In this document: positions 1 to 64,000 of the stretch, piece by piece | How the letters are laid out: every line of letters begins with the position of its first letter | Numbering within the stretch: the stretch's first letter is position 1 | Source of the DNA: Escherichia coli | GTDB taxonomy: Bacteria > Pseudomonadota > Gammaproteobacteria > Enterobacterales > Enterobacteriaceae | DNA length: 64,000 nt | NCBI RefSeq assembly: GCF_965641715.1 | Contig: NZ_OZ282453.1 | Reading direction: 5' to 3' (one strand) | Notes under the pieces: generated by a model | What the model was told of the DNA's origin: nothing | The model's input: only the letters and a program-made list of their open reading frames with translations | The model's database searches: none | Program-made: the position numbers and the translations under genes

Positions 1-35
1 GGAGGTAACCTCGGGCGAGCGCCCCGTTCAGCACA

Positions 36-944
36 CTAATTCTGCTGTAAAAAGTGCAGAAACTGACTTAAAGCATAAGAAGGCGTTTCGTTATTGCGCC
101 AGAACACTCCGACGCTACCTTTCTGTTCTATCTTTGGCAGGTTGAGTATCACCAGTTGTCCCTGGCTGGCATAACGTTGCGCCAGGCGTAATGACAAAAT
201 AGAGATCATATCGCTGCTTTGTAACAGGTTGGTACTGACGTTCATCGACGCCGACTCAATCGTGTTTTCTGGCAGCATTACGCCGTGGTCTACCAGCGCA
301 TTATCAATACTAATGCGAATGGGGGTACCCGTCGGCCAGACGATCCAGCGCCAGTTGGCAAGATCATTCCAGCTGAGGGTGGCGTATTTCGCCAGTGGGT
401 GCTCAGGGCGGGCGACAAAGCATACTGGCTCGGTGTACAGCACCTGATAATTCAGTGGCAGCTGCAATGCGCGACCGCCAATTCGCCCAACGACCACATC
501 GACAGAACCTGCCAATAGATCTTGCAGCAATGGGGTCATCACCTTCTCTTCGATATTCAGGTGTAGAGTTGGCATCTTCGTAAGCAAATGCAAAATCGCC
601 TGGGATACGCAGTCAGTGGCGACAGGAGAACAGCCAATTTTCAGACTGCCGACCAGTCCACCTTGTTTAAAACGGGCCAGTTCATGTTGCGATCGCTCCA
701 TGTCATTGATTAACCGTTGGGCATGTTGCAATAACAATTTGCCGCCTTCAGTCGGACGTAATCCTTTGCTGTGCCGCTCAAAAAGTGTGATTCCAATCTC
801 ATCTTCGAGTTGTGACAACCATTTCGAAAGCGCAGGTTGGGTGATATTCATCATTCGTGCGACATGGGTTAGATTGCCCTGTTCACCCAGCGCCACCAGC
901 ATTTCAAGGTGATGTAGTTTTAATTTTTGCGCCCAGTTCGCCAT
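36..944 (-). CDS. LysR-family transcriptional regulator, divergent from the catabolic operon (MhbR-like)
   Basis: N-terminal HTH (HLEMLVALGEQGNLTHVARMMNITQPALSKWL) and LysR substrate-binding region in the translation; start set at MANWAQ with GGAGG upstream, alternative start at 992; divergent from the transporter gene as in the Klebsiella mhb locus. Confidence 0.75.
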   Translation of the reverse strand: MANWAQKLKLHHLEMLVALGEQGNLTHVARMMNITQPALSKWLSQLEDEIGITLFERHSKGLRPTEGGKLLLQHAQRLINDMERSQHELARFKQGGLVGSLKIGCSPVATDCVSQAILHLLTKMPTLHLNIEEKVMTPLLQDLLAGSVDVVVGRIGGRALQLPLNYQVLYTEPVCFVARPEHPLAKYATLSWNDLANWRWIVWPTGTPIRISIDNALVDHGVMLPENTIESASMNVSTNLLQSSDMISILSLRLAQRYASQGQLVILNLPKIEQKGSVGVFWRNNETPSYALSQFLHFLQQN

Positions 945-1070
945 TTGCCATAACCTCCAGGTTATCTCTCTGCCCGAAATGCCATTGTACATCTCATCTC
1001 TTTAATCACAATATCGCAACATATACAAAACAAAAGAAACATCTACCTTACCTGCACTGAGGCATTTACT

Positions 1071-2429
1071 ATGACTCAACGACGTGATTTACAAGCACTT
1101 ATCGATGCTGCTCCGGTCGGCAAGATGCAGTGGCGCGTTATCATCTGCTGTTTTCTGGTGGTAATGCTCGATGGTTTTGACACCGCGGCTATCGGATTTA
1201 TCGCCCCTGATATTCGCACTCACTGGCAACTCACCGCAGGCGATCTCGCCCCGCTTTTTGGCGCGGGTCTGCTAGGATTAACCGCAGGCGCACTGCTTTG
1301 TGGCCCGTTGTCCGATCGCTTTGGTCGCAAGCGGGTGATTGAGCTGTGCGTCTTTTTGTTTGGCGCGTTAAGCCTCGCCTCGGCTTTCTCACCGGATCTG
1401 CAAACGCTGGTCTTCCTGCGCTTTCTCACCGGCCTGGGTCTGGGCGGCGCGATGCCGAACACCATCACCATGACCTCGGAGTATCTGCCTGCCCGCCGCC
1501 GCGGCGCGCTGGTGACGCTGATGTTTTGCGGCTTTACGCTGGGTTCGGCGTTTGGCGGGATTGTCAGTGCGCAGCTGGTGCCGGTGATTGGCTGGCACGG
1601 CATTCTGGTGTTGGGGGGCGTGTTACCGCTGATGCTGTTTGTCGCACTGCTGGTAGTTCTGCCGGAATCGCCACGCTGGCAGGTGCGCCGCCAGCTACCG
1701 CAGGCGGTGATTGCGAAAACCGTCAGCGCCATCACCCGCGAGCGTTATGTCGATACCCACTTTTATCTCATTGAATCAGCCTCCGTTACAAAAGGCAGCA
1801 TTCGTCAACTGTTTATGGGACGTCAGTTACCCATCACGTTGATGCTGTGGGTAGTGTTCTTTATGAGCCTGCTGATTATTTACCTGCTCTCAAGCTGGAT
1901 GCCGACGCTACTGAACCATCGCGGCATCGACCTGCAACACGCGTCCTGGGTCACCGCCGCGTTCCAGATTGGTGGTACGTTAGGCGCGCTGGCGCTGGGT
2001 GTGCTGATGGATAAGTTCAATCCTTTCCGCGTGCTGGCGCTGAGCTATGCCATAGGCGCTATATGCATCGTGATGATTGGCTTAAGCCAGGATGGATTAT
2101 GGTTGATGGCGCTGGCGATTTTCGGCACTGGCATTGGCATTAGCGGATCGCAGGTGGGGCTGAATGCGCTGACCGCAACACTTTATCCAACACAAAGTCG
2201 CGCCACGGGCGTGAGCTGGTCAAATGCTATCGGCCGCTGCGGCGCGATTGTTGGTTCGCTGTCTGGCGGCGTGATGATGGCGATGAATTTCTCTTTCGAC
2301 ACCCTGTTTTTCATTATCGCTGTGCCTGCGGCGATCAGTGCGGTGATGTTAACCCTGCTGATTACCGTGGTTCGCCAGTCGACCTCTGTCCCTGACTCAC
2401 TGCCTCGCGCAGGCGTTGTGAACGAATAA
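1071..2429 (+). CDS. MFS aromatic-acid transporter (3-hydroxybenzoate/gentisate transporter-like)
   Basis: 452 aa, multiple hydrophobic helices, MFS signature GRKRV loop, first gene of the catabolic operon. Confidence 0.8.
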
Positions 2430-2440
2430 GGAGCATCCCA

Positions 2441-3469
2441 ATGACTGATAACAATCAAAATAGCCGCGAGCAATTTTATCAGCATATTTCCGGGCAAAAC
2501 CTGACCCCGCTGTGGGAGTCACTGCACCATCTGGTGCCGAAAACGCCCAACGCTAACTGTGCGCCAGCGTACTGGAATTATCAGGAGATCCGCCCGCTGC
2601 TACTGGAGAGCGGCGGCCTGATTGGTGCGAAAGAGGCCGTGCGCCGCGTGCTGGTGCTGGAAAACCCGGCGCTGCGCGGGCAGTCTTCCATTACCGCGAC
2701 TTTATATGCCGGTTTGCAACTGATCATGCCGGGCGAAGTGGCACCGAGTCATCGTCATAATCAGTCGGCGCTGCGTTTTATTGTTGAAGGCAAAGGGGCA
2801 TTTACCGCCGTTGATGGCGAACGCACGCCAATGAATGAAGGCGATTTTATCCTGACCCCGCAGTGGCGCTGGCACGATCACGGTAACCCTGGCGACGAAC
2901 CGGTTATCTGGCTCGATGGGCTGGATCTGCCATTAGTGAATATTCTGGGCTGCGGTTTTGCCGAAGATTATCCGGAAGAGCAACAACCGGTAACGCGTAA
3001 AGAGGGAGATTATCTGCCGCGTTACGCTGCCAATATGTTGCCGCTGCGGCATCAGACGGGGAACTCCTCGCCGATCTTTAACTATCGTTATGACCGCAGC
3101 CGCGAAGTGCTGCACGATTTAACCCGACTGGGCGATGCCGACGAGTGGGATGGCTACAAAATGCGCTACGTCAACCCGGTCACCGGCGGCTATCCGATGC
3201 CGTCGATGGGCGCTTTCCTGCAACTGCTGCCGAAAGGGTTTGCCTCACGCGTTGCGCGTACCACTGACAGCACCATCTACCATGTGGTGGAAGGTAGCGG
3301 GCAGGTCATCATCGGCAATGAAACCTTCAGCTTTAGTGCAAAAGATATCTTCGTGGTGCCGACCTGGCATGGCGTGTCGTTCCATACCACGCAAGATTCC
3401 GTTTTATTTAGTTTTTCGGACAGACCGGTACAAGAAGCCCTGGGGCTGTTCCGCGAAGCGCGTTATTAA
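2441..3469 (+). CDS. gentisate 1,2-dioxygenase (bicupin)
   Basis: 342 aa; His-containing cupin motifs ([13 protein letters not shown].., WHDHGN); AAGGAG RBS 7 nt upstream; position in cluster. Confidence 0.85.
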
Positions 3470-3484
3470 TTTAGGAGAGAAAAA

Positions 3485-4186
3485 ATGACTCAATACGTAT
3501 TCGAACCGCAAGCGCCCGTTACCGTACCGGTTGTTGGCAGTGATGAACAATTCCCCGTGCGCCGCGTTTACTGCGTCGGACGTAACTATGCCGCTCACGC
3601 CCGCGAAATGGGCTTTGATCCGGATCGTGAACCGCCATTCTTCTTCTGCAAACCGGCGGATGCCGTTGTTCCGGTTGCCGCTGGTGAAACGCTGGCGCTG
3701 CCGTATCCGGCACAGACCGATAACTACCATTACGAAATTGAACTGGTGGTGGCGATTGGTAAAAAAGGCAGCGATATCCCGCTGGAACACGCCCATGAAT
3801 ATGTCTGGGGTTATGCCACGGGTCTTGATATGACTCGGCGTGACCGTCAAATGGAAATGCGCCAGATGGGCCGCCCGTGGGAAATCGGTAAAGCGTTTGA
3901 TCTCTCAGCGCCCATCGCGCCGCTGCACAAAGCCCGCGATATCGGCGGTATTGATAATGCGCCAATCTGGTTACAGGTTAACGGCGAAGATCATCAGCGC
4001 AGCGATATTCGCCATCTCATCTGGTCGGTGAATGAAACCATCAGCTATCTGTCAGGCTTCTTTGAGCTGCAACCGGGCGATCTGATCTTCACCGGTACGC
4101 CGGAAGGGGTTGGCCCGGTAGTGAAAGGTGATGTGATCACAGGCAACGTCGAGGGCTTAACGCCTATCGCGGTGAAGATTGTCTGA
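3485..4186 (+). CDS. fumarylpyruvate hydrolase (FAH family)
   Basis: 233 aa FAH-fold translation ([25 protein letters not shown]); AGGAGA RBS. Confidence 0.8.
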
Positions 4187-4191
4187 GGTGC

Positions 4192-4839
4192 ATGATGAAG
4201 CTGTACAGTTTTTTTAATAGTTCAGCGTCGTACCGGGTACGCATTGCGCTGGCGCTGAAAGGCATTAATTACCAGACCGAAGGGGTGAATATCCGTATTG
4301 GTCAGCAAAATGAACTGGCCTATCGGCGGATGAATCCGGTCGGGCTGGTGCCGACGCTGCTGACTGACGAGGGCGAATCACTCGGACAATCGCTGGCGAT
4401 TATTGACTGGCTGGAGAGGCACTACCCGCAAGTTCCGCTGGTGCCGCAGGAAGAACCGGCCCGCAACAAGGTGCTGGAAATTGTCTATGCCATCGCTTGT
4501 GATATTCATCCATTGAATAACTTGCGCGTGCTGCGCTACCTGACCGAAGAACTGAACGTCAGTGAAGAAGAAAAAAAACGTTGGTATGCGCACTGGATCC
4601 AGCAAGGGTTAAGCGCGGTGGAACAACTGTTGCGCCAGAACCAGTCGGGGCAATTTTGTGTGGGCGAGACGCCGACGCTGGCAGATTGCTGCCTTGTCCC
4701 GCAGTGGGCGAACGCGCTACGCATGAACTGCGATTTGAGCGGGTATCCACGCTGCAAAGCGGTGTACGACGCCTGCACACAGCTGCCAGCGTTCATTGCC
4801 GCAGCGCCAGAAAATCAACAAGATAAAATTTCAGCCTGA
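4192..4839 (+). CDS. maleylpyruvate isomerase (GST zeta-like)
   Basis: 215 aa with GST N-terminal thioredoxin-like fold (KLYSFFNSSASYRVRIALALKG); start may be the second ATG at 4195. Confidence 0.8.
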   Translation: MMKLYSFFNSSASYRVRIALALKGINYQTEGVNIRIGQQNELAYRRMNPVGLVPTLLTDEGESLGQSLAIIDWLERHYPQVPLVPQEEPARNKVLEIVYAIACDIHPLNNLRVLRYLTEELNVSEEEKKRWYAHWIQQGLSAVEQLLRQNQSGQFCVGETPTLADCCLVPQWANALRMNCDLSGYPRCKAVYDACTQLPAFIAAAPENQQDKISA

Positions 4840-4853
4840 CCAGGAGAACTATA

Positions 4854-6047
4854 ATGACGAAAGTGACACGCGCAGTAATTGTGGGAGGCGGGATCGGCGG
4901 TGCGGCAACTGCGCTGTCACTGGCCCGCCTGGGGATCAAAGTGGTGCTGCTGGAAAAGGCGCATGAGATCGGTGAGATTGGCGCGGGCATCCAGTTGGGG
5001 CCAAATGCGTTTTCGGCGCTGGACAGCCTCGGCGTCGGCGAAGTTGCCCGCCAGCGCGCGGTGTTTACCGATCACATTACCATGATGGATGCGGTGAACG
5101 CCGAAGAAGTGGTGTGCATTGAAACCGGGCAGGCCTTTCGTGACCATTTCGGCGGCCCTTACGCGGTGATCCACCGGGTTGATATTCACGCCTCGGTGTG
5201 GGAAGCGGTACTGACGCATCCGGACGTGGAATATCACACCTCCACCAACGTCGTGGATATTCGCGAGACGGAAGACGATGTCACCGTGTTTGACGATCGC
5301 GGCAATAGCTGGACCGGCGATATTCTGATTGGCTGTGACGGCGTGAAGTCAGTGGTGCGCCAGAGCTTATTGGGCGATGCGCCGCGTGTCACCGGACATG
5401 TTGTCTACCGTGCGGTTATCGATCGTGCCGATATGCCGGAAGATTTGCGCATTAACGCACCGGTACTGTGGGCGGGGCCGCATTGTCACTTGGTGCATTA
5501 CCCTTTGCGCGGCGGCAAGCAGTATAACCTGGTGGTAACATTCCACAGCCGCCAGCAGGAAGAGTGGGGCGTGAAGGATGGTAGTAAAGAGGAAGTGCTC
5601 TCTTACTTTGAAGGGATTCACCCCCGTCCGCGCCAGATGTTGGATAAACCGACTTCATGGCGACGCTGGTCAACCGCTGACCGTGAACCGGTGGCGAAGT
5701 GGGGAACGAAGCGCATAACGCTTGTGGGCGATTCGGCCCATCCGGTGGCGCAATATATGGCGCAGGGAGCCTGTATGGCGCTGGAAGATGCAGTAACGCT
5801 GGGTAAGGCGCTGGCGCAGTGTGAGGGTGATGCGGCGCAAGCCTTTGCGCTGTATGAGTCGGTACGAATTCCGCGCACCGCGCGCATCGTCTGGTCGACC
5901 CGTGAAATGGGGCGGGTTTACCACGCCGCAGGGGTAGAACGCCAGGTACGTAATCTGCTGTGGAAAGGGAAATCGCAGGCAGAATTTTATCGCGGCATGG
6001 AGTGGTTGTACGGCTGGAAAGAAGATAACTGTTTGCAACCACGCTGA
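4854..6047 (+). CDS. 3-hydroxybenzoate 6-hydroxylase (FAD-dependent monooxygenase)
   Basis: 397 aa; N-terminal FAD fingerprint VIVGGGIGGAATALSLARLG; DG and GD FAD motifs (GCDGVKS, LVGDSAHP). Confidence 0.85.
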   Translation: MTKVTRAVIVGGGIGGAATALSLARLGIKVVLLEKAHEIGEIGAGIQLGPNAFSALDSLGVGEVARQRAVFTDHITMMDAVNAEEVVCIETGQAFRDHFGGPYAVIHRVDIHASVWEAVLTHPDVEYHTSTNVVDIRETEDDVTVFDDRGNSWTGDILIGCDGVKSVVRQSLLGDAPRVTGHVVYRAVIDRADMPEDLRINAPVLWAGPHCHLVHYPLRGGKQYNLVVTFHSRQQEEWGVKDGSKEEVLSYFEGIHPRPRQMLDKPTSWRRWSTADREPVAKWGTKRITLVGDSAHPVAQYMAQGACMALEDAVTLGKALAQCEGDAAQAFALYESVRIPRTARIVWSTREMGRVYHAAGVERQVRNLLWKGKSQAEFYRGMEWLYGWKEDNCLQPR

Positions 6048-6157
6048 GCACTTCTTCACCCAATCAGGCGGTCCCCTCGCCCCTTCGGGAGAGGGTTAGG
6101 GTGAGGGTAAAAATCTTGCCCGAATTAATCAGTAAGTCAGTTTGTCTGCAAACACAG

Positions 6158-6186
6158 GAGGCGCTAACATAGCGCCTCATTTTTTT
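6158..6186 (+). terminator. intrinsic terminator-like hairpin (GAGGCGCTA-aca-TAGCGCCTC) followed by ATTTTTTT, 12 nt before the dusC start
   Basis: perfect 9-bp inverted repeat plus T7 run read directly from the sequence. Confidence 0.6.
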
Positions 6187-6198
6187 GCGGGTGATGAT

Positions 6199-7149
6199 AT
6201 GCGTGTGTTACTGGCACCGATGGAGGGAGTGCTTGACTCTCTGGTGCGTGAATTGCTGACCGAAGTTAACGACTACGATCTGTGCATCACCGAGTTTGTC
6301 CGCGTGGTGGATCAACTGCTGCCGGTAAAAGTCTTTCATCGCATTTGCCCTGAGTTACAAAACGCCAGCCGGACACCATCCGGTACGCTGGTGCGCGTTC
6401 AGTTGTTAGGTCAGTTCCCACAATGGCTGGCAGAGAACGCCGCCCGTGCGGTGGAATTAGGTTCCTGGGGCGTGGATCTCAATTGCGGCTGCCCGTCGAA
6501 AACGGTTAACGGTAGCGGTGGTGGGGCGACGTTACTCAAAGATCCTGAACTCATCTACCAGGGTGCAAAAGCGATGCGCGAAGCTGTACCGGCGCATTTG
6601 CCCGTCAGCGTGAAAGTGCGTCTGGGCTGGGACAGCGGTGAGAAGAAATTTGAAATCGCCGATGCGGTTCAACAGGCTGGTGCTACGGAGCTGGTGGTGC
6701 ATGGACGGACAAAAGAGCAGGGTTACCGCGCGGAGCATATTGACTGGCAGGCGATTGGCGAGATTCGCCAGCGGCTGAATATTCCGGTGATTGCCAACGG
6801 CGAAATCTGGGACTGGCAGAGCGCGCAACAATGCATTGCGATCAGCGGCTGCGACGCAGTGATGATTGGTCGCGGGGCGCTCAATATTCCCAACCTGAGC
6901 CGGGTAGTAAAATATAACGAACCGCGAATGCCGTGGCCGGAGGTGGTTGCTTTGCTGCAAAAATATACCCGTCTGGAAAAGCAGGGCGATACCGGGTTAT
7001 ATCACGTAGCGCGGATTAAACAGTGGTTGAGTTATTTGCGTAAAGAATACGATGAAGCAACGGAATTATTTCAGCATGTTCGGGTGTTGAATAATTCCCC
7101 TGATATTGCAAGGGCTATTCAGGCAATTGATATCGATAAGCTGCGATAA
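6199..7149 (+). CDS. dusC: tRNA-dihydrouridine(16) synthase DusC
   Basis: translation from [13 protein letters not shown] matches remembered DusC (315 aa); longer ORF from 6142 would place the hairpin and T-run inside the CDS. Confidence 0.93.
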
Positions 7150-7536
7150 TAGTGGAATCGCAGTTTATCAGAGACAATGAATCGCTTATTCAGCGTCATC
7201 ATCTTGTTGCGCTCCTTTCATGAGCTAAGCCACATATTGCCACTGGCGCAAGGAGCGCGCAGGGGGAGGACAATCGCCTCCTCCCCCTGCACCCCCGGGC
7301 TCTGGCGAACAAAATCGCCGCTGCGCGGTACCTTCAGCTTATCCCCTTCGGCTACCGGGTCGGGCGCGAGGAAACGTCCTTGTAAGACGCGCCCTCAGCC
7401 CACATCCATGTGGGCTGCCCCGGCCTTCGGGGAACGCTTCAGCGATTTTGACGCCACCAACACCGGAGCTGTTTGCAAATCAAGTACACAAAATATCTAG
7501 TTCCTGACCTGACAACTTATATGCCATATCTGATTT

Positions 7537-7620
7537 TTAAAATATCATCTTAAATACGCCAGTCACCACCAGTAGCCCAATCAGGAAAATAATCAATACA
7601 GCCCAGAGTATAATTTTCAT
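7537..7620 (-). CDS. yohP: small membrane protein YohP (27 aa)
   Basis: minus-strand ORF translating to MKIILWAVLIIFLIGLLVVTGVFKMIF, verified codon by codon; AGGA RBS upstream; not in the ORF track (below length cutoff). Confidence 0.7.
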   Translation of the reverse strand: MKIILWAVLIIFLIGLLVVTGVFKMIF

Positions 7621-7843
7621 TGGCGTTCCTTTATTTGTGAGTGCTGAATAAGTATAGGAAAAAACGAAGCCCTTTGCCGTTATCCATAAACGATTAAGAT
7701 AAATCGGAAGATATCATTTACTTAGTGTATATTTTTCTGGATATGTCGTTTTATTGCTACTGATGTATTGCCACGCGGAACTAAAAAATATATCGCAACA
7801 CACGGTAATCTCCGCGCACCTTTTCTTACCTGATTATTCCCCC

Positions 7844-9280
7844 ATGAATCGTGATTCCTTTTATCCAGCCATCGCCTGTTTTCCGCTGTTACTGATGCTG
7901 ACCGGGTGTGCGCCTATGCATGAAACCCGCCAGGCGTTAAGCCAGCAAACGCCCGCTGCACAAGTTGACACCGCATTACCCACGGCGCTGAAAAATGGTT
8001 GGCCAGACAGCCAATGGTGGCTGGAGTATCACGATAATCAACTCACTTCATTAATTAACAATGCACTACAGAACGCACCGGATATGCAGGTGGCTGAACA
8101 GCGCATTCAGCTAGCTGAAGCCCAGGCGAAGGCAATTGCCACTCAGGATGGTCCGCAGATCGACTTTTCTGCGGATATGGAGCGGCAAAAAATGTCGGCA
8201 GAAGGGCTAATGGGGCCGTTTGCTCTGAACGATCCGGCCGCAGGTACGACCGGTCCGTGGTACACCAACGGAACTTTTGGCTTAACGGCGGGCTGGCATC
8301 TCGATATCTGGGGAAAGAATCGGGCGGAGGTTACTGCCCGCCTGGGTACGGTTAAAGCACGGGCGGCGGAACGCGAGCAAACCCGCCAATTGCTGGCTGG
8401 CAGCGTAGCCCGCCTGTACTGGGAGTGGCAAACCCAGGCGGCGTTAAACACGGTCTTGCAGCAAATCGAAAAAGAGCAGAACACCATTATCGCGACCGAT
8501 CGCCAGCTATATCAGAACGGGATTACTTCTTCAGTTGAAGGTGTGGAAACCGATATTAATGCCAGCAAAACCCGGCAGCAGCTCAACGATGTCGCGGGGA
8601 AAATGAAAATTATTGAGGCACGGTTAAGCGCACTTACAAATCACCAGACAAAGTCATTGAAGCTTAAACCGGTCGCGTTGCCGAAAGTGGCAAGCCAGCT
8701 TCCTGATGAACTGGGGTACTCCTTACTGGCCCGGCGGGCAGATTTGCAGGCGGCGCACTGGTACGTTGAGTCATCGCTAAGCACCATTGATGCGGCAAAA
8801 GCGGCATTTTATCCTGACATCAACCTGATGGCCTTCCTGCAACAGGATGCGTTGCACTTAAGCGATCTGTTCCGTCATTCCGCGCAGCAAATGGGCGTTA
8901 CGGCAGGCCTGACGCTACCCATTTTCGATAGTGGTCGTCTTAACGCCAATCTCGATATCGCAAAAGCCGAAAGCAACTTGTCTATCGCCAGCTACAACAA
9001 AGCGGTGGTTGAAGCGGTGAATGACGTGGCGCGGGCAGCCAGTCAGGTTCAGACACTGGCGGAGAAAAACCAGCATCAGGCGCAAATTGAGCGCGATGCC
9101 TTGCGTGTGGTAGGTCTTGCGCAGGCCCGCTTTAACGCGGGCATCATTGCTGGTTCCCGCGTCAGCGAAGCCAGAATCCCCGCGCTGCGTGAGCGGGCCA
9201 ATGGCCTGTTATTGCAAGGGCAGTGGCTGGATGCCTCCATTCAACTCACTGGTGCGTTGGGCGGGGGTTACAAACGCTGA
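7844..9280 (+). CDS. mdtQ: outer-membrane efflux lipoprotein (OMF/NodT family), uninterrupted
   Basis: 478 aa; lipoprotein signal with lipobox LTGC; OMF coiled-coil repeats; single open frame. Confidence 0.85.
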   Translation: MNRDSFYPAIACFPLLLMLTGCAPMHETRQALSQQTPAAQVDTALPTALKNGWPDSQWWLEYHDNQLTSLINNALQNAPDMQVAEQRIQLAEAQAKAIATQDGPQIDFSADMERQKMSAEGLMGPFALNDPAAGTTGPWYTNGTFGLTAGWHLDIWGKNRAEVTARLGTVKARAAEREQTRQLLAGSVARLYWEWQTQAALNTVLQQIEKEQNTIIATDRQLYQNGITSSVEGVETDINASKTRQQLNDVAGKMKIIEARLSALTNHQTKSLKLKPVALPKVASQLPDELGYSLLARRADLQAAHWYVESSLSTIDAAKAAFYPDINLMAFLQQDALHLSDLFRHSAQQMGVTAGLTLPIFDSGRLNANLDIAKAESNLSIASYNKAVVEAVNDVARAASQVQTLAEKNQHQAQIERDALRVVGLAQARFNAGIIAGSRVSEARIPALRERANGLLLQGQWLDASIQLTGALGGGYKR

Positions 9281-9332
9281 TGATATGTGACTTCTATACT
9301 TAACGTTTATTCAGCGTTAAGTGGAGAACTCG

Positions 9333-10094
9333 ATGGCACAGGTAGCGATTATTACCGCCTCCGATTCGGGGATCGGCAAAGAGTGCGCGTTATTACTGGC
9401 GCAGCAAGGGTTTGATATTGGCATTACCTGGCACTCTGATGAAGAAGGGGCAAAAGATACCGCGCGTGAGGTGGTTAGCCACGGCGTACGTGCGGAGATC
9501 GTGCAACTGGATCTCGGCAATCTGCCAGAAGGTGCGCAGGCGCTGGAGAAACTCATTCAACGGCTGGGGCGTATTGATGTGCTGGTGAATAATGCGGGCG
9601 CAATGACCAAAGCGCCGTTTCTTGATATGGCTTTCGATGAGTGGCGCAAGATTTTTACCGTTGATGTCGATGGTGCATTTTTATGCTCACAAATTGCGGC
9701 CCGCCAGATGGTGAAACAAGGGCAGGGCGGTCGCATCATCAACATTACGTCGGTACATGAACATACGCCGCTGCCGGATGCCAGCGCCTACACAGCCGCT
9801 AAACATGCGCTCGGTGGGTTAACCAAAGCGATGGCGCTGGAGCTGGTCAGACATAAGATTTTGGTGAACGCAGTCGCGCCTGGGGCGATCGCCACGCCAA
9901 TGAATGGCATGGATGACAGCGACGTGAAGCCCGACGCGGAGCCTTCGATTCCTCTGCGGCGTTTTGGCGCAACGCATGAGATTGCCAGCCTGGTAGCGTG
10001 GCTGTGCTCAGAGGGCGCAAATTACACCACCGGGCAGTCGTTGATAGTGGATGGCGGCTTTATGTTGGCGAATCCGCAGTTCAACCCAGAATAG
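9333..10094 (+). CDS. yohF: short-chain dehydrogenase/reductase YohF
   Basis: Rossmann TASDSGIGKECA, catalytic YxxxK (YTAAKHA); start at MAQVAII with GGAG RBS. Confidence 0.9.
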   Translation: MAQVAIITASDSGIGKECALLLAQQGFDIGITWHSDEEGAKDTAREVVSHGVRAEIVQLDLGNLPEGAQALEKLIQRLGRIDVLVNNAGAMTKAPFLDMAFDEWRKIFTVDVDGAFLCSQIAARQMVKQGQGGRIINITSVHEHTPLPDASAYTAAKHALGGLTKAMALELVRHKILVNAVAPGAIATPMNGMDDSDVKPDAEPSIPLRRFGATHEIASLVAWLCSEGANYTTGQSLIVDGGFMLANPQFNPE

Positions 10095-10134
10095 CGCAGT
10101 GAGGTGCGTGGTTATTTCAATGGGTAAAATTTTG

Positions 10135-10214
10135 GTAGGCATGATAAGACGCACAAGCGTCGCATCAGGCATGGTGCCCCGGATGTCGGATGCGGCGCGA
10201 ACGCCTTATCCAGG
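10135..10214. repeat. BIME: two REP units (GATAAGACGCACAAGCGTCGCATCAGGC and CGGATGCGGCGCGAACGCCTTATCC)
   Basis: REP consensus-like palindromes between convergent yohF and yohD. Confidence 0.7.
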
Positions 10215-10223
10215 GCAATGGTT

Positions 10224-10802
10224 TTACGCCTGATTATCCGGCTTTTTCTTCCCGCGTCGTTTCAGCCACCAGCGCACGCCTACCACCAGAACCACGACCA
10301 GAATCAACCAGACCCAGTGCTTCAAATGCTGGTCGAGAGTGTGCAACCACGGCGCAATCACCTGACCACCAGCGTAACCGATAGTGGTAAAAATCAACGC
10401 CCAGGCAAATGCGCCGAGAATATTAAGCGGCAGAAAGATTTTCGGCGGCAGCTGGCTGGCACCAATCAGCGTCGGGCCAATCACCCGAAAGCCATACATA
10501 AAGCGCGTACCAATGACAAACAGATACGGATGGCGTTGGATAAGTTTCTGCGCCCGCTCAATTTTATCCTGATGTTTCGAGAAACGGCGTAACAGCTTGC
10601 CGCCAAACCGCCGCCCGCACAGATAAAGCACCTGGTCGCCAATCATGCCGCCAAGCGCCACAGAAAGTACCACCAGCGGGAACTTTAATAGCCCCTGATG
10701 CGCCGCAACGCCTCCCAGCAAAGTCACGGTTTCACCTTCCGCCAGGCTACCGATCACCAGCGCGGCATAACCATATTGTGAGATGAGTGTATTGAGATCC
10801 AT
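10224..10802 (-). CDS. yohD: DedA-family inner membrane protein YohD
   Basis: translation from MDLNTLISQYGYAALVIGSL matches remembered YohD (192 aa). Confidence 0.9.
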   Translation of the reverse strand: MDLNTLISQYGYAALVIGSLAEGETVTLLGGVAAHQGLLKFPLVVLSVALGGMIGDQVLYLCGRRFGGKLLRRFSKHQDKIERAQKLIQRHPYLFVIGTRFMYGFRVIGPTLIGASQLPPKIFLPLNILGAFAWALIFTTIGYAGGQVIAPWLHTLDQHLKHWVWLILVVVLVVGVRWWLKRRGKKKPDNQA

Positions 10803-10971
10803 AGGCCAGTCTGTCTCCCTTTGGTTGCCTGTAAGCATACACCCTGGAAATCATTCACGCTGAAAAAGGACGTACATCAGACGGTGCAAATTACATGAGC
10901 GAACAAAAAATAATCACAAGCTGACTTATACTTGAACTGTCAGGTTCATGAACTCACAACAAGGGGGCGGT

Positions 10972-11559
10972 ATGAGCCATGTCTGGGGACTGTTTTCCCA
11001 TCCCGATCGTGAAATGCAGGTGATTAATCGCGAAAACGAAACGATTTCTCACCATTACACCCACCACGTTTTGCTGATGGCGGCGATTCCGGTGATTTGC
11101 GCCTTCATTGGCACTACACAGATTGGCTGGAATTTTGGCGATGGCACTATCCTGAAGTTATCCTGGTTTACCGGACTGGCGCTGGCTGTCCTGTTTTATG
11201 GCGTTATGCTCGCTGGGGTCGCGGTGATGGGGCGGGTCATTTGGTGGATGGCGCGTAATTATCCGCAGCGTCCGTCACTTGCGCACTGCATGGTCTTCGC
11301 GGGCTACGTTGCAACTCCGCTGTTTTTAAGCGGTCTGGTGGCGCTTTATCCGCTGGTCTGGTTGTGTGCGCTGGTCGGCACGGTGGCACTGTTTTACACC
11401 GGTTACCTGCTTTACCTTGGTATTCCGAGCTTCCTGAATATCAACAAAGAGGAAGGCCTTAGCTTCTCCAGTTCGACGCTGGCGATTGGCGTGCTGGTAC
11501 TGGAAGTGCTGCTCGCCCTTACCGTTATACTATGGGGCTACGGTTATCGTTTGTTCTAG
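10972..11559 (+). CDS. yohC: inner membrane protein YohC (Yip1 family)
   Basis: translation from MSHVWGLFSHPDRE; polytopic membrane protein. Confidence 0.9.
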   Translation: MSHVWGLFSHPDREMQVINRENETISHHYTHHVLLMAAIPVICAFIGTTQIGWNFGDGTILKLSWFTGLALAVLFYGVMLAGVAVMGRVIWWMARNYPQRPSLAHCMVFAGYVATPLFLSGLVALYPLVWLCALVGTVALFYTGYLLYLGIPSFLNINKEEGLSFSSSTLAIGVLVLEVLLALTVILWGYGYRLF

Positions 11560-11732
11560 AAAGTTCTTTGACGTTGCATTGCTGGCGTAAATGTCAGCAA
11601 TGCAGCATTTCCTCACGATTCTCCTTTGACGATCGCACTTTTTGCTCGTTATGATGGCGTCGCTAGCCTCAGTAAATCCTTACTCCGGCGGTGCGCAACC
11701 CGTGCGCGTGAACCACTATCTGAATGCTCATC

Positions 11733-12665
11733 ATGCCGAAATTTCGAGTTTCTTTATTTAGCCTGGCCCTGATGCTGGCTGTGCCTTTTGCACCGCAGGC
11801 CGTTGCGAAAACGGCAGCCGCTACCACCGCTTCACAACCGGAAATTGCCTCCGGTAGCGCGATGATTGTTGATCTGAATACCAACAAAGTGATCTATTCG
11901 AACCACCCGGATCTGGTGCGTCCGATTGCGTCTATCAGCAAATTAATGACTGCGATGGTCGTGCTGGATGCACGACTGCCGCTGGATGAAAAACTAAAAG
12001 TGGATATCAGCCAGACGCCGGAGATGAAAGGGGTCTATTCGCGCGTACGACTGAATAGCGAAATCAGCCGTAAAGATATGCTGTTGCTGGCGTTGATGTC
12101 TTCAGAAAACCGCGCGGCGGCAAGCCTTGCGCACCATTATCCCGGTGGTTACAAAGCCTTTATTAAGGCGATGAATGCGAAAGCGAAATCACTCGGAATG
12201 AACAATACGCGCTTTGTTGAACCAACCGGATTGTCGGTGCATAACGTTTCAACCGCCCGTGACTTAACCAAACTGCTCATTGCCAGCAAACAATATCCGT
12301 TGATCGGGCAGTTAAGTACTACCCGGGAAGATATGGCAACCTTCTCTAACCCGACGTATACGCTGCCGTTTCGCAATACTAATCATCTGGTGTATCGCGA
12401 TAACTGGAATATTCAGTTAACCAAAACCGGCTTTACCAATGCGGCGGGCCATTGTCTGGTGATGCGTACGGTTATCAATAATAAACCGGTGGCGCTGGTA
12501 GTGATGGATGCGTTTGGCAAATATACCCATTTTGCCGATGCCAGTCGCCTGCGTACCTGGATTGAAACCGGTAAAGTGATGCCTGTTCCGGCAGCAGCGT
12601 TGAGCTATAAAAAACAAAAAGCCGCCCAAATGGCGGCGGCGGGGCAGACGGCACAGAACGATTAA
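11733..12665 (+). CDS. pbpG: D-alanyl-D-alanine endopeptidase PBP7
   Basis: signal peptide, SxxK (SISK), SxN (SSEN), KTG motifs; start at MPKFRVSLF. Confidence 0.93.
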
Positions 12666-12670
12666 GTGAA

Positions 12671-12705
12671 TTACGGATGGCGATACTCTGCCATCCGTAA
12701 TTTTT
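12671..12705. terminator. bidirectional intrinsic terminator between pbpG and dld
   Basis: perfect 11-bp inverted repeat TTACGGATGGC / GCCATCCGTAA followed by TTTTT. Confidence 0.8.
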
Positions 12706-14419
12706 ACTCCACTTCCTGCCAGTTTTTCCGCTTACTGGTTTTACCGATCCCCGGATTCATACTGTTGGTCGGATCGTTCTCGCGATAAAACTTCTGCAAC
12801 GTCTCCGGTGCTTTATACAAATGACCGACGTTATGTTCGGCAGGATATTGCGCGCCACGCTGCTGCAGCAGTTCCAGCATCTGTTCTTTCAACGCATGCA
12901 CATCCACGCCTTTTTTAACGATGTAATCCTGATGGAAGACATAGCACATAAAATGGCCGTAATAGAGCTTGTGCACCAGCTGGCTGTCGATCTCCGGCGG
13001 TAAATGCTCATACCATTCGGTGTCGTTACGCCGCAGAGCGATATCCAGCGCCAGAATGTCTTCGACTTCATCGGAATGCACCGCCTGATAACGAATTGCT
13101 GCGCCCGCAGCGGCGAAACGGTGTAAAAACGCTTTGCTGCCTTCCTCCGGCGTACAGACAAAGAAATCGCCCTCGGCCTGTTTGAAATAATCCACCAGCC
13201 ACGATTTGGCTTCACCAACGCCATCGCCCGCCATTTTTAACAGCAGATGATGCTCGTATTTATCGCGCCAGTTTTTCATGCGCGGCGGTAAATGGCTGGG
13301 GAACAGGTGACCGAATTTTTGCATCGCACGGTCAGTAAAATGCGGACGGAAGAATTTCACTTTCTCCAGCATCGCATCGGTGCGTCCCTTGAGATTAAAG
13401 AAGAACGGCATCTTGTCGGTGCCTAACTTATCAATCATCAGGAAGGTGTCTTTGCCGTATTTTTCCGCAATATCGTAGATATCCCGGTGCATATATTCCC
13501 CGGCAACCGGCAGATTTTCGAAGTTAGCCAGAATATGACGGCGGATTTCGGTCAGCACTTCCGGCTGGTTGGTGCCGATATAAAACACCTGCTGATTTTT
13601 TTCCGCTTCGAAGGTATCAAGACGTACTGCAAAGACGGCCAGCTTCCCGGCGCAACCAGAAGATTCAAATAACCGATCCGGATCGGCGTTATAACGTGCG
13701 GGCGTGTCGGCTTCAATATCACGAACGCGGTGGACATAGTCATAATCGTGGGCGTGACGACCATCGTGACGCACATCGTCATCTTTGATGCGATCGTCAT
13801 CCAGCTTGCTAAGGATCTGCTCCGGCGTTTCGCCCAGATCAATCCCCAGATGGTTAACCAGCGTCAGCTTGCCATCTTCATTTATACGCGCGAATAACGA
13901 CATTTCGGTATACGCCGGGCCACGTTGCACCAGCGAGCCGCCGGAGTTGTTACAAATACCGCCGATAACCGATGCGCCTATACACGATGATCCAATCACC
14001 GAGTGCGGTTCGCGTCCCAGCGGTTTGAGGGCTTTTTCCAGCGAATAGAGCGTGGTGCCCGGATAGGCCAGCACCTGTTCGCCCTTGCCAAGAACGTGCA
14101 GCTTGTCGAGACGCAGGGTGCTGATGATAACGACATCGCGATCATAATCGTTACCGTTTGGCGTCGATCCTTCGGTCAGGCCTGTATTGGCAGCCTGCAT
14201 CAGAATAATTTTGTCGGCGGTGACGCAGGCTTTCAGCACCCGCCACAATTCCAGTAGTGAGCCAGGGAAAACGACAGCCAGCGCGTCGCCCTGACCAGAA
14301 CGGAAGCCCTTGCGATAGCGGGCCGTTTTTGCGGGATCGGTGAGCAGGTGTGAATGACCGACCAGACGGGCAAGTTCATTCAAAAAGGCTTTATTATCAG
14401 TTGTTGTCATGGAAGACAT
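12704..14419 (-). CDS. dld: FAD-dependent D-lactate dehydrogenase
   Basis: translation from MSSMTTTDNKAFLNELARLVG matches remembered Dld (571 aa). Confidence 0.93.
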   Translation of the reverse strand: MSSMTTTDNKAFLNELARLVGHSHLLTDPAKTARYRKGFRSGQGDALAVVFPGSLLELWRVLKACVTADKIILMQAANTGLTEGSTPNGNDYDRDVVIISTLRLDKLHVLGKGEQVLAYPGTTLYSLEKALKPLGREPHSVIGSSCIGASVIGGICNNSGGSLVQRGPAYTEMSLFARINEDGKLTLVNHLGIDLGETPEQILSKLDDDRIKDDDVRHDGRHAHDYDYVHRVRDIEADTPARYNADPDRLFESSGCAGKLAVFAVRLDTFEAEKNQQVFYIGTNQPEVLTEIRRHILANFENLPVAGEYMHRDIYDIAEKYGKDTFLMIDKLGTDKMPFFFNLKGRTDAMLEKVKFFRPHFTDRAMQKFGHLFPSHLPPRMKNWRDKYEHHLLLKMAGDGVGEAKSWLVDYFKQAEGDFFVCTPEEGSKAFLHRFAAAGAAIRYQAVHSDEVEDILALDIALRRNDTEWYEHLPPEIDSQLVHKLYYGHFMCYVFHQDYIVKKGVDVHALKEQMLELLQQRGAQYPAEHNVGHLYKAPETLQKFYRENDPTNSMNPGIGKTSKRKNWQEVE

Positions 14420-14614
14420 TTTCCACTCCTTGTGGTGGCGAAAAAATATCACAAACTAGAATAGCGCCTTGTATGACAATTCAGCGAGTGAATATTTTGA
14501 AAATTCAGACAATAAACTGAGCATTCTTTTTCTCTCTCCATCATGCTTATGGCAAACTAAGGTTTTTGCACCATTTTCGCTGCCACGTCGGGCAACAAAG
14601 GAAGAAAAATCCAT

Positions 14615-16912
14615 ATGAAATGGCTATGTTCAGTAGGAATCGCGGTGAGTCTGGCCCTGCAGCCAGCACTGGCGGATGATTTATTCGGTAACCATCCATT
14701 AACGCCTGAAGCGCGGGATGCGTTCGTCACCGAACTGCTTAAGAAAATGACAGTTGATGAGAAAATTGGTCAGCTGCGCTTAATCAGCGTCGGCCCGGAT
14801 AACCCGAAAGAGGCGATCCGCGAGATGATCAAAGACGGTCAGGTTGGGGCGATTTTCAACACCGTAACCCGTCAGGATATCCGCGCCATGCAGGATCAGG
14901 TGATGGAATTAAGCCGCCTGAAAATTCCTCTTTTCTTTGCTTACGACGTGCTGCACGGTCAGCGCACGGTGTTCCCGATTAGCCTCGGTCTGGCCTCGTC
15001 TTTTAACCTCGATGCAGTGAAAACGGTCGGACGTGTCTCTGCTTATGAAGCGGCAGATGATGGCCTGAATATGACCTGGGCACCGATGGTGGATGTTTCT
15101 CGCGATCCGCGCTGGGGACGTGCTTCCGAAGGTTTTGGCGAAGATACGTATCTCACTTCAATAATGGGTAAAACTATGGTGGAAGCGATGCAGGGTAAAA
15201 GCCCGGCAGATCGCTACTCGGTGATGACCAGCGTCAAACACTTTGCCGCTTACGGCGCGGTAGAAGGCGGTAAAGAATACAACACCGTCGATATGAGTTC
15301 GCAGCGCCTGTTTAATGATTATATGCCGCCGTACAAAGCGGGGCTGGACGCAGGCAGCGGTGCGGTAATGGTGGCGCTGAACTCACTCAACGGCACGCCA
15401 GCCACCTCCGACTCCTGGCTGCTGAAAGATGTTCTGCGCGACCAGTGGGGCTTTAAAGGCATCACCGTTTCCGATCATGGTGCAATCAAAGAGTTGATTA
15501 AACATGGCACGGCGGCAGACCCGGAAGATGCGGTGCGCGTGGCGCTGAAATCCGGCATCAACATGAGTATGAGCGACGAGTATTACTCGAAATATCTGCC
15601 TGGGTTGATCAAGTCCGGCAAAGTGACGATGGCAGAGCTGGACGACGCTGCCCGCCATGTACTGAACGTTAAATATGATATGGGGTTGTTTAACGACCCA
15701 TACAGCCATTTGGGGCCGAAAGAGTCTGACCCGGTGGATACCAATGCCGAAAGCCGCCTGCACCGTAAAGAAGCGCGTGAAGTGGCGCGTGAAAGCCTGG
15801 TGTTGCTGAAAAACCGTCTCGAAACGTTACCGCTGAAAAAATCGGCCACCATTGCGGTGGTTGGGCCACTGGCGGACAGTAAACGTGACGTGATGGGCAG
15901 CTGGTCCGCAGCCGGTGTTGCCGATCAATCCGTGACCGTGCTGACCGGGATTAAAAATGCCGTCGGTGAAAACGGTAAAGTGCTGTATGCCAAAGGGGCG
16001 AACGTTACCAGTGACAAAGGCATTATCGATTTCCTGAATCAGTATGAAGAAGCGGTCAAAGTCGATCCGCGTTCGCCGCAAGAGATGATTGATGAAGCGG
16101 TGCAGACGGCGAAACAATCTGATGTGGTGGTGGCTGTAGTCGGTGAAGCACAGGGGATGGCGCACGAGGCCTCCAGCCGTACCGATATTACTATTCCGCA
16201 AAGCCAACGTGACTTGATTGCGGCGCTGAAAGCCACCGGTAAACCGCTGGTGCTGGTGCTGATGAACGGGCGTCCGCTGGCGCTGGTGAAAGAAGATCAG
16301 CAGGCTGATGCGATTCTGGAAACCTGGTTTGCGGGGACTGAAGGCGGTAATGCAATTGCCGATGTGTTGTTTGGCGATTACAACCCGTCCGGCAAGCTGC
16401 CGATGTCCTTCCCGCGTTCTGTCGGGCAGATCCCGGTGTACTACAGCCATCTGAACACCGGTCGTCCGTATAATGCCGACAAGCCGAACAAATACACTTC
16501 GCGTTATTTTGATGAAGCTAACGGGGCGCTTTATCCGTTCGGCTATGGTCTGAGCTATACCACTTTCACCGTCTCTGATGTGAAACTTTCTGCGCCGACC
16601 ATGAAGCGTGACGGCAAAGTGACCGCCAGCGTGCAGGTGACGAACACCGGTAAGCGCGAGGGGGCCACGGTAGTCCAGATGTACTTGCAGGATGTGACGG
16701 CTTCCATGAGTCGTCCGGTGAAACAGCTGAAAGGCTTTGAGAAAATCACCCTGAAACCGGGCGAAACTCAGACCGTCAGCTTCCCGATTGATATCGAGGC
16801 GCTGAAGTTCTGGAATCAACAGATGAAATATGACGCCGAGCCTGGCAAGTTCAATGTCTTTATCGGCACTGATTCCGCACGCGTTAAGAAAGGCGAGTTT
16901 GAGTTGCTGTAA
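14615..16912 (+). CDS. bglX: periplasmic beta-glucosidase (GH3)
   Basis: 765 aa with signal peptide; GH3 motifs. Confidence 0.93.
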   Translation: MKWLCSVGIAVSLALQPALADDLFGNHPLTPEARDAFVTELLKKMTVDEKIGQLRLISVGPDNPKEAIREMIKDGQVGAIFNTVTRQDIRAMQDQVMELSRLKIPLFFAYDVLHGQRTVFPISLGLASSFNLDAVKTVGRVSAYEAADDGLNMTWAPMVDVSRDPRWGRASEGFGEDTYLTSIMGKTMVEAMQGKSPADRYSVMTSVKHFAAYGAVEGGKEYNTVDMSSQRLFNDYMPPYKAGLDAGSGAVMVALNSLNGTPATSDSWLLKDVLRDQWGFKGITVSDHGAIKELIKHGTAADPEDAVRVALKSGINMSMSDEYYSKYLPGLIKSGKVTMAELDDAARHVLNVKYDMGLFNDPYSHLGPKESDPVDTNAESRLHRKEAREVARESLVLLKNRLETLPLKKSATIAVVGPLADSKRDVMGSWSAAGVADQSVTVLTGIKNAVGENGKVLYAKGANVTSDKGIIDFLNQYEEAVKVDPRSPQEMIDEAVQTAKQSDVVVAVVGEAQGMAHEASSRTDITIPQSQRDLIAALKATGKPLVLVLMNGRPLALVKEDQQADAILETWFAGTEGGNAIADVLFGDYNPSGKLPMSFPRSVGQIPVYYSHLNTGRPYNADKPNKYTSRYFDEANGALYPFGYGLSYTTFTVSDVKLSAPTMKRDGKVTASVQVTNTGKREGATVVQMYLQDVTASMSRPVKQLKGFEKITLKPGETQTVSFPIDIEALKFWNQQMKYDAEPGKFNVFIGTDSARVKKGEFELL

Positions 16913-16986
16913 TGCTTTAGTAAGGGCGTGACATTTGCGCCCTTTGCCTGATGTTCATATCTTAACTTGCTGAATTTTCGCCCTTT

Positions 16987-17021
16987 GTAGGCCGGATAAG
17001 GCGCTCGCGCCGCATCCGGCA
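16987..17021. repeat. REP element (GTAGGCCGGATAAGGCGCTCGCGCCGCATCCGGCA)
   Basis: canonical REP palindrome downstream of bglX. Confidence 0.75.
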
Positions 17022-17163
17022 GGAAACGCCGGACCGAATATGCCTCTTAAGTATTTATCTGATTCTGCAATTGAATCCGTCCGCTCAGGCTAACCCTGTC
17101 ATTATCAACTATGCTTTTCTCTTAATTCGCTGAAAACAACAGTAAAAGAATGAGGAAAGCATC

Positions 17164-18081
17164 ATGCCACTCTCAAAGGTCTGGGCAGGTTCACTGGTTT
17201 TGTTGGCAGCCGTGAGCCTGCCGCTGCACGCGGCTTCCCCCGTTAAAGTCGGTTCAAAAATCGATACCGAAGGCGCGCTGCTCGGCAATATCATTTTGCA
17301 AGTACTCGAAAGCCACGGAGTACCAACGGTCAATAAAGTGCAACTTGGAACGACTCCTGTGGTGCGCGGGGCGATTACTTCCGGTGAACTGGATATCTAT
17401 CCGGAATATACCGGCAATGGCGCGTTTTTCTTTAAAGATGAAAACGATGCAGCGTGGAAAAACGCGCAGCAAGGTTACGAGAAAGTCAAAAAACTCGATG
17501 CAGAGCAAAACAAGTTAATCTGGCTGACGCCCGCACCTGCAAATAACACCTGGACCATCGCCGTGCGTCAGGATGTGGCAGAGAAAAACAAACTCACTTC
17601 GCTTGCTGACCTGAGTCGTTATCTGAAAGAGGGCGGCACCTTCAAACTGGCAGCCTCGGCAGAGTTTATCGAACGCGCCGATGCCTTACCCGCGTTTGAA
17701 AAAGCCTACGACTTTAAACTCGATCAGGATCAGTTACTGTCACTGGCTGGCGGCGACACGGCGGTAACGATTAAAGCCGCTGCCCAACAAACTTCTGGCG
17801 TTAATGCCGCAATGGCTTACGGCACTGACGGTCCGGTCGCGGCGCTGGGGCTGCAAACCTTAAGCGATCCGCAAGGCGTGCAACCTATCTACGCGCCTGC
17901 ACCAGTGGTGCGTGAATCGGTGTTGAAGGAGTATCCGCAAATGGCACAGTGGCTACAGCCAGTCTTCGCCAGCCTCGATGAAAAAACATTGCAGCAACTG
18001 AATGCCAGCATTGCAGTGGAAGGACTGGATGCCAAAAAAGTGGCTGCCGACTACCTGAAACAAAAAGGGTGGACGAAGTAA
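17164..18081 (+). CDS. osmF: periplasmic osmoprotectant-binding protein
   Basis: 305 aa with signal peptide; first gene of a four-gene ABC transporter operon. Confidence 0.9.
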   Translation: MPLSKVWAGSLVLLAAVSLPLHAASPVKVGSKIDTEGALLGNIILQVLESHGVPTVNKVQLGTTPVVRGAITSGELDIYPEYTGNGAFFFKDENDAAWKNAQQGYEKVKKLDAEQNKLIWLTPAPANNTWTIAVRQDVAEKNKLTSLADLSRYLKEGGTFKLAASAEFIERADALPAFEKAYDFKLDQDQLLSLAGGDTAVTIKAAAQQTSGVNAAMAYGTDGPVAALGLQTLSDPQGVQPIYAPAPVVRESVLKEYPQMAQWLQPVFASLDEKTLQQLNASIAVEGLDAKKVAADYLKQKGWTK

Positions 18082-18087
18082 TTTCCC

Positions 18088-19245
18088 GTGACTTATCTAC
18101 GTATTAATCCTGTTCTGGCGCTGCTGCTGTTGCTGACGGCAATCGCAGCGGCGCTGCCGTTTATCAGTTACGCGCCTAATCGTTTAGTCTCGGGTGAAGG
18201 GCGTCATCTCTGGCAACTGTGGCCGCAAACGATCTGGATGCTGGTGGGCGTTGGTTGCGCCTGGCTGACAGCCTGTTTTATTCCCGCTAAAAAAGGCAGC
18301 ATTTTTGCACTCATTCTGGCGCAATTCGTCTTCGTATTGCTGGTGTGGGGAGCTGGAAAGGCGGCGACCCAACTGGCGCAAAATGGCAGTGCGCTGGCGC
18401 GTACCAGCCTCGGCAGTGGTTTCTGGCTGGCTGCGGCGCTGGCATTGCTGGCCTGTAGCGATGCCATCCGCCGAATCTCCACGCATCCGCTGTGGCGCTG
18501 GTTGTTGCATATGCAGATTGCCATTATTCCGCTGTGGTTGCTGTACTCCGGCACGCTTAACGATCTCTCACTAATGAAAGAATACGCCAACCGTCAGGAT
18601 GTGTTTGACGACGCGCTGGCACAACATCTGACGTTGCTGTTTGGTGCGGTGCTGCCTGCGTTAGTGATTGGTGTGCCGTTGGGCATCTGGTGCTACTTTT
18701 CCACCGCGCGGCAGGGGGCGATTTTTTCTCTGCTCAATGTCATTCAGACCGTGCCTTCGGTGGCGCTCTTTGGCCTGCTGATTGCGCCGCTTGCCGGACT
18801 GGTTACGGCCTTTCCGTGGCTGGGGAAGCTTGGCATAGCAGGAACCGGAATGACACCCGCACTGATTGCGCTGGTGCTCTATGCCTTGCTGCCGCTGGTG
18901 CGCGGCGTGGTAGTCGGCTTGAACCAGATCCCGCGCGATGTGCTGGAGAGCGCCAGAGCGATGGGCATGAGCGGGGCGCAGCGATTCCTGCATGTTCAGT
19001 TACCGCTGGCGTTACCGGTATTTCTGCGCAGCCTGCGGGTGGTGATGGTGCAAACTGTAGGCATGGCGGTGATTGCGGCGTTAATCGGCGCAGGCGGTTT
19101 TGGTGCGCTGGTTTTCCAGGGGTTGCTAAGCAGCGCCATTGATTTAGTGTTGCTGGGGGTGATCCCGGTAATTGTTCTGGCGGTGCTGATCGATGCGCTG
19201 TTCGATTTACTTATCGCACTGTTGAAGGTGAAACGTAATGATTGA
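18088..19245 (+). CDS. yehY: ABC transporter permease
   Basis: 385 aa, GTG start, polytopic permease. Confidence 0.88.
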
Positions 19246-20164
19246 ATTTAGCCATGTCAGCAAACTGTTCGGCACACAAAAAGCCGTTAACGATCTCAAT
19301 CTCAATTTTCAGGAAGGGAGTTTTTCGGTGCTGATTGGCACATCTGGCTCCGGCAAATCCACCACCCTGAAAATGATTAACCGCCTGGTGGAACATGACA
19401 GCGGAGAGATCCGCTTTGCCGGAGAAGAAATTCGCTCGCTGCCAGTACTGGAGTTGCGCCGCCGTATGGGCTATGCCATTCAATCTATTGGCCTGTTTCC
19501 CCACTGGAGCGTGGCACAAAACATTGCCACCGTGCCGCAATTACAAAAATGGTCGCGGGCGAGGATTGACGATCGTATCGACGAATTAATGGCGCTACTG
19601 GGGCTGGAGTCAAATTTACGTGAGCGTTATCCACATCAGCTTTCCGGTGGTCAGCAGCAACGTGTGGGAGTGGCGCGCGCACTGGCTGCCGATCCGCAAG
19701 TCTTACTGATGGATGAACCTTTTGGCGCACTGGACCCGGTAACGCGCGGCGCGTTGCAACAAGAGATGACGCGCATTCACCGTTTGCTGGGGCGTACCAT
19801 TGTGCTGGTCACTCATGATATTGATGAGGCGCTACGGCTGGCAGAACATCTGGTATTGATGGATCACGGTGAAGTGGTGCAGCAGGGGAATCCGCTGACG
19901 ATGCTGACTCGTCCGGCGAATGATTTTGTCCGCCAGTTTTTTGGACGTAGTGAACTGGGTGTGCGCCTGCTTTCGTTACGTAGTGTGGCGGATTACGTGC
20001 GTCGCGAAGAACGAGCAGAAGGTGAGGCACTGGCAGAAGAGATGACGCTACGCGATGCGCTCTCTCTGTTTGTCGCGCGGGGATGCGAGGTGCTGCCGGT
20101 GGTGAACACGCAGGGGCAGCCTTGCGGCACGCTGCATTTTCAGGATCTGCTGGAGGAGGCGTAA
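19238..20164 (+). CDS. yehX: ABC transporter ATPase with C-terminal CBS-like extension
   Basis: Walker [13 protein letters not shown] signature LSGGQQQRV, Walker B LLMDEP; 8-nt overlap with yehY. Confidence 0.9.
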
Positions 20165-20168
20165 GCGT

Positions 20169-20900
20169 ATGAAGATGTTGCGCGATCCGCTGTTCTGGCT
20201 CATTGCTTTGTTTGTGGCACTGATTTTCTGGCTGCCTTACAGCCAGCCGCTGTTTGCTGCCTTGTTCCCACAACTGCCACGACCCGTTTATCAGCAAGAA
20301 AGTTTTGCAGCTCTGGCACTGGCTCATTTCTGGCTGGTGGGAATTTCGAGTTTGTTTGCGGTGATCATTGGTACTGGTGCCGGAATTGCTGTCACTCGCC
20401 CGTGGGGCGCGGAATTTCGCCCACTGGTGGAAACTATTGCCGCCGTTGGACAGACTTTTCCGCCCGTCGCAGTGCTGGCGATCGCCGTTCCGGTGATCGG
20501 GTTTGGTCTGCAACCAGCGATTATCGCCTTGATCCTTTACGGTGTGCTGCCCGTCCTGCAGGCGACACTTGCCGGGCTGGGAGCGATTGATGCCAGCGTG
20601 ACAGAAGTTGCGAAGGGTATGGGAATGAGTCGTGGTCAGCGACTGCGTAAGGTCGAGCTACCGCTGGCGGCTCCGGTGATTCTGGCGGGCGTGCGAACTT
20701 CGGTGATTATCAACATTGGTACGGCGACGATCGCCTCAACGGTAGGGGCCAGCACGCTGGGTACGCCCATCATCATCGGGCTTAGCGGATTTAATACCGC
20801 GTATGTGATCCAGGGGGCGTTACTGGTGGCACTGGCGGCGATCATCGCAGACCGCCTGTTTGAAAGGCTGGTGCAGGCGCTTAGCCAGCACGCAAAATAA
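20169..20900 (+). CDS. yehW: ABC transporter permease
   Basis: 243 aa polytopic permease, 4 nt after the yehX stop. Confidence 0.9.
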
Positions 20901-20988
20901 AGGTATAACCTGCGAGCATGACGCCACCAATTCCGCCTAACGCCATAAACAGGAACAGGGCGATGACCCCAATTTTAGCTATGCGCAT
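20881..20988 (-). CDS. yohO: small membrane protein YohO (35 aa)
   Basis: minus-strand ORF translating to [35 protein letters not shown], verified codon by codon; AAGGAG RBS 6 nt upstream; 3' end overlaps the yehW 3' end by 20 nt; not in the ORF track. Confidence 0.7.
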
Positions 20989-21047
20989 AATGCACTCCTT
21001 ATGTTAACGAAAGGATTGTACAGTAAAGCGCATTTGTTAACGAATCA

Positions 21048-21779
21048 TTAAATGCCGAGTGGGAAAATATCATAGCCTTGTTCTTGCCAACTGGTGAGTT
21101 GCTGTTGTTGGGCGGAGGTTCGATTTTCACCGCACCACACCAGCAATGTACGGCCTTCGAACAGTTCAGGGCGTAGTTGATTGAGCGAGTGGGCGAGGAC
21201 ATCAATGCGCCATCCTTGTTGACTGGCAATCCAGCCCTCCAGCCACAGACGGGTGGTATCGTGAATATTCCAGCCAACCACCAGCGCATCTTTACCCTGT
21301 TTTTTACGTGCCGAAGCCAGACAGATGGCGATGTAGTTGATCAGTACGCCGTCGAGGATCGCCAGCAGCGCCTGGAGAGTCGGTTGTTGGCACTGAAGCC
21401 GTCGACGCAGAGGAATAAACAAATGCGTGGTGAGCGTCTGGGCGGGGTAATCCTGACCGCGCTCTTTGATCCACGTTCGCAGGCTATGCAGATTGCCGCT
21501 TTGCAAGTAAGTCAGTAATGTTTCTTGCTGATCGCGCCAGCCGTTCTGCACATCAACATTTTCATTACTGAGCAGCATTTTAACTTTGCTGACCTGCACG
21601 CCGTTGTCGATCCAGCGTTTGATCTCGCGGATCCGGTCAATATCGGCATCGTTGAACAGCCGATGACCGCCGTCTGTCCGTTGCGGTTTCAGCAATCCGT
21701 AACGCCTCTGCCACGCGCGTAACGTGACAGGGTTAATATCACAAAGCAACGCCACTTCACCAATTGTGTAAAGCGCCAT
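21048..21779 (-). CDS. mlrA: MerR-family transcriptional regulator MlrA
   Basis: 243 aa; N-terminal MerR HTH (YTIGEVALLCDINPVTLRAWQRRYGLL). Confidence 0.9.
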   Translation of the reverse strand: MALYTIGEVALLCDINPVTLRAWQRRYGLLKPQRTDGGHRLFNDADIDRIREIKRWIDNGVQVSKVKMLLSNENVDVQNGWRDQQETLLTYLQSGNLHSLRTWIKERGQDYPAQTLTTHLFIPLRRRLQCQQPTLQALLAILDGVLINYIAICLASARKKQGKDALVVGWNIHDTTRLWLEGWIASQQGWRIDVLAHSLNQLRPELFEGRTLLVWCGENRTSAQQQQLTSWQEQGYDIFPLGI

Positions 21780-22000
21780 CGTCTCACCCTTGCTCGCGAG
21801 GTCCCGGTTTAACTTTAGACGCAGTTTTGCGAACCAGGTAGTTTTACCCGTTTTTTGTGCATCTATAGGGTGATTTTATTTTTGCCAGGCGATTTTGAGT
21901 GATCGTACTCACGAATTCTCATTTTTCTGCAAGAGTTCAAAGAAAGTTAAACGCAGGCAATGTATGTTACGCGTTTTAAAGGGAAGTGTGGTTTGCGGGT

Positions 22001-23686
22001 ATGTACGATTTTAATCTGGTGTTGCTGCTGCTTCAGCAGATGTGCGTTTTTTTAGTCATTGCATGGTTAATGAGTAAAACGCCATTATTCATACCGTTAA
22101 TGCAGGTCACGGTTCGTCTGCCGCATAAATTTCTCTGCTACATCGTCTTTTCCATCTTCTGCATCATGGGCACCTGGTTTGGGTTGCACATTGACGATTC
22201 TATTGCCAATACCCGTGCGATAGGCGCGGTAATGGGCGGCTTACTCGGCGGTCCGGTCGTCGGTGGGCTGGTTGGCCTGACCGGCGGGTTACATCGATAT
22301 TCGATGGGGGGCATGACCGCGCTAAGTTGCATGATCTCGACCATCGTTGAAGGATTGCTCGGTGGCCTGGTACACAGCATCCTGATCCGCCGCGGGCGCA
22401 CTGATAAAGTCTTTAACCCCATTACCGCCGGTGCCGTCACGTTCGTCGCTGAAATGGTGCAAATGCTGATCATCCTTGCGATCGCCCGACCTTATGAAGA
22501 TGCGGTGCGTCTGGTGAGTAATATTGCTGCGCCAATGATGGTCACCAATACCGTCGGCGCGGCGCTGTTTATGCGTATATTGCTCGATAAACGCGCGATG
22601 TTTGAAAAATACACTTCAGCTTTTTCTGCCACTGCGCTGAAAGTGGCGGCCTCGACGGAAGGCATTTTGCGCCAGGGGTTTAACGAAGTGAACAGCATGA
22701 AAGTGGCACAGGTGCTGTATCAGGAGCTGGATATTGGTGCAGTCGCGATTACCGATCGAGAGAAATTGCTGGCCTTTACCGGAATTGGTGACGATCACCA
22801 TTTACCCGGCAAACCGATTTCTTCGACTTACACCTTAAAAGCGATTGAAACCGGTGAAGTGGTCTACGCTGATGGCAACGAAGTACCTTACCGTTGCTCT
22901 TTGCATCCGCAATGCAAACTGGGGTCGACGCTGGTAATTCCGTTGCGTGGTGAAAATCAGCGGGTGATGGGCACCATCAAATTGTATGAAGCCAAAAACC
23001 GTTTATTCAGTTCAATCAACCGCACGCTGGGCGAGGGGATTGCGCAACTGCTTTCGGCGCAGATCCTCGCCGGGCAATATGAGCGGCAAAAAGCGATGCT
23101 CACCCAGTCAGAGATCAAACTGCTTCACGCCCAGGTGAACCCCCATTTTTTGTTTAATGCGCTTAACACCATTAAAGCGGTGATCCGCCGCGACAGCGAA
23201 CAGGCCAGCCAGCTGGTGCAGTATCTTTCCACTTTTTTCCGCAAAAACTTAAAGCGGCCTTCGGAGTTTGTTACTCTCGCCGACGAAATTGAACATGTGA
23301 ATGCTTATCTGCAAATTGAAAAGGCGCGCTTCCAGTCGCGGTTGCAGGTCAACATTGCTATTCCGCAAGAATTATCCCAGCAGCAATTGCCCGCGTTTAC
23401 CCTGCAACCGATAGTGGAAAACGCCATTAAACATGGGACATCACAACTGCTGGATACAGGGCGAGTGGCAATCAGCGCCCGACGTGAGGGGCAACATTTG
23501 ATGCTGGAGATCGAAGACAATGCCGGTTTGTATCAACCGGTAACCAATGCCAGTGGGCTGGGGATGAATCTGGTGGATAAGCGTTTACGTGAACGGTTTG
23601 GCGATGACTATGGGATAAGCGTCGCCTGTGAGCCTGATAGTTACACCCGAATAACGTTACGACTACCATGGAGGGACGAGGCATGA
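22001..23686 (+). CDS. btsS: LytS-type sensor histidine kinase BtsS (YehU)
   Basis: 5TM-Lyt N-terminal domain, GAF, histidine kinase core ([14 protein letters not shown]); start at MYDFNLVLL. Confidence 0.9.
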
Positions 23687-24402
23687 TTAAAGTCTTAATT
23701 GTCGATGATGAACCGTTAGCACGGGAGAACCTGCGCGTATTTTTGCAGGAGCAGAGCGATATTGAAATCGTTGGTGAGTGTTCAAACGCCGTGGAAGGGA
23801 TCGGCGCGGTGCATAAACTGCGCCCGGATGTGCTGTTTCTCGATATCCAGATGCCGCGCATCAGTGGTCTGGAAATGGTGGGGATGCTCGACCCGGAACA
23901 TCGTCCGTATATTGTTTTTCTCACCGCGTTTGACGAATACGCTATTAAAGCCTTTGAAGAACATGCCTTTGACTATCTGCTGAAGCCAATTGATGAAGCG
24001 CGACTGGAGAAAACGCTGGCGCGTTTGCGGCAGGAACGCAGCAAGCAGGATGTTTCGCTGTTACCAGAAAATCAACAGGCGCTGAAATTTATCCCTTGTA
24101 CTGGGCATAGTCGGATTTATTTGCTGCAAATGAAAGATGTGGCATTTGTCAGCAGTCGGATGAGCGGTGTCTACGTTACCAGCCACGAAGGGAAAGAGGG
24201 CTTTACCGAATTGACATTACGTACACTGGAAAGTCGTACACCACTACTGCGCTGCCATCGTCAGTATCTGGTTAACCTCGCGCATTTACAGGAGATTCGT
24301 CTGGAAGATAACGGCCAGGCCGAGTTGATTTTGCGTAATGGCTTAACCGTGCCGGTCAGCCGCCGTTATCTGAAAAGCTTAAAAGAGGCGATTGGCCTGT
24401 AA
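23683..24402 (+). CDS. btsR: LytTR-family response regulator BtsR (YehT)
   Basis: receiver domain ([16 protein letters not shown] at LFLDIQMP) plus LytTR domain; ATGA overlap with btsS. Confidence 0.9.
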
Positions 24403-24448
24403 AAGACTGCTAAAATGGCTTTTTGCCTCATCAACACCTGAAGGCCTC

Positions 24449-24919
24449 ATGCTAAGTAACGATATTCTGCGCAGCGTGCGCTACATTTTGAAAGCCAATA
24501 ATAATGACCTGGTGCGTATTCTGGCGCTGGGTAATATCGAAGCCACCGCGGAACAGATCGCCGTCTGGCTACGTAAAGAAGACGAAGAGGGTTTTCAGCG
24601 TTGTCCGGACATTGTTTTGTCGTCATTCCTCAATGGCCTGATTTATGAAAAACGCGGCAAGGATGAGTCTGCTCCGGCACTGGAGCCGGAACGTCGCATT
24701 AATAACAACATCGTGCTGAAAAAATTACGCATCGCGTTTTCGCTGAAAACCGATGACATTCTGGCGATCCTCACCGAACAGCAGTTCCGCGTTTCGATGC
24801 CGGAAATTACGGCGATGATGCGTGCACCGGATCATAAAAACTTCCGCGAATGCGGCGATCAATTTTTACGTTATTTTCTGCGTGGACTGGCAGCACGCCA
24901 GCATGTGAAAAAAGGCTAA
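24449..24919 (+). CDS. yehS: DUF1456 protein YehS
   Basis: translation from MLSNDILRSVRYILK; 156 aa. Confidence 0.85.
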   Translation: MLSNDILRSVRYILKANNNDLVRILALGNIEATAEQIAVWLRKEDEEGFQRCPDIVLSSFLNGLIYEKRGKDESAPALEPERRINNNIVLKKLRIAFSLKTDDILAILTEQQFRVSMPEITAMMRAPDHKNFRECGDQFLRYFLRGLAARQHVKKG

Positions 24920-24923
24920 AAAA

Positions 24924-24954
24924 TTGGCGGTCATGTTTAGAGCATGACCGCCAA
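24924..24954. terminator. bidirectional terminator between yehS and yehR
   Basis: perfect 12-bp inverted repeat TTGGCGGTCATG / CATGACCGCCAA flanked by A-run and T-rich tract. Confidence 0.7.
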
Positions 24955-24958
24955 CCGA

Positions 24959-25420
24959 TTATTTCACTTCTTTAAAACCAGCGGCTTTCATCACCAGTTC
25001 CATTTGCGCCATAGTGATACCTTTTTTGGCATCTTCAGCAGAAACGTTGATTCCTGAAATACCCTGCAGGGCTTTAAAATCCACTTTTTCCATATCGATA
25101 GTCACGTTTTCCTGCGCGTAGGTATCGGTATAGGTTAATTTTTCTTCAACACCCGCGATGTTTTTGTATTTGGCGCTTAACGGCTCAAGTGTCTTGGCAG
25201 CATCTTCTTTGGTGGTTGCACCAATGGAGGCAAATTGAATTTTGGTTTCAGAAGATTGCTTAAGCACCTTGTCACCTTTGTAGACATAGGTAATGGCAAT
25301 TTCAGTGCCGTTCAGATTGGCGCTGAATTTCTTCGATTCTTCTTTGTCACCGCAGCCAGCAAGAGAGAAAACCAGAACAGATGCAACAACAAGGGAAAAC
25401 AGCTTATTGAAAGCCTTCAT
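24959..25420 (-). CDS. yehR: lipoprotein YehR
   Basis: start at MKAFNKLF; lipobox LAGC. Confidence 0.85.
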   Translation of the reverse strand: MKAFNKLFSLVVASVLVFSLAGCGDKEESKKFSANLNGTEIAITYVYKGDKVLKQSSETKIQFASIGATTKEDAAKTLEPLSAKYKNIAGVEEKLTYTDTYAQENVTIDMEKVDFKALQGISGINVSAEDAKKGITMAQMELVMKAAGFKEVK

Positions 25421-25544
25421 GTAAAACTCCATTTTATTTAATCAAGGAACTGGTGACTCTCACCAGGGGCTATATAGGATATGCCTAATACCGTGGCGTG
25501 AGCAGTCCGGAACTGGAGTAGAACTCTTAGTAAAAAGCACTATT

Positions 25545-27548
25545 TCATCCTTGTTGCTGAAGCATGGGGAATAATTGTTCGCACAGCAAAACACCGTTAT
25601 TCATTGCTTCTACCCGTGCCTCGCTTTCTGTATTACGAAATTGTCCCAACATATGTGCCAGCCGATAAAAACCCACCGCGGTGAGGTCATTCGCCAGCAA
25701 CTCTGCCTGACCAATAGCACTCTGTTCCTGATAGCGCCAGCCGTTATGGAGCAGTTGAATAAGTAATGCCTGGCAGCGCATCAGCAACTGATGAGCAGTA
25801 GACGGCACAGGCAGAACGCTGGCAGAAGGTAGTGATGCCACCACAGGCGCAGTTTCTGCGTCCAGCGCCCAGGCACGAGTCTTTGTCATCATTACCTGTG
25901 GTTCCAGTGTCAATTGCCCATCAACAAAACTGACAAAGCCAGAAACCAGACACACGGGGTCGTCTGTTTGTTGCAAAAGCGCCGCCATGCGTTCAACGGC
26001 ATAAGGCGCGCTGGCTGAGGCTGGCAGTGATAACGTCAGCAGATTATCTTCACCTTCGCCGCTGATTACCTGCGCATCCAGCGTCTGGCGGCTGCTATCC
26101 CAACCGAGCGAAATACATTCAGCGACCGGCAGAATAAATAAGTTATCGACCTGATTAAGAGGCCGTATGCAGGAGGGGGGACGCTGGCGTAAATATTCCC
26201 GCAAAGCCACAATGCCCGGCTGGCGCAACGGCGCGCTCAACATTCGCCAGGCATCAGGCGACAGTGGAACAACACTACTCAAGCGGTTACGGGTCGCGAA
26301 CAGCAGTTCGCCTTCGGCACTGCGACGCGCTGCTTGTGAAACAATTTGCCCACCTGCCAGTGCGCCAGCCTGAAAACTAAACAGCCGACGCCTAGCTGCC
26401 GGTGAGTTTTCCTGTTCACTTCGCGGCCAACTGCGCGAAAGGTGCAAAATACTGCCGGTGTCGGGATCGGTAAACCAGATGCGTAAACCATAATGCTCAA
26501 TATCCTGCCAGCAACGCATACCTAAAGACACCAGCCGCAGATGATCAAGCTTTGCTTCTCCGGCAATGCCAGAGCCAACGACCGTGCGCCACGGCACAGG
26601 AGGAACTTCACCAACACTGTCGCGCCGGACCATCTCTTGTGCGCAATTTAATCGACTGTTTAATGCCGCAAGCTGACGTAAGCATTCTCCGGCATGATAG
26701 TGGCTGGCGCGGGCGTGGAAGGCATCAACGCTGGCGCGCAGTTGCCGTAGCGATTCACTCACCCAGCGCCAGTTGCAGGCCTCTGCCGCCTGCAATGCGC
26801 GGTTGAATGCTGCCTCGTAATGAATAAGCGGCTGGCTGATGCCGCTCAGCCATAATGCCTGGCTTAGTTGTTGAACATATTGACGACACGTTTTGCCTTC
26901 TTCGCTGGCAAACGGATCGTCAGATGATGTGACGTGTTCGCTGCGCATCTGCCAGATTAAATGAGTCAATTCCGCTTGCTGCGCTTTTGCCTGGACAAAG
27001 GCCTGTACTGCCAGTACGACATGTTCGCAAAGTGTGCCTTCAATACAATCACAACGGGCAAAACGAATGCTGCTACGGGAATAAAAACGCACATCGCTCA
27101 TCGGTAAGCGGGCAGAGGGAATTTCGCCCGGCGTACAGAACAACTCAATGGTGATGCCTTTAGCGACCAGCGCCTGTGCGCGTTTGCGGGTGGTATCGGG
27201 CAGGGTAGCCAGTTCTTCCAGCCAGATTGCCGGATCCCACTCTTCTTCTTTTTCCGTGGGCTGGACGGTGGCACAAAGTCGTTGATAACTTAACACCAGC
27301 ATCACGCGATGACGGCACATGCCGCTGGCCCCGCAGCTGCACTGAGCCTCTTTCAGTGCCTGGCCGTTCGCCAGCTGGGTACGGACACCGTCACTGAAGG
27401 TGGCGATTAAAGCGCCGTTCTCATGGCTGATTTCCGGGACGTTGCCATTTTCCAGTTCCTTAAGGCTGCGCTTAACAAAACCGGCATTGCTTAACGCCGT
27501 CAGGGCCTGCGGTGTCAGTTCTAATAATTCCGGACGTAGTGAATTCAT
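25545..27548 (-). CDS. yehQ: SWIM zinc-finger protein YehQ (two CxCxnCxH motifs)
   Basis: CSCGASGMCRH and CDCIEGTLCEH motifs; start chosen at the ATGA overlap with the yehP stop (alternative upstream start at 27572). Confidence 0.8.
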   Translation of the reverse strand: MNSLRPELLELTPQALTALSNAGFVKRSLKELENGNVPEISHENGALIATFSDGVRTQLANGQALKEAQCSCGASGMCRHRVMLVLSYQRLCATVQPTEKEEEWDPAIWLEELATLPDTTRKRAQALVAKGITIELFCTPGEIPSARLPMSDVRFYSRSSIRFARCDCIEGTLCEHVVLAVQAFVQAKAQQAELTHLIWQMRSEHVTSSDDPFASEEGKTCRQYVQQLSQALWLSGISQPLIHYEAAFNRALQAAEACNWRWVSESLRQLRASVDAFHARASHYHAGECLRQLAALNSRLNCAQEMVRRDSVGEVPPVPWRTVVGSGIAGEAKLDHLRLVSLGMRCWQDIEHYGLRIWFTDPDTGSILHLSRSWPRSEQENSPAARRRLFSFQAGALAGGQIVSQAARRSAEGELLFATRNRLSSVVPLSPDAWRMLSAPLRQPGIVALREYLRQRPPSCIRPLNQVDNLFILPVAECISLGWDSSRQTLDAQVISGEGEDNLLTLSLPASASAPYAVERMAALLQQTDDPVCLVSGFVSFVDGQLTLEPQVMMTKTRAWALDAETAPVVASLPSASVLPVPSTAHQLLMRCQALLIQLLHNGWRYQEQSAIGQAELLANDLTAVGFYRLAHMLGQFRNTESEARVEAMNNGVLLCEQLFPMLQQQG

Positions 27549-28681
27549 GACTGAAGATTCTCCGCAAGCCATGATGCCAGTTCGCCCGGTGTCATGGCGG
27601 CTATTTGTGCGCCGACATTAACCAGCGCCTGGGCCGTATCGCGGTCATAGCAAGGCGTTGCTGTGCTATCGAGCGCCGCCAGTCCCAGCACTTTGATGCC
27701 GCTCTGGACACACTTTTTCACCTGATGCGTCAGCAATGATGATGAACCCCCTTCGTAAAAATCGCTCACGAGGATAATGACGCTTTTTGCTGGTTGTTCA
27801 ATAAGTTGCCGACCATACTCCACGGCACTGGCGATATTGGTTCCGCCGCCTAATTGCACTTTCATTAATAACTCTACCGGATCGGCAACGTCTGCCGTGA
27901 GATCAACCACACTGGTGTCAAAAGCGACCAGATGGGTACGAATGCCGGGTAACTGCCATAAACAGGCCGCCATCACCGCAGAGTGGATCACCGAATCGAC
28001 CATCGAGCCGCTTTGATCAACCAGTAAGACCAGTTGCCATTGTTCGCTTTGGCGTTTAATGCGGCTGTTAAAGCGGGGGGATTCGATATACAACTTGCCG
28101 TGTTGTGGGTGCCAGTGTTGCAGGTTGGCGCGCAGAGTACTTTTGAAATCAAAGTTTCGCGCCAGTGGAATAAATGAGCGGCGACGGCGATCGCGGACAC
28201 CAGAAAAAGCCTGACGAACTTCCTTTGCCAGTCGAGCCATAATTTCTTCAACAACCTGGCGCACTATCCGGCGGGCGGCAGCCAGTACTTCGGGATTCAT
28301 CAGATGTTTGGTGTGCAAAACGGCGCGTAGCAGGCTTTCAGACGGTTGCATACGTTCCAGCACGTCGAGATTCGTCACCACATCTTCAATGCCATAGCGC
28401 AGTACGGCATCGCTTTCCAGCCGCTCAATCACCTGTTGCGGAAACAGCGTGTGAATACTGTTGATCCACTCAGGCGTGGTGAGATTTGAGCCACCTAATC
28501 CACCGGAGCGTTCACCACGCTGGAGCCGTTCAGGATCGCGCCCGTACAGCCACTCCAGCGCGTGGTCTATCTGCCGGGCGTTGTCATCCAGCCCACAAAG
28601 CGTCGTTTCTGCCGCTTCGCCAAGAATTAATCGCCAGCGTTGTAGCTCACGGGTGGTCAGAAGATCGTTCAGTTCAGACAT
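27545..28681 (-). CDS. yehP: von Willebrand factor A domain protein YehP
   Basis: MIDAS motif DxSxS (LLVDQSGSM); start at MSELNDLL overlapping yehM 3' end by 8 nt. Confidence 0.85.
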   Translation of the reverse strand: MSELNDLLTTRELQRWRLILGEAAETTLCGLDDNARQIDHALEWLYGRDPERLQRGERSGGLGGSNLTTPEWINSIHTLFPQQVIERLESDAVLRYGIEDVVTNLDVLERMQPSESLLRAVLHTKHLMNPEVLAAARRIVRQVVEEIMARLAKEVRQAFSGVRDRRRRSFIPLARNFDFKSTLRANLQHWHPQHGKLYIESPRFNSRIKRQSEQWQLVLLVDQSGSMVDSVIHSAVMAACLWQLPGIRTHLVAFDTSVVDLTADVADPVELLMKVQLGGGTNIASAVEYGRQLIEQPAKSVIILVSDFYEGGSSSLLTHQVKKCVQSGIKVLGLAALDSTATPCYDRDTAQALVNVGAQIAAMTPGELASWLAENLQS

Positions 28682-30953
28682 GGAAAACTCCCCAGTGTTG
28701 CAGCGATGCCAGTGCCTGCTGTTCGAGTTGTTGATGATGTGCAATGGCTTGTGGTGGACAATGCAACGGCATTTGCAGTGCCGAAACGGGAAGTTGCGCC
28801 AGTTGATAATGTTCAAGCACCTGATGCGCCAGCGTCCCGCGTTCTCGTGGTGGTAGCCAGGCCATCGCCGCGCGTAAATCGGGCAGGGCATTGATAAAAT
28901 CGGCATCACTTAGTTGATTTAAATGACTGCTGAAACCGGCGATAAATGCCGGCTGACAGGCCAGTTGATGACGGGCTAATGCCAGCAAACCGTGCAGCGC
29001 TTCGCCGGATTGTGCCGGGAAAAACTGTGCCAGCATCGCCAGCGCCGCTTCGGCACTGGCGTTGGGATGTTCCAGACGCATCAGTGCGCCAAGAGCCGCG
29101 CCGCGATCCAGCGCCGGGGCATGAATCGCCTGACTGCGTCGCTCCAGTAAGGCTACCGCCGCAGAAAGCGAAACGCCGGGTAAATTAACGCCGCTATGTA
29201 GATCGCGCAGGATATGGCAAAGCGCCTGCCAGCTATGCAGGTGAGCGTGAAACTCCTTTTCATCCGGTTTGCCGTTGGATTCACACAGCCAGAGCGTGCG
29301 ATCGATAGCCGCGCATAACGTCGTTTGTAATATCTGCGCGCCTTGCATACCGCTAATTTCATCCTGCCGCCATAAGGCATATAGCACTTCCAGCGCCTGG
29401 CCCATTTCGGCAAATTGATTTTCCTGGGCGATTAATAATGTGAGTTGCTCCAGTAATTGTTGACTGAAGGACGCCAGACCCGCTAACGCCGCCTGGCTAA
29501 GACATGTGGTGATACTGCCGATTCCACCCGCGTCCAGCATATCGGCTTCTAATTTATGGCGTGCGGCTCCCTGGAGTGTTGCACCAAAGCAGGCGGCCTC
29601 AATCAATGCCGCATGCTGGCTAAGCGGGCGGGTTAATTTCCAGCGTTCTTCACCGTTGCCTGCAAGTGTCAGTGTGCTTCCCTGCTGGCGTACAATCCCT
29701 GGGATCTCCAGTATTGCCAGCCGATGCAGCACCTGGCTTTGCGCCAGCCCATCGGAGGTAAAGCGATTTAAGGTAAGCTCCGCCGGAAGAGAGATTGTGG
29801 TACGTTCCAGTTCGCAAGTGACATCTTTTGGCAGAGGCGGTTGTGGCGTGGAGGGGGCTAGTTTACCGAATCCGTCACCCGCTAATGTGTCTATCAACGT
29901 TAGCAGAATCGGATCGGTGTCGGGATGAATAACTCCGCGATAGCTCCATGGCAACGGCGCATTCAGGGCTTCTTTAATCAGCGAGCCTGCGAAGGCATCC
30001 AGCCAGTCAGTGCGTAACGGCAGTGTATGACCGCGCAACTGTGCCAGCGCCATCGCATGCAGATGAGCGGCAGCCATATCCGCGGTCGAAGCAGGCAACT
30101 TGTGCTGGCGCAAACGGGTAAGGATAGTTTTTAGCAGTTGTTCTCCCGCCTGCTGTAAGCCCCACTGCCAGCACCAGCTTTGCCAGACCGGGGCAGGCAT
30201 TCCTGAAAGGTATCCTGCCAGCGCATCAAGGCGCTTTTCACTGTAGGGTGTGAGATAACAACCTGTAACGGCATCTGCCAGCGAGGGCAATTCTGGCTTG
30301 TTAATGTCCTGCGGGCATTCGCGCCACATTTTTGCCAGTGCCGGAGCGTGCCAGCCACCGCAGACGACTAACACGTCGCCATTATTTTGCTGCACCGCCC
30401 ATGCAATCCAGCGAGCCATAAAGGCTTCGCGCTGACGATTGAGTGCATCGCCGGGGAAATCGCCCCGCAGTTGGGCAAAATAGTGCGCCAGTGCAGAGGG
30501 TAATGCAGTTTGCTGGCTTTCATCTTCGAACAAGTGATCCCACAGGGTGTCGCTGTTATCCATGCGGGTGGCACGCAGCAGCAAGGTCTGGCTTTCCTCT
30601 TGCGTATCAGGCGAATCGTCCTCTTCTTCACTCTGTGCCCAGCAAGGCAAATCGATGAAGTAAGTTTGTGCCTGAATACGACGAGCGGCTTGTAGCGCCT
30701 GCCACTCCGGCGAAAATTCAGCAAATGGCGTCCAGGCACCACGCCCGGGGGCTGCACCGTCCTGATACTGGCAATAACTGTAAATAGCTACCGGAAGCTG
30801 GTGGGCTAAAAACAGTTCGTCTACCCGGTCATTAAAATCAGCCGGGCCTTCAATCAACACGTATCGTGGCCGCTGGCTTTCGATTAACGATTTCACCAGC
30901 CGGGCGCAGGCCGGGCTATGATGCCGGATGCCGACAATTAACGGCTCGCTCAT
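28674..30953 (-). CDS. yehM: uncharacterised 759-aa protein YehM
   Basis: start at MSEPLIVGIRHH 10 nt after the yehL stop with GAGGAAAG RBS; no motif I can assign. Confidence 0.85.
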   Translation of the reverse strand: MSEPLIVGIRHHSPACARLVKSLIESQRPRYVLIEGPADFNDRVDELFLAHQLPVAIYSYCQYQDGAAPGRGAWTPFAEFSPEWQALQAARRIQAQTYFIDLPCWAQSEEEDDSPDTQEESQTLLLRATRMDNSDTLWDHLFEDESQQTALPSALAHYFAQLRGDFPGDALNRQREAFMARWIAWAVQQNNGDVLVVCGGWHAPALAKMWRECPQDINKPELPSLADAVTGCYLTPYSEKRLDALAGYLSGMPAPVWQSWCWQWGLQQAGEQLLKTILTRLRQHKLPASTADMAAAHLHAMALAQLRGHTLPLRTDWLDAFAGSLIKEALNAPLPWSYRGVIHPDTDPILLTLIDTLAGDGFGKLAPSTPQPPLPKDVTCELERTTISLPAELTLNRFTSDGLAQSQVLHRLAILEIPGIVRQQGSTLTLAGNGEERWKLTRPLSQHAALIEAACFGATLQGAARHKLEADMLDAGGIGSITTCLSQAALAGLASFSQQLLEQLTLLIAQENQFAEMGQALEVLYALWRQDEISGMQGAQILQTTLCAAIDRTLWLCESNGKPDEKEFHAHLHSWQALCHILRDLHSGVNLPGVSLSAAVALLERRSQAIHAPALDRGAALGALMRLEHPNASAEAALAMLAQFFPAQSGEALHGLLALARHQLACQPAFIAGFSSHLNQLSDADFINALPDLRAAMAWLPPRERGTLAHQVLEHYQLAQLPVSALQMPLHCPPQAIAHHQQLEQQALASLQHWGVFHV

Positions 30954-30963
30954 GCATCTTTCC

Positions 30964-32052
30964 TCACGGCAGGCGGTGGCGGGCTTGATAATAAGCCTGC
31001 CAGTGAGCTTCTTTATGTGTGGCGACACGCTGTTCGAAGTAACGGCGCAGGCGCGCGCGATCTTCTTCGTTATCTTTGACGATGGTTCCGGCAATACAGT
31101 CCACCAGGTCGGCAGGCTCCCCCGCACGATTCGCTAAAAACCAGGCGCGGACGCCCACGGCGTGGGCCACGTTCACGGCTTCAGCCGTGGACATAATCGC
31201 TGTTAGTGTATCCATTGACGTTTTCTTTTCGCCGTTGGCACGCAGATCGCGGAAGGTGCGGACCAGTAACTCCAGTACCGCGTCAGGCACTTTATGCGGA
31301 ATACCGCTATGGGCCAGCAAACGCGCCGAAGCACTGGCGACAAGCTCCAGCTCCTGGGCGAAATCCATAATCGGAAAGACAGTTTCAAAATCGAAGCGAC
31401 GCTTTAGCGCAGCACTCATTTCATTGACGCCGCGATCGCGGGTATTGGCAGTGGCAATAATATTAAAGCCTTCTCGCGCATAGAGCTGACTGGCTTCACC
31501 TGTGAGTTCCGGTACCGTCATCACCCTGTCAGAAAGCATACCTAACAGACAGTCTTGCACTTCCAGCGGTGTACGCGTTATCTCTTCAAAACGGACGATT
31601 TTGCCGTCGCGCATTCCCTGGTAAAGCGGGGCAGGGACCAGCGCTTCCGTTGATGGACCATGATTGATAAGCAGGGCGTAGTTCCAGCCGTACTTGATTT
31701 GATCTTCGGTAGTAGATGCGCCGCCCTGGATGGTTAACCCGGCATCGCCGCTAATAGCGGTTGCCAGTAATTCAGACAGGAGAGATTTTGCGGTGCCAGG
31801 TTCCCCCACCAACATCAAACCGCGTCCGGTGGCAAGAGTGACTAACATACGTTCGACAGCGGAGGGACTAATCACCACTTTACGGCTAATATTTTGCGCG
31901 CTATCGCCAAGGATAAAAGCACGGGCCGCAGGCAAACTTAACTGCCAACCGGGCGGGCAAGGTGCGTTATCATTTTGTTTTAATTTTGTCAGTTCATCGG
32001 CGTATAACACAGCAGCAGGCGGACGCTGCAGATGATTATTCTGCGGTGACAT
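30964..32052 (-). CDS. yehL: MoxR-like AAA+ ATPase YehL
   Basis: Walker A LVGEPGTAKS, Walker B-like IVRFEEI, sensor-1 IIATANT; start at MSPQNNHLQ. Confidence 0.85.
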   Translation of the reverse strand: MSPQNNHLQRPPAAVLYADELTKLKQNDNAPCPPGWQLSLPAARAFILGDSAQNISRKVVISPSAVERMLVTLATGRGLMLVGEPGTAKSLLSELLATAISGDAGLTIQGGASTTEDQIKYGWNYALLINHGPSTEALVPAPLYQGMRDGKIVRFEEITRTPLEVQDCLLGMLSDRVMTVPELTGEASQLYAREGFNIIATANTRDRGVNEMSAALKRRFDFETVFPIMDFAQELELVASASARLLAHSGIPHKVPDAVLELLVRTFRDLRANGEKKTSMDTLTAIMSTAEAVNVAHAVGVRAWFLANRAGEPADLVDCIAGTIVKDNEEDRARLRRYFEQRVATHKEAHWQAYYQARHRLP

Positions 32053-32161
32053 ATATTCATCCCTGAAATGTATTAATGAAATAAACGATATTTTACGCGC
32101 AATAAATGTTTGGCGCATTAGTTGTTTGAGCGAAAAATATCTGGAAAGCAGATCACAGTAA

Positions 32162-32244
32162 ATAAAAAAACCTGCTGGTGAGGCAGGTTCTTTTATTTAC
32201 TACTTTGATGTTAAGTTACTGATACTGCAACATGGCATCTCAAC
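32162..32244 (-). ncRNA. orzO: putative type I antitoxin sRNA (OrzO-like)
   Basis: minus-strand promoter TTGCAA-17 nt-TATAAT; 5' end is a 19-nt near-direct copy (17/19) of zorO 5' UTR positions 32392-32410, so the RNAs can pair; 3' end at hairpin ACCTGC/GCAGGT plus U-run. Confidence 0.5.
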
Positions 32245-32250
32245 GAGCGA

Positions 32251-32301
32251 ATTATAACCACCTCGCGACCGTGTTGCAATTAAGATAATGAGATTTATAA
32301 T
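32251..32301. promoter_or_regulatory. overlapping divergent sigma70-like promoters sharing one palindromic -35 hexamer
   Basis: TTGCAA (32274-32279) is its own reverse complement; minus strand -10 TATAAT at 32251-32256 (17-nt spacer); plus strand -10 TATAAT at 32296-32301 (16-nt spacer). Confidence 0.5.
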
Positions 32302-32482
32302 CCTGACTGTTGGGAAGTTGCGCCGGATCGAACCCATTTCAAGTCCTGGCTACCGGACGGGTGGTGCCGCAGGTAGTGCTCTGATCCGGAGTGCAACATG
32401 GCGACTCAACATACGTAAACCAGTATCGACAGGCAGCGTAAGGGTAAGGTGCTGGTGTTGCGCTCCTTAATAAGGAGAGCGG

Positions 32483-32572
32483 ATGGACACGCTGACACAA
32501 AAGTTAACCGTGCTCATTGCTGTACTGGAGCTATTAGTAGCTCTGTTACGGTTGATTGATTTGTTGAAGTAA
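32483..32572 (+). CDS. zorO: type I toxin, 29-aa hydrophobic peptide (ZorO/ShoB-like)
   Basis: ORF MDTLTQKLTVLIAVLELLVALLRLIDLLK with AAGGAG RBS 5 nt upstream, verified codon by codon; long leader from predicted TSS near 32308; not in the ORF track. Confidence 0.7.
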   Translation: MDTLTQKLTVLIAVLELLVALLRLIDLLK

Positions 32573-32593
32573 CGGGCAAATTGAAACGCATCT

Positions 32594-32620
32594 AAGGGGG
32601 AAACCGCTTCCCCCTTTAAT
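32594..32620 (+). terminator. hairpin downstream of the toxin ORF
   Basis: perfect 9-bp inverted repeat AAGGGGGAA / TTCCCCCTT with 5-nt loop, weak T tract. Confidence 0.45.
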
Positions 32621-32680
32621 AAAGCTATACTCGTCATACTTCAAGTTGCATGTGCTGCGACTTGAATTATCTAGAGTATA

Positions 32681-32998
32681 TTATTCTATTTCTTGGTTGA
32701 ATATATTCTGTAGTTCACGATTAAAAATTGCTATTACAGTTTCAGGTGATTCACCTCGTAATTTCCGCTCATCAATACACTCATCTCTTATATAAATCAA
32801 CGCATCATTTATTAGCGGGTCAGCATCTTCTCGATCACGTTGATGAAATGTTGGATGTAGCCGGAATCGCTCCAGTCGATAGACGGAACCTGTAAATAAT
32901 TCAGAGCATTTATGGACCTCAAGTCTGAAGGAAAACGGATCTTCAGGTACAGGGACCTCATAATCGTAAATAGCAACCAGCTCTTTTTGCACGATCAT
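32681..32998 (-). CDS. yehK: uncharacterised protein YehK
   Basis: 105-aa ORF between yehI and the toxin locus; translation matches remembered YehK. Confidence 0.8.
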   Translation of the reverse strand: MIVQKELVAIYDYEVPVPEDPFSFRLEVHKCSELFTGSVYRLERFRLHPTFHQRDREDADPLINDALIYIRDECIDERKLRGESPETVIAIFNRELQNIFNQEIE

Positions 32999-33058
32999 CG
33001 CTTTCCCCGCTGGTAAGTCGTGTTGATAACGGGCAGTTGCATCACTGCCCGCTGTGTT

Positions 33059-36000
33059 TTAATGGAAAATGACGTCAGGTGCGCTTAACGCCTCACTCAA
33101 ATCAAACACATCAAGTTCGGCAAAAGTGACGGATTTATTGTCACGGTACACTCGAAGAGAACGGAAGCTCATTAGCGCTTTGCTATCAACATTGTAGTGG
33201 TTAAAACCGGGTGAAAACTTAAGGACCAGCCGGTACTCACCCAGGTCATAGACAAATGCGTCCTCATAGCCTGACTCCCAGCCTTTGTATCGCATTCCCA
33301 TAAGTTGCCCAACGGTAGCGGATTTACCTTCCCAGCGAGTCAGGCTGTTACTGGTTGACTCGTCAGGTGTGAGCAGCACCGTGCGGCGCGACAACTGGCG
33401 AAAAGGCGGCATAATTTCGTAATCGGCAAAAAGCTGTGCAAATTCACTGCGCATTTCTGCTGTCATTTCTAACGGGTGGGCAATGCCAATCAGAGCATCC
33501 GCAGGAAGGTCAATGGGCTCATCCTGCGCATTGCAGAACTCCCCCTCTGCGGCCACACGAAAGGCGTTGAGTAAACGACGCGGTTCATTTGCCGGATAAA
33601 CCCCCCATATTAATCGCTGGGTAACCAGGCGGGTAAAGGGATGATTAACAAACAGAGAATGAAAATCTGCCAGCGACCAGCGTCGGGTGGTACGTAGGGC
33701 AGCTTCAAGACGCGGGAGCAGGTTTTTGCTCACCTGAGTAGCATCTTTTTTTAGCCCTTTTAGTCGGGCCAGTGCCTCGGGCGCTTTCAGTTGATCGTCA
33801 TCGGCACGCAACCGGGGAACACTTTTCTGGCGAACGTTTTGTTGATCAAAGATAACCGGGTTGAGGTTTTCATCGAAGCGAACGGTAAACTGCCGGGGAC
33901 CAAAATCAAAAATCAACGCCTGCGGATCATCAAGACCCAGTGTTGGGACTAATCTGTCCGCTAACTCTTCCTGGCTTAGCCCGCGATTTTCTGCGACCAC
34001 CTGAAGAAATTCCGCTGCGTTTTCACGTAATGAAGAGGATTTCGCCCGTTGTGATACATGATGCAGCTGTATCAGCGCCATATCATTATTCATCAAGGTA
34101 AGTATATTCAGACCAATGACAGCACGGGCAGATTTGCCTTCTTGTGGCCAGGCGAGGATCTGTGTCGTCAGATCCCGAGCCGTGCTTTCGTCACCAAAGA
34201 GACTTAACGCCAGAAATGCCCAGTTGTCTTTTGCGGGGGCACCAGCTTGTTGCCACGCAGTGAAGAGATCCCAGGCAAAAGCGGCCAGCGTTTGTGGCTG
34301 GCAAAACGTTTTCAGTTGTTCCAGACCGCTATAAAAACGTCCGCCCTGGGTAAAGCGCAGCATTTCGCCGATAATTTCCAGAGCGTCATCGGTAACAGGC
34401 TGATTATTAGTGATAAGTCGCGGCCTGGACCACATTGCCGGATGCCAGAAATCAGGGGCTTTTGGAATGCGTGCCGGGTAAATGTCCATTGGACCCTGTT
34501 TCAGTAAATGCTCCAGGGCAGGCCATACATCTGTACGCTGCCAGCGGTTTGCCACGGTTTGCAGCAATTCACCATGTCCCTGTTCGTAAAGTAAACGCAG
34601 GGCAAGTAATGCAGCTTCGCTATTATCGCTGGATTTGGTGAAGACAAGAGGGATAAGTGCAGTAGCCGTATGTTCCGGCCAATGTAAAATCCACTGGCGA
34701 GCCAGATCACGCTGCACCGCGAAACGTCGCCAGACGCGGGCAACGGGCAGGGCCAGTTCTGTTGCGCCAAAATTTAAAATTAACGGAAATGTTTCTTTTG
34801 GACGATGTAAAAAAGCCAACATCAGACCTGGTAGCGCATCCAACCCGAGGATACTGAGAAAATAGTCCTCACCCGCGAACAGATGTTTTTTCTCATTGAT
34901 ACGCAGCCAGAAGGTCAAAGCCATCTCACGCGGCAACTGTGCCAATAAATACAGGTTCCAGACACTCTTTTCCGGACGATAACGTGAGTAGTTGTCATTT
35001 TCCCATATGTTAATTAACGCTTCTATGTGACCGCTGCGGAGCGCCTGTTCTGCTAATTGTGCTTCCGGGGAGTTCCAGCCATTCAGGATCTCTTCAACCC
35101 GCCCCTGGTAGTAATGCCACTGAACAATGAGTGAATTGCGTGCAGCATCCAGTTTTCCGGGGAGTATATAATTCAGAAACAGCCATACATCATCCCCAAA
35201 ACCCAGTTCCTGTAATACAACTCGCCCACTTTTTTGTTCCATGCGTTCCGCAAGAGATTCCGTGCTGAAATAACGGGCAGACTCAGTGGAGGCAAGCCAC
35301 TCTTGTTCGCCTGGTTGCCAGTAAACTTGCGGGGTTAATTCGAGCGGTGCCAAATCAAGACGTGGAGCTGTCATTTTTTTCTTACTACGCCACGGTGGTG
35401 AAACGAGGATTTCAGGCAGATTGCTGTTATCGGTGCCATCAATAACCGGTTTGGGCGGTGCCAATAAATAACTATTCAGTACTGCCCGGGCTTGAGTACT
35501 TAACCACTGCATCACCTCTTCTGCCAGTTGTGGCTGCGATGCCATCAGCGTTTGTAACAGCGTACGCCAGTATTCATCGCGTGCTTTTTGCTGGGCAGGC
35601 AGCTTTTTGTCTTCGATGATTGGATAACCAGGGCGGGCTGGTGGTTCTTTTAACGCCAGCAGTTCTGCCAGTGCCGCGAGCGTCGCGTGGGGGAAGTTTT
35701 TACTGTATTTAGCCACACGTTGCAGGCTGGGTTTGTTTTTATCAGCCACCAGTAGCAAGGTGTGGATGACCTGCGGATGGTTAATTTGTACCAACAGACT
35801 GCCGCAATCTTCTTTATGGGCATACATCGCGAGGCGCGGAATGGCTGCCAGTCCTTGTTCGCGCAAAAGGGCGGCGCAGGCCGCGTAGCCGAAGTGGTTT
35901 TTTTGTGACATGTAGCTGGCTTCGCGATCGCTAAATACGTCCAGGCCCCAGTATCGTTCGAGTTTTTTTACCGCCGTATTATCAGTAGCAACGACCTTTA

Positions 36001-36691
36001 ACCACTCCTTTGAATGGAGACTTGACCGGGAGCTTTCAAGACTGGCGAGTTCATTGGCTATTTCAGGCTTTTCCGGGAGGATCAGCGCAATAAAAGGACG
36101 GCGAATTTTGGGTATTCCTGGCAGTGCGGCAATGAGTTTATCGGCACAACGCTGCCAGCAACTTTCCTCTGCCAGCGACAGATGCTTACGCAAACGGAGA
36201 TCGAAATCGTTATAGGTCGCGGAGCCATAACCGTAGCCATAGTCCTCGTCCTGATACTGCAATGTCACTACCAGAGGATCACTCTCATAACACCGCGCAA
36301 TAAACTGGCGTGCAATCACCACCTCAGTCGCATATTCCAGCCCCTCTTGTTGGACGATTTCGTCGAGCAACTGTTGGCTGTCATTTTGCGCGATACAGGC
36401 TAGCGCCGCCATTGTCCGGGCCGGGATTGAGGGTTTGTGTTCGCCGATCAAGTTGATGGCCTGCGTGATGGCGGACTGCCACTCCAGTGAAAAATTTTCA
36501 TAACGCCAGACAATGTTTTTTTTCTTCTCAGCTTTTTTTAGCAATTCATCACCCAGTGTCTGGATGAGGCTTTCAGTGATAACAGGCGCTGGTTCGCCCG
36601 GCCAATTGCGATGGCTGAGTGGTGTTTTACCCTTTTTATATTTCAGTTCCAGTTGGGCGTTATCAGCCAGCCACGGTAATTCCTTGTCCAT
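33059..36691 (-). CDS. yehI: giant DUF4132-type protein YehI (no WGR domain)
   Basis: 1210 aa; C-terminal ~350 aa shares conserved blocks with the two downstream paralogs (WAF.AL...GDESTAR, LDFGPRQFTV, ADYE..PPF). Confidence 0.88.
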   Translation of the reverse strand: MDKELPWLADNAQLELKYKKGKTPLSHRNWPGEPAPVITESLIQTLGDELLKKAEKKKNIVWRYENFSLEWQSAITQAINLIGEHKPSIPARTMAALACIAQNDSQQLLDEIVQQEGLEYATEVVIARQFIARCYESDPLVVTLQYQDEDYGYGYGSATYNDFDLRLRKHLSLAEESCWQRCADKLIAALPGIPKIRRPFIALILPEKPEIANELASLESSRSSLHSKEWLKVVATDNTAVKKLERYWGLDVFSDREASYMSQKNHFGYAACAALLREQGLAAIPRLAMYAHKEDCGSLLVQINHPQVIHTLLLVADKNKPSLQRVAKYSKNFPHATLAALAELLALKEPPARPGYPIIEDKKLPAQQKARDEYWRTLLQTLMASQPQLAEEVMQWLSTQARAVLNSYLLAPPKPVIDGTDNSNLPEILVSPPWRSKKKMTAPRLDLAPLELTPQVYWQPGEQEWLASTESARYFSTESLAERMEQKSGRVVLQELGFGDDVWLFLNYILPGKLDAARNSLIVQWHYYQGRVEEILNGWNSPEAQLAEQALRSGHIEALINIWENDNYSRYRPEKSVWNLYLLAQLPREMALTFWLRINEKKHLFAGEDYFLSILGLDALPGLMLAFLHRPKETFPLILNFGATELALPVARVWRRFAVQRDLARQWILHWPEHTATALIPLVFTKSSDNSEAALLALRLLYEQGHGELLQTVANRWQRTDVWPALEHLLKQGPMDIYPARIPKAPDFWHPAMWSRPRLITNNQPVTDDALEIIGEMLRFTQGGRFYSGLEQLKTFCQPQTLAAFAWDLFTAWQQAGAPAKDNWAFLALSLFGDESTARDLTTQILAWPQEGKSARAVIGLNILTLMNNDMALIQLHHVSQRAKSSSLRENAAEFLQVVAENRGLSQEELADRLVPTLGLDDPQALIFDFGPRQFTVRFDENLNPVIFDQQNVRQKSVPRLRADDDQLKAPEALARLKGLKKDATQVSKNLLPRLEAALRTTRRWSLADFHSLFVNHPFTRLVTQRLIWGVYPANEPRRLLNAFRVAAEGEFCNAQDEPIDLPADALIGIAHPLEMTAEMRSEFAQLFADYEIMPPFRQLSRRTVLLTPDESTSNSLTRWEGKSATVGQLMGMRYKGWESGYEDAFVYDLGEYRLVLKFSPGFNHYNVDSKALMSFRSLRVYRDNKSVTFAELDVFDLSEALSAPDVIFH

Positions 36692-36700
36692 GCTCTTTCC

Positions 36701-39700
36701 TTATTCAAACAGGGCTTCAATATCGTTAATTAGCTCGCTGGCGGTGATGGCATCGAGTACGGAGAGCTGCGCTTCCTGTATTGAATTACTCCCCCAGCCA
36801 TAGCTTTCCGCTTTGCCTTCCCATAGCCACAGCTTGCTTAAGAGTTGCTCGGCACTCAGTTCGGCTGGCGACATGCCTACCGCAAAGCCTTCATCGATTT
36901 CCATGATTAACGACCAGCGGCCCAGAGGTTTGATCATCCAGCCGATCCAGCCTCCATCCTGTGGTTCGCCCTTTATCCAGCCTTTATTCGCCAGCCCCAT
37001 TACCCGACCGCTCGGGCATTTTCTGCCTGCCCAGCGGGTCAGTTCGCTGGCATTGCGCTCGGTTTCTGTCAGGGCGTAACTGTTACGGTCGAGCTGGCGG
37101 AACGGCGGTAGCAGTTCGTAGTCGGCAAAAAGCTGCCCAAATGCGGCGGCATCCGTCGGTGATATTTCCAGAACGTGAGGAATACCAACAGAGATATCGC
37201 CTTCCGGCAGGGTGAAAAGATCATCGTCAGCGGTGCTGTAGCTGTTATCTTCCGCTACGCGGAAGCACGTCAGTAGCTGGTTTTCGGTGCTATAAACGCC
37301 CCAAATCAGACGGCGGGTTAAGTGGTGTACCAGTGGATGTTCAACCAGGAAGAGCTGAAAGTTTTCTGGCGACCAGCGGCGACGCAGGCACATGGCGGAT
37401 TCCAACCTTGCTACCTGCTGGGCGGCGACGGTACGCGCATCTTTTTTCAGCAGTTTGTAGCGGTTAACAGCATCGTTCGCCTGTGATTCATCATCGCTTT
37501 TGTTTGGTTTGGGCAGGTCTTTCAGACGGCTGCCGGAAGCGTCACGCACAAACGGTTTTAAGGTTTCATCAAAGCTGACGGTGAACTGGCGTGGGCCGAA
37601 ATCCAGCAGCAACGAACCGTTATCATCCAGACTGAGATCCGGTGCTAACCGATCTTCAAGCTCCGCCACTGTCAGTTCGCGACTTTCAGCAATGTCGGCA
37701 ATTTTCTCTTTCGCCCGCTCCTGTAAAGCTTTGAATTTCAGTTTCTGAGCAATGCCGTTAAGCTGCATCAGAGCGATATCACTACCGATAGCGGCGAGAA
37801 TATCCAACCCAACGGTGGCGCGTTTATGCTGAGATTCGCCAGGCCAGGCGCGTATTAATGGCGTCAGTTTGCGAGCGGTGTCGTCGTTACCGAGAACACA
37901 TAACGCAGTGAACGCCCAGCTTTCTTTCGATGGTGCACCCGTAGTCAGCCAGGCGGTAAACAGATCCCAGGCAAATTCAGCCAGTGAGTCGGCGGTACAG
38001 GCATCTTTCACCTGCAATAATCCCGGATACAGCGCCTCTTCCTGAGGGAAGCGGAGCATTTCACCGAGGTGGAGGAGGGCGTTATCTGGCAGTACCTTGC
38101 TGCTATTTTTGAGTTTTGGGCGAGTCCATAATGGAGGTTGATAAAACAACGGTAAAGGGGGGATTTTCGCCGGGTATTTACCCACAGGACTGTTGTCGTT
38201 ATTTTTATTTTGAGTTTCCCAGGGCGGCGAGACTAGTACCATTGGTAGAATTTCTGAGTTTGCAAAATCTTCATTGCGACTATTCAGCAATTGCTGACAT
38301 TGTTGCAATAAATTTGCCGCTTGCGACGATAATCCGATGACTAATTTTTCGACCAATAAAGGATTTGCATTAAGTAATGAAACCAGCAACGTATGTTTGC
38401 GTTTATCATCTTTTTTTACCAATTCTTCGGCTAATGCCGCTATCGTGGCAGAAGGAAAATTTTCGGCACTTTTTATTAGTCGTTCATAACAGCGTTTATT
38501 AGTATCGGCGGCTTCGATGAGTGCCGTAATGGCCAACGGATGATTAATACATTTCAGTACGTCACCGCAATTATCTTCTTCAGCATAGGAAGCCAGGCGA
38601 GCCAGTGCCGCTATACCTTGTTCCCGTAATACCGTAGCTGACCAACTGGCACCATAGGTGTTAAATACATCAATGTATTGATAGTTCTCCAGTATTTCGA
38701 GCGTGAATGGATCTGTCGCTACCAGTTTCAACATTTCAAGTTGTGGAACATCTGCGACCTGGTGTAAACGATGTACGATCTCATGGGCCACTTCGGGTAT
38801 TTCTGGCATTAAAATGGCAATTAACGGTTGGCGATAGAGTGATATATCTGGTAACGCAACGAGTAATTTTGCAATGCAATTTTGCCATACTTCTTCTTCT
38901 GCTAGTGATAAATGTTTACGCAGACGTAAACTAAATTTGTCGTTATTCCTTCTATAACTGTCCTTGCTGCTATCTGCATAATTAATAAAGAAAGTCAAAT
39001 GTTCATCTTTATAGTCAAAATCGAAATCAATTTGCCACCAGAAGATGACAGTTTCAGTTGCGTATTCGATACCGAAGGTGCTTACAATTTCATCCAGCAA
39101 CTCGGATGAGGTTTCATCATTCCAGCCCTGACAAAAACATATTTCCAGAAAAGTAAGTACCGCCATAGTACGCGCGGGTATCTCAGTCTTTTGGGCCTTA
39201 ATTAAGCTGATTGCCTGGCTAATCGCATCAGCCCATTCATCAGAGCATGAGCTGTAATCGAAAGTCAGATTTTTATAATAATGATAAGTACGATTTGCCA
39301 ATCGGGAAATTAAATTTTGTTTTTCGGGTTTGGTTGGTTTTTTAACTGGCTCTCCCGGCCAAAGGCGGTGGCTGAGGGCATGGCGGGCAATATTCGGGGG
39401 AAGAATAATGGGATCGTTGTCTGCCAGCCAGGGTAAACCATTAGTTGCTGCCTGGCGATTTATTGAGGCTTTTTCCTCTGTGACCAGGACTTTCTTTGCT
39501 GAGGCATCATGTGAGTGAGCGTTAGCGTCTACTTGCTCCACATACCCCTTCTTCACCTTCTCCGCAATCAGCTTCAGTTCCACTTTTTCCGCCGCCGCAG
39601 CATCTGCAAAGCTTTTTACCTGACTTTGCCCGTTAGTGCCGACTTTACCCCAGGTTATATGCAGCTCGTTTCCCTGCTGCTCCACCGCCCAGAATTTATG

Positions 39701-39733
39701 TGATTTTTCGTCCTGATAAATATAGGTTTTCAT
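36701..39733 (-). CDS. WGR-domain plus DUF4132 protein, 1010-aa paralog of MolR/YehI
   Basis: N-terminal WGR-like module (KFWAVEQQGNELHITWGKVGT) and C-terminal module about 75% identical to the molR-like product by eye. Confidence 0.85.
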   Translation of the reverse strand: MKTYIYQDEKSHKFWAVEQQGNELHITWGKVGTNGQSQVKSFADAAAAEKVELKLIAEKVKKGYVEQVDANAHSHDASAKKVLVTEEKASINRQAATNGLPWLADNDPIILPPNIARHALSHRLWPGEPVKKPTKPEKQNLISRLANRTYHYYKNLTFDYSSCSDEWADAISQAISLIKAQKTEIPARTMAVLTFLEICFCQGWNDETSSELLDEIVSTFGIEYATETVIFWWQIDFDFDYKDEHLTFFINYADSSKDSYRRNNDKFSLRLRKHLSLAEEEVWQNCIAKLLVALPDISLYRQPLIAILMPEIPEVAHEIVHRLHQVADVPQLEMLKLVATDPFTLEILENYQYIDVFNTYGASWSATVLREQGIAALARLASYAEEDNCGDVLKCINHPLAITALIEAADTNKRCYERLIKSAENFPSATIAALAEELVKKDDKRKHTLLVSLLNANPLLVEKLVIGLSSQAANLLQQCQQLLNSRNEDFANSEILPMVLVSPPWETQNKNNDNSPVGKYPAKIPPLPLFYQPPLWTRPKLKNSSKVLPDNALLHLGEMLRFPQEEALYPGLLQVKDACTADSLAEFAWDLFTAWLTTGAPSKESWAFTALCVLGNDDTARKLTPLIRAWPGESQHKRATVGLDILAAIGSDIALMQLNGIAQKLKFKALQERAKEKIADIAESRELTVAELEDRLAPDLSLDDNGSLLLDFGPRQFTVSFDETLKPFVRDASGSRLKDLPKPNKSDDESQANDAVNRYKLLKKDARTVAAQQVARLESAMCLRRRWSPENFQLFLVEHPLVHHLTRRLIWGVYSTENQLLTCFRVAEDNSYSTADDDLFTLPEGDISVGIPHVLEISPTDAAAFGQLFADYELLPPFRQLDRNSYALTETERNASELTRWAGRKCPSGRVMGLANKGWIKGEPQDGGWIGWMIKPLGRWSLIMEIDEGFAVGMSPAELSAEQLLSKLWLWEGKAESYGWGSNSIQEAQLSVLDAITASELINDIEALFE
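39665..39718. repeat. 54-bp segment identical to 43475-43528
   Basis: direct sequence comparison of the 5' coding ends of the two WGR paralogs. Confidence 0.85.
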
Positions 39734-39745
39734 TGTTAAATCCTT

Positions 39746-42700
39746 TTAATCAAACAGTGATTCAATGTCGTTAATCAGCTCGCTGGCGGTGATGTCGTCG
39801 AGCATGGAGAAAGTGGGTGAGGATTGTTTACCATAGCGATCATAAGGGGCGGTGATTTTTACGCTTTCGACAGGCAGCAGGTCGCTATACCCCGTTTCGC
39901 CATAAATTAATGAAAAAGGTTCCGTTTCAAGTTCGAGAGCACCATAAGGGGTAGATTTGCGCATCGCATAAACGCTGCCGCTTTCTTCCAGACGTTGCCA
40001 GCCTCGGCGTTCCAGCCCGACAATGCGTCCGGCCTGGCAGAGACGTCCGTTCCAGCGTGACAATTCATGGACATTACGTTCGTTATCAGCAAGGTGGTAA
40101 CTACCACGTTCGAGCTGTTGGAAAGGGGGAAGCAGTTCGTAATCAACGTAAATTTGCCTGAATGCAGCGGCGGATTCAGGGGGGATTTCCAGCACATGCG
40201 GTATACCGATGTTTCCTGCTGGCAGCGTGAATAACTCATCCTGCGCATCGCTGTAAGTGCTGTCTTCTGCCACGCGAAAACAGGTGATAAGAGCGTTTTC
40301 ATCGTTATAAACCCCCCATAACAGCCGTCGGGTTAAGTGACGTACCAGCGGATGCTCCACCAGAAACAGGCGGAACTGCTCTGCCGTCCAGCGTCTGCGC
40401 TGGCACATAGCCTGTTCCAGACGGGTAATATGCTGGCTGGCGATAGCACGAACATCTTTTTTCAACTGTTTGAAGAGATTAACTGCGTCAGTTGCCAGTG
40501 TTTTATCATCGCTCTGGTTTGGCTTAGGTAAATCTTTCAGGACTTTGCCGTTTGCATCGCACACTACAGGTTTTAAGGTTTCGTCAAAACCAACGGTGAA
40601 TTTGCGGGGGCCGAAATCCAGTATCAGCGAGCCACTGCTATCAAGCCCTAAATCTGGAGCCAGGCGGTCTTCCATTTCAGCCATAGTCAGCCCACGGTTT
40701 TCAGCAACTATGTTGATTTTCTCGCGGGCATGTTCCTGTAATGCTTTGAATTTAATTTTTCGCGCGATGCCATTAAGCAGCATTAGCGCAACATCGCTGC
40801 CAATATCAGCTAATACATCCAGCCCGGACACCGCCCGTTTATGCTGGGATTCCCCAGGCCAGGCGCGGATAAGCGGGGTTAATTTACGCGCGGTGTCGTC
40901 ATTGCCTAAAATCCCAAGCGAAGTAAATGCCCAGTTTTCTTTTGCGGGTGCGCCAGCTTCTGTCCAGGCGGTATACAGATCCCAGCCAAATTCAGCCAGT
41001 GATTCGCGGGTGAAGATTTCTCTAATGATATCCAGCCCAGCGTAGGCGGTAATGTCGCGAGGAAAGCTCAGCATAGTGCCGAGGTGGCGCATAGCGTCAT
41101 CTGACAGAGGCAGGTTGTTACTTTTAAGCCGTGGTCTGCGCCATAAGGTGAACTGATAAAAGCCGGGCAGTGGGGCGATTTTAGCGGGATATTCTTCCAG
41201 CGGCTCGCTATCAAATAATGTTGCCAGCGCAGCTAAAACATCAGGTTGGTTATACCCCTGGGCGATTTCTTCAATCGTTTCTCGCTGGTTTAAATTCACC
41301 AGCAGACGAAGCGCCTGGCGGGCACAATCACGATCTTTTCCTTTTTTGCCCAAGGCCACAGGAAGTAGCCCGGCGGCAGCATGGCGTGGGAAGTTAGCCA
41401 GCCATTTTCGAGCATCTTCAGCAGACATTTTTTTCTGTAATCGCTGCGCCATCGGTAATGCTAATTCGCTGACGCCCAGGAAGAGGGTGAATATCCATAA
41501 CTGTTGTGGCTTACGTTGCAGACATTTCATAAACGCAGGAATGGCCGCATCACCAAAAATCGCCAGAATTTCTCTCTCGCCGGAGAATTGCTCTTCATTA
41601 ATTATTTGATTGAGAAAAGAAATAGCATGCTGAGTGGGTAGGAAGCAGAGCGCGTACAACTGCCAGTGTCTGCTTCCTTTGTTATGGTATTGCGCAAACT
41701 CGGCTTTCAGCGCGGGGAAATCGAAACGTAACAGGGCATCAACTGCGCTTTGTGGCATTATTTTTTTTTCGTATTGTTCTTCTCCGGTTCTGCGCCATTC
41801 CTTAAACCCCAGTCGCCAAAGGATTTGCTGTTCTGGCGTTAAAGGGATGAAAGACGTTTCCCAGCGTTCTTTTTTTATCGGTGGCAGGTCGGTAAATAAG
41901 GTTTGCTGTGATGCCTGATATTGCGCGATTTCACTGAATCTGGATATGTCAGTATGACTGATTAACTCTGTAATTCCTGGTGTGATATCCGTGACGGCAG
42001 GAATGGGAAGTACCGGTAAATCAAATACGGGTATGACATTCTTTTTCTTATTTATTACCCACGGTGGAGCGACAAGCAGCTCCGGCAACATATCCACAGT
42101 GGCATATTCACATTCTTCAGCTACTGGCAGCGGACGACATTCAGATAAGATGCCTGCCGCCTTAGCATTAACCCAGGGAATGACCTCGCATACTAACTCT
42201 GGCGTGGCGGTAATCAGTTTGACAAGCGCTTTACGCCACTCATTATTTTCATGTATTGCCAGCAAAGTAGCATAAGCGGCAATAGCCGCAGCGGGATGTT
42301 TTTGGCAGGCTTTGCTTAAGTATTCCAGGTGCTTTTTCTTGCCATTTACACCGAGGATCAGAATTTGAATCGCATCCGGGTGATTCGTTTTCCATAGCCA
42401 TTTGACAAGATCTTCAGTCTCGCTGATACGCTCGAAGAGATAAGTGGGATTGTCAGAATGCTCTTCCGTAAACTCAAGAAGTATCCGGCTTACACCGCGC
42501 ACCCCATTATTTGCCAGCAACATTGCCAGATAAGCGCGAAAATCATGATACAACGGTGGGAAGTCGTATTTTTCTGCTGTAGTCAGAGCGGCGTCATCGG
42601 TTACCACCAGTCTTAACCAGGTCATCGCCGGAACGTTTTGATCTGCATAACGTAGCGCCATAGCATTGGCAATATCCGGGCGTTCAGGGAGCAGTAACGC

Positions 42701-43543
42701 CGCAAAAGGTTGTCGTGCTGGGGATAGCGAGGGAATAGCAGCGAGTACTTTATCTACACAGCGTTGCCACTCATCTTCTGAAGCGAGTGAAAGATGATGA
42801 CATAGACGTTGATGCCAACTCGGTAGCGATTCTGCTTCGTGATTAGGTGGAATGATGGTGGTTACTGCGCCTTTTACTGGTTTATATTTGAGTTGAAGAG
42901 CGAGAAGGGCGATTTCAACGGCACTTTCCAGACCACAGCGAATGACTAAGTCATCGACCAGTTCATCTTGAGAGTAAGAGTTCCAAAAGCCCCAGAGCAA
43001 TGCTGCATCAGATTGCGCACTCCCTGTCGGTTGATTACCCTTAACTCGCATTTGTAACTCAGCAAAAGCCTGCTGCCAGTTTTCTGGATAAGAGCGGTAA
43101 TTGTTGTCGGGATCATATGCCCTGGTGTTATTCGCGATGCGCTTCCATATTTGGCCATCTTTGTACAGATAATTGATCTCTCTGGGGCGAGAGCGATGAG
43201 GAAAAGCAAATCGATTAATATCGTCAGTGACCGGAATGACTGCATCATCAGCCAGCCAGGGGCGTTGGTTTTTACTCTCAGGGGAAGTTTCAACTTCAGG
43301 AGTGGCTTTGGTAATGGGGGGGATATGCACGTTTGCTGAAGCATTTTCCACATAGCCTTTTTTCGTTTTCTCCGCGATAAGCTTCAGTTTCGCTTTTTCC
43401 GCTGCTGCAACATCAGCAAAATTTTTTACCTGGCTTTGCCCTTGGGTACCAACTTTTCCCCAGCTGATATGCAACTCGTTTCCCTGCTGCTCCACCGCCC
43501 AGAATTTATGTGATTTTTCGTCCTGATAGATAAAGTGTCTCAT
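39746..43543 (-). CDS. molR: WGR-domain plus DUF4132 protein, full length (MolR-like)
   Basis: 1265-aa uninterrupted ORF; N-terminal WGR (KFWAVEQQGNELHISWGKVGT); position directly downstream of metG. Confidence 0.85.
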   Translation of the reverse strand: MRHFIYQDEKSHKFWAVEQQGNELHISWGKVGTQGQSQVKNFADVAAAEKAKLKLIAEKTKKGYVENASANVHIPPITKATPEVETSPESKNQRPWLADDAVIPVTDDINRFAFPHRSRPREINYLYKDGQIWKRIANNTRAYDPDNNYRSYPENWQQAFAELQMRVKGNQPTGSAQSDAALLWGFWNSYSQDELVDDLVIRCGLESAVEIALLALQLKYKPVKGAVTTIIPPNHEAESLPSWHQRLCHHLSLASEDEWQRCVDKVLAAIPSLSPARQPFAALLLPERPDIANAMALRYADQNVPAMTWLRLVVTDDAALTTAEKYDFPPLYHDFRAYLAMLLANNGVRGVSRILLEFTEEHSDNPTYLFERISETEDLVKWLWKTNHPDAIQILILGVNGKKKHLEYLSKACQKHPAAAIAAYATLLAIHENNEWRKALVKLITATPELVCEVIPWVNAKAAGILSECRPLPVAEECEYATVDMLPELLVAPPWVINKKKNVIPVFDLPVLPIPAVTDITPGITELISHTDISRFSEIAQYQASQQTLFTDLPPIKKERWETSFIPLTPEQQILWRLGFKEWRRTGEEQYEKKIMPQSAVDALLRFDFPALKAEFAQYHNKGSRHWQLYALCFLPTQHAISFLNQIINEEQFSGEREILAIFGDAAIPAFMKCLQRKPQQLWIFTLFLGVSELALPMAQRLQKKMSAEDARKWLANFPRHAAAGLLPVALGKKGKDRDCARQALRLLVNLNQRETIEEIAQGYNQPDVLAALATLFDSEPLEEYPAKIAPLPGFYQFTLWRRPRLKSNNLPLSDDAMRHLGTMLSFPRDITAYAGLDIIREIFTRESLAEFGWDLYTAWTEAGAPAKENWAFTSLGILGNDDTARKLTPLIRAWPGESQHKRAVSGLDVLADIGSDVALMLLNGIARKIKFKALQEHAREKINIVAENRGLTMAEMEDRLAPDLGLDSSGSLILDFGPRKFTVGFDETLKPVVCDANGKVLKDLPKPNQSDDKTLATDAVNLFKQLKKDVRAIASQHITRLEQAMCQRRRWTAEQFRLFLVEHPLVRHLTRRLLWGVYNDENALITCFRVAEDSTYSDAQDELFTLPAGNIGIPHVLEIPPESAAAFRQIYVDYELLPPFQQLERGSYHLADNERNVHELSRWNGRLCQAGRIVGLERRGWQRLEESGSVYAMRKSTPYGALELETEPFSLIYGETGYSDLLPVESVKITAPYDRYGKQSSPTFSMLDDITASELINDIESLFD
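43475..43528. repeat. 54-bp segment identical to 39665-39718
   Basis: direct sequence comparison. Confidence 0.85.
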
Positions 43544-43640
43544 TCTGCATCCCTGTAATTTTATCCAGTTGAATGCAGATGCTACCAGTATTTATGCGGG
43601 TTAGAGAGAGACAAAATCGTAAGAAAACAACTTTAGGAAT

Positions 43641-43674
43641 TTATAAAGAAAAGGCGCTGTCGATGCAGCGCCTT
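43641..43674 (-). terminator. intrinsic terminator downstream of metG
   Basis: perfect 9-bp inverted repeat AAGGCGCTG / CAGCGCCTT followed on the minus strand by a T-rich tract. Confidence 0.7.
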
Positions 43675-43683
43675 GAAGGGGGA

Positions 43684-45717
43684 TTATTTCACCTGATGAC
43701 CCGGTTTAGCACCAGCATCCGGGCTTAGCAGGAAAATATCTTTCCCGCCAGGACCGGCAGCCATCACCATGCCTTCGGAGATACCGAAGCGCATTTTACG
43801 TGGTGCCAGGTTAGCCACCATAATGGTGTGACGACCAATCAGTACCTGCGGATCCGGGTAAGCAGAACGAATGCCAGAGAAGACATTGCGTTTTTCACCG
43901 CCGAGATCCAGCGTCAGGCGCAGCAGTTTGTCAGAACCTTCAACAAACTCTGCGTTTTCAATCAGCGCCACGCGCAGGTCAACTTTAGCGAAGTCGTCAA
44001 AGGTGATGGTTTCCTGAATCGGATCATCTGCCAGCGGGCCAGTTACCGGCGCGGCAGCTGCTTTCACTTCTTCTTTAGACGCTTCCACCAGTGCTTCAAC
44101 CTGCTTCATATCTATGCGGTTATACAGCGCCTTGAACGGATTCACTTTATGGCCCAGCAGCGGTTGCTGGATACCATCCCAGGTCAGTTCCGTATTCAGG
44201 AATGCTTCTGCGCGCTCGGTCAGTTTCGGCAGTACCGGCTTCAGGTAAGTCATCAGCACGCGGAACAGGTTTATGCCCATCGAGCAAATTGCCTGCAGGT
44301 CAGCATCGCGGCCTTCCTGTTTCGCCACCACCCACGGAGCCTGTTCATCGACATAGCGGTTAGCCAGATCAGCCAGCGCCATGATTTCGCGCACTGCTTT
44401 ACCAAATTCGCGGCTTTCCCACGCTTCACCAATCACTTCAGCGGCATCAGTGAAGGTTTTGTACAACTGCGGGTCAGCCAGTTCGCTTGCCAGCACGCCG
44501 TCAAAACGCTTGTTGATAAAGCCCGCATTACGAGAGGCCAGGTTAACCACTTTGTTAACGATATCGGCATTCACGCGCTGAACGAAATCTTCCAGGTTGA
44601 GATCGATATCATCAATGCGCGAAGAGAGTTTCGCAGTGTAGTAGTAACGCAGGCTGTCGGCGTCAAAATGATTCAGCCAGGTGCTGGCCTTAATAAAGGT
44701 GCCACGAGACTTAGACATCTTCGCGCCATTCACCGTCACATAGCCGTGAACAAACAGGTTGGTCGGCTTGCGGAAGTTGCTGCCTTCCAACATGGCAGGC
44801 CAGAACAGACTGTGGAAGTAAACGATGTCTTTGCCGATGAAGTGATACAGCTCAGCGGTGGAATCTTTCTTCCAGTATTCATCGAAGTTTACAGTGTCGC
44901 CGCGCTTGTCGCACAGATTCTTGAAAGAACCCATGTAGCCAATCGGTGCGTCCAGCCAGACGTAGAAGTATTTGCCCGGCGCGTTCGGAATTTCGAAACC
45001 GAAGTACGGTGCATCTCGGGAGATATCCCACTGTTGCAGGCCGGATTCAAACCATTCCTGCATTTTGTTGGCCACCTGCTCCTGCAACGCGCCGCTGCGA
45101 GTCCATGCCTGCAACATTTCGCTGAAAGAGGGCAGATCAAAGAAGAAGTGTTCGGAATCACGCATTACCGGCGTAGCGCCAGAAACCACCGATTTTGGTT
45201 CGATCAATTCAGTCGGGCTATATGTTGCGCCGCAGACTTCACAGTTATCGCCGTATTGATCCGGCGATTTACATTTCGGGCAGGTACCTTTCACAAAACG
45301 GTCCGGCAGGAACATGCCTTTTTCCGGATCGTACAGTTGAGAGATGGTGCGGTTTTTAATAAAACCGTTCTCTTTCAGGCGGCTGTATATAAGCTCCGAC
45401 AGCTGACGGTTCTCTTCGCTGTGCGTAGAGTGGTAATTGTCGTAGCTGATGTTAAAGCCTGCGAAATCAGTCTGATGTTCCTGACTCATTTCGCCAATCA
45501 TCTGCTCCGGGGTGATACCAAGCTGCTGAGCTTTCAGCATGATTGGCGTACCGTGGGCATCGTCGGCGCAGATGAAGTTGACTTCGTGGCCGCGCATTCG
45601 CTGGTAACGGACCCAGACATCAGCCTGGATGTGCTCCAGCATATGGCCGAGGTGGATTGAGCCGTTGGCGTACGGCAGTGCGCACGTTACCAGAATTTTC
45701 TTCGCGACTTGAGTCAT
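43684..45717 (-). CDS. metG: methionyl-tRNA synthetase
   Basis: start at [26 protein letters not shown] (HIGH-type motif), KMSKS present, zinc knuckle CPKCKS..CEVCG. Confidence 0.95.
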
Positions 45718-45884
45718 AGTAGGCATTACTTCTTTGTAGTGAAAAGGGCTTAGATAGTACCAAATGGGGCATGGTTACGTAAGTCCTGTGCAAGCATCTT
45801 ATGATGCATTATTAGGTAAGTACTTAGCTGTTAACTTCAGGTAAACTAATAGCGATAAGTTATCTTTATAAATAAGGAGTCGGG

Positions 45885-46994
45885 ATGAACGAACAATCCC
45901 AGGCCAAATCACCAGAAGCCTTGCGCGCAATGGTCGCCGGGACACTGGCCAATTTTCAGCACCCAACCCTGAAGCATAACCTCACCACGCTGAAAGCGTT
46001 GCACCATGTCGCCTGGATGGACGACACGTTGCATGTGGAACTGGTTATGCCATTCGTCTGGCATAGCGCGTTTGAAGAGTTAAAAGAGCAATGTAGCGCC
46101 GAACTGCTGCGTATCACCGGGGCGAAAGCTATCGACTGGAAACTGTCGCACAATATCGCCACCTTAAAACGCGTGAAGAATCAGCCGGGTATTAATGGCG
46201 TGAAGAACATCATTGCGGTCAGTTCCGGTAAAGGCGGCGTGGGTAAATCCTCCACGGCGGTAAACCTGGCGCTGGCACTGGCGGCGGAAGGGGCGAAAGT
46301 CGGTATTCTGGACGCCGATATCTACGGCCCATCAATTCCCACCATGCTGGGCGCAGAAAATCAGCGTCCAACTTCGCCGGACGGTACCCATATGGCACCG
46401 ATTATGTCTCATGGCCTGGCAACCAATTCAATTGGTTATCTGGTCACTGACGACAATGCGATGGTGTGGCGTGGACCGATGGCGAGCAAGGCGTTAATGC
46501 AGATGTTGCAGGAAACCTTGTGGCCGGATCTCGACTATCTGGTGCTTGATATGCCGCCAGGCACCGGTGACATTCAATTGACGCTGGCGCAGAACATTCC
46601 GGTAACTGGTGCAGTCGTGGTCACCACCCCGCAGGACATCGCGTTGATCGATGCGAAAAAAGGCATTGTGATGTTCGAGAAAGTCGAGGTTCCGGTGCTC
46701 GGTATTGTCGAGAACATGAGTGTGCATATTTGTAGTAACTGTGGTCACCATGAACCGATTTTCGGTACCGGTGGTGCAGAGAAACTGGCTGAAAAATACC
46801 ATACACAGCTGCTGGGGCAGATGCCGTTACACATCTCCTTACGTGAGGATCTCGATAAAGGCACGCCAACGGTTATCAGCCGTCCGGAGAGCGAATTTAC
46901 CGCTATCTACCGCCAGCTGGCTGACCGCGTTGCAGCTCAGCTCTACTGGCAGGGTGAAGTTATTCCAGGCGAGATTTCCTTCCGCGCGGTCTAA
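45885..46994 (+). CDS. apbC: Fe-S cluster carrier ATPase ApbC/Mrp
   Basis: 369 aa; P-loop SGKGGVGKSS; CxxC motif (CSNCGH). Confidence 0.93.
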   Translation: MNEQSQAKSPEALRAMVAGTLANFQHPTLKHNLTTLKALHHVAWMDDTLHVELVMPFVWHSAFEELKEQCSAELLRITGAKAIDWKLSHNIATLKRVKNQPGINGVKNIIAVSSGKGGVGKSSTAVNLALALAAEGAKVGILDADIYGPSIPTMLGAENQRPTSPDGTHMAPIMSHGLATNSIGYLVTDDNAMVWRGPMASKALMQMLQETLWPDLDYLVLDMPPGTGDIQLTLAQNIPVTGAVVVTTPQDIALIDAKKGIVMFEKVEVPVLGIVENMSVHICSNCGHHEPIFGTGGAEKLAEKYHTQLLGQMPLHISLREDLDKGTPTVISRPESEFTAIYRQLADRVAAQLYWQGEVIPGEISFRAV

Positions 46995-47022
46995 CGCCTA
47001 TTAACCATTCTGGTTATTCTTC

Positions 47023-47066
47023 ATACACCGCAGAGATGTTACATTGATGCGGTGTATTTGTTTTTG
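47023..47066 (+). terminator. intrinsic terminator after apbC
   Basis: 10-bp inverted repeat ATACACCGCA / TGCGGTGTAT followed by TTGTTTTTG. Confidence 0.7.
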
Positions 47067-47255
47067 CCGCATTAATGAACACTTATTTAATACTGCGAAT
47101 ATTCAGTGGATCTTAGTCCGAAACTGTACAAAGGCGATTGATTGTGCAACCACTGTCTCTTTATCATCCCTCGTGGCTGTGTAGCGGATGTACAGCTATA
47201 GTGTGTTATGCACTCAATCTACCCGGCATAACCTTTACTACAGGGATAACGTTCA

Positions 47256-47537
47256 ATGAATAAGTATTGGTTGTCAGGAGCTGTTTTTCTTGCTTATGGA
47301 CTAGCATCACCCGCGTTCTCTTCTGATACTGCAACATTAACCATCAATGGCAGAATTAGTTCCCCTACATGCAGTATGGATGTTGTTAATAATCATCTTC
47401 AGCAACGTTGTGGGCAGTTGTTACAACGAGTTGAAACCAACTATCGTGCTTCTTCTACTGCAAAAGGCGTTACGACAGAAGTGGTAGCTGTGGGTAATAA
47501 CGACAAACGCAAAATCGTGTTAAATCGCTACGATTAA
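47256..47537 (+). CDS. yehE: small secreted protein YehE
   Basis: 93 aa with signal peptide, upstream of the fimbrial genes. Confidence 0.8.
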   Translation: MNKYWLSGAVFLAYGLASPAFSSDTATLTINGRISSPTCSMDVVNNHLQQRCGQLLQRVETNYRASSTAKGVTTEVVAVGNNDKRKIVLNRYD

Positions 47538-47566
47538 TTTGCCAACACCGTTTTAAGCATATTTAA

Positions 47567-47608
47567 AAAGCCAAAATCATTCCTATGAATGATTTTGGCT
47601 TTTTTATT
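47567..47608 (+). terminator. intrinsic terminator after yehE
   Basis: 15-bp inverted repeat AAGCCAAAATCATTC / GAATGATTTTGGCTT followed by TTTTTT. Confidence 0.75.
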
Positions 47609-47828
47609 CATCCCATAAATGTTATTTACGGTAATTTACGGTAATTAATCAGTTTCAAAAATGTTTGTTATAGCGAATTATTTGTTGTATTTATATCGCA
47701 TTAGTTAATTTGTTTTAAATCAACAAAACAATATGTTTACATTGCGGCAACCTTTTTGATGTGAGAAATTTGTTTCCAAGAGATACAGACTCTTAACAAA
47801 ACAAAATAAACTTATTAAGGAATGCATC

Positions 47829-48371
47829 ATGAAACATTCAATTATTGCTGTCGCTGTCTTATCTTCTGTATTTATGAGTGCTGGTATTTTCGCTGCTGAA
47901 GTAGATACCGGAACTTTAACCATTAAAGGTAATATTGCTGAATCACCATGTACATTTGTCGCTGGCGGTGATTCAGTCAGTATTAATATGCCGACTGTAC
48001 CCACCACTGTATTTGATGGAAAAGCGAAATATTCAACTTATGATGGCGCGGTTGGTGTAACCAGCAGTATGCTGAAAATTACTTGTCCGAAGACTATTGA
48101 TGGCGTAAAACTTTCGTTGATCACCAACGAGAAAATTCTTGGTAATGATAAGGCAATATCCAGTAGTAATGACACAGTTGGATACTATCTCTATTTGGGA
48201 GATAGCAGTGACGTACTGGATATTTCCGCACCATTTAATATTGAAAGTTATAAAACTGCTGATGGACAATATGCAATACCGTTTAAGGCAAAATATCTGA
48301 AGTTGACTGACAGTGGTGTTGCATCTGGTACTGTTAACTCTTCATTGGTTATGCGTGTTGCCCAGGATTAA
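47829..48371 (+). CDS. yehD: fimbrial major subunit YehD
   Basis: 180 aa with signal peptide and fimbrial subunit fold, AT-rich upstream region. Confidence 0.9.
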   Translation: MKHSIIAVAVLSSVFMSAGIFAAEVDTGTLTIKGNIAESPCTFVAGGDSVSINMPTVPTTVFDGKAKYSTYDGAVGVTSSMLKITCPKTIDGVKLSLITNEKILGNDKAISSSNDTVGYYLYLGDSSDVLDISAPFNIESYKTADGQYAIPFKAKYLKLTDSGVASGTVNSSLVMRVAQD

Positions 48372-48411
48372 ATATTTAAAATAATCATCTTGTTTTTTCA
48401 GTAAGTTAAAA

Positions 48412-48435
48412 TGGCCGCCATATTCATGGCGGCCA
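48412..48435 (+). promoter_or_regulatory. intercistronic stem-loop between pilin and chaperone genes
   Basis: perfect 10-bp inverted repeat TGGCCGCCAT-attc-ATGGCGGCCA with no T-run. Confidence 0.5.
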
Positions 48436-48458
48436 GCATAAATATAAGAGGCATTAAG

Positions 48459-49133
48459 ATGAAAGGGTTATTATCTTTACTCATCTCTTCTATGATATTC
48501 CCCGTGCATGCCGGAATGGTTATTTTCGGGACCCGTATCATTTACCCGGCAGAGCAGAAAGAGGTCATGGTACAACTGATGAATCAGGGAAACCGCTCTT
48601 CGCTGATGCAGGCGTGGATTGATGATGGCGACACGTCTCTGCCGCCAGAAAAGATTCAGGTTCCTTTCATGTTAACGCCACCAGTAGTGAAAGTAGCGGC
48701 CAATTCTGGGCAACAAATAAAAATTAAAATCATGCCTAATAAATTACCCAGTAATAAGGAAAGTATTTTTTATCTTAATGTTCTGGATATTCCACCGAAT
48801 AGCCCAGAAGATGAAGGAAAGAATGCGTTAAAATTTGCCATGCAAAACAGAATCAAGTTGTTTTACCGACCTGCTGGTATTGCTCCGGTAAATAAAACGA
48901 CTTTTAAAAAATTACGAGTGAGTCGTAGCGGTAATAACGTAGTCATAAAAAATGACTCGCCAAATTGGGTAACGATTTCTGATGTTAAGGCTAATAACGT
49001 CAAAGTGAATTATGAAACAATCATGATTGCACCACATGAAAGTCAGAATGTTAGTGTAAAAAATAATAATGCGAATAGCTGGCAACTGACCATTATCGAT
49101 GACCACGGCAACTATATTAGTGACAAAATTTAA
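48459..49133 (+). CDS. yehC: periplasmic fimbrial chaperone YehC
   Basis: start at MKGLLSLL with AAGAGG RBS; PapD-like chaperone. Confidence 0.9.
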   Translation: MKGLLSLLISSMIFPVHAGMVIFGTRIIYPAEQKEVMVQLMNQGNRSSLMQAWIDDGDTSLPPEKIQVPFMLTPPVVKVAANSGQQIKIKIMPNKLPSNKESIFYLNVLDIPPNSPEDEGKNALKFAMQNRIKLFYRPAGIAPVNKTTFKKLRVSRSGNNVVIKNDSPNWVTISDVKANNVKVNYETIMIAPHESQNVSVKNNNANSWQLTIIDDHGNYISDKI

Positions 49134-49148
49134 TTGCAGGAGCTGCCT

Positions 49149-51629
49149 ATGTTGAGAATGACCCCACTTGCATCAGCAATAGTCGCGTTATTGCTCGGCA
49201 TTGAAGCACATGCAGCAGAAGAAACCTTTGACACCCATTTTATGATGGGAGGAATGAAAGGTGAGCAAGTAACAAATTTGCGTCTTGATGATAATCAGCC
49301 TTTACCTGGGCAGTACGACATTGATATTTATGTCAATAAACAATGGCGTGGAAAATATGAGATTATCGTCAAAGATAACCCACATGAAACTTGCCTGACG
49401 CGTGAAATTGTAAAGCGGTTAGGTATAAATAGCGATAATTTTGCACGCGAAAATCAGTGTTTAACATTTGAGCAACTTGTTCAGGGCGGAAGCTACTCCT
49501 GGGATATTGGGATTTTTCGTTTGGATCTCGCTGTTCCGCAAGCCTGGGTCGAAGAGCTGGAAAATGGTTACGTTCCGCCAGTAAACTGGGAGCGGGGAAT
49601 CAATGCGTTTTATACGTCTTATTACGTAAGTCAGTATTACAGTGACTATAAAGCCTCGGGCAATAGTAAGAGCACTTATGTGCGTTTTAACAGTGGGCTA
49701 AATTTGCTGGGATGGCAGCTGCATTCAGATGCCAGTTTTAGCAAAACGGATAATAATCCTGGTGAGTGGAAAAGCAACACACTGTTTCTGGAGCATGGAT
49801 TTTCTCAAATTCTCGGTGCGCTGCGTATTGGTGATATGTACACCTCATCCGATATATTTGATTCCGTTCGCTTCACCGGGGTTCGGTTATTTCGTGATAT
49901 GCAGATGTTGCCAAACTCGAAGCAAAATTTTACCCCACGGGTACAGGGGATTGCCCAGAGTAACGCGTTGGTAACTATTGAACAGAACGGTTTTGTCGTT
50001 TATCAGAAAGAGGTTCCACCAGGTCCGTTTTCGATTAGTGATTTGCAGTTAGCGGGCGGAGGGGCGGATCTTGATGTTAGTGTTAAGGAAGCCGATGGTT
50101 CTGTGACTACGTATCTGGTGCCTTATGCGGCAGTACCTAATATGCTGCAACCAGGTGTATCAAAATATGATTTTGCGGCAGGCCGTAGTCATATTGAAGG
50201 TGCGAGCAAGCAAAGTGATTTTGTCCAGGTCGGTTATCAGTATGGTTTTAATAATTTATTGACGCTGTATGGCGGCACGATGGTTGCTAATAATTACTAT
50301 GCCTTTACCCTCGGAACAGGTTGGAACACGCGTATTGGCGCAATTTCAGTCGATGCAACTAAATCGCACAGTAAGCAAGACAATGGTGATGTGTTTGACG
50401 GACAAAGTTATCAAATTGCCTATAACAAATTTTTGAGCCAAACATCAACACGTTTTGGTCTGGCGGCCTGGCGTTATTCGTCGCGTGATTACCGCACATT
50501 TAACGATTATGTGTGGGCAAATAATAAAGATAATTATCGTCGTGATAAAAACGATGTCTATGATATTGCCGATTATTACCAGAATGATTTTGGTCGCAAA
50601 AATAGCTTTTCCGCCAATATGAGTCAGTCATTGCCAGAAGGCTGGGGATCTGTGTCATTAAGTACTTTATGGCGTGATTACTGGGGGCGAAGCGGCAGTA
50701 GTAAAGATTATCAACTGAGTTATTCCAATAACTGGCGGCGGATAAGCTATACCCTCGCGGCAAGCCAGGCGTATGACGAGAACCACGCCGAAGAGAAACG
50801 CTTTAATATTTTTATATCGATTCCCTTTGACTGGGGCGATGACGTTACGACGCCGCGGCGGCAAATATATATGTCTAACTCAACGACCTTTGATGATCAG
50901 GGTTTTGCTTCAAACAATACCGGATTATCGGGAACCGTTGGGAACCGCGATCAGTTTAACTATGGTATCAACTTGAGCCATCAACATCAGGGAAATGAAA
51001 CGACAGCTGGGGCCAATTTGACCTGGACCGCACCGGCCGCAACAGTGAATGGCAGCTATAGTCAGTCGAGTACTTATCGACAGGTCGGAGCCAGTGTTTC
51101 AGGGGGACTGGTTGCCTGGTCTGGTGGCGTTAATCTGGCGAACCGTCTTTCCGAAACGTTTGCAGTGATGCATGCGCCGGGAATCAAAGATGCTTATGTC
51201 AATGGGCAAAAATATCGCACAACAAACCGTAATGGTGTGGTGGTGTACGACGGACTGACACCTTATCGGGAAAATCACCTGATGATGGATGTGTCGCAAA
51301 GCGATAGCGAAACAGAATTACGCGGGAATCGTAAAATGACCGCCCCTTATCGCGGCGCGGTCGTTCTGGTTGATTTTGATACCGATCAGCGTAAGCCCTG
51401 GTTTATAAAAGCATTAAGATCCGATGGACAGCCATTAACGTTTGGTTATGAAGTCAATGATATGCATGGTCATAACATTGGTGTTGTCGGCCAGGGCAGT
51501 CAGATATTTATTCGCACCAATGAAATACCGCCAGCGGTTAATGTGGCAATTGATAAGCAACAAGGGCTTTCATGCACAATCACCTTCGGTAAAGAGATTG
51601 ATGAAAGTAAAAATTATATCTGTCGGTGA
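49149..51629 (+). CDS. yehB: outer-membrane fimbrial usher YehB
   Basis: 826 aa from MLRMTPLAS; usher family. Confidence 0.9.
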   Translation: MLRMTPLASAIVALLLGIEAHAAEETFDTHFMMGGMKGEQVTNLRLDDNQPLPGQYDIDIYVNKQWRGKYEIIVKDNPHETCLTREIVKRLGINSDNFARENQCLTFEQLVQGGSYSWDIGIFRLDLAVPQAWVEELENGYVPPVNWERGINAFYTSYYVSQYYSDYKASGNSKSTYVRFNSGLNLLGWQLHSDASFSKTDNNPGEWKSNTLFLEHGFSQILGALRIGDMYTSSDIFDSVRFTGVRLFRDMQMLPNSKQNFTPRVQGIAQSNALVTIEQNGFVVYQKEVPPGPFSISDLQLAGGGADLDVSVKEADGSVTTYLVPYAAVPNMLQPGVSKYDFAAGRSHIEGASKQSDFVQVGYQYGFNNLLTLYGGTMVANNYYAFTLGTGWNTRIGAISVDATKSHSKQDNGDVFDGQSYQIAYNKFLSQTSTRFGLAAWRYSSRDYRTFNDYVWANNKDNYRRDKNDVYDIADYYQNDFGRKNSFSANMSQSLPEGWGSVSLSTLWRDYWGRSGSSKDYQLSYSNNWRRISYTLAASQAYDENHAEEKRFNIFISIPFDWGDDVTTPRRQIYMSNSTTFDDQGFASNNTGLSGTVGNRDQFNYGINLSHQHQGNETTAGANLTWTAPAATVNGSYSQSSTYRQVGASVSGGLVAWSGGVNLANRLSETFAVMHAPGIKDAYVNGQKYRTTNRNGVVVYDGLTPYRENHLMMDVSQSDSETELRGNRKMTAPYRGAVVLVDFDTDQRKPWFIKALRSDGQPLTFGYEVNDMHGHNIGVVGQGSQIFIRTNEIPPAVNVAIDKQQGLSCTITFGKEIDESKNYICR

Positions 51630-51639
51630 GAGGTGAAAT

Positions 51640-52674
51640 ATGATGTTCAGAAATGCAATATTACTAATATTTATATTGTGGGCTAATTTTACCTGGGCTG
51701 GATGTCGTACTACTGCATCATTAAATATTACTGATAGTATTAATGTTGGGGGGATTTTAGCGAATGAAACTTCCTTTAGTAAAAGTGTCGTGTTTACTGG
51801 GATATCTTGTGATACGAGCACGGATAAAATAGTTTATAAAAATATCCAAAGTGATTGGGTTGAAGTTGGGCCTTTTGGTAATGGCGAAAAATTAAAGGTT
51901 AAAATAGAGTCTTTAGGTAAAACCAGCGACACGATTGGGAAATCCAGCAATGCGCAGGCAGTATTACCCTATGTGGTTAAAATAGCCAGAGGTACACCTG
52001 ATTTTACTGGAGAAAGAAAATCTACCTGGTTTATTTCAGATACCGTGATTGCAAATATTGGCGGTGAGTCATCGTCATCCATCGACTTTTGGTTGGGTAT
52101 TTGTAAGGCATTGAAGTTTAACTGGTGTGTGAATTATCTCACCAGCAAACTGGCGGGGGATACTTTTACGCTTGGGTTAAGTATTTCCTATTATCCTAAA
52201 AATACGACCTGTAAGCCTGAAAACACAGTTATAAAAGTAGATGATATCGCCTTGTCCCAGCTCAGAAATCAGGGAAAGATTGCGGCGAACAGTAAGGAAG
52301 GAACAATTACGTTGAAATGTGATAATCTTTTCGGCGACAAAAAACAAGCATCGCGGAATATGGTTGTATATCTTTCTAGCAGTGACTTAGTTAAAGGAAG
52401 TAATACTATTTTGCGTGGTAAAACAGATAATGGTGTAGGGTTTGTGTTGGATCTAACAGAACCACCAAAAGGGACTGAGGCTGCCATTAAAATTTCGGCC
52501 AACGGCGATCAGGGCGCGGCGACATCATTATGGAAAACAGATAAACCAGGAGTTTCATTAAATAGCAACATTATTAATATACCTGTCATGGCCAGTTACT
52601 ATGTATATGATGAAAAAAAAGTTAAATCTGGCGTACTGGAGGCAACCGCATTAATCAACGTGAAATACGACTAA
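51640..52674 (+). CDS. yehA: fimbrial adhesin-like protein YehA
   Basis: 344 aa with signal peptide, last gene of the chaperone-usher operon. Confidence 0.88.
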   Translation: MMFRNAILLIFILWANFTWAGCRTTASLNITDSINVGGILANETSFSKSVVFTGISCDTSTDKIVYKNIQSDWVEVGPFGNGEKLKVKIESLGKTSDTIGKSSNAQAVLPYVVKIARGTPDFTGERKSTWFISDTVIANIGGESSSSIDFWLGICKALKFNWCVNYLTSKLAGDTFTLGLSISYYPKNTTCKPENTVIKVDDIALSQLRNQGKIAANSKEGTITLKCDNLFGDKKQASRNMVVYLSSSDLVKGSNTILRGKTDNGVGFVLDLTEPPKGTEAAIKISANGDQGAATSLWKTDKPGVSLNSNIINIPVMASYYVYDEKKVKSGVLEATALINVKYD

Positions 52675-52730
52675 TAACAAGCAAGACGAGCAAGTGGCTA
52701 ATAATAAGAAATAATAAGGTGTCTGCATTT

Positions 52731-52757
52731 CCCCCTCTCTCCGAGGGGGCTTTTTTT
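52731..52757 (+). terminator. intrinsic terminator after yehA
   Basis: CCCCCTC-tctcc-GAGGGGG hairpin followed by TTTTTTT. Confidence 0.8.
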
Positions 52758-53094
52758 AGCGATGATAAAAAATCTCACCGTCGTAGGCTTTAATGATTTT
52801 TCCGTCGGTATTATTGATCAGCACATATGCACCGCCCATATAGGTCCAGTGGGTTCCGGCGTCAGGTGCGGGCAGGTTACGCAACTGCCACTGCTTAATG
52901 TTGTACTCATCGGTACGGTACATCTCTGGTACGGTGTCACCTGGTTTGAAATGCTTGAAGTCAGCAATGAAGCTGCTTAACTCATACTTTGAAATTCCCG
53001 AGGCATTGGTCGAACCCGCGGTGGCTGGTGCGGCCCATGCTGCGCTGGTTACCAGCAAAAGCGCACCCAGCAACATCTTATTTTTTATGGTCAT
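52756..53094 (-). CDS. rcnB: periplasmic nickel/cobalt homeostasis protein RcnB
   Basis: start at MTIKNKMLLGALLL with GGAGAG RBS; 112 aa with signal peptide. Confidence 0.9.
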   Translation of the reverse strand: MTIKNKMLLGALLLVTSAAWAAPATAGSTNASGISKYELSSFIADFKHFKPGDTVPEMYRTDEYNIKQWQLRNLPAPDAGTHWTYMGGAYVLINNTDGKIIKAYDGEIFYHR

Positions 53095-53311
53095 ATACTC
53101 TCCACTTTGGGGATCAGTAAAATCAGTCGCATATCTTTCCCGCCATACAATATAACCGACAAGAGATATTTTGTTAGTGATCCCATGATTTCGTAAAAAG
53201 TGTAAATGAAAGGATGCAGCAAAAGCATCCTCATTGAACGAGAAGTGAACGGAATAAGCTGATTTAAGAATCATCCTGGGCTAAAGGGATAACGAAGCCC
53301 AGGTGATTGTT

Positions 53312-54163
53312 TTATCTCATAATACCCATAAAGCCATGCACTCCCATATACAACCCGACTAAACCAATCAACAGACTGGAAAAATAGGGGGCGCGTTTAG
53401 CGAGAGTGTTAAATCCGCTCCAGCGTTTTGCAACTTGTTGAACACTGATTGCCGCTCCAACGCCTACTGTAACCAGCGTTAATGCCAGGCCGATGCTGAA
53501 ACTGACGACCAGTGTTGCGCCCAGTGTCAGGGCTTTCAACTGAATGCAAATCAACAGCACGGTAATTGCTGCCGGGCAGGGAATAAGGCCACCTGTTAAG
53601 CCAAATAACAAAATTTGCCAGTTGGTGACCTCTCTACCATCAAAGCGTCGTTTAATGTCATTGGCATGGGCTCGTGCATGGGCATCCTGATACTCTTCGT
53701 TGTCGCCATGTTCATGATGGTGATGATGTTCGTGGTCGTGGTCGTGGTCGTGGTCTTGATGATCTTCGTGATCGTGGTGATGATGCTCATGATCATGCTC
53801 GTGCATATTCTCCAGCCAGTTGCGTTCGCCGCGCCAGGTACGCCAGAACATCCAGAACGCGGTGCCAATAATGATCACTGCGGAAATCAACTGGAGCCAC
53901 GGTTCTGCTGATTGAGCAGTAAAGCGCTTGCTGATCACCATCCCGCCAAAGGCAATCAACCAGACCACCGCGGTATGCGAAATGGTTGCTGCCAGTCCGA
54001 GCATCACCGCCTGTTTAGTGGTGCCTTTGATGGCGATGATAAACGCCGCCATCATCGTTTTTGAGTGCCCTGGTTCCAGGCCATGAAGCGCACCAAGTAA
54101 GATGGCGCTGGGGATGAAGAACCAGGCGTTTCCTTGCTGAAGAAGAGTTGTAAATTCGGTCAT
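53312..54163 (-). CDS. rcnA: nickel/cobalt efflux permease RcnA with His-rich loop
   Basis: 283 aa; cytoplasmic loop HEHDHEHHHHDHEDHQDHDHDHDHEHHHHHEH. Confidence 0.93.
   Translation of the reverse strand: MTEFTTLLQQGNAWFFIPSAILLGALHGLEPGHSKTMMAAFIIAIKGTTKQAVMLGLAATISHTAVVWLIAFGGMVISKRFTAQSAEPWLQLISAVIIIGTAFWMFWRTWRGERNWLENMHEHDHEHHHHDHEDHQDHDHDHDHEHHHHHEHGDNEEYQDAHARAHANDIKRRFDGREVTNWQILLFGLTGGLIPCPAAITVLLICIQLKALTLGATLVVSFSIGLALTLVTVGVGAAISVQQVAKRWSGFNTLAKRAPYFSSLLIGLVGLYMGVHGFMGIMR
53732..53755. repeat. hexanucleotide tandem repeat (GTGGTC)x4 inside the rcnA His-rich loop
   Basis: direct reading; encodes alternating His-Asp on the minus strand. Confidence 0.8.
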
Positions 54164-54200
54164 GATAATAATTCTTAGTATTAATTCGGCAATCTTATTC

Positions 54201-54235
54201 TACTCCCCCCCAGTACCTGATACTACCCCCCAGTA
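54201..54235. promoter_or_regulatory. two tandem RcnR operator sites (TACT-C7-AGTA and TACT-AC6-AGTA)
   Basis: matches the TACT-G6-N-AGTA RcnR recognition pattern (reverse strand), in the rcnA-rcnR divergent intergenic region. Confidence 0.85.
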
Positions 54236-54283
54236 GATTAATAGTGCTATGATTTTTCATGTTCTTGTTAACCAGGTGTTGCC

Positions 54284-54556
54284 ATGTCTCATACAATCCG
54301 TGATAAACAGAAACTGAAAGCGCGTGCCAGTAAGATTCAGGGCCAGGTCGTGGCGCTCAAGAAAATGCTCGACGAGCCGCACGAATGCGCTGCAGTTTTA
54401 CAACAGATTGCTGCTATCCGTGGCGCGGTAAACGGTCTGATGCGGGAAGTGATTAAAGGTCATCTGACGGAACACATCGTTCACCAGGGGGATGAGCTAA
54501 AACGTGAAGAAGATCTGGATGTTGTTCTGAAGGTGCTGGATTCATATATCAAATAA
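54284..54556 (+). CDS. rcnR: Ni/Co-responsive repressor RcnR (CsoR/RcnR family)
   Basis: 90 aa, [21 protein letters not shown]. Confidence 0.93.
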
Positions 54557-54644
54557 TTTATTAACGCGATTGTAAAACTGCCGTTTTTCCTCGTTTACAA
54601 CGGGTGCGCTGGACATTACCATCCTCCTCTGCGATTTATCATCG

Positions 54645-54778
54645 CAACCAAACGACTCGGGGTGCCCTTCTACGTGAAGGCTGAGAAATACCCGTATCAC
54701 CTGATCTGGATAATGCCAGCGTAGGGAAGTCACGGACCACCAGGTCATTGCTTCTTCACGTTATGGCAGGAGCAAACT
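54645..54778 (+). ncRNA. TPP riboswitch (THI-box) leader of thiMD
   Basis: conserved THI-box CTGAGA...ACCTGATCTGGATAATGCCAGCGTAGGGAA; expression platform overlaps the thiM RBS GGCAGGAG. Confidence 0.9.
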
Positions 54779-55567
54779 ATGCAAGTCGACCTGCTGAGTT
54801 CCGCGCAATCTGCGCACGCGTTACACCTTTTTCACCAACATTCCCCTCTTGTGCATTGCATGACCAATGATGTGGTGCAAACCTTTACTGCCAATACCTT
54901 GCTGGCGCTCGGTGCATCGCCAGCGATGGTTATCGAAACCGAAGAGGCCAGTCAGTTTGCGGCTATCGCCAGTGCCTTGTTGATTAACGTTGGCACGCTG
55001 ACGCAGCCACGCGCACAGGCGATGCGTGCCGCCGTTGAGCAAGCAAAAAGCTCTCAAACCCCCTGGACGCTTGATCCAGTAGCGGTTGGTGCGCTCGATT
55101 ATCGTCGCCATTTTTGTCATGAACTTTTATCTTTTAAACCGGCAGCGATACGTGGTAATGCTTCGGAAATCATGGCATTAGCTGGCGTTGCTACTGGCGG
55201 ACGGGGAGTGGATACCACTGACGCGGCAGCTAATGCGATACCCGCTGCACAAACACTGGCACGGGAAACTGGCGCAATCTTCGTGGTCACTGGCGAGGTG
55301 GATTATGTTACCGATGGTCGTCGCACCGTTGGCATTCACGGCGGCGATCCGTTAATGGCCAAAGTGGTAGGAACTGGCTGTGCATTATCGGCAGTTGTCG
55401 CTGCCTGCTGTGCGTTACCAGGCGATATGCTGGAAAATGTCGCATCTGCCTGTCACTGGATGAAACAAGCCGGAGAACGCGCAGTCGCCAGAAGCGAGGG
55501 GCCAGGCAGTTTTGTTCCACATTTCCTTGATGCGCTCTGGCAATTGACGCAGGAGGTGCAGGCATGA
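54779..55567 (+). CDS. thiM: hydroxyethylthiazole kinase
   Basis: 262 aa, immediately after the TPP riboswitch. Confidence 0.93.
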
Positions 55568-56364
55568 AACGAATTAACGCTCTGACGATTGCCGGTACTG
55601 ATCCGAGTGGTGGTGCGGGGATTCAGGCCGATCTTAAAACCTTCTCGGCACTTGGCGCTTATGGTTGCTCAGTTATTACTGCTCTGGTGGCGCAAAACAC
55701 CCGTGGCGTACAGTCGGTGTATCGCATTGAGCCTGATTTTGTCGCTGCCCAGCTCGATTCGGTGTTCAGCGATGTGCGAATCGACACCACTAAAATCGGT
55801 ATGTTGGCGGAAACCGATATTGTTGAAGCGGTGGCAGAACGGTTGCAACGTTATCAGATCCAAAACGTGGTACTCGACACCGTTATGCTGGCAAAAAGCG
55901 GCGACCCACTGCTTTCACCTTCGGCGGTTGCTACGCTGCGCAGTCGATTATTGCCACAGGTTTCATTAATAACGCCAAACTTGCCCGAAGCTGCTGCCTT
56001 GCTCGACGCGCCACACGCGCGCACCGAACAGGAAATGCTGGAACAAGGGCGATCGCTGTTGGCGATGGGCTGTGGCGCAGTGCTAATGAAAGGTGGTCAT
56101 CTGGATGATGAGCAAAGCCCGGACTGGCTGTTTACCCGCGAGGGTGAACAACGGTTTACCGCACCGCGCATTATGACCAAAAACACCCACGGCACTGGTT
56201 GTACACTCTCTGCGGCGTTGGCTGCACTACGCCCGCGCCATACAAACTGGGCTGACACCGTACAGGAGGCAAAAAGCTGGCTTTCATCGGCGTTAGCACA
56301 GGCCGACACGCTGGAAGTTGGTCACGGTATTGGTCCGGTTCACCACTTCCACGCCTGGTGGTGA
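55564..56364 (+). CDS. thiD: hydroxymethylpyrimidine/phosphomethylpyrimidine kinase
   Basis: 266 aa; ATGA overlap with thiM. Confidence 0.93.
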
Positions 56365-56428
56365 GCACCGTACTATAGCTGCTTTGGTTATTGTCAGCCT
56401 TTGGCACTGACATTCAGGGATGAAACCA

Positions 56429-57247
56429 ATGCAGCTAAGCATTACCAGTCGAAAAAAACTCACCGCTCTATTATGCGCTCTTGGGCTAATTTCCATCGTT
56501 GCAATTTATCCGCGTCAGACGGTGAATTTTTTCTATTCGACAGCAGTTCAGATTACAGACTACATCCACTTCTACGGTTATCGCCCGGTTAAATCTTTCG
56601 CTATTCGCATTCCTGCCAGTTACACCATTCACGGAATAGATGTTTCGCGCTGGCAGGAGCGGATCGACTGGCAGCGGGTGGCAAAAATGCGCGACAACGG
56701 TATCCGCTTACAGTTTGCTTTTATTAAGGCGACGGAAGGCGAAAAGCTGGTGGACCCGTATTTTTCGCGTAACTGGCAACTAAGCCGCGAAAATGGCCTG
56801 CTGCGCGGGGCGTATCATTATTTCTCCCCGTCGGTAGCAGCGCCGGTTCAGGCGCGATTATTTCTGCAAACGGTGGATTTCTCACAAGGCGATTTCCCTG
56901 CCGTGCTGGACGTAGAAGAACGGGGAAAATTATCGGCAAAAGAATTACGCAAGCGGGTAAGTCAGTGGCTAAAAATGGTCGAAAAAAGTACGGGAAAAAA
57001 GCCGGTTATTTACTCAGGAGCCGTTTTTTATCACACCAATCTGGCGGGCTATTTCAATGAATATCCGTGGTGGGTGGCTCACTACTATCAACGTCGTCCG
57101 GACAATGACGGCATGGCCTGGCGCTTCTGGCAGCATTCCGACCGTGGACAGGTAGATGGCATCAATGGTCCGGTGGATTTTAATGTATTTAATGGCACGG
57201 TGGAGGAGTTGCAGGCATTCGTTGATGGGATTAAAGAAACGCCTTAA
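56429..57247 (+). CDS. yegX: GH25 lysozyme-like glycoside hydrolase YegX
   Basis: 272 aa from MQLSITSRKK with N-terminal membrane anchor (ORF-track start 56420 has no RBS spacing). Confidence 0.85.
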   Translation: MQLSITSRKKLTALLCALGLISIVAIYPRQTVNFFYSTAVQITDYIHFYGYRPVKSFAIRIPASYTIHGIDVSRWQERIDWQRVAKMRDNGIRLQFAFIKATEGEKLVDPYFSRNWQLSRENGLLRGAYHYFSPSVAAPVQARLFLQTVDFSQGDFPAVLDVEERGKLSAKELRKRVSQWLKMVEKSTGKKPVIYSGAVFYHTNLAGYFNEYPWWVAHYYQRRPDNDGMAWRFWQHSDRGQVDGINGPVDFNVFNGTVEELQAFVDGIKETP

Positions 57248-57298
57248 ATAAGAAGCAGTGATATACTCCCACCAGACTCCCTGGCAGGAAAAAGACAA

Positions 57299-58045
57299 AT
57301 GGAACAAGCGCATACCCAGCTGATTGCCCAACTGAACGAGCGTATTTTAGCGGCGGATAACACGCCGCTTTATATTAAGTTTGCCGAAACGGTAAAAAAT
57401 GCCGTGCGCAGCGGGGTGCTGGAGCATGGCAATATTTTGCCCGGTGAGCGTGATTTAAGTCAGTTAACCGGCGTTTCGCGCATTACGGTGCGCAAGGCGA
57501 TGCAGGCGCTGGAAGAAGAGGGCGTGGTGACGCGTTCGCGTGGTTACGGCACGCAGATCAACAACATCTTCGAATACTCGTTGAAAGAAGCGCGAGGTTT
57601 TTCTCAGCAGGTGGTATTGCGCGGGAAAAAGCCCGATACGCTATGGGTTAACAAGCGTGTCGTGAAATGTCCCGAAGAAGTCGCGCAGCAGCTGGCGGTC
57701 GAAGCGGGAAGTGATGTCTTTTTGCTTAAGCGTATTCGCTATGTCGATGAAGAAGCGGTATCGATTGAGGAATCGTGGGTTCCGGCGCATTTAATTCATG
57801 ATGTTGATGCCATCGGAATTTCTCTTTATGACTATTTCCGCAGCCAGCACATTTACCCACAACGTACACGTTCCCGCGTTAGCGCCCGGATGCCAGATGC
57901 CGAGTTTCAGTCACATATTCAGTTAGATAGCAAAATACCGGTGCTGGTGATCAAGCAAGTGGCGCTTGACCAACAGCAACGGCCTATTGAATACAGCATT
58001 AGCCACTGTCGCAGCGATCTATACGTTTTTGTTTGCGAGGAGTAG
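57299..58045 (+). CDS. yegW: GntR/HutC-family transcriptional regulator YegW
   Basis: N-terminal GntR wHTH and UTRA effector domain; 248 aa. Confidence 0.9.
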   Translation: MEQAHTQLIAQLNERILAADNTPLYIKFAETVKNAVRSGVLEHGNILPGERDLSQLTGVSRITVRKAMQALEEEGVVTRSRGYGTQINNIFEYSLKEARGFSQQVVLRGKKPDTLWVNKRVVKCPEEVAQQLAVEAGSDVFLLKRIRYVDEEAVSIEESWVPAHLIHDVDAIGISLYDYFRSQHIYPQRTRSRVSARMPDAEFQSHIQLDSKIPVLVIKQVALDQQQRPIEYSISHCRSDLYVFVCEE

Positions 58046-58984
58046 TTCCTCGCGCGTTGGCGCACAATCACCGCCCCGATGCCCGACAACCCACGACGCC
58101 ACTGCATTGCCCAGTAATACGGCATCCGCCAGTGGCAGACCAGAGGCCAGCCCGGCAAGTACGCCACCGGCATGACTGTCGCCCGCCCCAATGGTGTCGA
58201 CAACTTGCGTTGGAAATGCCGGAATGCAGCCAGAAGCGTCGTTGCTGAAATACCATGCGCCTTCTTTATCGAGACGAACGATCAACGGCGCGGCAAATTT
58301 CTCCTGCCATTGTTTGCCAAGTGTTGTTATCTCTGCGGATAAAGCAAAACGTTCGGCGGCAATCTCAGCCTCTTGACGATTGAGTGACACTAAAGGTCGA
58401 CAGGCCATGATCCGCGCCAGTAATGCATCCGGGATATCGCCAATACGTGGGCCAAAATCGATAAACGGCGTCACGTCTTGCAGCTTTTCCAGCCATTCCA
58501 CTAATAATTCGCCGCAGGGCGAGGCCATTTGATAACCGGAAAAATAGAGCAGGCTGCCAGGCGCAACGGTTAATCGCGCCAGACACTGGCGATTCCACTG
58601 ATTTTCCACACCGCTGAATGACATAAAAGTGCGTTCGCCATCCGGCTCAACCAGCGCCAGACACCAGCCGTTATCACCTTCGGCGTTATCGATCAGGCTG
58701 ATTAAGCCCTCTTTTGCCATCCGGTTGCGAATAATCTCCGCCCACACGCCCTGACCGAGCGGCAAGGCGTTACCCGCTTCGATGCCGAGGCGTTTTAACG
58801 CCACGGCAATATTCAGGGCGCAGCCGCCAACGTTAACGCTCTGCTGTTTCAGTTCGATATCGCACCCACGCCAGGGGAGGGCATAAGCGTCGGCGATCAC
58901 GTCAATGACCGCCGCGCCGACGACCATCACCGGCTGACGCGTGGTTAATTCAGGCAGCAGCGTGTGTAATCGAGCGCCGCTCAT
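58019..58984 (-). CDS. yegV: PfkB-family sugar/nucleoside kinase YegV
   Basis: 321 aa; ribokinase-like motifs (DTIGAGDSHAGGVLAG). Confidence 0.9.
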   Translation of the reverse strand: MSGARLHTLLPELTTRQPVMVVGAAVIDVIADAYALPWRGCDIELKQQSVNVGGCALNIAVALKRLGIEAGNALPLGQGVWAEIIRNRMAKEGLISLIDNAEGDNGWCLALVEPDGERTFMSFSGVENQWNRQCLARLTVAPGSLLYFSGYQMASPCGELLVEWLEKLQDVTPFIDFGPRIGDIPDALLARIMACRPLVSLNRQEAEIAAERFALSAEITTLGKQWQEKFAAPLIVRLDKEGAWYFSNDASGCIPAFPTQVVDTIGAGDSHAGGVLAGLASGLPLADAVLLGNAVASWVVGHRGGDCAPTREELLLANKNV

Positions 58985-59985
58985 ACCACCTCCCGTTGTT
59001 GGCGATACTTCGCCAGCGCTGTGGCATAGCGGTTGAAATCAAGCTGATTTACCGCATCCAGTTCCGCCTTTAACGCAGGATCGATAGCGTTAACGCCATG
59101 CAACGCGCCGCAAATCGCCGTCGCCATAGCGCCGATGGTGTCTGTGTCGCCGCCAAGGTTAGCGCACAGGACGGCGCAACGGTTCGGGTCGGTTTGTGCC
59201 AGTTCAACCAGCGCAATGGCGCACGGAACGGACTCAATAGTGCTGGTACCTGCGCCAACGACCTGGTAAAGCTGTTCGCTGGCGGATTCAGTGCCGTCGG
59301 CATTGCGCACAATTTTCAGCGCAATCTCCAGACGTGCTGCCAGTGAGGCGCTGAAGGTAGTGATGCGTTTTTGCTGTGCATGTCGCGCAATTGAAGGCAG
59401 TGAATCAACAATCGCTGACCAGCTTTCTCCGTCAATGGCACGAGAAATCGCCCATGCGATGACTACCGCGCCTGCAACCGCCAGATCGGATTTATGGGTC
59501 GGGCTGGACGCCAGCGCCACATCATCAATAAAGGAATCAACATCGTGCGCCGGAAGCAAACAACCTAATGGCGAGACGCGCATCGCTGCGCCGTTGGTCA
59601 CGCCGTTGTTTTCCAGTTCAGCAACGGGTTTACCGTCGCGAATGGCGTTGAGAGCAATCTTCGAGGTCGGACCTAGTACGTTTTTGTTAAAGGCGTCGAA
59701 ACGCAGCGCCCAGTCGAGAATATTACGCCCAATCAGATTCGGGTCGATCTTGCCTTCACGTTCCAGTAACGCATCCGCCAGACACAGCGCCATCGAGGTA
59801 TCGTCGGTGAATTCGGCGCGGTTAAAATAACAGGCCGCGTTATTCTCCTTTGGTCCAGGCAGAAAACGGTCAATCCAGCCAAAGTGTGCTTTAACGCGGC
59901 TGCGTGGCCAAAGCTCGGAGGGCATCCCCATCGCATCCCCTAACGCCTGCCCATAAAGAGCACCGAGAATACGTTCTGTTTTCAT
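58981..59985 (-). CDS. yegU: ADP-ribosylglycohydrolase-family protein YegU
   Basis: 334 aa; ARH fold motifs (GQALGDAMG, GGDTDTIGAMA); ATGA overlap with yegV. Confidence 0.9.
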   Translation of the reverse strand: MKTERILGALYGQALGDAMGMPSELWPRSRVKAHFGWIDRFLPGPKENNAACYFNRAEFTDDTSMALCLADALLEREGKIDPNLIGRNILDWALRFDAFNKNVLGPTSKIALNAIRDGKPVAELENNGVTNGAAMRVSPLGCLLPAHDVDSFIDDVALASSPTHKSDLAVAGAVVIAWAISRAIDGESWSAIVDSLPSIARHAQQKRITTFSASLAARLEIALKIVRNADGTESASEQLYQVVGAGTSTIESVPCAIALVELAQTDPNRCAVLCANLGGDTDTIGAMATAICGALHGVNAIDPALKAELDAVNQLDFNRYATALAKYRQQREVV

Positions 59986-61259
59986 TTAACTTCCCCTTGT
60001 GTCAACGCAATATCGCGATCATCGACCTTGATAGCCGTAATTTCGTTGTCGGATTCGCGGAAAAAAATCATGAACAGCACGGCGATAATGGCAATCATCA
60101 CCGCGCCAAAAGTCCACATCCCGGACCAGTTGAAAGTCAGTCCGTTTACCGGTTCCTGATAAGCGAACATCTTTTCCATCATCACACCGCCAAGACGATA
60201 GCCGAGCAAACTGCCGAAGCCCTGGCAGCAGAGCGTGATCAGCCCCTGCGCGGCGGTACGCATATGCACGGGGGCTTTTTTATCGACATAGATGTAAGCG
60301 GTAACGTAGTAAAAATCGTAACTTACGCCGTGAAGCAAAATACCGAGGAACAGTAACGCGTAGGTGAAATATTCATCCGCACTACCGTAAATAAAGAAGC
60401 CATAGCGGATCGCAGCGGTGATTAGACCAAGCAATAATACCTTTTTGATACCAAAGCGTTTAGTGAAAAACGGCAATGCCAGCATAAAGAAGATTTCAGA
60501 GAACTGGCCGAGCGTCATCCAGCCGGTGGCGTTTTTCATGCCAACTTCGGTCAGATAACCGTTGGCAAAGATGTAATAGAACGCCAGTGGCATCGCAAAC
60601 AGGAATGAACAGAAGAAAAAGACGAGGAAGTTTTTATCGCGCAGCAGGATCAGCGCATCCAGGCCGAGCATGACTTTAATGTCCATTTTGCCGGTGCTTT
60701 TTGGTGGCGTGTCGGGCAGGAAAAACGCAAACACACCGAGCAGAGCAGAACTTCCGGCGGTAATCAGCAGCGGGATGTTAGTCGGTGAGATATCGGCATA
60801 CCCCAGCATTTGCGGCAAGAAACCACATGCCAGACCGGAGGCAATCCAGCCGATAGTGCCCATCACACGAATGCGCGGGAAATCACGCTCAACATCCGGC
60901 ACGTTGGCAAAAGCGATGCTGTTAGTCAGCGCAATGGTCGGCATATAGGTTAGCGAGTAGGCCAGCAGTAACGGGAAGAACCCGGCAAAAGTGGTCTGTT
61001 GCGCGGCGAAATACATCAGCACCGCACCAGCGAACATCAATACCGCCAGCACTTTCTGCGCCGAGAAAAAGCGGTCAGTGATGGAGCCAACCAGAATTGG
61101 CGACAGGATCGCCGCAATGGCTGTGCAGGCATACGACCAGCCAATTTCTCCGGCACTAAAACCGCTTTTACTTAACCACAACCACAATGGCACAAACCAC
61201 GCGCCCCAGATAAACCATTCAACAAACATCATGAACGACAGCTTTGCTGTTGTTTTCAT
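59982..61259 (-). CDS. yegT: MFS nucleoside transporter (NupG/XapB family) YegT
   Basis: 425 aa polytopic MFS protein; ATGA overlap with yegU. Confidence 0.9.
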   Translation of the reverse strand: MKTTAKLSFMMFVEWFIWGAWFVPLWLWLSKSGFSAGEIGWSYACTAIAAILSPILVGSITDRFFSAQKVLAVLMFAGAVLMYFAAQQTTFAGFFPLLLAYSLTYMPTIALTNSIAFANVPDVERDFPRIRVMGTIGWIASGLACGFLPQMLGYADISPTNIPLLITAGSSALLGVFAFFLPDTPPKSTGKMDIKVMLGLDALILLRDKNFLVFFFCSFLFAMPLAFYYIFANGYLTEVGMKNATGWMTLGQFSEIFFMLALPFFTKRFGIKKVLLLGLITAAIRYGFFIYGSADEYFTYALLFLGILLHGVSYDFYYVTAYIYVDKKAPVHMRTAAQGLITLCCQGFGSLLGYRLGGVMMEKMFAYQEPVNGLTFNWSGMWTFGAVMIAIIAVLFMIFFRESDNEITAIKVDDRDIALTQGEVK

Positions 61260-61515
61260 CTTTTAATTCCTTCATGACAGGTAATGTAAGGTACGCGATG
61301 ACAATACCACTTAATAATACCTTTTAAATACCTTTGCGGTGAAAACTTGACCGCGCTAACATTTTTTCTGATGAATCGAGCCAACAGAAAACGCTGAAAA
61401 AACATCCAAAAGATGGAAAAACTCGCCCGTAACGACCAGGATTATGATTGCCCGCAAAAGGCGGGCCAGGACAATCCATAGCCGATATCCAATCGGAATT
61501 TACGGGAGCATAGTA

Positions 61516-62568
61516 ATGACAGATATTGCGCAGTTGCTTGGCAAAGACGCCGACAACCTTTTACAGCACCGTTGTATGACTATTCCTTCTGACCAGCTTT
61601 ATCTCCCCGGACATGACTACGTAGACCGCGTGATGATTGACAATAATCGCCCGCCTGCGGTGTTACGTAATATGCAGACGTTGTACAACACCGGGCGTCT
61701 GGCTGGCACAGGATATCTTTCTATTCTGCCCGTTGACCAGGGCGTTGAGCACTCTGCCGGAGCTTCATTTGCTGCTAACCCGCTCTACTTTGACCCGAAA
61801 AACATTGTTGAACTGGCGATCGAAGCGGGCTGTAACTGTGTGGCATCAACTTACGGCGTGTTGGCGTCGGTATCGCGGCGCTATGCGCATCGCATTCCAT
61901 TTCTCGTAAAACTTAATCACAACGAGACGCTAAGTTACCCGAATACCTACGATCAAACGCTGTATGCCAGCGTGGAGCAGGCCTTCAACATGGGCGCGGT
62001 GGCGGTTGGTGCGACTATCTATTTTGGCTCGGAAGAATCACGTCGCCAGATTGAAGAAATTTCTGCGGCTTTTGAACGTGCGCACGAGCTGGGCATGGTG
62101 ACAGTGCTGTGGGCCTATTTGCGTAACTCCGCCTTTAAGAAAGATGGCGTTGATTACCATGTCTCCGCCGACCTGACTGGTCAGGCGAACCATCTGGCGG
62201 CAACCATAGGTGCAGATATCGTCAAACAAAAAATGGCGGAAAATAACGGCGGCTATAAAGCAATTAATTACGGTTATACCGACGATCGCGTGTACAGCAA
62301 GTTAACCAGCGAAAACCCGATTGATCTGGTGCGTTATCAGTTAGCTAACTGCTATATGGGCCGGGCCGGGTTGATAAACTCCGGCGGTGCTGCAGGCGGT
62401 GAAACTGACCTCAGCGATGCAGTGCGTACTGCAGTTATCAACAAACGCGCTGGCGGAATGGGGCTGATTCTTGGACGTAAGGCGTTCAAGAAATCGATGG
62501 CTGACGGCGTGAAACTGATTAACGCCGTGCAGGACGTTTATCTCGATAGCAAAATTACTATCGCCTGA
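61516..62568 (+). CDS. fbaB: class I fructose-bisphosphate aldolase
   Basis: start at [16 protein letters not shown] with GGGAG RBS; 350 aa. Confidence 0.93.
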
Positions 62569-62595
62569 TACGCCTTATACGAACAACACCACCCC

Positions 62596-62708
62596 GTAGG
62601 ACGGATAAGGCGTTTACGCTGCATCCGGCAACCTATGCCTGATGCGACGCTGAAGCGTCTTATCATGCCTACACAGCGCTGCCACGTATGTTTACACTGC
62701 ATCCGGCA
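62596..62708. repeat. BIME with three REP units
   Basis: GTAGGACGGATAAGGCGTTTACGCTGCATCCGGCA, GCCTGATGCGACGCTGAAGCGTCTTATCATGCCTACA and partial TGTTTACACTGCATCCGGCA. Confidence 0.75.
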
Positions 62709-62731
62709 TAAAATAACGCGCACTTTGCTAC

Positions 62732-62760
62732 GGCTTCCCTATCGGGAGGCCGTTTTTTTT
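62732..62760 (+). terminator. intrinsic terminator after the fbaB/BIME region
   Basis: GGCTTCCC-tatc-GGGAGGCC hairpin followed by T8. Confidence 0.7.
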
Positions 62761-62822
62761 GCCTTTCACTCCTCTAACAATTTTCATATTGTCGTTTTTG
62801 TGATCGTTATCTCGACATTTAA

Positions 62823-64000
<1,178 letters not shown>

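Follow-up and report, generated by a model that had tools for sequence, protein, structure and literature searches.

The stretch of DNA analysed here, which we call the window, is 64 kb of Escherichia coli sequence in which the genes rcnA, rcnR, thiM, thiD, yegX and yegW follow one another in the standard order between positions 52000 and 58000. This segment is at most 98.1% identical to the corresponding sequence of any of 5426 complete RefSeq E. coli genomes. Our subject is the region 54645-54778, between rcnR and thiM, which comprises a riboswitch aptamer and its expression platform and ends one base before the AUG of thiM (54779). The features to which we refer are the following.

54284-54556: rcnR, the gene upstream of the riboswitch
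54542-54748, minus strand: antisense open reading frame of 68 aa with an ATG start, judged not to be a gene
54594-54622, plus strand: thiMD promoter-like site found by consensus scan, with -35 TTTACA (54594-54599), a 17-nt spacer and -10 TACCAT (54617-54622)
54630-54646, plus strand: predicted 5'-terminal hairpin upstream of the aptamer, UGCGAU-UUAUC-AUCGCA, with a perfect 6-bp stem
54648-54744, plus strand: TPP riboswitch aptamer, placed by the RF00059 match, by folding and by RefSeq annotation at the homologous position
54654-54657/54728-54731, plus strand: aptamer helix P1
54658-54661/54691-54694, plus strand: aptamer helix P2
54664-54670/54676-54681, plus strand: aptamer helix P3, with loop 54671-54675
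54700-54703/54722-54725, plus strand: aptamer helix P4
54706-54709/54716-54719, plus strand: aptamer helix P5
54672 (nt 29), plus strand: A54672, a G in K-12, in the apical loop of P3 and the sole difference within the aptamer
54684-54697: AGAAATACCCGTAT, the unoccupied equivalent of a 14-bp core, lying within the aptamer across J3/2 and the 3' strand of P2
54726-54729 (nt 83-86), plus strand: GAAG, the 'anti-anti-SD', overlapping the 3' strand of P1 and pairing with the anti-Shine-Dalgarno element in the TPP-free fold
54751-54754 (nt 108-111), plus strand: anti-Shine-Dalgarno element CUUC (PMC1920254), pairing with GGAG when the aptamer is enforced
54769-54772 (nt 126-129), plus strand: GGAG, the Shine-Dalgarno element of thiM, 6 nt 5' of the AUG
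54779-55567, plus strand: thiM, hydroxyethylthiazole kinase (TIGR00694, 337 bits; PF02110, 360 bits), the first ~23 nt of which lie in the platform
54821-54850, plus strand: C-rich, G-free, rut-like Rho loading region at thiM codons ~15-24, assigned by composition
55564-56364, plus strand: thiD, HMP/HMP-P kinase (TIGR00097, 363 bits), its start overlapping the thiM stop (ATGA)

We scanned both strands of the 64 kb against 4227 Rfam families at their gathering thresholds. The scan returned a single TPP riboswitch match, RF00059 at 54648-54744 on the plus strand, with a score of 71.2 bits against a gathering score of 54.3 (E 5e-12), and this match covers model positions 1-105 of 105, the full length of the family. 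The thi box is intact, both the CUGAGA of J3/2 and the ACCUGAUCUGGAUAAUGCCAGCGUAGGGAA segment being identical to those of K-12. The aptamer ends 35 nt 5' of thiM on the same strand, with thiD as the next gene and the promoter-like site upstream, and RefSeq carries a "TPP riboswitch" feature at the homologous site in the rcnR/thiM interval of K-12 and of strain 2012C-4221, as well as in other E. coli. When a 401-nt segment spanning the site was used as query, 5424 of the 5426 complete genomes gave matching sequence. Folding the isolated aptamer (54653-54732) gives P1-P5 as the minimum free energy structure, so that the two-arm architecture of P1, a P2/P3 arm and a P4/P5 arm is recovered. For P3 we rejected the register of the Rfam alignment, which contains a C-A mismatch, and adopted one with a bulged C54667, which has six standard pairs and is compatible with the compensatory variants described below.

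The first-pass annotation had read a full THI-box in this leader and had named an Rfam covariance-model scan as the way to check it; the full-length match, well clear of the family threshold, and the RefSeq feature bear that reading out. We are in hardly any doubt that what lies in the 5' leader of the thiMD operon transcript is the thiM TPP riboswitch of E. coli. This riboswitch is already known, being among the first to be described and structurally solved, and its identification here is correct but ordinary. Ligand binding and structures have been published for the K-12 RNA (PMC1920254, PMC2018614), and from its near-identity to that RNA we infer that the RNA of the window would bind TPP as well.

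Elsewhere in the window there are matches to a full-length OrzO-P antitoxin RNA (RF02083, 88.8 bits; 32164-32237, minus strand), which implies a zor-orz type I toxin-antitoxin locus, to the Peptidase-S11 cis-regulatory RNA motif (RF03039, 72.8 bits; 11648-11728, plus strand) and to naRNA4, a REP-derived nucleoid-associated RNA motif (RF02564, 64.5 bits; 62599-62669, plus strand).

Two numbering schemes from the literature can be laid over the leader. In the '165 thiM' scheme the window coordinate equals the nucleotide number plus 54643, making 54645-54778 nt 2-135, and the landmark bases A84, A85, G86, U87, G100, G101, G126, G127 and G129 all fit. The scheme of Bastet et al. (PMC5499598) counts from the transcription start, with residue 151 as the first base of the open reading frame, U152 in the AUG and G142 in the ribosome binding site; here the window coordinate equals the nucleotide number plus 54628, and the G142C mutation of that study falls in the thiM Shine-Dalgarno element. 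By this numbering the thiMD transcript probably starts at about 54629, a position 7 nt past the promoter-like site, so that the two agree. The hairpin at the 5' end is predicted in the minimum free energy structures of both the free and the aptamer-enforced leader.

In order to model the expression platform, we folded the leader both unconstrained and with the aptamer helices enforced, the latter as a stand-in for bound TPP. In the unconstrained minimum free energy structure, 54714-54729 (nt 71-86) pairs with 54751-54768 (nt 108-125), placing CUUC on GAAG and leaving GGAG largely free; this is the TPP-free helix that the model and probing of PMC1920254 describe. With the aptamer enforced, CUUC pairs instead with GGAG inside a helix of 10-11 bp, the two alternatives for the anti-Shine-Dalgarno element being mutually exclusive. 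The mean unpaired probability of GGAG is 0.002 in the enforced fold, against 0.54 in the unconstrained fold and 0.33 with a shuffled linker, and a longer construct shows the same sequestration upon enforcement. The enforced fold also contains a longer stem, 54733-54746 with 54788-54803, that reaches into thiM, which fits the published inclusion of the first nucleotides of the reading frame in the platform (residues 151-172 of PMC5499598, the first ~23 nt of thiM, to ~54800). In the nearest-neighbour model the free and enforced states lie ~1 kcal/mol apart, a gap that ligand binding could plausibly tip. The stability of the whole leader relative to shuffled sequences (z = -0.5) is uninformative, given that the RNA has two competing folds. 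A search of 54400-54900 found no intrinsic terminator, and control by intrinsic termination was rejected on the grounds that this interval contains no site combining a GC-rich hairpin with a U-tract.

As modelled, then, the platform is that of the published ON/OFF scheme, a translational OFF switch that works by sequestering the Shine-Dalgarno element. When TPP is scarce, 54714-54729 in the 3' half of the aptamer, with GAAG among its bases, would pair with 54751-54768, which contains CUUC, leaving GGAG free; thiM would be translated, and thiD then by way of its overlapping start. With TPP bound, P1-P5 would lock and release CUUC, allowing the CUUC:GGAG helix (P8) to form as part of a larger stem, in which the first codons of thiM also take part, and initiation would be blocked. 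The consequences are expected to extend to the mRNA itself. A C-rich, G-free stretch ~45-70 nt into thiM would, on a message free of ribosomes, be exposed to Rho, which would terminate within the first ~35-40 codons of thiM and so lower thiMD mRNA also. In composition, the 25-nt windows at transcript positions 193-198 contain 40-48% C and 0% G. By numbering, the rut of K-12 maps to 54829-54838 and its Rho-dependent termination sites map to 54859, 54865 and 54890. TPP binding, translational repression and Rho dependence are all carried over here from experiments on K-12, and their extension to the window is by analogy.

The first-pass annotation had stated that the platform sequesters the ribosome binding site of thiM and that the riboswitch controls translation of thiMD. 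The first of these agrees with our folding, in which the near-complete pairing of GGAG is with the published anti-Shine-Dalgarno element. The second holds as well, with two qualifications. Control would be direct for initiation at thiM; thiD starts within the thiM stop codon, a 4-nt ATGA overlap, and thus depends on thiM translation and operon polarity, so that the effect on thiD is indirect. Nor is the control translational alone, given the Rho layer described in K-12 (PMC5499598), whose sequence element is present in the window.

There are three readings that differ from ours and that the data allow us to weigh. The first is that the riboswitch is purely translational, TPP hiding the ribosome binding site and leaving mRNA synthesis unaffected. 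A platform of the required kind is present, an intrinsic terminator is absent, and this was the view of the earlier literature cited in PMC5499598. In K-12, however, TPP-induced repression of translation exposes a rut at ~201-210, Rho stops transcription at 231, 237 and 262, and thiM codons 20-34 are needed for Rho-dependent termination; transcriptional fusions carrying at least 34 thiM codons are repressed by TPP, and bicyclomycin abolishes that repression (all PMC5499598). Since the rut-like stretch is intact in the window, we regard a switch acting on translation only as unlikely. The second reading is that the rare A54672 allele, carried by at most 11 of 5405 complete E. coli genomes, impairs the riboswitch such that its response to TPP is lost. 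Against this, the substitution falls in the P3 apical loop, which is hypervariable across genera: TTT, CTT, TGC, CAC, CTG and TAC all occur in thiM leaders that look functional, and the TAC of the window is also found in E. whittamii and in two other genera. The predicted energies are unchanged by the substitution, and the Rfam score remains well above threshold. Impairment therefore seems to us most improbable, and we consider A54672 to be neutral, as the loop variation and the modelled energies suggest.

The third reading concerns the opposite strand, where the antisense frame might encode a real small protein overlapping the riboswitch. The frame has an ATG and 68 codons, the minus strand has a weak promoter-like site at 54894-54867, and a few automatic annotations name the product 'hypothetical protein'; the K-12 peptide belongs to a 14-member cluster of such automatic calls, of 45-94 aa and from few contigs. 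Yet the peptide has no NCBIfam match, its sole Pfam match is sub-threshold (E 0.066), the protein collection searched contains no exact match to the version in the window, and the RefSeq records examined (K-12 and 2012C-4221) show no PGAP-annotated CDS opposite the riboswitch. The position of its start is common to only 6 of 107 related leaders; the same frame runs to 83 aa with a different stop in other Escherichia species, and to only 34 aa in a genome in which the rcnR-thiM spacer has been replaced. The frame overlaps, moreover, both the 3' end of rcnR and the promoter of thiM. In most genera an antisense frame is likewise open across the aptamer (median longest 64 aa), but the ends of these frames are unrelated, as would be expected where a conserved RNA is by chance free of stop codons in one antisense frame. 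The first-pass annotation had dismissed this minus-strand frame as an artefact, and with no family match, no CDS call in the RefSeq records examined and no conservation of its ends, that is how, from its sequence, the frame is best read; a genuine protein here has next to no likelihood. Our preferred reading is thus unchanged, namely a thiM TPP riboswitch that would act on translation initiation and, through Rho, on the mRNA.

We next consider how far this arrangement is conserved. A scan for the exact P4/P5 32-mer in one genome per species gave at least 120 loci, and among the matches listed thiM lies directly downstream at 113 of 120. For alignment we used 107 distinct enterobacterial thiM leaders, collected by an exact aptamer word among the matches listed. 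The pairs of P1, P2, P4 and P5 are kept in 100% of these leaders; for P4/P5 and part of P1, invariance follows from the manner of collection and so carries no covariation information. P3 shows compensatory changes at all six of its pairs. GGAG is invariant and CUUC invariant or nearly so, the core pairs of the TPP-free helix are kept in 106-107 of the 107 leaders, and the four core pairs between the Shine-Dalgarno element and its partner never vary, which means that they lend no covariation support. Next to that core, some lineages carry changes on both strands of the helix, and many cells are unpaired. For the stem 54733-54746/54788-54803, whose conserved 3' strand encodes D-L-L, the alignable clade contains no informative changes.

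Repeating the folding test across this set gave a mixed result. Sequestration by CUUC in the enforced fold is strong in the window and its close relatives, the Escherichia-like leaders, and the unpaired probability of the Shine-Dalgarno element falls below 0.05 in 25 of the 107 leaders. Over the whole set of 107, CUUC:GGAG sequestration is not above the shuffled-linker control, with a median of 0.25 against 0.26. This suggests that the OFF structure may differ outside the Escherichia/Kluyvera group.

The aptamer and its upstream spacer have been disrupted in other E. coli genomes, in two different ways. The first, seen in 508 complete genomes, O157:H7 among them, is a replacement: ~2.27 kb with three small CDS oriented opposite to thiM (an 'outer membrane protein', a hypothetical protein and an HTH-like protein) stands in place of the entire rcnR-thiM spacer (54557-54644), which in the window contains the promoter-like site and the putative transcription start. 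Homology restarts exactly at 54645, 3 nt 5' of the aptamer match, the 5'-terminal hairpin at 54630-54646 is missing, and the last 300 nt of the replacement contain no sigma-70-like site that we could find on the thiM strand. The spacer type of K-12 and the window is common to E. albertii and E. whittamii and is thus probably ancestral.

The second disruption is an insertion. In isolate NRZ105822 an element of ~15 kb lies between rcnR and thiM, with genes for an integrase, a primase, SSB, a major capsid protein, a prohead protease, a portal, a head-tail connector, an HNH endonuclease and small and large terminase subunits, and with no tail genes annotated. A copy of the 14-bp core AGAAATACCCGTAT is found at each of its junctions, which places the element inside the aptamer. 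At the occupied site in NZ_OZ501607.1 the element divides the aptamer, the annotation lists no riboswitch, and neither junction of the element retains a whole aptamer. The left junction is present in 76 of the 5426 complete E. coli genomes (about 1.4%); the window carries the empty site. A tentative reading, which we hold to be possible though rather doubtful, is that a ~15-kb satellite resembling the cf-PICIs, which encodes a capsid but no tail, uses this conserved core of the aptamer as its attachment site in the chromosome, and, jointly with this and just as tentatively, that in those 76 genomes the element divides the aptamer and cuts thiMD off from its promoter. A cf-PICI preprint mentions six E. 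coli attB sites. Among the papers searched, none joins phage-inducible chromosomal islands and thiM.

The value of these results for the window lies in correct annotation: a non-coding leader of 150 nt is explained, a spurious 68-aa reading frame is removed, and the first ~100 nt of thiM are marked as regulatory, for Rho loading and termination. Nothing new follows for the mechanism of the thiM riboswitch. The satellite in the aptamer and the replaced promoter could interest those who study satellites or thiamine regulation in EHEC, although neither is a property of the window. Should the attachment target prove to be undescribed, it would be a case of a mobile element that lands in the aptamer of a riboswitch and so frees thiamine salvage from TPP control.

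Placed beside known systems, the leader differs from the TPP riboswitches of Bacillus and other Firmicutes, which act via a terminator/antiterminator hairpin; these have the aptamer class and the OFF logic in common with the window, whose leader contains no intrinsic terminator. The thiC and thiB/tbpA riboswitches of E. coli belong to the same RF00059 class and bind the same ligand, but they are at other loci, outside the window, and have other expression platforms; in PMC5234074 and PMC11487190 they are described as affecting both translation initiation and mRNA level. The thiM riboswitches of other Enterobacterales, among them Salmonella, Citrobacter, Klebsiella, Enterobacter, Pectobacterium and Serratia, have the same P4/P5 32-mer, CUUC and GGAG, with thiM directly downstream, and depart from that of the window in the hairpin of the linker and in the sequence flanking P8. 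For many of these leaders the model gives the Shine-Dalgarno element a different partner, another C-rich segment of the linker, so that the geometry of their OFF state may differ. The nearest relative is the thiM riboswitch of K-12, which has the same locus order (rcnR, riboswitch, thiM, thiD), the same aptamer class and the same anti-Shine-Dalgarno element, Shine-Dalgarno element and start codon. Over 54500-54900 the two sequences differ at 7 bases, of which only 54672 is in the aptamer, and over the leader itself (54629-54778) they are one base apart. The differences comprise the A for G at nt 29, one change in the promoter spacer (54603) and four within the first 37 codons of thiM (54797, 54802, 54856 and 54889), and none of them touches a pairing element of the switch core.

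Follow-up and report, generated by a model that had tools for sequence, protein, structure and literature searches.

The yegTUV genes of Escherichia coli encode what we consider, at somewhat better than even probability, a self-contained and normally silent operon that would salvage or catabolise a non-canonical glycoside; import would be followed by phosphorylation by YegV and then by hydrolysis by YegU. This compound is most likely a non-canonical riboside whose aglycone is unusual. This order of steps is suggested by the pairing and fusion of YegU and YegV homologs, by the exchange of transporters among loci and by phosphotransferase system (PTS)-linked cousins of YegU. These observations, with the pairing extending across phyla, are new here, as is the placement of the operator. 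In the proposed route, YegT, a proton symporter, would bring the compound in, and YegV would phosphorylate the primary hydroxyl of its sugar, the 5'-OH if the sugar is ribose. The ARH-fold enzyme YegU, with its two-metal centre, would then act on the phosphorylated product and cut its glycosidic bond, which frees the aglycone and leaves a sugar phosphate (ribose 5-phosphate). Neither the literature searched, nor PDB names, nor NCBIfam release 20 assigns a substrate to YegT, YegU or YegV, in agreement with an earlier note on this DNA that knew of none.

The window, which is the whole stretch of 64,000 nucleotides analysed, contains all five genes of the locus as open reading frames, and the RefSeq annotation lists the identical five genes under identical names (Table 1). 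ORFs and Pfam domains agree with the earlier note's description of a GntR/HutC regulator beside an operon for a transporter, an ARH-family hydrolase and a PfkB kinase. The ATGA coupling that it claimed is found at both junctions, as true overlaps between yegT and yegU (gttaaATGAaaaca) and between yegU and yegV (gtggtATGAgcggc). The convergent yegW/yegV pair is an RNA-seq excludon candidate (PMC12288877). The yegX-yegW-yegTUV block is part of the core E. coli chromosome, and 5410 of the 5426 complete E. coli genomes carry the 8-kb block at a coverage of at least 80%. The locus is not the full orphan it had been taken for, as its regulator has already been published as GgaR (PMC10819704) and the structure of YegT has been solved (8ZOJ).

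Table 1. Genes and predicted regulatory features of the yegX-yegW-yegTUV locus, in window coordinates.
Feature	Coordinates	Strand	Description and basis
yegX	56420/56429-57247	+	ORF; GH25 muramidase-like neighbour, Pfam Glyco_hydro_25 3.7e-54
yegW (ggaR)	57299-58045	+	GntR/HutC-type repressor; Pfam GntR + UTRA
yegW/yegV convergent 3' overlap, 27 bp	58019-58045	.	ORF coordinates
yegV	58019-58984	-	PfkB-family kinase; Pfam PfkB 5e-56
yegU	58981-59985	-	ARH-fold metal-dependent hydrolase; Pfam ADP_ribosyl_GH (PF03747) 3.7e-66
yegT	59982-61259	-	First operon gene, NHS-family MFS importer; Pfam Nuc_H_symport 1e-183
Intragenic operator-core near-copy GGTATCAAAAAGGTATTAT	60434-60452	-	17/19 identical; yegT ORF nt 808-826
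Proposed primary YegW/GgaR operator GGTATTTAAAAGGTATTATTAAGTGGTATTGTCATCGCGTACC	61290-61332	-	Predicted site; phylogenetic footprint
Predicted sigma-70 promoter of yegTUV	61314-61343	-	Consensus scan, 9/12 positions
CRP-like site AAATGTTAGCGCGGTCAAGTTT	61343-61364	-	Conserved TGTTA-N6-TCA block, upstream alignment

We compared 79 loci, the neighbourhoods of YegU homologs in species-representative genomes. In 64 of them a YegV-like PfkB kinase was encoded at most 5 kb from the YegU homolog and in the same orientation, and this pairing spans Proteobacteria, Firmicutes, Actinobacteria and Chloroflexi. Nine of the ten long YegU homologs tested were fusions of ARH and PfkB domains, which occur in both orders. 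Judged by this genomic organization, the hydrolase and the kinase are predicted to be functionally coupled. The transporter came from different, non-orthologous families among the 79 loci, with NHS in 30, NCS1 in 19 and a PnuC-type protein in 13, while L084-86 and L088 carried an ECF transporter. Nucleosides, ribosides and heterocyclic vitamin-type compounds are the common substrates of these four families, and PnuC uptake relies on kinase trapping. No additional enzyme conserved with the module was found across the loci, which favours the model. Nor was there any riboswitch or extra enzyme that would reveal the aglycone, which counts against it.

In six loci without a kinase (L071, L072, L079, L081, L082 and L087), the genes immediately upstream of the ARH gene instead encode a LicT-type antiterminator and a PTS IIABC. 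Their ARHs retain E24, the metal ligands, W92, N131, H164 and R218. Since a PTS IIABC phosphorylates its substrate during import, these kinase-less operons suggest that phosphorylation precedes hydrolysis. One of the PTS proteins, in L081, scored above the cut-off of the beta-glucoside class (TIGR01995, 693 bits against 615). The kinases paired with ARHs come from different PfkB lineages, as the L084 kinase matches YegV at just 6e-7 and the STM4066 structure (1TYY) at just 6e-5, and therefore substrates may differ between clades.

YegU belongs to the ARH family (PF03747, 224 bits against a cut-off of 26.2), and its AF2 model has a pLDDT of 97. Foldseek placed MJ1187 at the top of the matches to this model (TM 0.82/0.90), followed by ARH3 and DraG, with a probability of 1.00. 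ARH3, ARH1, DraG and MJ1187 share the fold of YegU at TM 0.72-0.90, and the two-metal ligands and catalytic Glu are kept. ARH3 residues E41, T76-D77-D78, D314, D316 and T317 align to YegU E24, T60-D61-D62, D280, D282 and T283; these and H164 stand at the ARH3 metal or catalytic positions and are all conserved. Across the 79 homologs the two-metal ligands and catalytic Glu are invariant or nearly so, with the metal ligands and H164 invariant in the YegU family. YegU differs from ARH3 in its family-specific invariant residues W92, N131, H164 and R218 and in the absence of the adenine-stacking F143/Y149, which align with N126/N127 and V129, positions variable within the family. Its scores against the DraG and Tri1 equivalog models (80 and 70 bits) are far under the cut-offs of 337 and 490. 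ARH3/ARH1/DraG-type enzymes remove protein ADP-ribose or cleave ADP-ribose derivatives, whereas YegU sits in a small-molecule uptake operon. MJ1187 is the closest solved relative of YegU. We propose that YegU is a phosphoglycoside (ribotide) hydrolase. It counts against this model that every characterised ARH cleaves, to our knowledge, alpha-linked ADP-ribose; ordinary nucleosides are beta-linked. It likewise counts against the model that the literature reports no enzymatic activity for YegU or YegV.

YegV is a member of the PfkB/ribokinase family (PfkB domain, 190.6 bits), and its best solved relative is a ribokinase (1e-16). It falls below every NCBIfam equivalog cut-off, including that of ribokinase itself (TIGR02152, 82.7 bits against 299.65). 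YegV retains its catalytic GAGD motif as well as the Asp and Asn that bind the sugar (D28, GG53-54, N58 and GAGD266-269), and neither GG53-54 nor GAGD266-269 varies among 65 family members. At the position of ribokinase Lys43, 57 of the 65 have Cys, and at that of Asn14 the family has a hydrophobic residue (Val, Phe, Met or Ile). We take Asn14 and Lys43 to be the ribokinase contacts to the free anomeric end of ribose. YegV is proposed to phosphorylate the imported glycoside on a primary hydroxyl.

YegT is a member of the NHS family (TIGR00889, 653 bits against a cut-off of 446) and matches PDB 8ZOJ, named 'putative nucleoside transporter YegT', at 9.6e-282, from which it differs by a few substitutions; this crystal structure (PMC11979927) shows a 12-TM MFS fold. 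The ribose-binding residues R136, T140 and E264 of NupG are kept in YegT (PMC8042404), whereas the base-contacting residues of NupG are not conserved (PMC8042404, PMC11979927). ITC gave no binding signal with U, A, C or G (PMC11979927), and uptake was undetected for U, C, xanthosine and gemcitabine (PMC11241209). The earlier note's 'MFS nucleoside transporter' is thus correct as to family, but on these literature data YegT neither bound nor carried the canonical nucleosides tested, in contrast to NupG and XapB.

The E. coli pseudouridine operon psuK-psuG-psuT (yeiC-yeiN-yeiM) follows a similar logic: its kinase phosphorylates the intact nucleoside, and its glycosidase then yields ribose 5-phosphate and the base. 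Like yegTUV, it combines a nucleoside-type transporter, a PfkB kinase and a glycosidase in one operon. The parallel to pseudouridine-type salvage drawn in the earlier note holds for this kinase-glycosidase logic and is strengthened by the comparative loci. The proteins differ, however. The psu glycosidase has the YeiN/PsuG fold and acts on a C-glycoside, whereas the two-metal hydrolase YegU adopts the ARH fold. PsuK and YegV are not orthologues: 7C1X, a plant pseudouridine kinase, matches YegV at just 9e-4. YegT is of the NHS family, while the psu transporter is a CNT. By analogy, yegTUV may function like pseudouridine-type operons without membership of their families.

Salmonella STM4065-4066-4067 also joins a permease, a PfkB kinase and a putative ARH, and is controlled by stm4068, a neighbouring GntR-type repressor. 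Its aminoimidazole riboside kinase was reportedly described by Dougherty and Downs in 2003. As a precedent for our model, this PfkB enzyme has been shown to 5'-phosphorylate aminoimidazole riboside, a non-canonical riboside, and the ARH gene next to it helps the bacterium to persist in the pig gut (PMC3161100). The Salmonella operon and yegTUV are paralogous and not orthologous, given the weak match of 1TYY to YegV. The fructoselysine operon frlABCDR encodes a transporter, a PfkB kinase, an enzyme that splits the phosphorylated compound and a UTRA-containing GntR/HutC repressor, the same four component types as the yegTUV module. FrlB is, however, a SIS-type deglycase of another fold, and its substrates are Amadori compounds, another class. 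In bgl/lic-type operons (LicT, beta-glucoside PTS and phospho-beta-glucosidase), the glycoside is phosphorylated at or just after entry and then hydrolysed, as in our model, and YegU cousins occupy the exact position of the phospho-beta-glucosidase. yegTUV differs from these in having a symporter and a PfkB kinase in place of the PTS, a GntR/HutC repressor in place of the antiterminator and an ARH in place of a GH1/GH4 enzyme.

YegW carries PF00392 and PF07702, and a YegW-like gene adjoins the YegU homolog in 53 of the 79 loci. As GgaR, this GntR/HutC repressor represses yegTUV only, by ChIP-chip, EMSA and Northern blot, and the published data, which include Northern blot and RT-qPCR, put derepression of yegTUV in a ggaR mutant at ~30-fold (PMC10819704).

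The same steps could run in the reverse order, with YegU acting as a nucleoside hydrolase on the unphosphorylated riboside and YegV as a dedicated ribokinase for the freed ribose. The Corynebacterium uriR-rbsK1-uriT-uriH operon follows such a scheme, ribokinases are the best characterised relatives of YegV, and fusion and adjacency show consecutive steps but not their order. We nevertheless consider this unlikely. In the kinase-less PTS-linked operons the substrate enters already phosphorylated, YegV scores far below the ribokinase cut-off, and Cys or hydrophobic residues replace Lys43 and Asn14 across its family. All ARH substrates known to us also have a phosphate on the cleaved ribose. The PTS loci raise a different question, that of the sugar. 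Cousin ARH genes follow a LicT-type antiterminator and a PTS IIABC of the beta-glucoside class (the L081 protein exceeding its cut-off), in the slot that a phospho-beta-glucosidase usually holds, which points to a hexoside over a riboside in at least that clade and counts against our model. The substrate might then be an N- or O-glucoside, for instance, with YegV as a glucoside 6-kinase and YegU hydrolysing the 6-phosphoglucoside in place of the GH1/GH4 phospho-beta-glucosidases. All ARH chemistry that we know of takes place at ribose C1'', and the PnuC-type importers and ribokinase-like kinases indicate ribose. Although the reported YegW effector includes glucose (PMC10819704), YegT of E. coli belongs to the NHS family and retains the three ribose-binding residues (PMC8042404), and a hexoside substrate seems to us improbable for yegTUV.

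A similarly low probability applies to ADP-glucose or a related ADP-sugar as the substrate, with the operon directly tuning glycogen synthesis, as proposed in the GgaR study (PMC10819704). ADP-glucose would then enter through YegT and be processed by YegU and YegV. ADP-glucose at 10-100 uM freed GgaR from its operator in EMSA, whereas glucose and ADP, the only other compounds in that effector assay, did not; the ggaR mutant had ~2x glycogen (PMC10819704), and a yegV deletion was glycogen-deficient on ADP-glucose medium (PMC6195507). ADP-glucose is the sole YegW effector reported, and the salvage model explains these glycogen phenotypes just indirectly, both of which count against it. However, no report in the literature shows YegT, YegU or YegV acting on ADP-glucose, and its hydrolysis should reduce glycogen, while derepression increases it. 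A 30-fold excess of a transporter and a possibly nucleotide-cleaving enzyme could itself shift growth, adenylate pools and glycogen indirectly. YegU also lacks the adenine-stacking residues of ARH3. Homologous modules import via PnuC-type, NCS1, ECF or PTS proteins, and we know of none of these that carries nucleotide sugars. Most improbable of all is that YegU is a protein or nucleic-acid de-ADP-ribosylase tied to WGR-domain proteins or to a toxin or defence function. It would fit the ARH family, the catalytic residues kept in YegU and the WGR+DUF4132 ORFs at 36701-43543. Conversely, translation of yegU is coupled to that of transporter and sugar-kinase genes, YegU is fused to the kinase in other taxa, the ARH3 adenine-binding residues are not kept, and even the best DraG and Tri1 scores are far under their cut-offs. 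The WGR genes lie 12.9 kb from the locus, close to the ~13 kb of the earlier note; nothing supported the link that it hinted at, as other genera carry the module in chromosomal surroundings of an unrelated kind, and the WGR genes are not part of the yegTUV module.

Neither is yegX a module member, because among the 79 loci a YegX homolog adjoins the module only in E. coli (L002). The rest of its earlier description as a flanking membrane-anchored GH25 gene stands: the GH25 match (3.7e-54) spans the full profile, the best PDB match is the GH25 lysozyme 2WAG (2e-32), and an N-terminal hydrophobic stretch read by eye (LTALLCALGLISIVAIYP) suggests that YegX may be membrane-anchored.

Returning to the salvage operon, we propose that YegW/GgaR silences it via GGTAT repeats overlapping the -10 element. 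The ligand that releases it would resemble a nucleotide and is probably the phosphorylated intermediate; ADP-glucose would mimic or equal this ligand in vitro. Mapping of the operator, suggested in the earlier note, has largely been done at fragment level, with GgaR binding the 190-bp region upstream of yegT (PMC10819704), and we propose a finer site. The candidate consists of three GGTAT repeats and one inverted GTACC, is unique within the window and lies inside the published 190-bp GgaR probe (PMC10819704). Its footprint upstream of yegT is conserved in 31 gamma-proteobacterial sequences; in the Vibrio version the third element is inverted (TGGTATT-N9-AATACCA). The predicted promoter has a -35 TTCACC (61343-61338) and a -10 TATTAT (61319-61314), the latter within the second GGTATT repeat. 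CRP probably aids activation. It binds the fbaB/yegT spacer in genomic SELEX (PMC3105977), and we infer that this binding belongs to the exact CRP-like site in Table 1. The sole match to the operator core with at most four mismatches in the 64-kb window is the near-copy inside yegT. It is contained in the published probe-5 (yegT nt 571-869), the weaker GgaR site (PMC10819704). The operator candidate is therefore supported both by the overlap of its footprint with the -10 and by the location of its only near-copy in the second GgaR-binding fragment. This near-copy is only partly conserved at synonymous positions.

The yegTUV locus is real, has already been named and has been studied in part; the operon is one of the conserved E. 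coli operons without known function. At 54-64 kb of the window, the gene order rcnA-rcnR-thiM-thiD-yegX-yegW-(yegV-yegU-yegT)-fbaB-gatY follows that of the E. coli chromosome, and the segment is 99.3% identical to its best match. The 8-kb block was present, at a coverage of at least 80%, in 5410 of 5426 complete E. coli genomes. ORF calls and Pfam bore out the five genes, domain families and coupling described in the earlier note: YegX is a GH25 protein, YegW contains GntR and UTRA domains, YegV is a PfkB protein, YegU belongs to ADP_ribosyl_GH and YegT to Nuc_H_symport, while the yegT/yegU and yegU/yegV junctions are both ATGA overlaps. The convergent yegW and yegV genes overlap by 27 bp and appear in a list of 'excludon' candidates from RNA-seq (PMC12288877); transcripts of the repressor and of the operon may therefore interfere with each other in antisense.

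Distant YegU relatives were reached by a search of 50%-identity representatives; another homolog search gave only close enterobacterial orthologues. Among 1.84 billion representative proteins, 6864 were relatives of YegU; lengths of 600-760 aa are frequent in the best 150. ARH and PfkB domains are fused in nine of the ten long relatives scanned. Since both domain orders occur (four PfkB-ARH, five ARH-PfkB), the fusion arose more than once.

We compared gene neighbourhoods in 79 loci, taken from a scan that used a single genome for each species and covering Enterobacterales, Vibrio, Aeromonas, Gilliamella, Bacillales, Lactobacillales, Lachnospiraceae, Dialister, Sutterellaceae, Actinobacteria, Chloroflexi and others. 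In 64 of these, the YegU homolog has a YegV-like kinase gene in the same orientation no more than 5 kb away, usually abutting it or with one transporter gene in between, and 53 contain a YegW-like GntR/HutC gene. The NHS transporter YegT occurs in 30 loci, all gamma-proteobacterial. Outside these, import falls to an NCS1 permease (19 loci) or a PnuC-type transporter (13), and in metagenomic contigs an ECF transporter can take their place; one such contig (L084) carries a PfkB kinase of another lineage than YegV (BLASTP 6e-7). No further co-oriented gene was found beside the module in about twenty distant loci, so the unit consists of regulator, importer, kinase and hydrolase. Likewise, the loci searched contained no recurrent extra enzyme for aglycone processing. 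The hydrolase-kinase pair is widespread in gut bacteria, including Enterobacterales, Lachnospiraceae, lactobacilli, Sutterellaceae and Dialister.

The earlier note had grouped yegX with the module, which is not borne out, as yegX adjoins it only in E. coli among the 79 loci. The thiMD and WGR genes were also ruled out as module parts; the module's neighbours in Hafnia, Rahnella and Edwardsiella are purB-hflD. A possible tie of yegU to the WGR genes, 12.9 kb away, found no support: the WGR domains are present and nothing joins them to the module. Two Edwardsiella loci (L029, L031) and one from Serratia bockelmannii (L037) have yegU and yegW homologs without yegT or yegV, next to purB-hflD, and may represent a decayed or re-purposed module. 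In a Leifsonia MAG (L057), a 599-aa ORF has about 270 residues without a Pfam match ahead of the ARH domain. These residues may extend the protein at its N-terminus, or the ORF may have come out too long because it was called from the earliest possible start.

YegU itself is a member of the ARH family, as judged from its fold and its catalytic residues. In a Foldseek ranking with the AF2 model (pLDDT 97), MJ1187 was the closest solved structure; a Thermus ARH-related protein, ARH3 and DraG came next. Alignment with human ARH3 showed that the catalytic Glu, all metal ligands and H182 (YegU H164) are kept. YegU does not retain the adenine-stacking F143 and Y149 and thus lacks the feature that would mark an ADP-ribose-specific enzyme. 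A paralogous ARH gene influences Salmonella persistence in pigs.

The order of the two reactions is indicated by kinase-less YegU cousins (35-37% identity), found in six loci. All six have the same gene order, a LicT-type antiterminator (CAT_RBD and PRD), a PTS EIIBC(A) and the ARH protein. The PTS is of the beta-glucoside class, and the ARH gene occupies the slot usually taken by a phospho-beta-glucosidase, with no kinase nearby. The cousins retain E24, the metal ligands, W92, N131, H164 and R218. Import through a PTS is coupled to phosphorylation of the substrate, so the PTS stands in for a transporter plus kinase, and the ARH enzyme of these loci must therefore act on a phosphorylated glycoside. 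We lean, with moderate confidence, towards a kinase-to-hydrolase mechanism for yegTUV as well: phosphorylation by YegV would come first, and YegU would then hydrolyse the phosphoglycoside.

Several further points agree with a kinase-first order. PnuC-type transporters need a kinase to trap their substrate, and to our knowledge every characterised ARH substrate carries a phosphate on the cleaved ribose. In ribokinase, Lys43 and Asn14 contact the free anomeric end; in YegV the former position is Cys and the latter is Val, Phe, Met or Ile. The catalytic GAGD of YegV is retained, as are the Asp and Asn that bind the sugar. In Salmonella, an ARH protein and a PfkB kinase are encoded together in the STM4065-4067 operon, and this kinase phosphorylates aminoimidazole riboside (PMC3161100). 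The functional analogy with pseudouridine salvage drawn in the earlier note was right and is now better supported by the comparative data. The pseudouridine and phospho-beta-glucoside routes follow the same working logic as yegTUV, which differs from them by its ARH-fold hydrolase. Should the mechanism hold, phosphoglycoside cleavage would be added to the ARH fold as a metabolic role, and a gut nutrient or cofactor-salvage route would be defined. The comparative evidence narrows 'unknown function' to a few biochemical assays.

Ribose is favoured as the sugar of the substrate, considering the NHS transporter with its conserved triad of ribose-binding residues, the PnuC-type partners, the ribokinase-like kinase, ARH chemistry and the precedent of a riboside kinase. 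The ribose contacts R136, T140 and E264 of NupG are identical in YegT, and the base-contact residues differ (PMC8042404). YegT has a crystal structure (PDB 8ZOJ, 3.1 Å) and did not bind uridine, adenosine, cytidine or guanosine in ITC (PMC11979927), nor was uptake of uridine, cytidine, xanthosine or gemcitabine detected (PMC11241209). A hexoside is a possible alternative, in view of the cousin clade's PTS, which is of the beta-glucoside class, and of ADP-glucose as the effector of YegW. The vitamin-type transporter set of PnuC, NCS1 and ECF suggests a cofactor-derived riboside. The ARHs known to us act on alpha-linked ribose, which makes an alpha-riboside a possibility. In locus L089, the 193-aa isochorismatase-family protein has P. 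horikoshii nicotinamidase as its best PDB match, at only 2e-6, and no homolog in the 79 loci; the gene set of this single locus weakly hints at a carboxamide aglycone such as nicotinamide. An Rfam scan of 19 distant loci found no riboswitch adjoining a module that would name the ligand. A TPP riboswitch in comparison locus L055 lies 7 kb from the module on the opposite strand.

More tentatively, YegU-type proteins may form a large ARH-fold branch that hydrolyses small phosphoglycosides (ribotides), not ADP-ribosylated macromolecules, and is fed by a PfkB kinase or a PTS, with yegTUV serving the salvage of a cofactor- or RNA-derived non-canonical riboside; we regard this fuller proposal as plausible but doubtful. 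Candidates are pyridine ribosides (nicotinamide or nicotinate riboside), an alpha-riboside and imidazole-carboxamide riboside. We know of no gene assigned to NMN-nucleosidase activity, which yegTUV would supply if a pyridine riboside is the substrate. If YegU-type proteins are ribotide hydrolases, the PTS-linked cousins would be the first case of such compounds entering through a PTS.

The description of the module as orphan holds for its substrate: the literature searched, PDB molecule names and NCBIfam release-20 equivalogs assign none to the yegTUV products, and YegU, YegV and YegW all lack an NCBIfam equivalog above cut-off. It does not hold for the regulator, since YegW has been renamed GgaR, with a single genomic target in ChIP-chip (Saito et al. 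2024, PMC10819704). GgaR binds the 190-bp stretch ahead of yegT; a fragment covering yegT nt 571-869 is bound less strongly. The operon forms a single 3.3-kb transcript that is about 30-fold derepressed in the ggaR mutant, where glycogen storage is raised, and in EMSA GgaR is released by 10-100 uM ADP-glucose and not by glucose or ADP (PMC10819704). A yegV deletion is glycogen-deficient on ADP-glucose medium (PMC6195507). In our view, the glycogen phenotypes may be indirect effects of the 30-fold derepression, and the kinase-to-hydrolase mechanism, if right, opens the ggaR-mutant phenotype to re-reading as such a side effect.

The GgaR paper gives no binding motif (PMC10819704). An alignment of 31 regions upstream of yegT orthologues revealed the footprint AAAGGTATTTAAAAGGTATTAT-N5-TGGTAT-N10-GTACC, the third element of which is inverted in Vibrio to give TGGTATT-N9-AATACCA. 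The sole sigma-70-like promoter predicted in the fbaB/yegT spacer has its -10 in the second operator repeat, an overlap that fits repression by occlusion. Exactly one other match to the 19-nt operator core, at up to four mismatches, exists in the 64-kb window, and it falls within the published weaker GgaR-binding fragment. The operator is well supported by this match of our footprint with independently obtained binding data. The near-copy inside yegT is only partly conserved at synonymous sites in other genera; it could be an auxiliary site or have arisen by chance from the coding sequence. The half-sites of a CRP-like site are conserved across Enterobacterales, and CRP bound the fbaB/yegT spacer in genomic SELEX (PMC3105977).

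Coordinates of features in the window and in comparison loci (L numbers)
Feature	Position	Strand	Remarks
Proposed YegW operator	61290-61332	-	phylogenetic footprint
Predicted sigma-70 -10 TATTAT	61319-61314	-	within second repeat
Operator core near-copy GGTATCAAAAAGGTATTAT	60434-60452	-	yegT nt 808-826
CRP-like site AAATGTTAGCGCGGTCAAGTTT	61343-61364	-	fbaB/yegT spacer, adjoins predicted yegT -35
yegW/yegV overlap	58019-58045		convergent
TPP riboswitch	L001 1649-1745, corresponding to window about 54648-54744	+ (window)	upstream of thiM
DUF4132 paralog with N-terminal WGR	39746-43543	-	1265 aa
DUF4132 paralog with N-terminal WGR	36701-39733	-	1010 aa
DUF4132 paralog without WGR	33059-36691	-	1210 aa
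Firmicutes LicT/PTS IIABC/ARH operons	L081 2137-6014; L082 2228-5972; L087 572-4330; also L071, L072, L079
ECF-linked module	L084/L085 1-6020; L086		GntR/UTRA, PfkB, ECF S, A, T components, then ARH
ECF-linked module	L088 726-5719		ECF transporter adjoins PfkB-ARH fusion
NCS1-linked locus	L089 86-4172		NCS1 permease, isochorismatase-family gene, ARH-PfkB fusion; translationally coupled
ORF with ARH domain	L057 7206-9005		Leifsonia MAG

The riboswitch upstream of thiM is annotated by RefSeq in L001, the closest E. coli genome. The three large DUF4132 paralogs form a tandem array (window 33059-43543), and the 1265-aa member resembles an intact molR, a pseudogene in K-12.

Follow-up and report, generated by a model that had tools for sequence, protein, structure and literature searches.

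Fifty-eight overlaps between convergent genes have been reported in Escherichia coli, and in 19 of these 58 the rho-independent terminator of one gene lies within the coding sequence of its partner (Lillo & Krakauer 2007, PMC2174442). The phase in which the codons of both genes coincide accounts for 33% of the convergent overlaps of at least 5 nt, and mutation of a stop codon has been proposed as the common origin of convergent overlaps (PMC2174442). Given that E. coli has 58 of these pairs, a convergent overlap of nine codons is unremarkable in itself. A related arrangement is the convergent excludon, in which neighbouring transcripts have complementary 3' ends and expression is mutually exclusive, through interference or RNase III. 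In most convergent excludons a predicted terminator is found inside the transcription unit of the neighbour, and the authors of ExcludonFinder read a terminator inside the partner as a sign of functional relevance (PMC12288877). The pair 'yegV-yegW' is among the 165 convergent excludons of that study, seen in at least 50% of 58 MG1655 transcriptomes (PMC12288877, Table 1).

The product of yegW, GgaR, has been characterised as a single-target repressor of the yegTUV operon, with ADP-glucose as its effector (PMC10819704). The same study places ggaR downstream of yegTUV on the reverse strand, leaving the overlap and termination undiscussed, and reports a single yegTUV mRNA of ~3.3 kb on a Northern blot of a ggaR deletion strain. 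[quoted passage not shown]

In the window, that is, the whole 64-kb stretch of E. coli DNA analysed here, the local gene order is rcnA, rcnR, thiM, thiD, yegX and yegW (+ strand), then yegV, yegU and yegT (- strand), then fbaB, and the locus is found in 5424 of the 5426 complete E. coli genomes. The features of the junction and of the operon are as follows.

57299..58045, + strand: yegW (ggaR), GntR/HutC-family repressor of yegTUV, 248 aa (ORF; Pfam GntR at residues 29-87 and UTRA at residues 108-242)
58019..58984, - strand: yegV, PfkB-family sugar kinase and last gene of yegTUV, 321 aa (ORF; Pfam PfkB at residues 19-309; RefSeq)
58981..61259, - strand: yegU (ADP-ribosylglycohydrolase family) and yegT (nucleoside:H+ symporter family), the upstream genes of the operon (ORFs, RefSeq, Pfam)
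58019..58045, both strands: tail-to-tail overlap of yegW (codons 241-248 and stop) and yegV (codons 314-321 and stop)
58043..58045, + strand: yegW stop codon TAG, the reverse complement of which is the yegV Leu314 codon CTA
58019..58021, - strand: yegV stop codon TAG, the reverse complement of which is the yegW Leu241 codon CTA

According to the ORF list of the window, the coding sequences of yegW and yegV share exactly 27 bp on opposite strands, which agrees with the extent given in the preliminary description; the same overlap is carried by the MG1655 RefSeq annotation, where yegV occupies 2181096..2182061 and yegW/GgaR 2182035..2182781. Codon boundaries coincide, so that the overlap sequence CTATACGTTTTTGTTTGCGAGGAGTAG reads LYVFVCEE* in the yegW frame, while its reverse complement reads LLLANKNV* in the yegV frame. 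The shared stretch falls in the short C-terminal tails of both proteins; in Pfam, UTRA extends to residue 242 in YegW (248 aa) and PfkB to residue 309 in YegV (321 aa). The pair thus resembles the convergent overlapping pairs in phase 123:321 of PMC2174442, since the ORFs, the Pfam domains, the RefSeq ends and homology to the last residues all point to two bona fide protein-coding genes on opposite strands with shared 3' ends. It differs from typical convergent pairs in that it joins a repressor to the operon that it represses, and in that the overlap is exactly 27 bp across several Enterobacterales families. The regulatory relationship that the preliminary description held to be probable is borne out by the literature, where GgaR represses yegTUV (PMC10819704). 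The RefSeq product name of yegW is 'DNA-binding transcriptional regulator GgaR', and the architecture of YegW, with GntR and UTRA domains in Pfam, matches that of a GntR/HutC regulator beside its target operon, binding and repression being taken here from PMC10819704.

The conservation of this junction was assessed in a scan of one genome per species, which returned 80 loci with a YegW relative; the genera extend from Escherichia as far as Pectobacterium, Cedecea and Leminorella. When frames were extended to the first stop, the overlap was exactly 27 bp in 75 of the 78 Enterobacterales species loci holding both genes, and it is kept even though the identity of YegV drops to 62-70% among these loci. 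The four-gene cassette lies between thiD and fbaB in most Enterobacteriaceae, with different flanks in Pectobacterium and Leminorella. The 27-bp arrangement is kept to the base in nearly all Enterobacteriaceae and also in the copies examined from Pectobacterium, Leminorella and Aeromonas jandaei. With regard to the neighbouring yegX (56420-57247), which encodes a GH25 lysozyme-family protein, the gene is found between thiD and yegW only in the Escherichia loci (L003-L005), and no yegX match was seen at this position in the other Enterobacteriaceae loci compared (L007-L081).

An alignment across the junction of 76 sequences, comprising the window and the 75 loci with the 27-bp overlap, shows how the two frames constrain each other, in a pattern that is clearly not random. 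Codon 241 of yegW is CTA or TTA in all 76 sequences, and these two codons make up ~20% of the Leu codons in this window; the yegW stop, in turn, is only TAG or TAA across the species with the 27-bp overlap. The YegW tail CRSDLYVFVCEE is nearly invariant. The YegV tail follows the pattern LLLA[NHD][KE][NDH][VI], with changes only at the first positions of yegV codons, where yegW has its third codon positions, and all of these substitutions are synonymous in yegW. Double coding alone is enough to explain the exact conservation of the overlap length.

These data also bear on the possibility that the overlap is an annotation artefact, produced by a wrongly called 3' end in either gene. Nothing was found in favour of this possibility, which can be rejected as having next to no probability. 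The stops are fixed by the reading frames, with the same ends in RefSeq MG1655, and tblastn matches extend to YegW residue 248 and to YegV residues 319-321 in nearly all two-gene loci. Furthermore, a restriction of the stop-complementary codons to CTA and TTA in 76 of 76 sequences is expected only if both stops are used. The suggestion that another stop or start assignment might remove the overlap does not hold either, as homology reaches the last residue in both proteins and the choice of start is irrelevant to an overlap between 3' ends. The yegW-yegV overlap is real, old and structurally frozen, and it joins a repressor gene to the gene that closes its target operon. Its presence in orthologous pairs speaks against a mutation peculiar to one strain.

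A few members of the Enterobacteriaceae and several more distant cassettes depart from the common junction, or share it in an unusual setting.

Citrobacter amalonaticus S646 (L022), 5748-5830: genes separated by a partial tandem duplication of the yegW 3' end
Citrobacter sedlakii (L015), 5748-5816: genes separated by a 69-bp insertion with hairpins; new YegV tail
Yokenella (L063), near 5725: a 1-bp deletion in TTTGTTTGC shifts both tails, or an assembly error
Aeromonas jandaei (L085), IS110-flanked: 27-bp overlap
Pantoea dispersa (L082): 14-bp overlap
Providencia (L083): 32-bp gap with an A6-hairpin-T6 terminator-like hairpin
L088: 32-bp gap with an AT-rich hairpin
Yersinia intermedia (L084): 67-bp gap with a hairpin without U-tract
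L089: 242-bp gap
Budviciaceae genome (L087): longer gap

The convergent gene order is retained in every one of the more distant cassettes, while the junction varies. Two loci hold yegW without its partner operon. In Salmonella enterica subsp. arizonae (L026) yegW is intact and yegTUV gives no match, leaving an orphan single-target regulator, past the stop of which a sequence like the antisense of the yegV 3' end can still be seen. In Pragia fontium (L086) yegW stands alone and is followed by a hairpin of the form AAGCCCC...GGGGCTT. The cassette of Y. intermedia adjoins a phage-type integrase and that of A. jandaei lies between IS110-family transposase genes; these flanks suggest that the regulator and the operon have moved horizontally as one unit, yegW-yegVUT.

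The lineages without the 27-bp overlap also bear on how the overlap arose. Residue 241 of YegW is Met (ATG) in six of these seven lineages, the frame of the Budviciaceae genome not covering this residue, and in the same six lineages YegW ends in [S/G]DMYVFVSEE, with the variants DMYIFVSEE in L089 and DMYVFIAE in Pantoea. Likewise, the YegV tail after GGDCAP has 12 residues in Providencia, Yersinia and L088, the same as in E. coli. Since both proteins have equal lengths in overlapping and non-overlapping lineages, simple loss of a stop codon appears unlikely as the origin of the overlap. Unlike the stop-mutation origin put forward in PMC2174442, a deletion or fusion seems to fit the protein lengths of yegW-yegV better, and we infer that the overlap arose in one of these ways.

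Overlapping genes leave no space for a terminator between them, and the statement in the preliminary description that no terminator separates the two genes is in this sense trivially true; it also stands insofar as no intrinsic terminator was found for yegW. What it misses is a hairpin followed by a U-tract in the yegV sense, located inside yegW at 57982..57929.

57982..57938, - strand: 45-nt hairpin in the yegV sense, starting 37 nt past the yegV stop, within yegW codons 214-228 (PVLVIKQVALDQQQR)
57929..57937, - strand: U-tract UAUUUUGCU, directly after the hairpin, within yegW codons 211-213 (S-K-I); MG1655 about 2182143-2182151, + strand

Together, these two elements span yegW codons 211-228, 37-90 nt past the yegV stop. 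The hairpin, detected in a free-energy scan, has the form CCGTTGCTGTTGGTCAAGCG-CCACT-TGCTTGATCACCAGCACCGG, with 19 pairs, two 1x1 mismatches and a dG of -24.8 kcal/mol. With the tract TATTTTGCT, it ranks first of 26 hairpin and T-tract matches in the 128 kb of strand scanned (the 64-kb window, both strands), and a 102-nt fold around it has a z of -3.07. The sequence thus presents the layout of an intrinsic terminator, i.e. a stable, G+C-containing hairpin followed by a U-rich tract downstream of the yegV stop. Scanning 57000-59200 for a terminator consensus gave no match at the junction; this negative reflects a limit of the pattern, since the free-energy scan later found the embedded hairpin. 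No known RNA family was detected by Rfam in 56000-60500 at E <= 1.

As in other intrinsic terminators, a G+C-rich stem next to a U-rich tract lies a short distance past the last stop of the operon. Unlike the usual ones, the candidate is embedded in the translated region of a convergent gene, and its stem is unusually long, at 19 pairs interrupted by the two mismatches. In the related cassettes of Providencia and L088, a hairpin flanked by A and T runs occupies the corresponding position in the gap. The tract UAUUUUGCU of the E. coli candidate is interrupted and present on one strand only, so that this candidate, unlike the bidirectional terminators found between convergent genes, could not act in both directions.

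Evidence that the hairpin is more than a by-product of the encoded peptide was sought by synonymous recoding, a test used in place of covariation, which is too weak here and confounded by coding. The helix covaries only slightly: across 79 sequences, 90% of the cells are paired, and only eight double-change cells are found, in four pairs, five of them in a single pair (19/53, G-C to U-A), as in the Pectobacterium rows. By contrast with these weak signals, 3000 synonymous recodings of PVLVIKQVALDQQQR in E. coli gave -9.7 +/- 3.1 kcal/mol and none of them reached the observed hairpin energy. None of 3000 recodings reached the native energy either in any of five further sequences, from two Enterobacter, a Pectobacterium, a Citrobacter and an unclassified Enterobacteriaceae MAG (L056). 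A few did so in Cedecea (1/3000), Mangrovibacter (13/3000) and Aeromonas (6/2000), while 14 control windows along yegW were unremarkable in the recoding test. The hairpin would therefore seem, on the strength of the recoding test, to be under selection beyond the needs of coding and to be kept by codon choice.

The structure is associated with the overlap. Folding energies at the hairpin site are -20 kcal/mol or lower in 63 of 79 sequences, and degraded versions are seen in some genera with the 27-bp overlap, such as Kluyvera (-10 to -11 kcal/mol). The U-tract is stronger in Enterobacter/Lelliottia, weak in Citrobacter (CACUUUGCU) and absent in Raoultella (GAUGGCGCU) and Trabulsiella, with the hairpin being retained in Citrobacter and Raoultella. 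Where the 27-bp overlap is missing, in seven lineages, the corresponding codons fold at -3 to -11 kcal/mol, within the recoding distribution, and no significant hairpin was found at these codons in Providencia, L088, Yersinia, L089, Budviciaceae, Pragia and Pantoea. In Providencia, L088 and the orphan yegW of Pragia, a hairpin with T or A runs is found directly past the yegW stop instead. The association between hairpin and overlap probably represents a single evolutionary event.

It could be argued that selection has kept the hairpin for a role in the yegW mRNA or in the DNA, as a 3' stabiliser, a processing site or an element that pauses translation near the YegW C-terminus, and that it does not terminate yegTUV. 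On the + strand, the reverse complement likewise folds into a stable hairpin (mean -21.1 kcal/mol), several genera retain the hairpin with a poor U-tract, and covariation cannot distinguish between the strands. However, the yegV-sense fold is the more stable one in 53 of 69 distinct sequences, with a mean of -23.9 kcal/mol against the -21.1 kcal/mol of the yegW sense, and the G-U pairs 13/59, 26/46 and 33/39 become C-A mismatches on the opposite strand. Moreover, the T-run is found on the yegV-sense side only, where its 6 T of 9 are the most that the SKI peptide permits in E. coli (P about 0.05); a ribosome terminating at the yegV stop would leave the hairpin free, as it begins 37 nt further on; and no comparable hairpin is found where the 27-bp overlap is missing, despite the presence of yegW there. 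We regard a role on the yegW side as distinctly unlikely on this evidence.

Two further hairpins in the window can be mentioned alongside the scans. The first one, at 57400-57440 (yegW codons 34-45), forms on both strands, with -19.6 kcal/mol on the + strand, followed by ATATTTTGC, and -14.1 kcal/mol on the - strand in the window-wide scan, or -14.9 kcal/mol when refolded in codon alignment, followed by TTTTTTACC; its recoding tests gave 5/2000 and 12/2000. The second one, of 50 nt at 2198-2247, has a stable fold on either strand (-24.4 and -22.9 kcal/mol), each with a T-containing tail after it, and takes ranks 2 and 3 window-wide.

Returning to the candidate terminator of yegTUV, published transcript ends offer little guidance: no yegV/yegW 3'-end entry is present in the Term-seq supplements of Adams 2021 and TERMITe 2025, a negative of limited weight because yegTUV is repressed in standard media. 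The sole published yegTUV Northern was obtained with a ggaR deletion strain that, by the Keio deletion design, presumably lacks the hairpin, so that the 3.3-kb band is no test of the terminator.

With regard to yegW itself, the U-tract of the embedded hairpin is present on one strand only, and the site would consequently not be active on yegW transcripts. Past the yegW stop, neither the consensus scan nor the free-energy scan found a hairpin and U-tract within 500 nt. This region holds instead the following feature.

58046..58143, + strand: C-rich, G-poor tract, candidate Rho loading region in the yegW-sense RNA, antisense of the 3' part of yegV

Its content of C is 0.41-0.42 and that of G 0.22, with 15-16 YC dimers per 78 nt, a composition that also follows from the Gly-rich yegV coding strand. 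Judging from base composition only, yegW transcripts most likely end by Rho-dependent termination in this C-rich antisense of yegV. Further along the same strand, ~2.2 kb past the yegW stop and antisense inside yegT, a hairpin AGCCCCTGCGCGGCGGTACGCATATGCACGGGGGCT (60241-60285, -20.3 kcal/mol) is followed by TTTTTATCG and is more stable than 1984 of 2000 synonymous yegT recodings. This hairpin may serve to catch antisense read-through as a backstop, or may be a chance match selected by the scan.

Taken together, the reading that we favour, and that we hold to be reasonably probable, is that the two genes overlap and produce transcripts with complementary 3' ends, with yegTUV being ended by the predicted intrinsic terminator within yegW and yegW likely by Rho. 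With no intergenic space left, the yegTUV transcript would run into the yegW coding sequence and end at the intrinsic terminator there, which would be maintained by codon choice in yegW. The yegTUV mRNA would then end near 57930 and carry ~115 nt complementary to the 3' end of the yegW mRNA. Owing to its one-sided U-tract, the embedded terminator would not end yegW transcripts, and these, lacking an intrinsic terminator of their own, would end via Rho in antisense yegV. The pair would thus have obligatorily complementary 3' ends, matching the published excludon listing.

The junction sequence makes transcript overlap unavoidable if both genes are transcribed, and the antisense RNA anticipated in the preliminary description is in line with the presence of yegV-yegW in the published list of convergent excludons (PMC12288877). 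That description had envisaged read-through; the embedded site would instead stop most yegTUV transcripts after ~115 nt of antisense, so that the read-through would not be open-ended. Like other excludons, yegV and yegW have convergent transcripts with complementary 3' ends, but here the coding sequences themselves overlap, and not just the UTRs.

The question arises of whether this arrangement is a selected regulatory device. ADP-glucose would inactivate GgaR and turn yegTUV on, whereupon polymerase collisions and RNase III attack on the duplex of ~115 nt would lower yegW expression, resulting in positive feedback; conversely, read-through from yegW would damp basal yegTUV expression. Such a role would be in keeping with the place of the pair in the published convergent excludome (PMC12288877), with the conservation of the overlap and of the convergent order, and with the joint travel of regulator and operon despite differing flanks (Pectobacterium, Leminorella, the IS110-flanked Aeromonas and the integrase-adjacent Yersinia). 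A terminator within the partner gene would also guarantee the overlap whenever yegTUV is transcribed. Nevertheless, GgaR stays constant at 20-30 monomers per cell in conditions where the model of its authors derepresses yegTUV, which argues against a strong regulatory effect of the overlap and against the mutually exclusive expression that defines excludons. No yegV/yegW entry, and hence no dsRNA cluster for the pair, appears in the p19 dsRNA capture supplements, although the repression of yegTUV in standard media weakens this negative as well. Furthermore, the overlap is dispensable: several lineages do well with none, related cassettes have gaps of 32-242 bp, in some cases containing terminator-like hairpins, and a secondary separation of the genes has taken place in two Citrobacter species. 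Double coding suffices to account for the exact length. We therefore consider a selected regulatory role unlikely, and the antisense overlap probably has little effect on expression. Slightly less likely still is the specific proposal that the yegTUV terminator embedded in the repressor gene, yielding ~115 nt of ggaR antisense per induced transcript, would act with head-on polymerases as a positive-feedback or hysteresis element of the ADP-glucose switch.

The yegW-yegV overlap is already known in substance, and as first noted it adds nothing to the reference annotation or to the published excludon list. What is novel here is the embedded, codon-maintained terminator candidate and the family-wide conservation of the 27 bp, which are added detail of a known kind of arrangement. 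The pair offers a tidy example of convergent genes that have lost their spacer, in which either stop codon ties the other gene to a rare leucine codon and a putative terminator hairpin is written into the codons of the neighbour. Deletion of ggaR should remove the presumed terminator of the operon, which bears on the interpretation of ggaR deletion strains. In the same way, when E. coli is recoded or refactored, synonymous changes in ggaR would impair the termination of yegTUV if they fall in codons 211-228, and the stop of yegV if they fall in codon 241.
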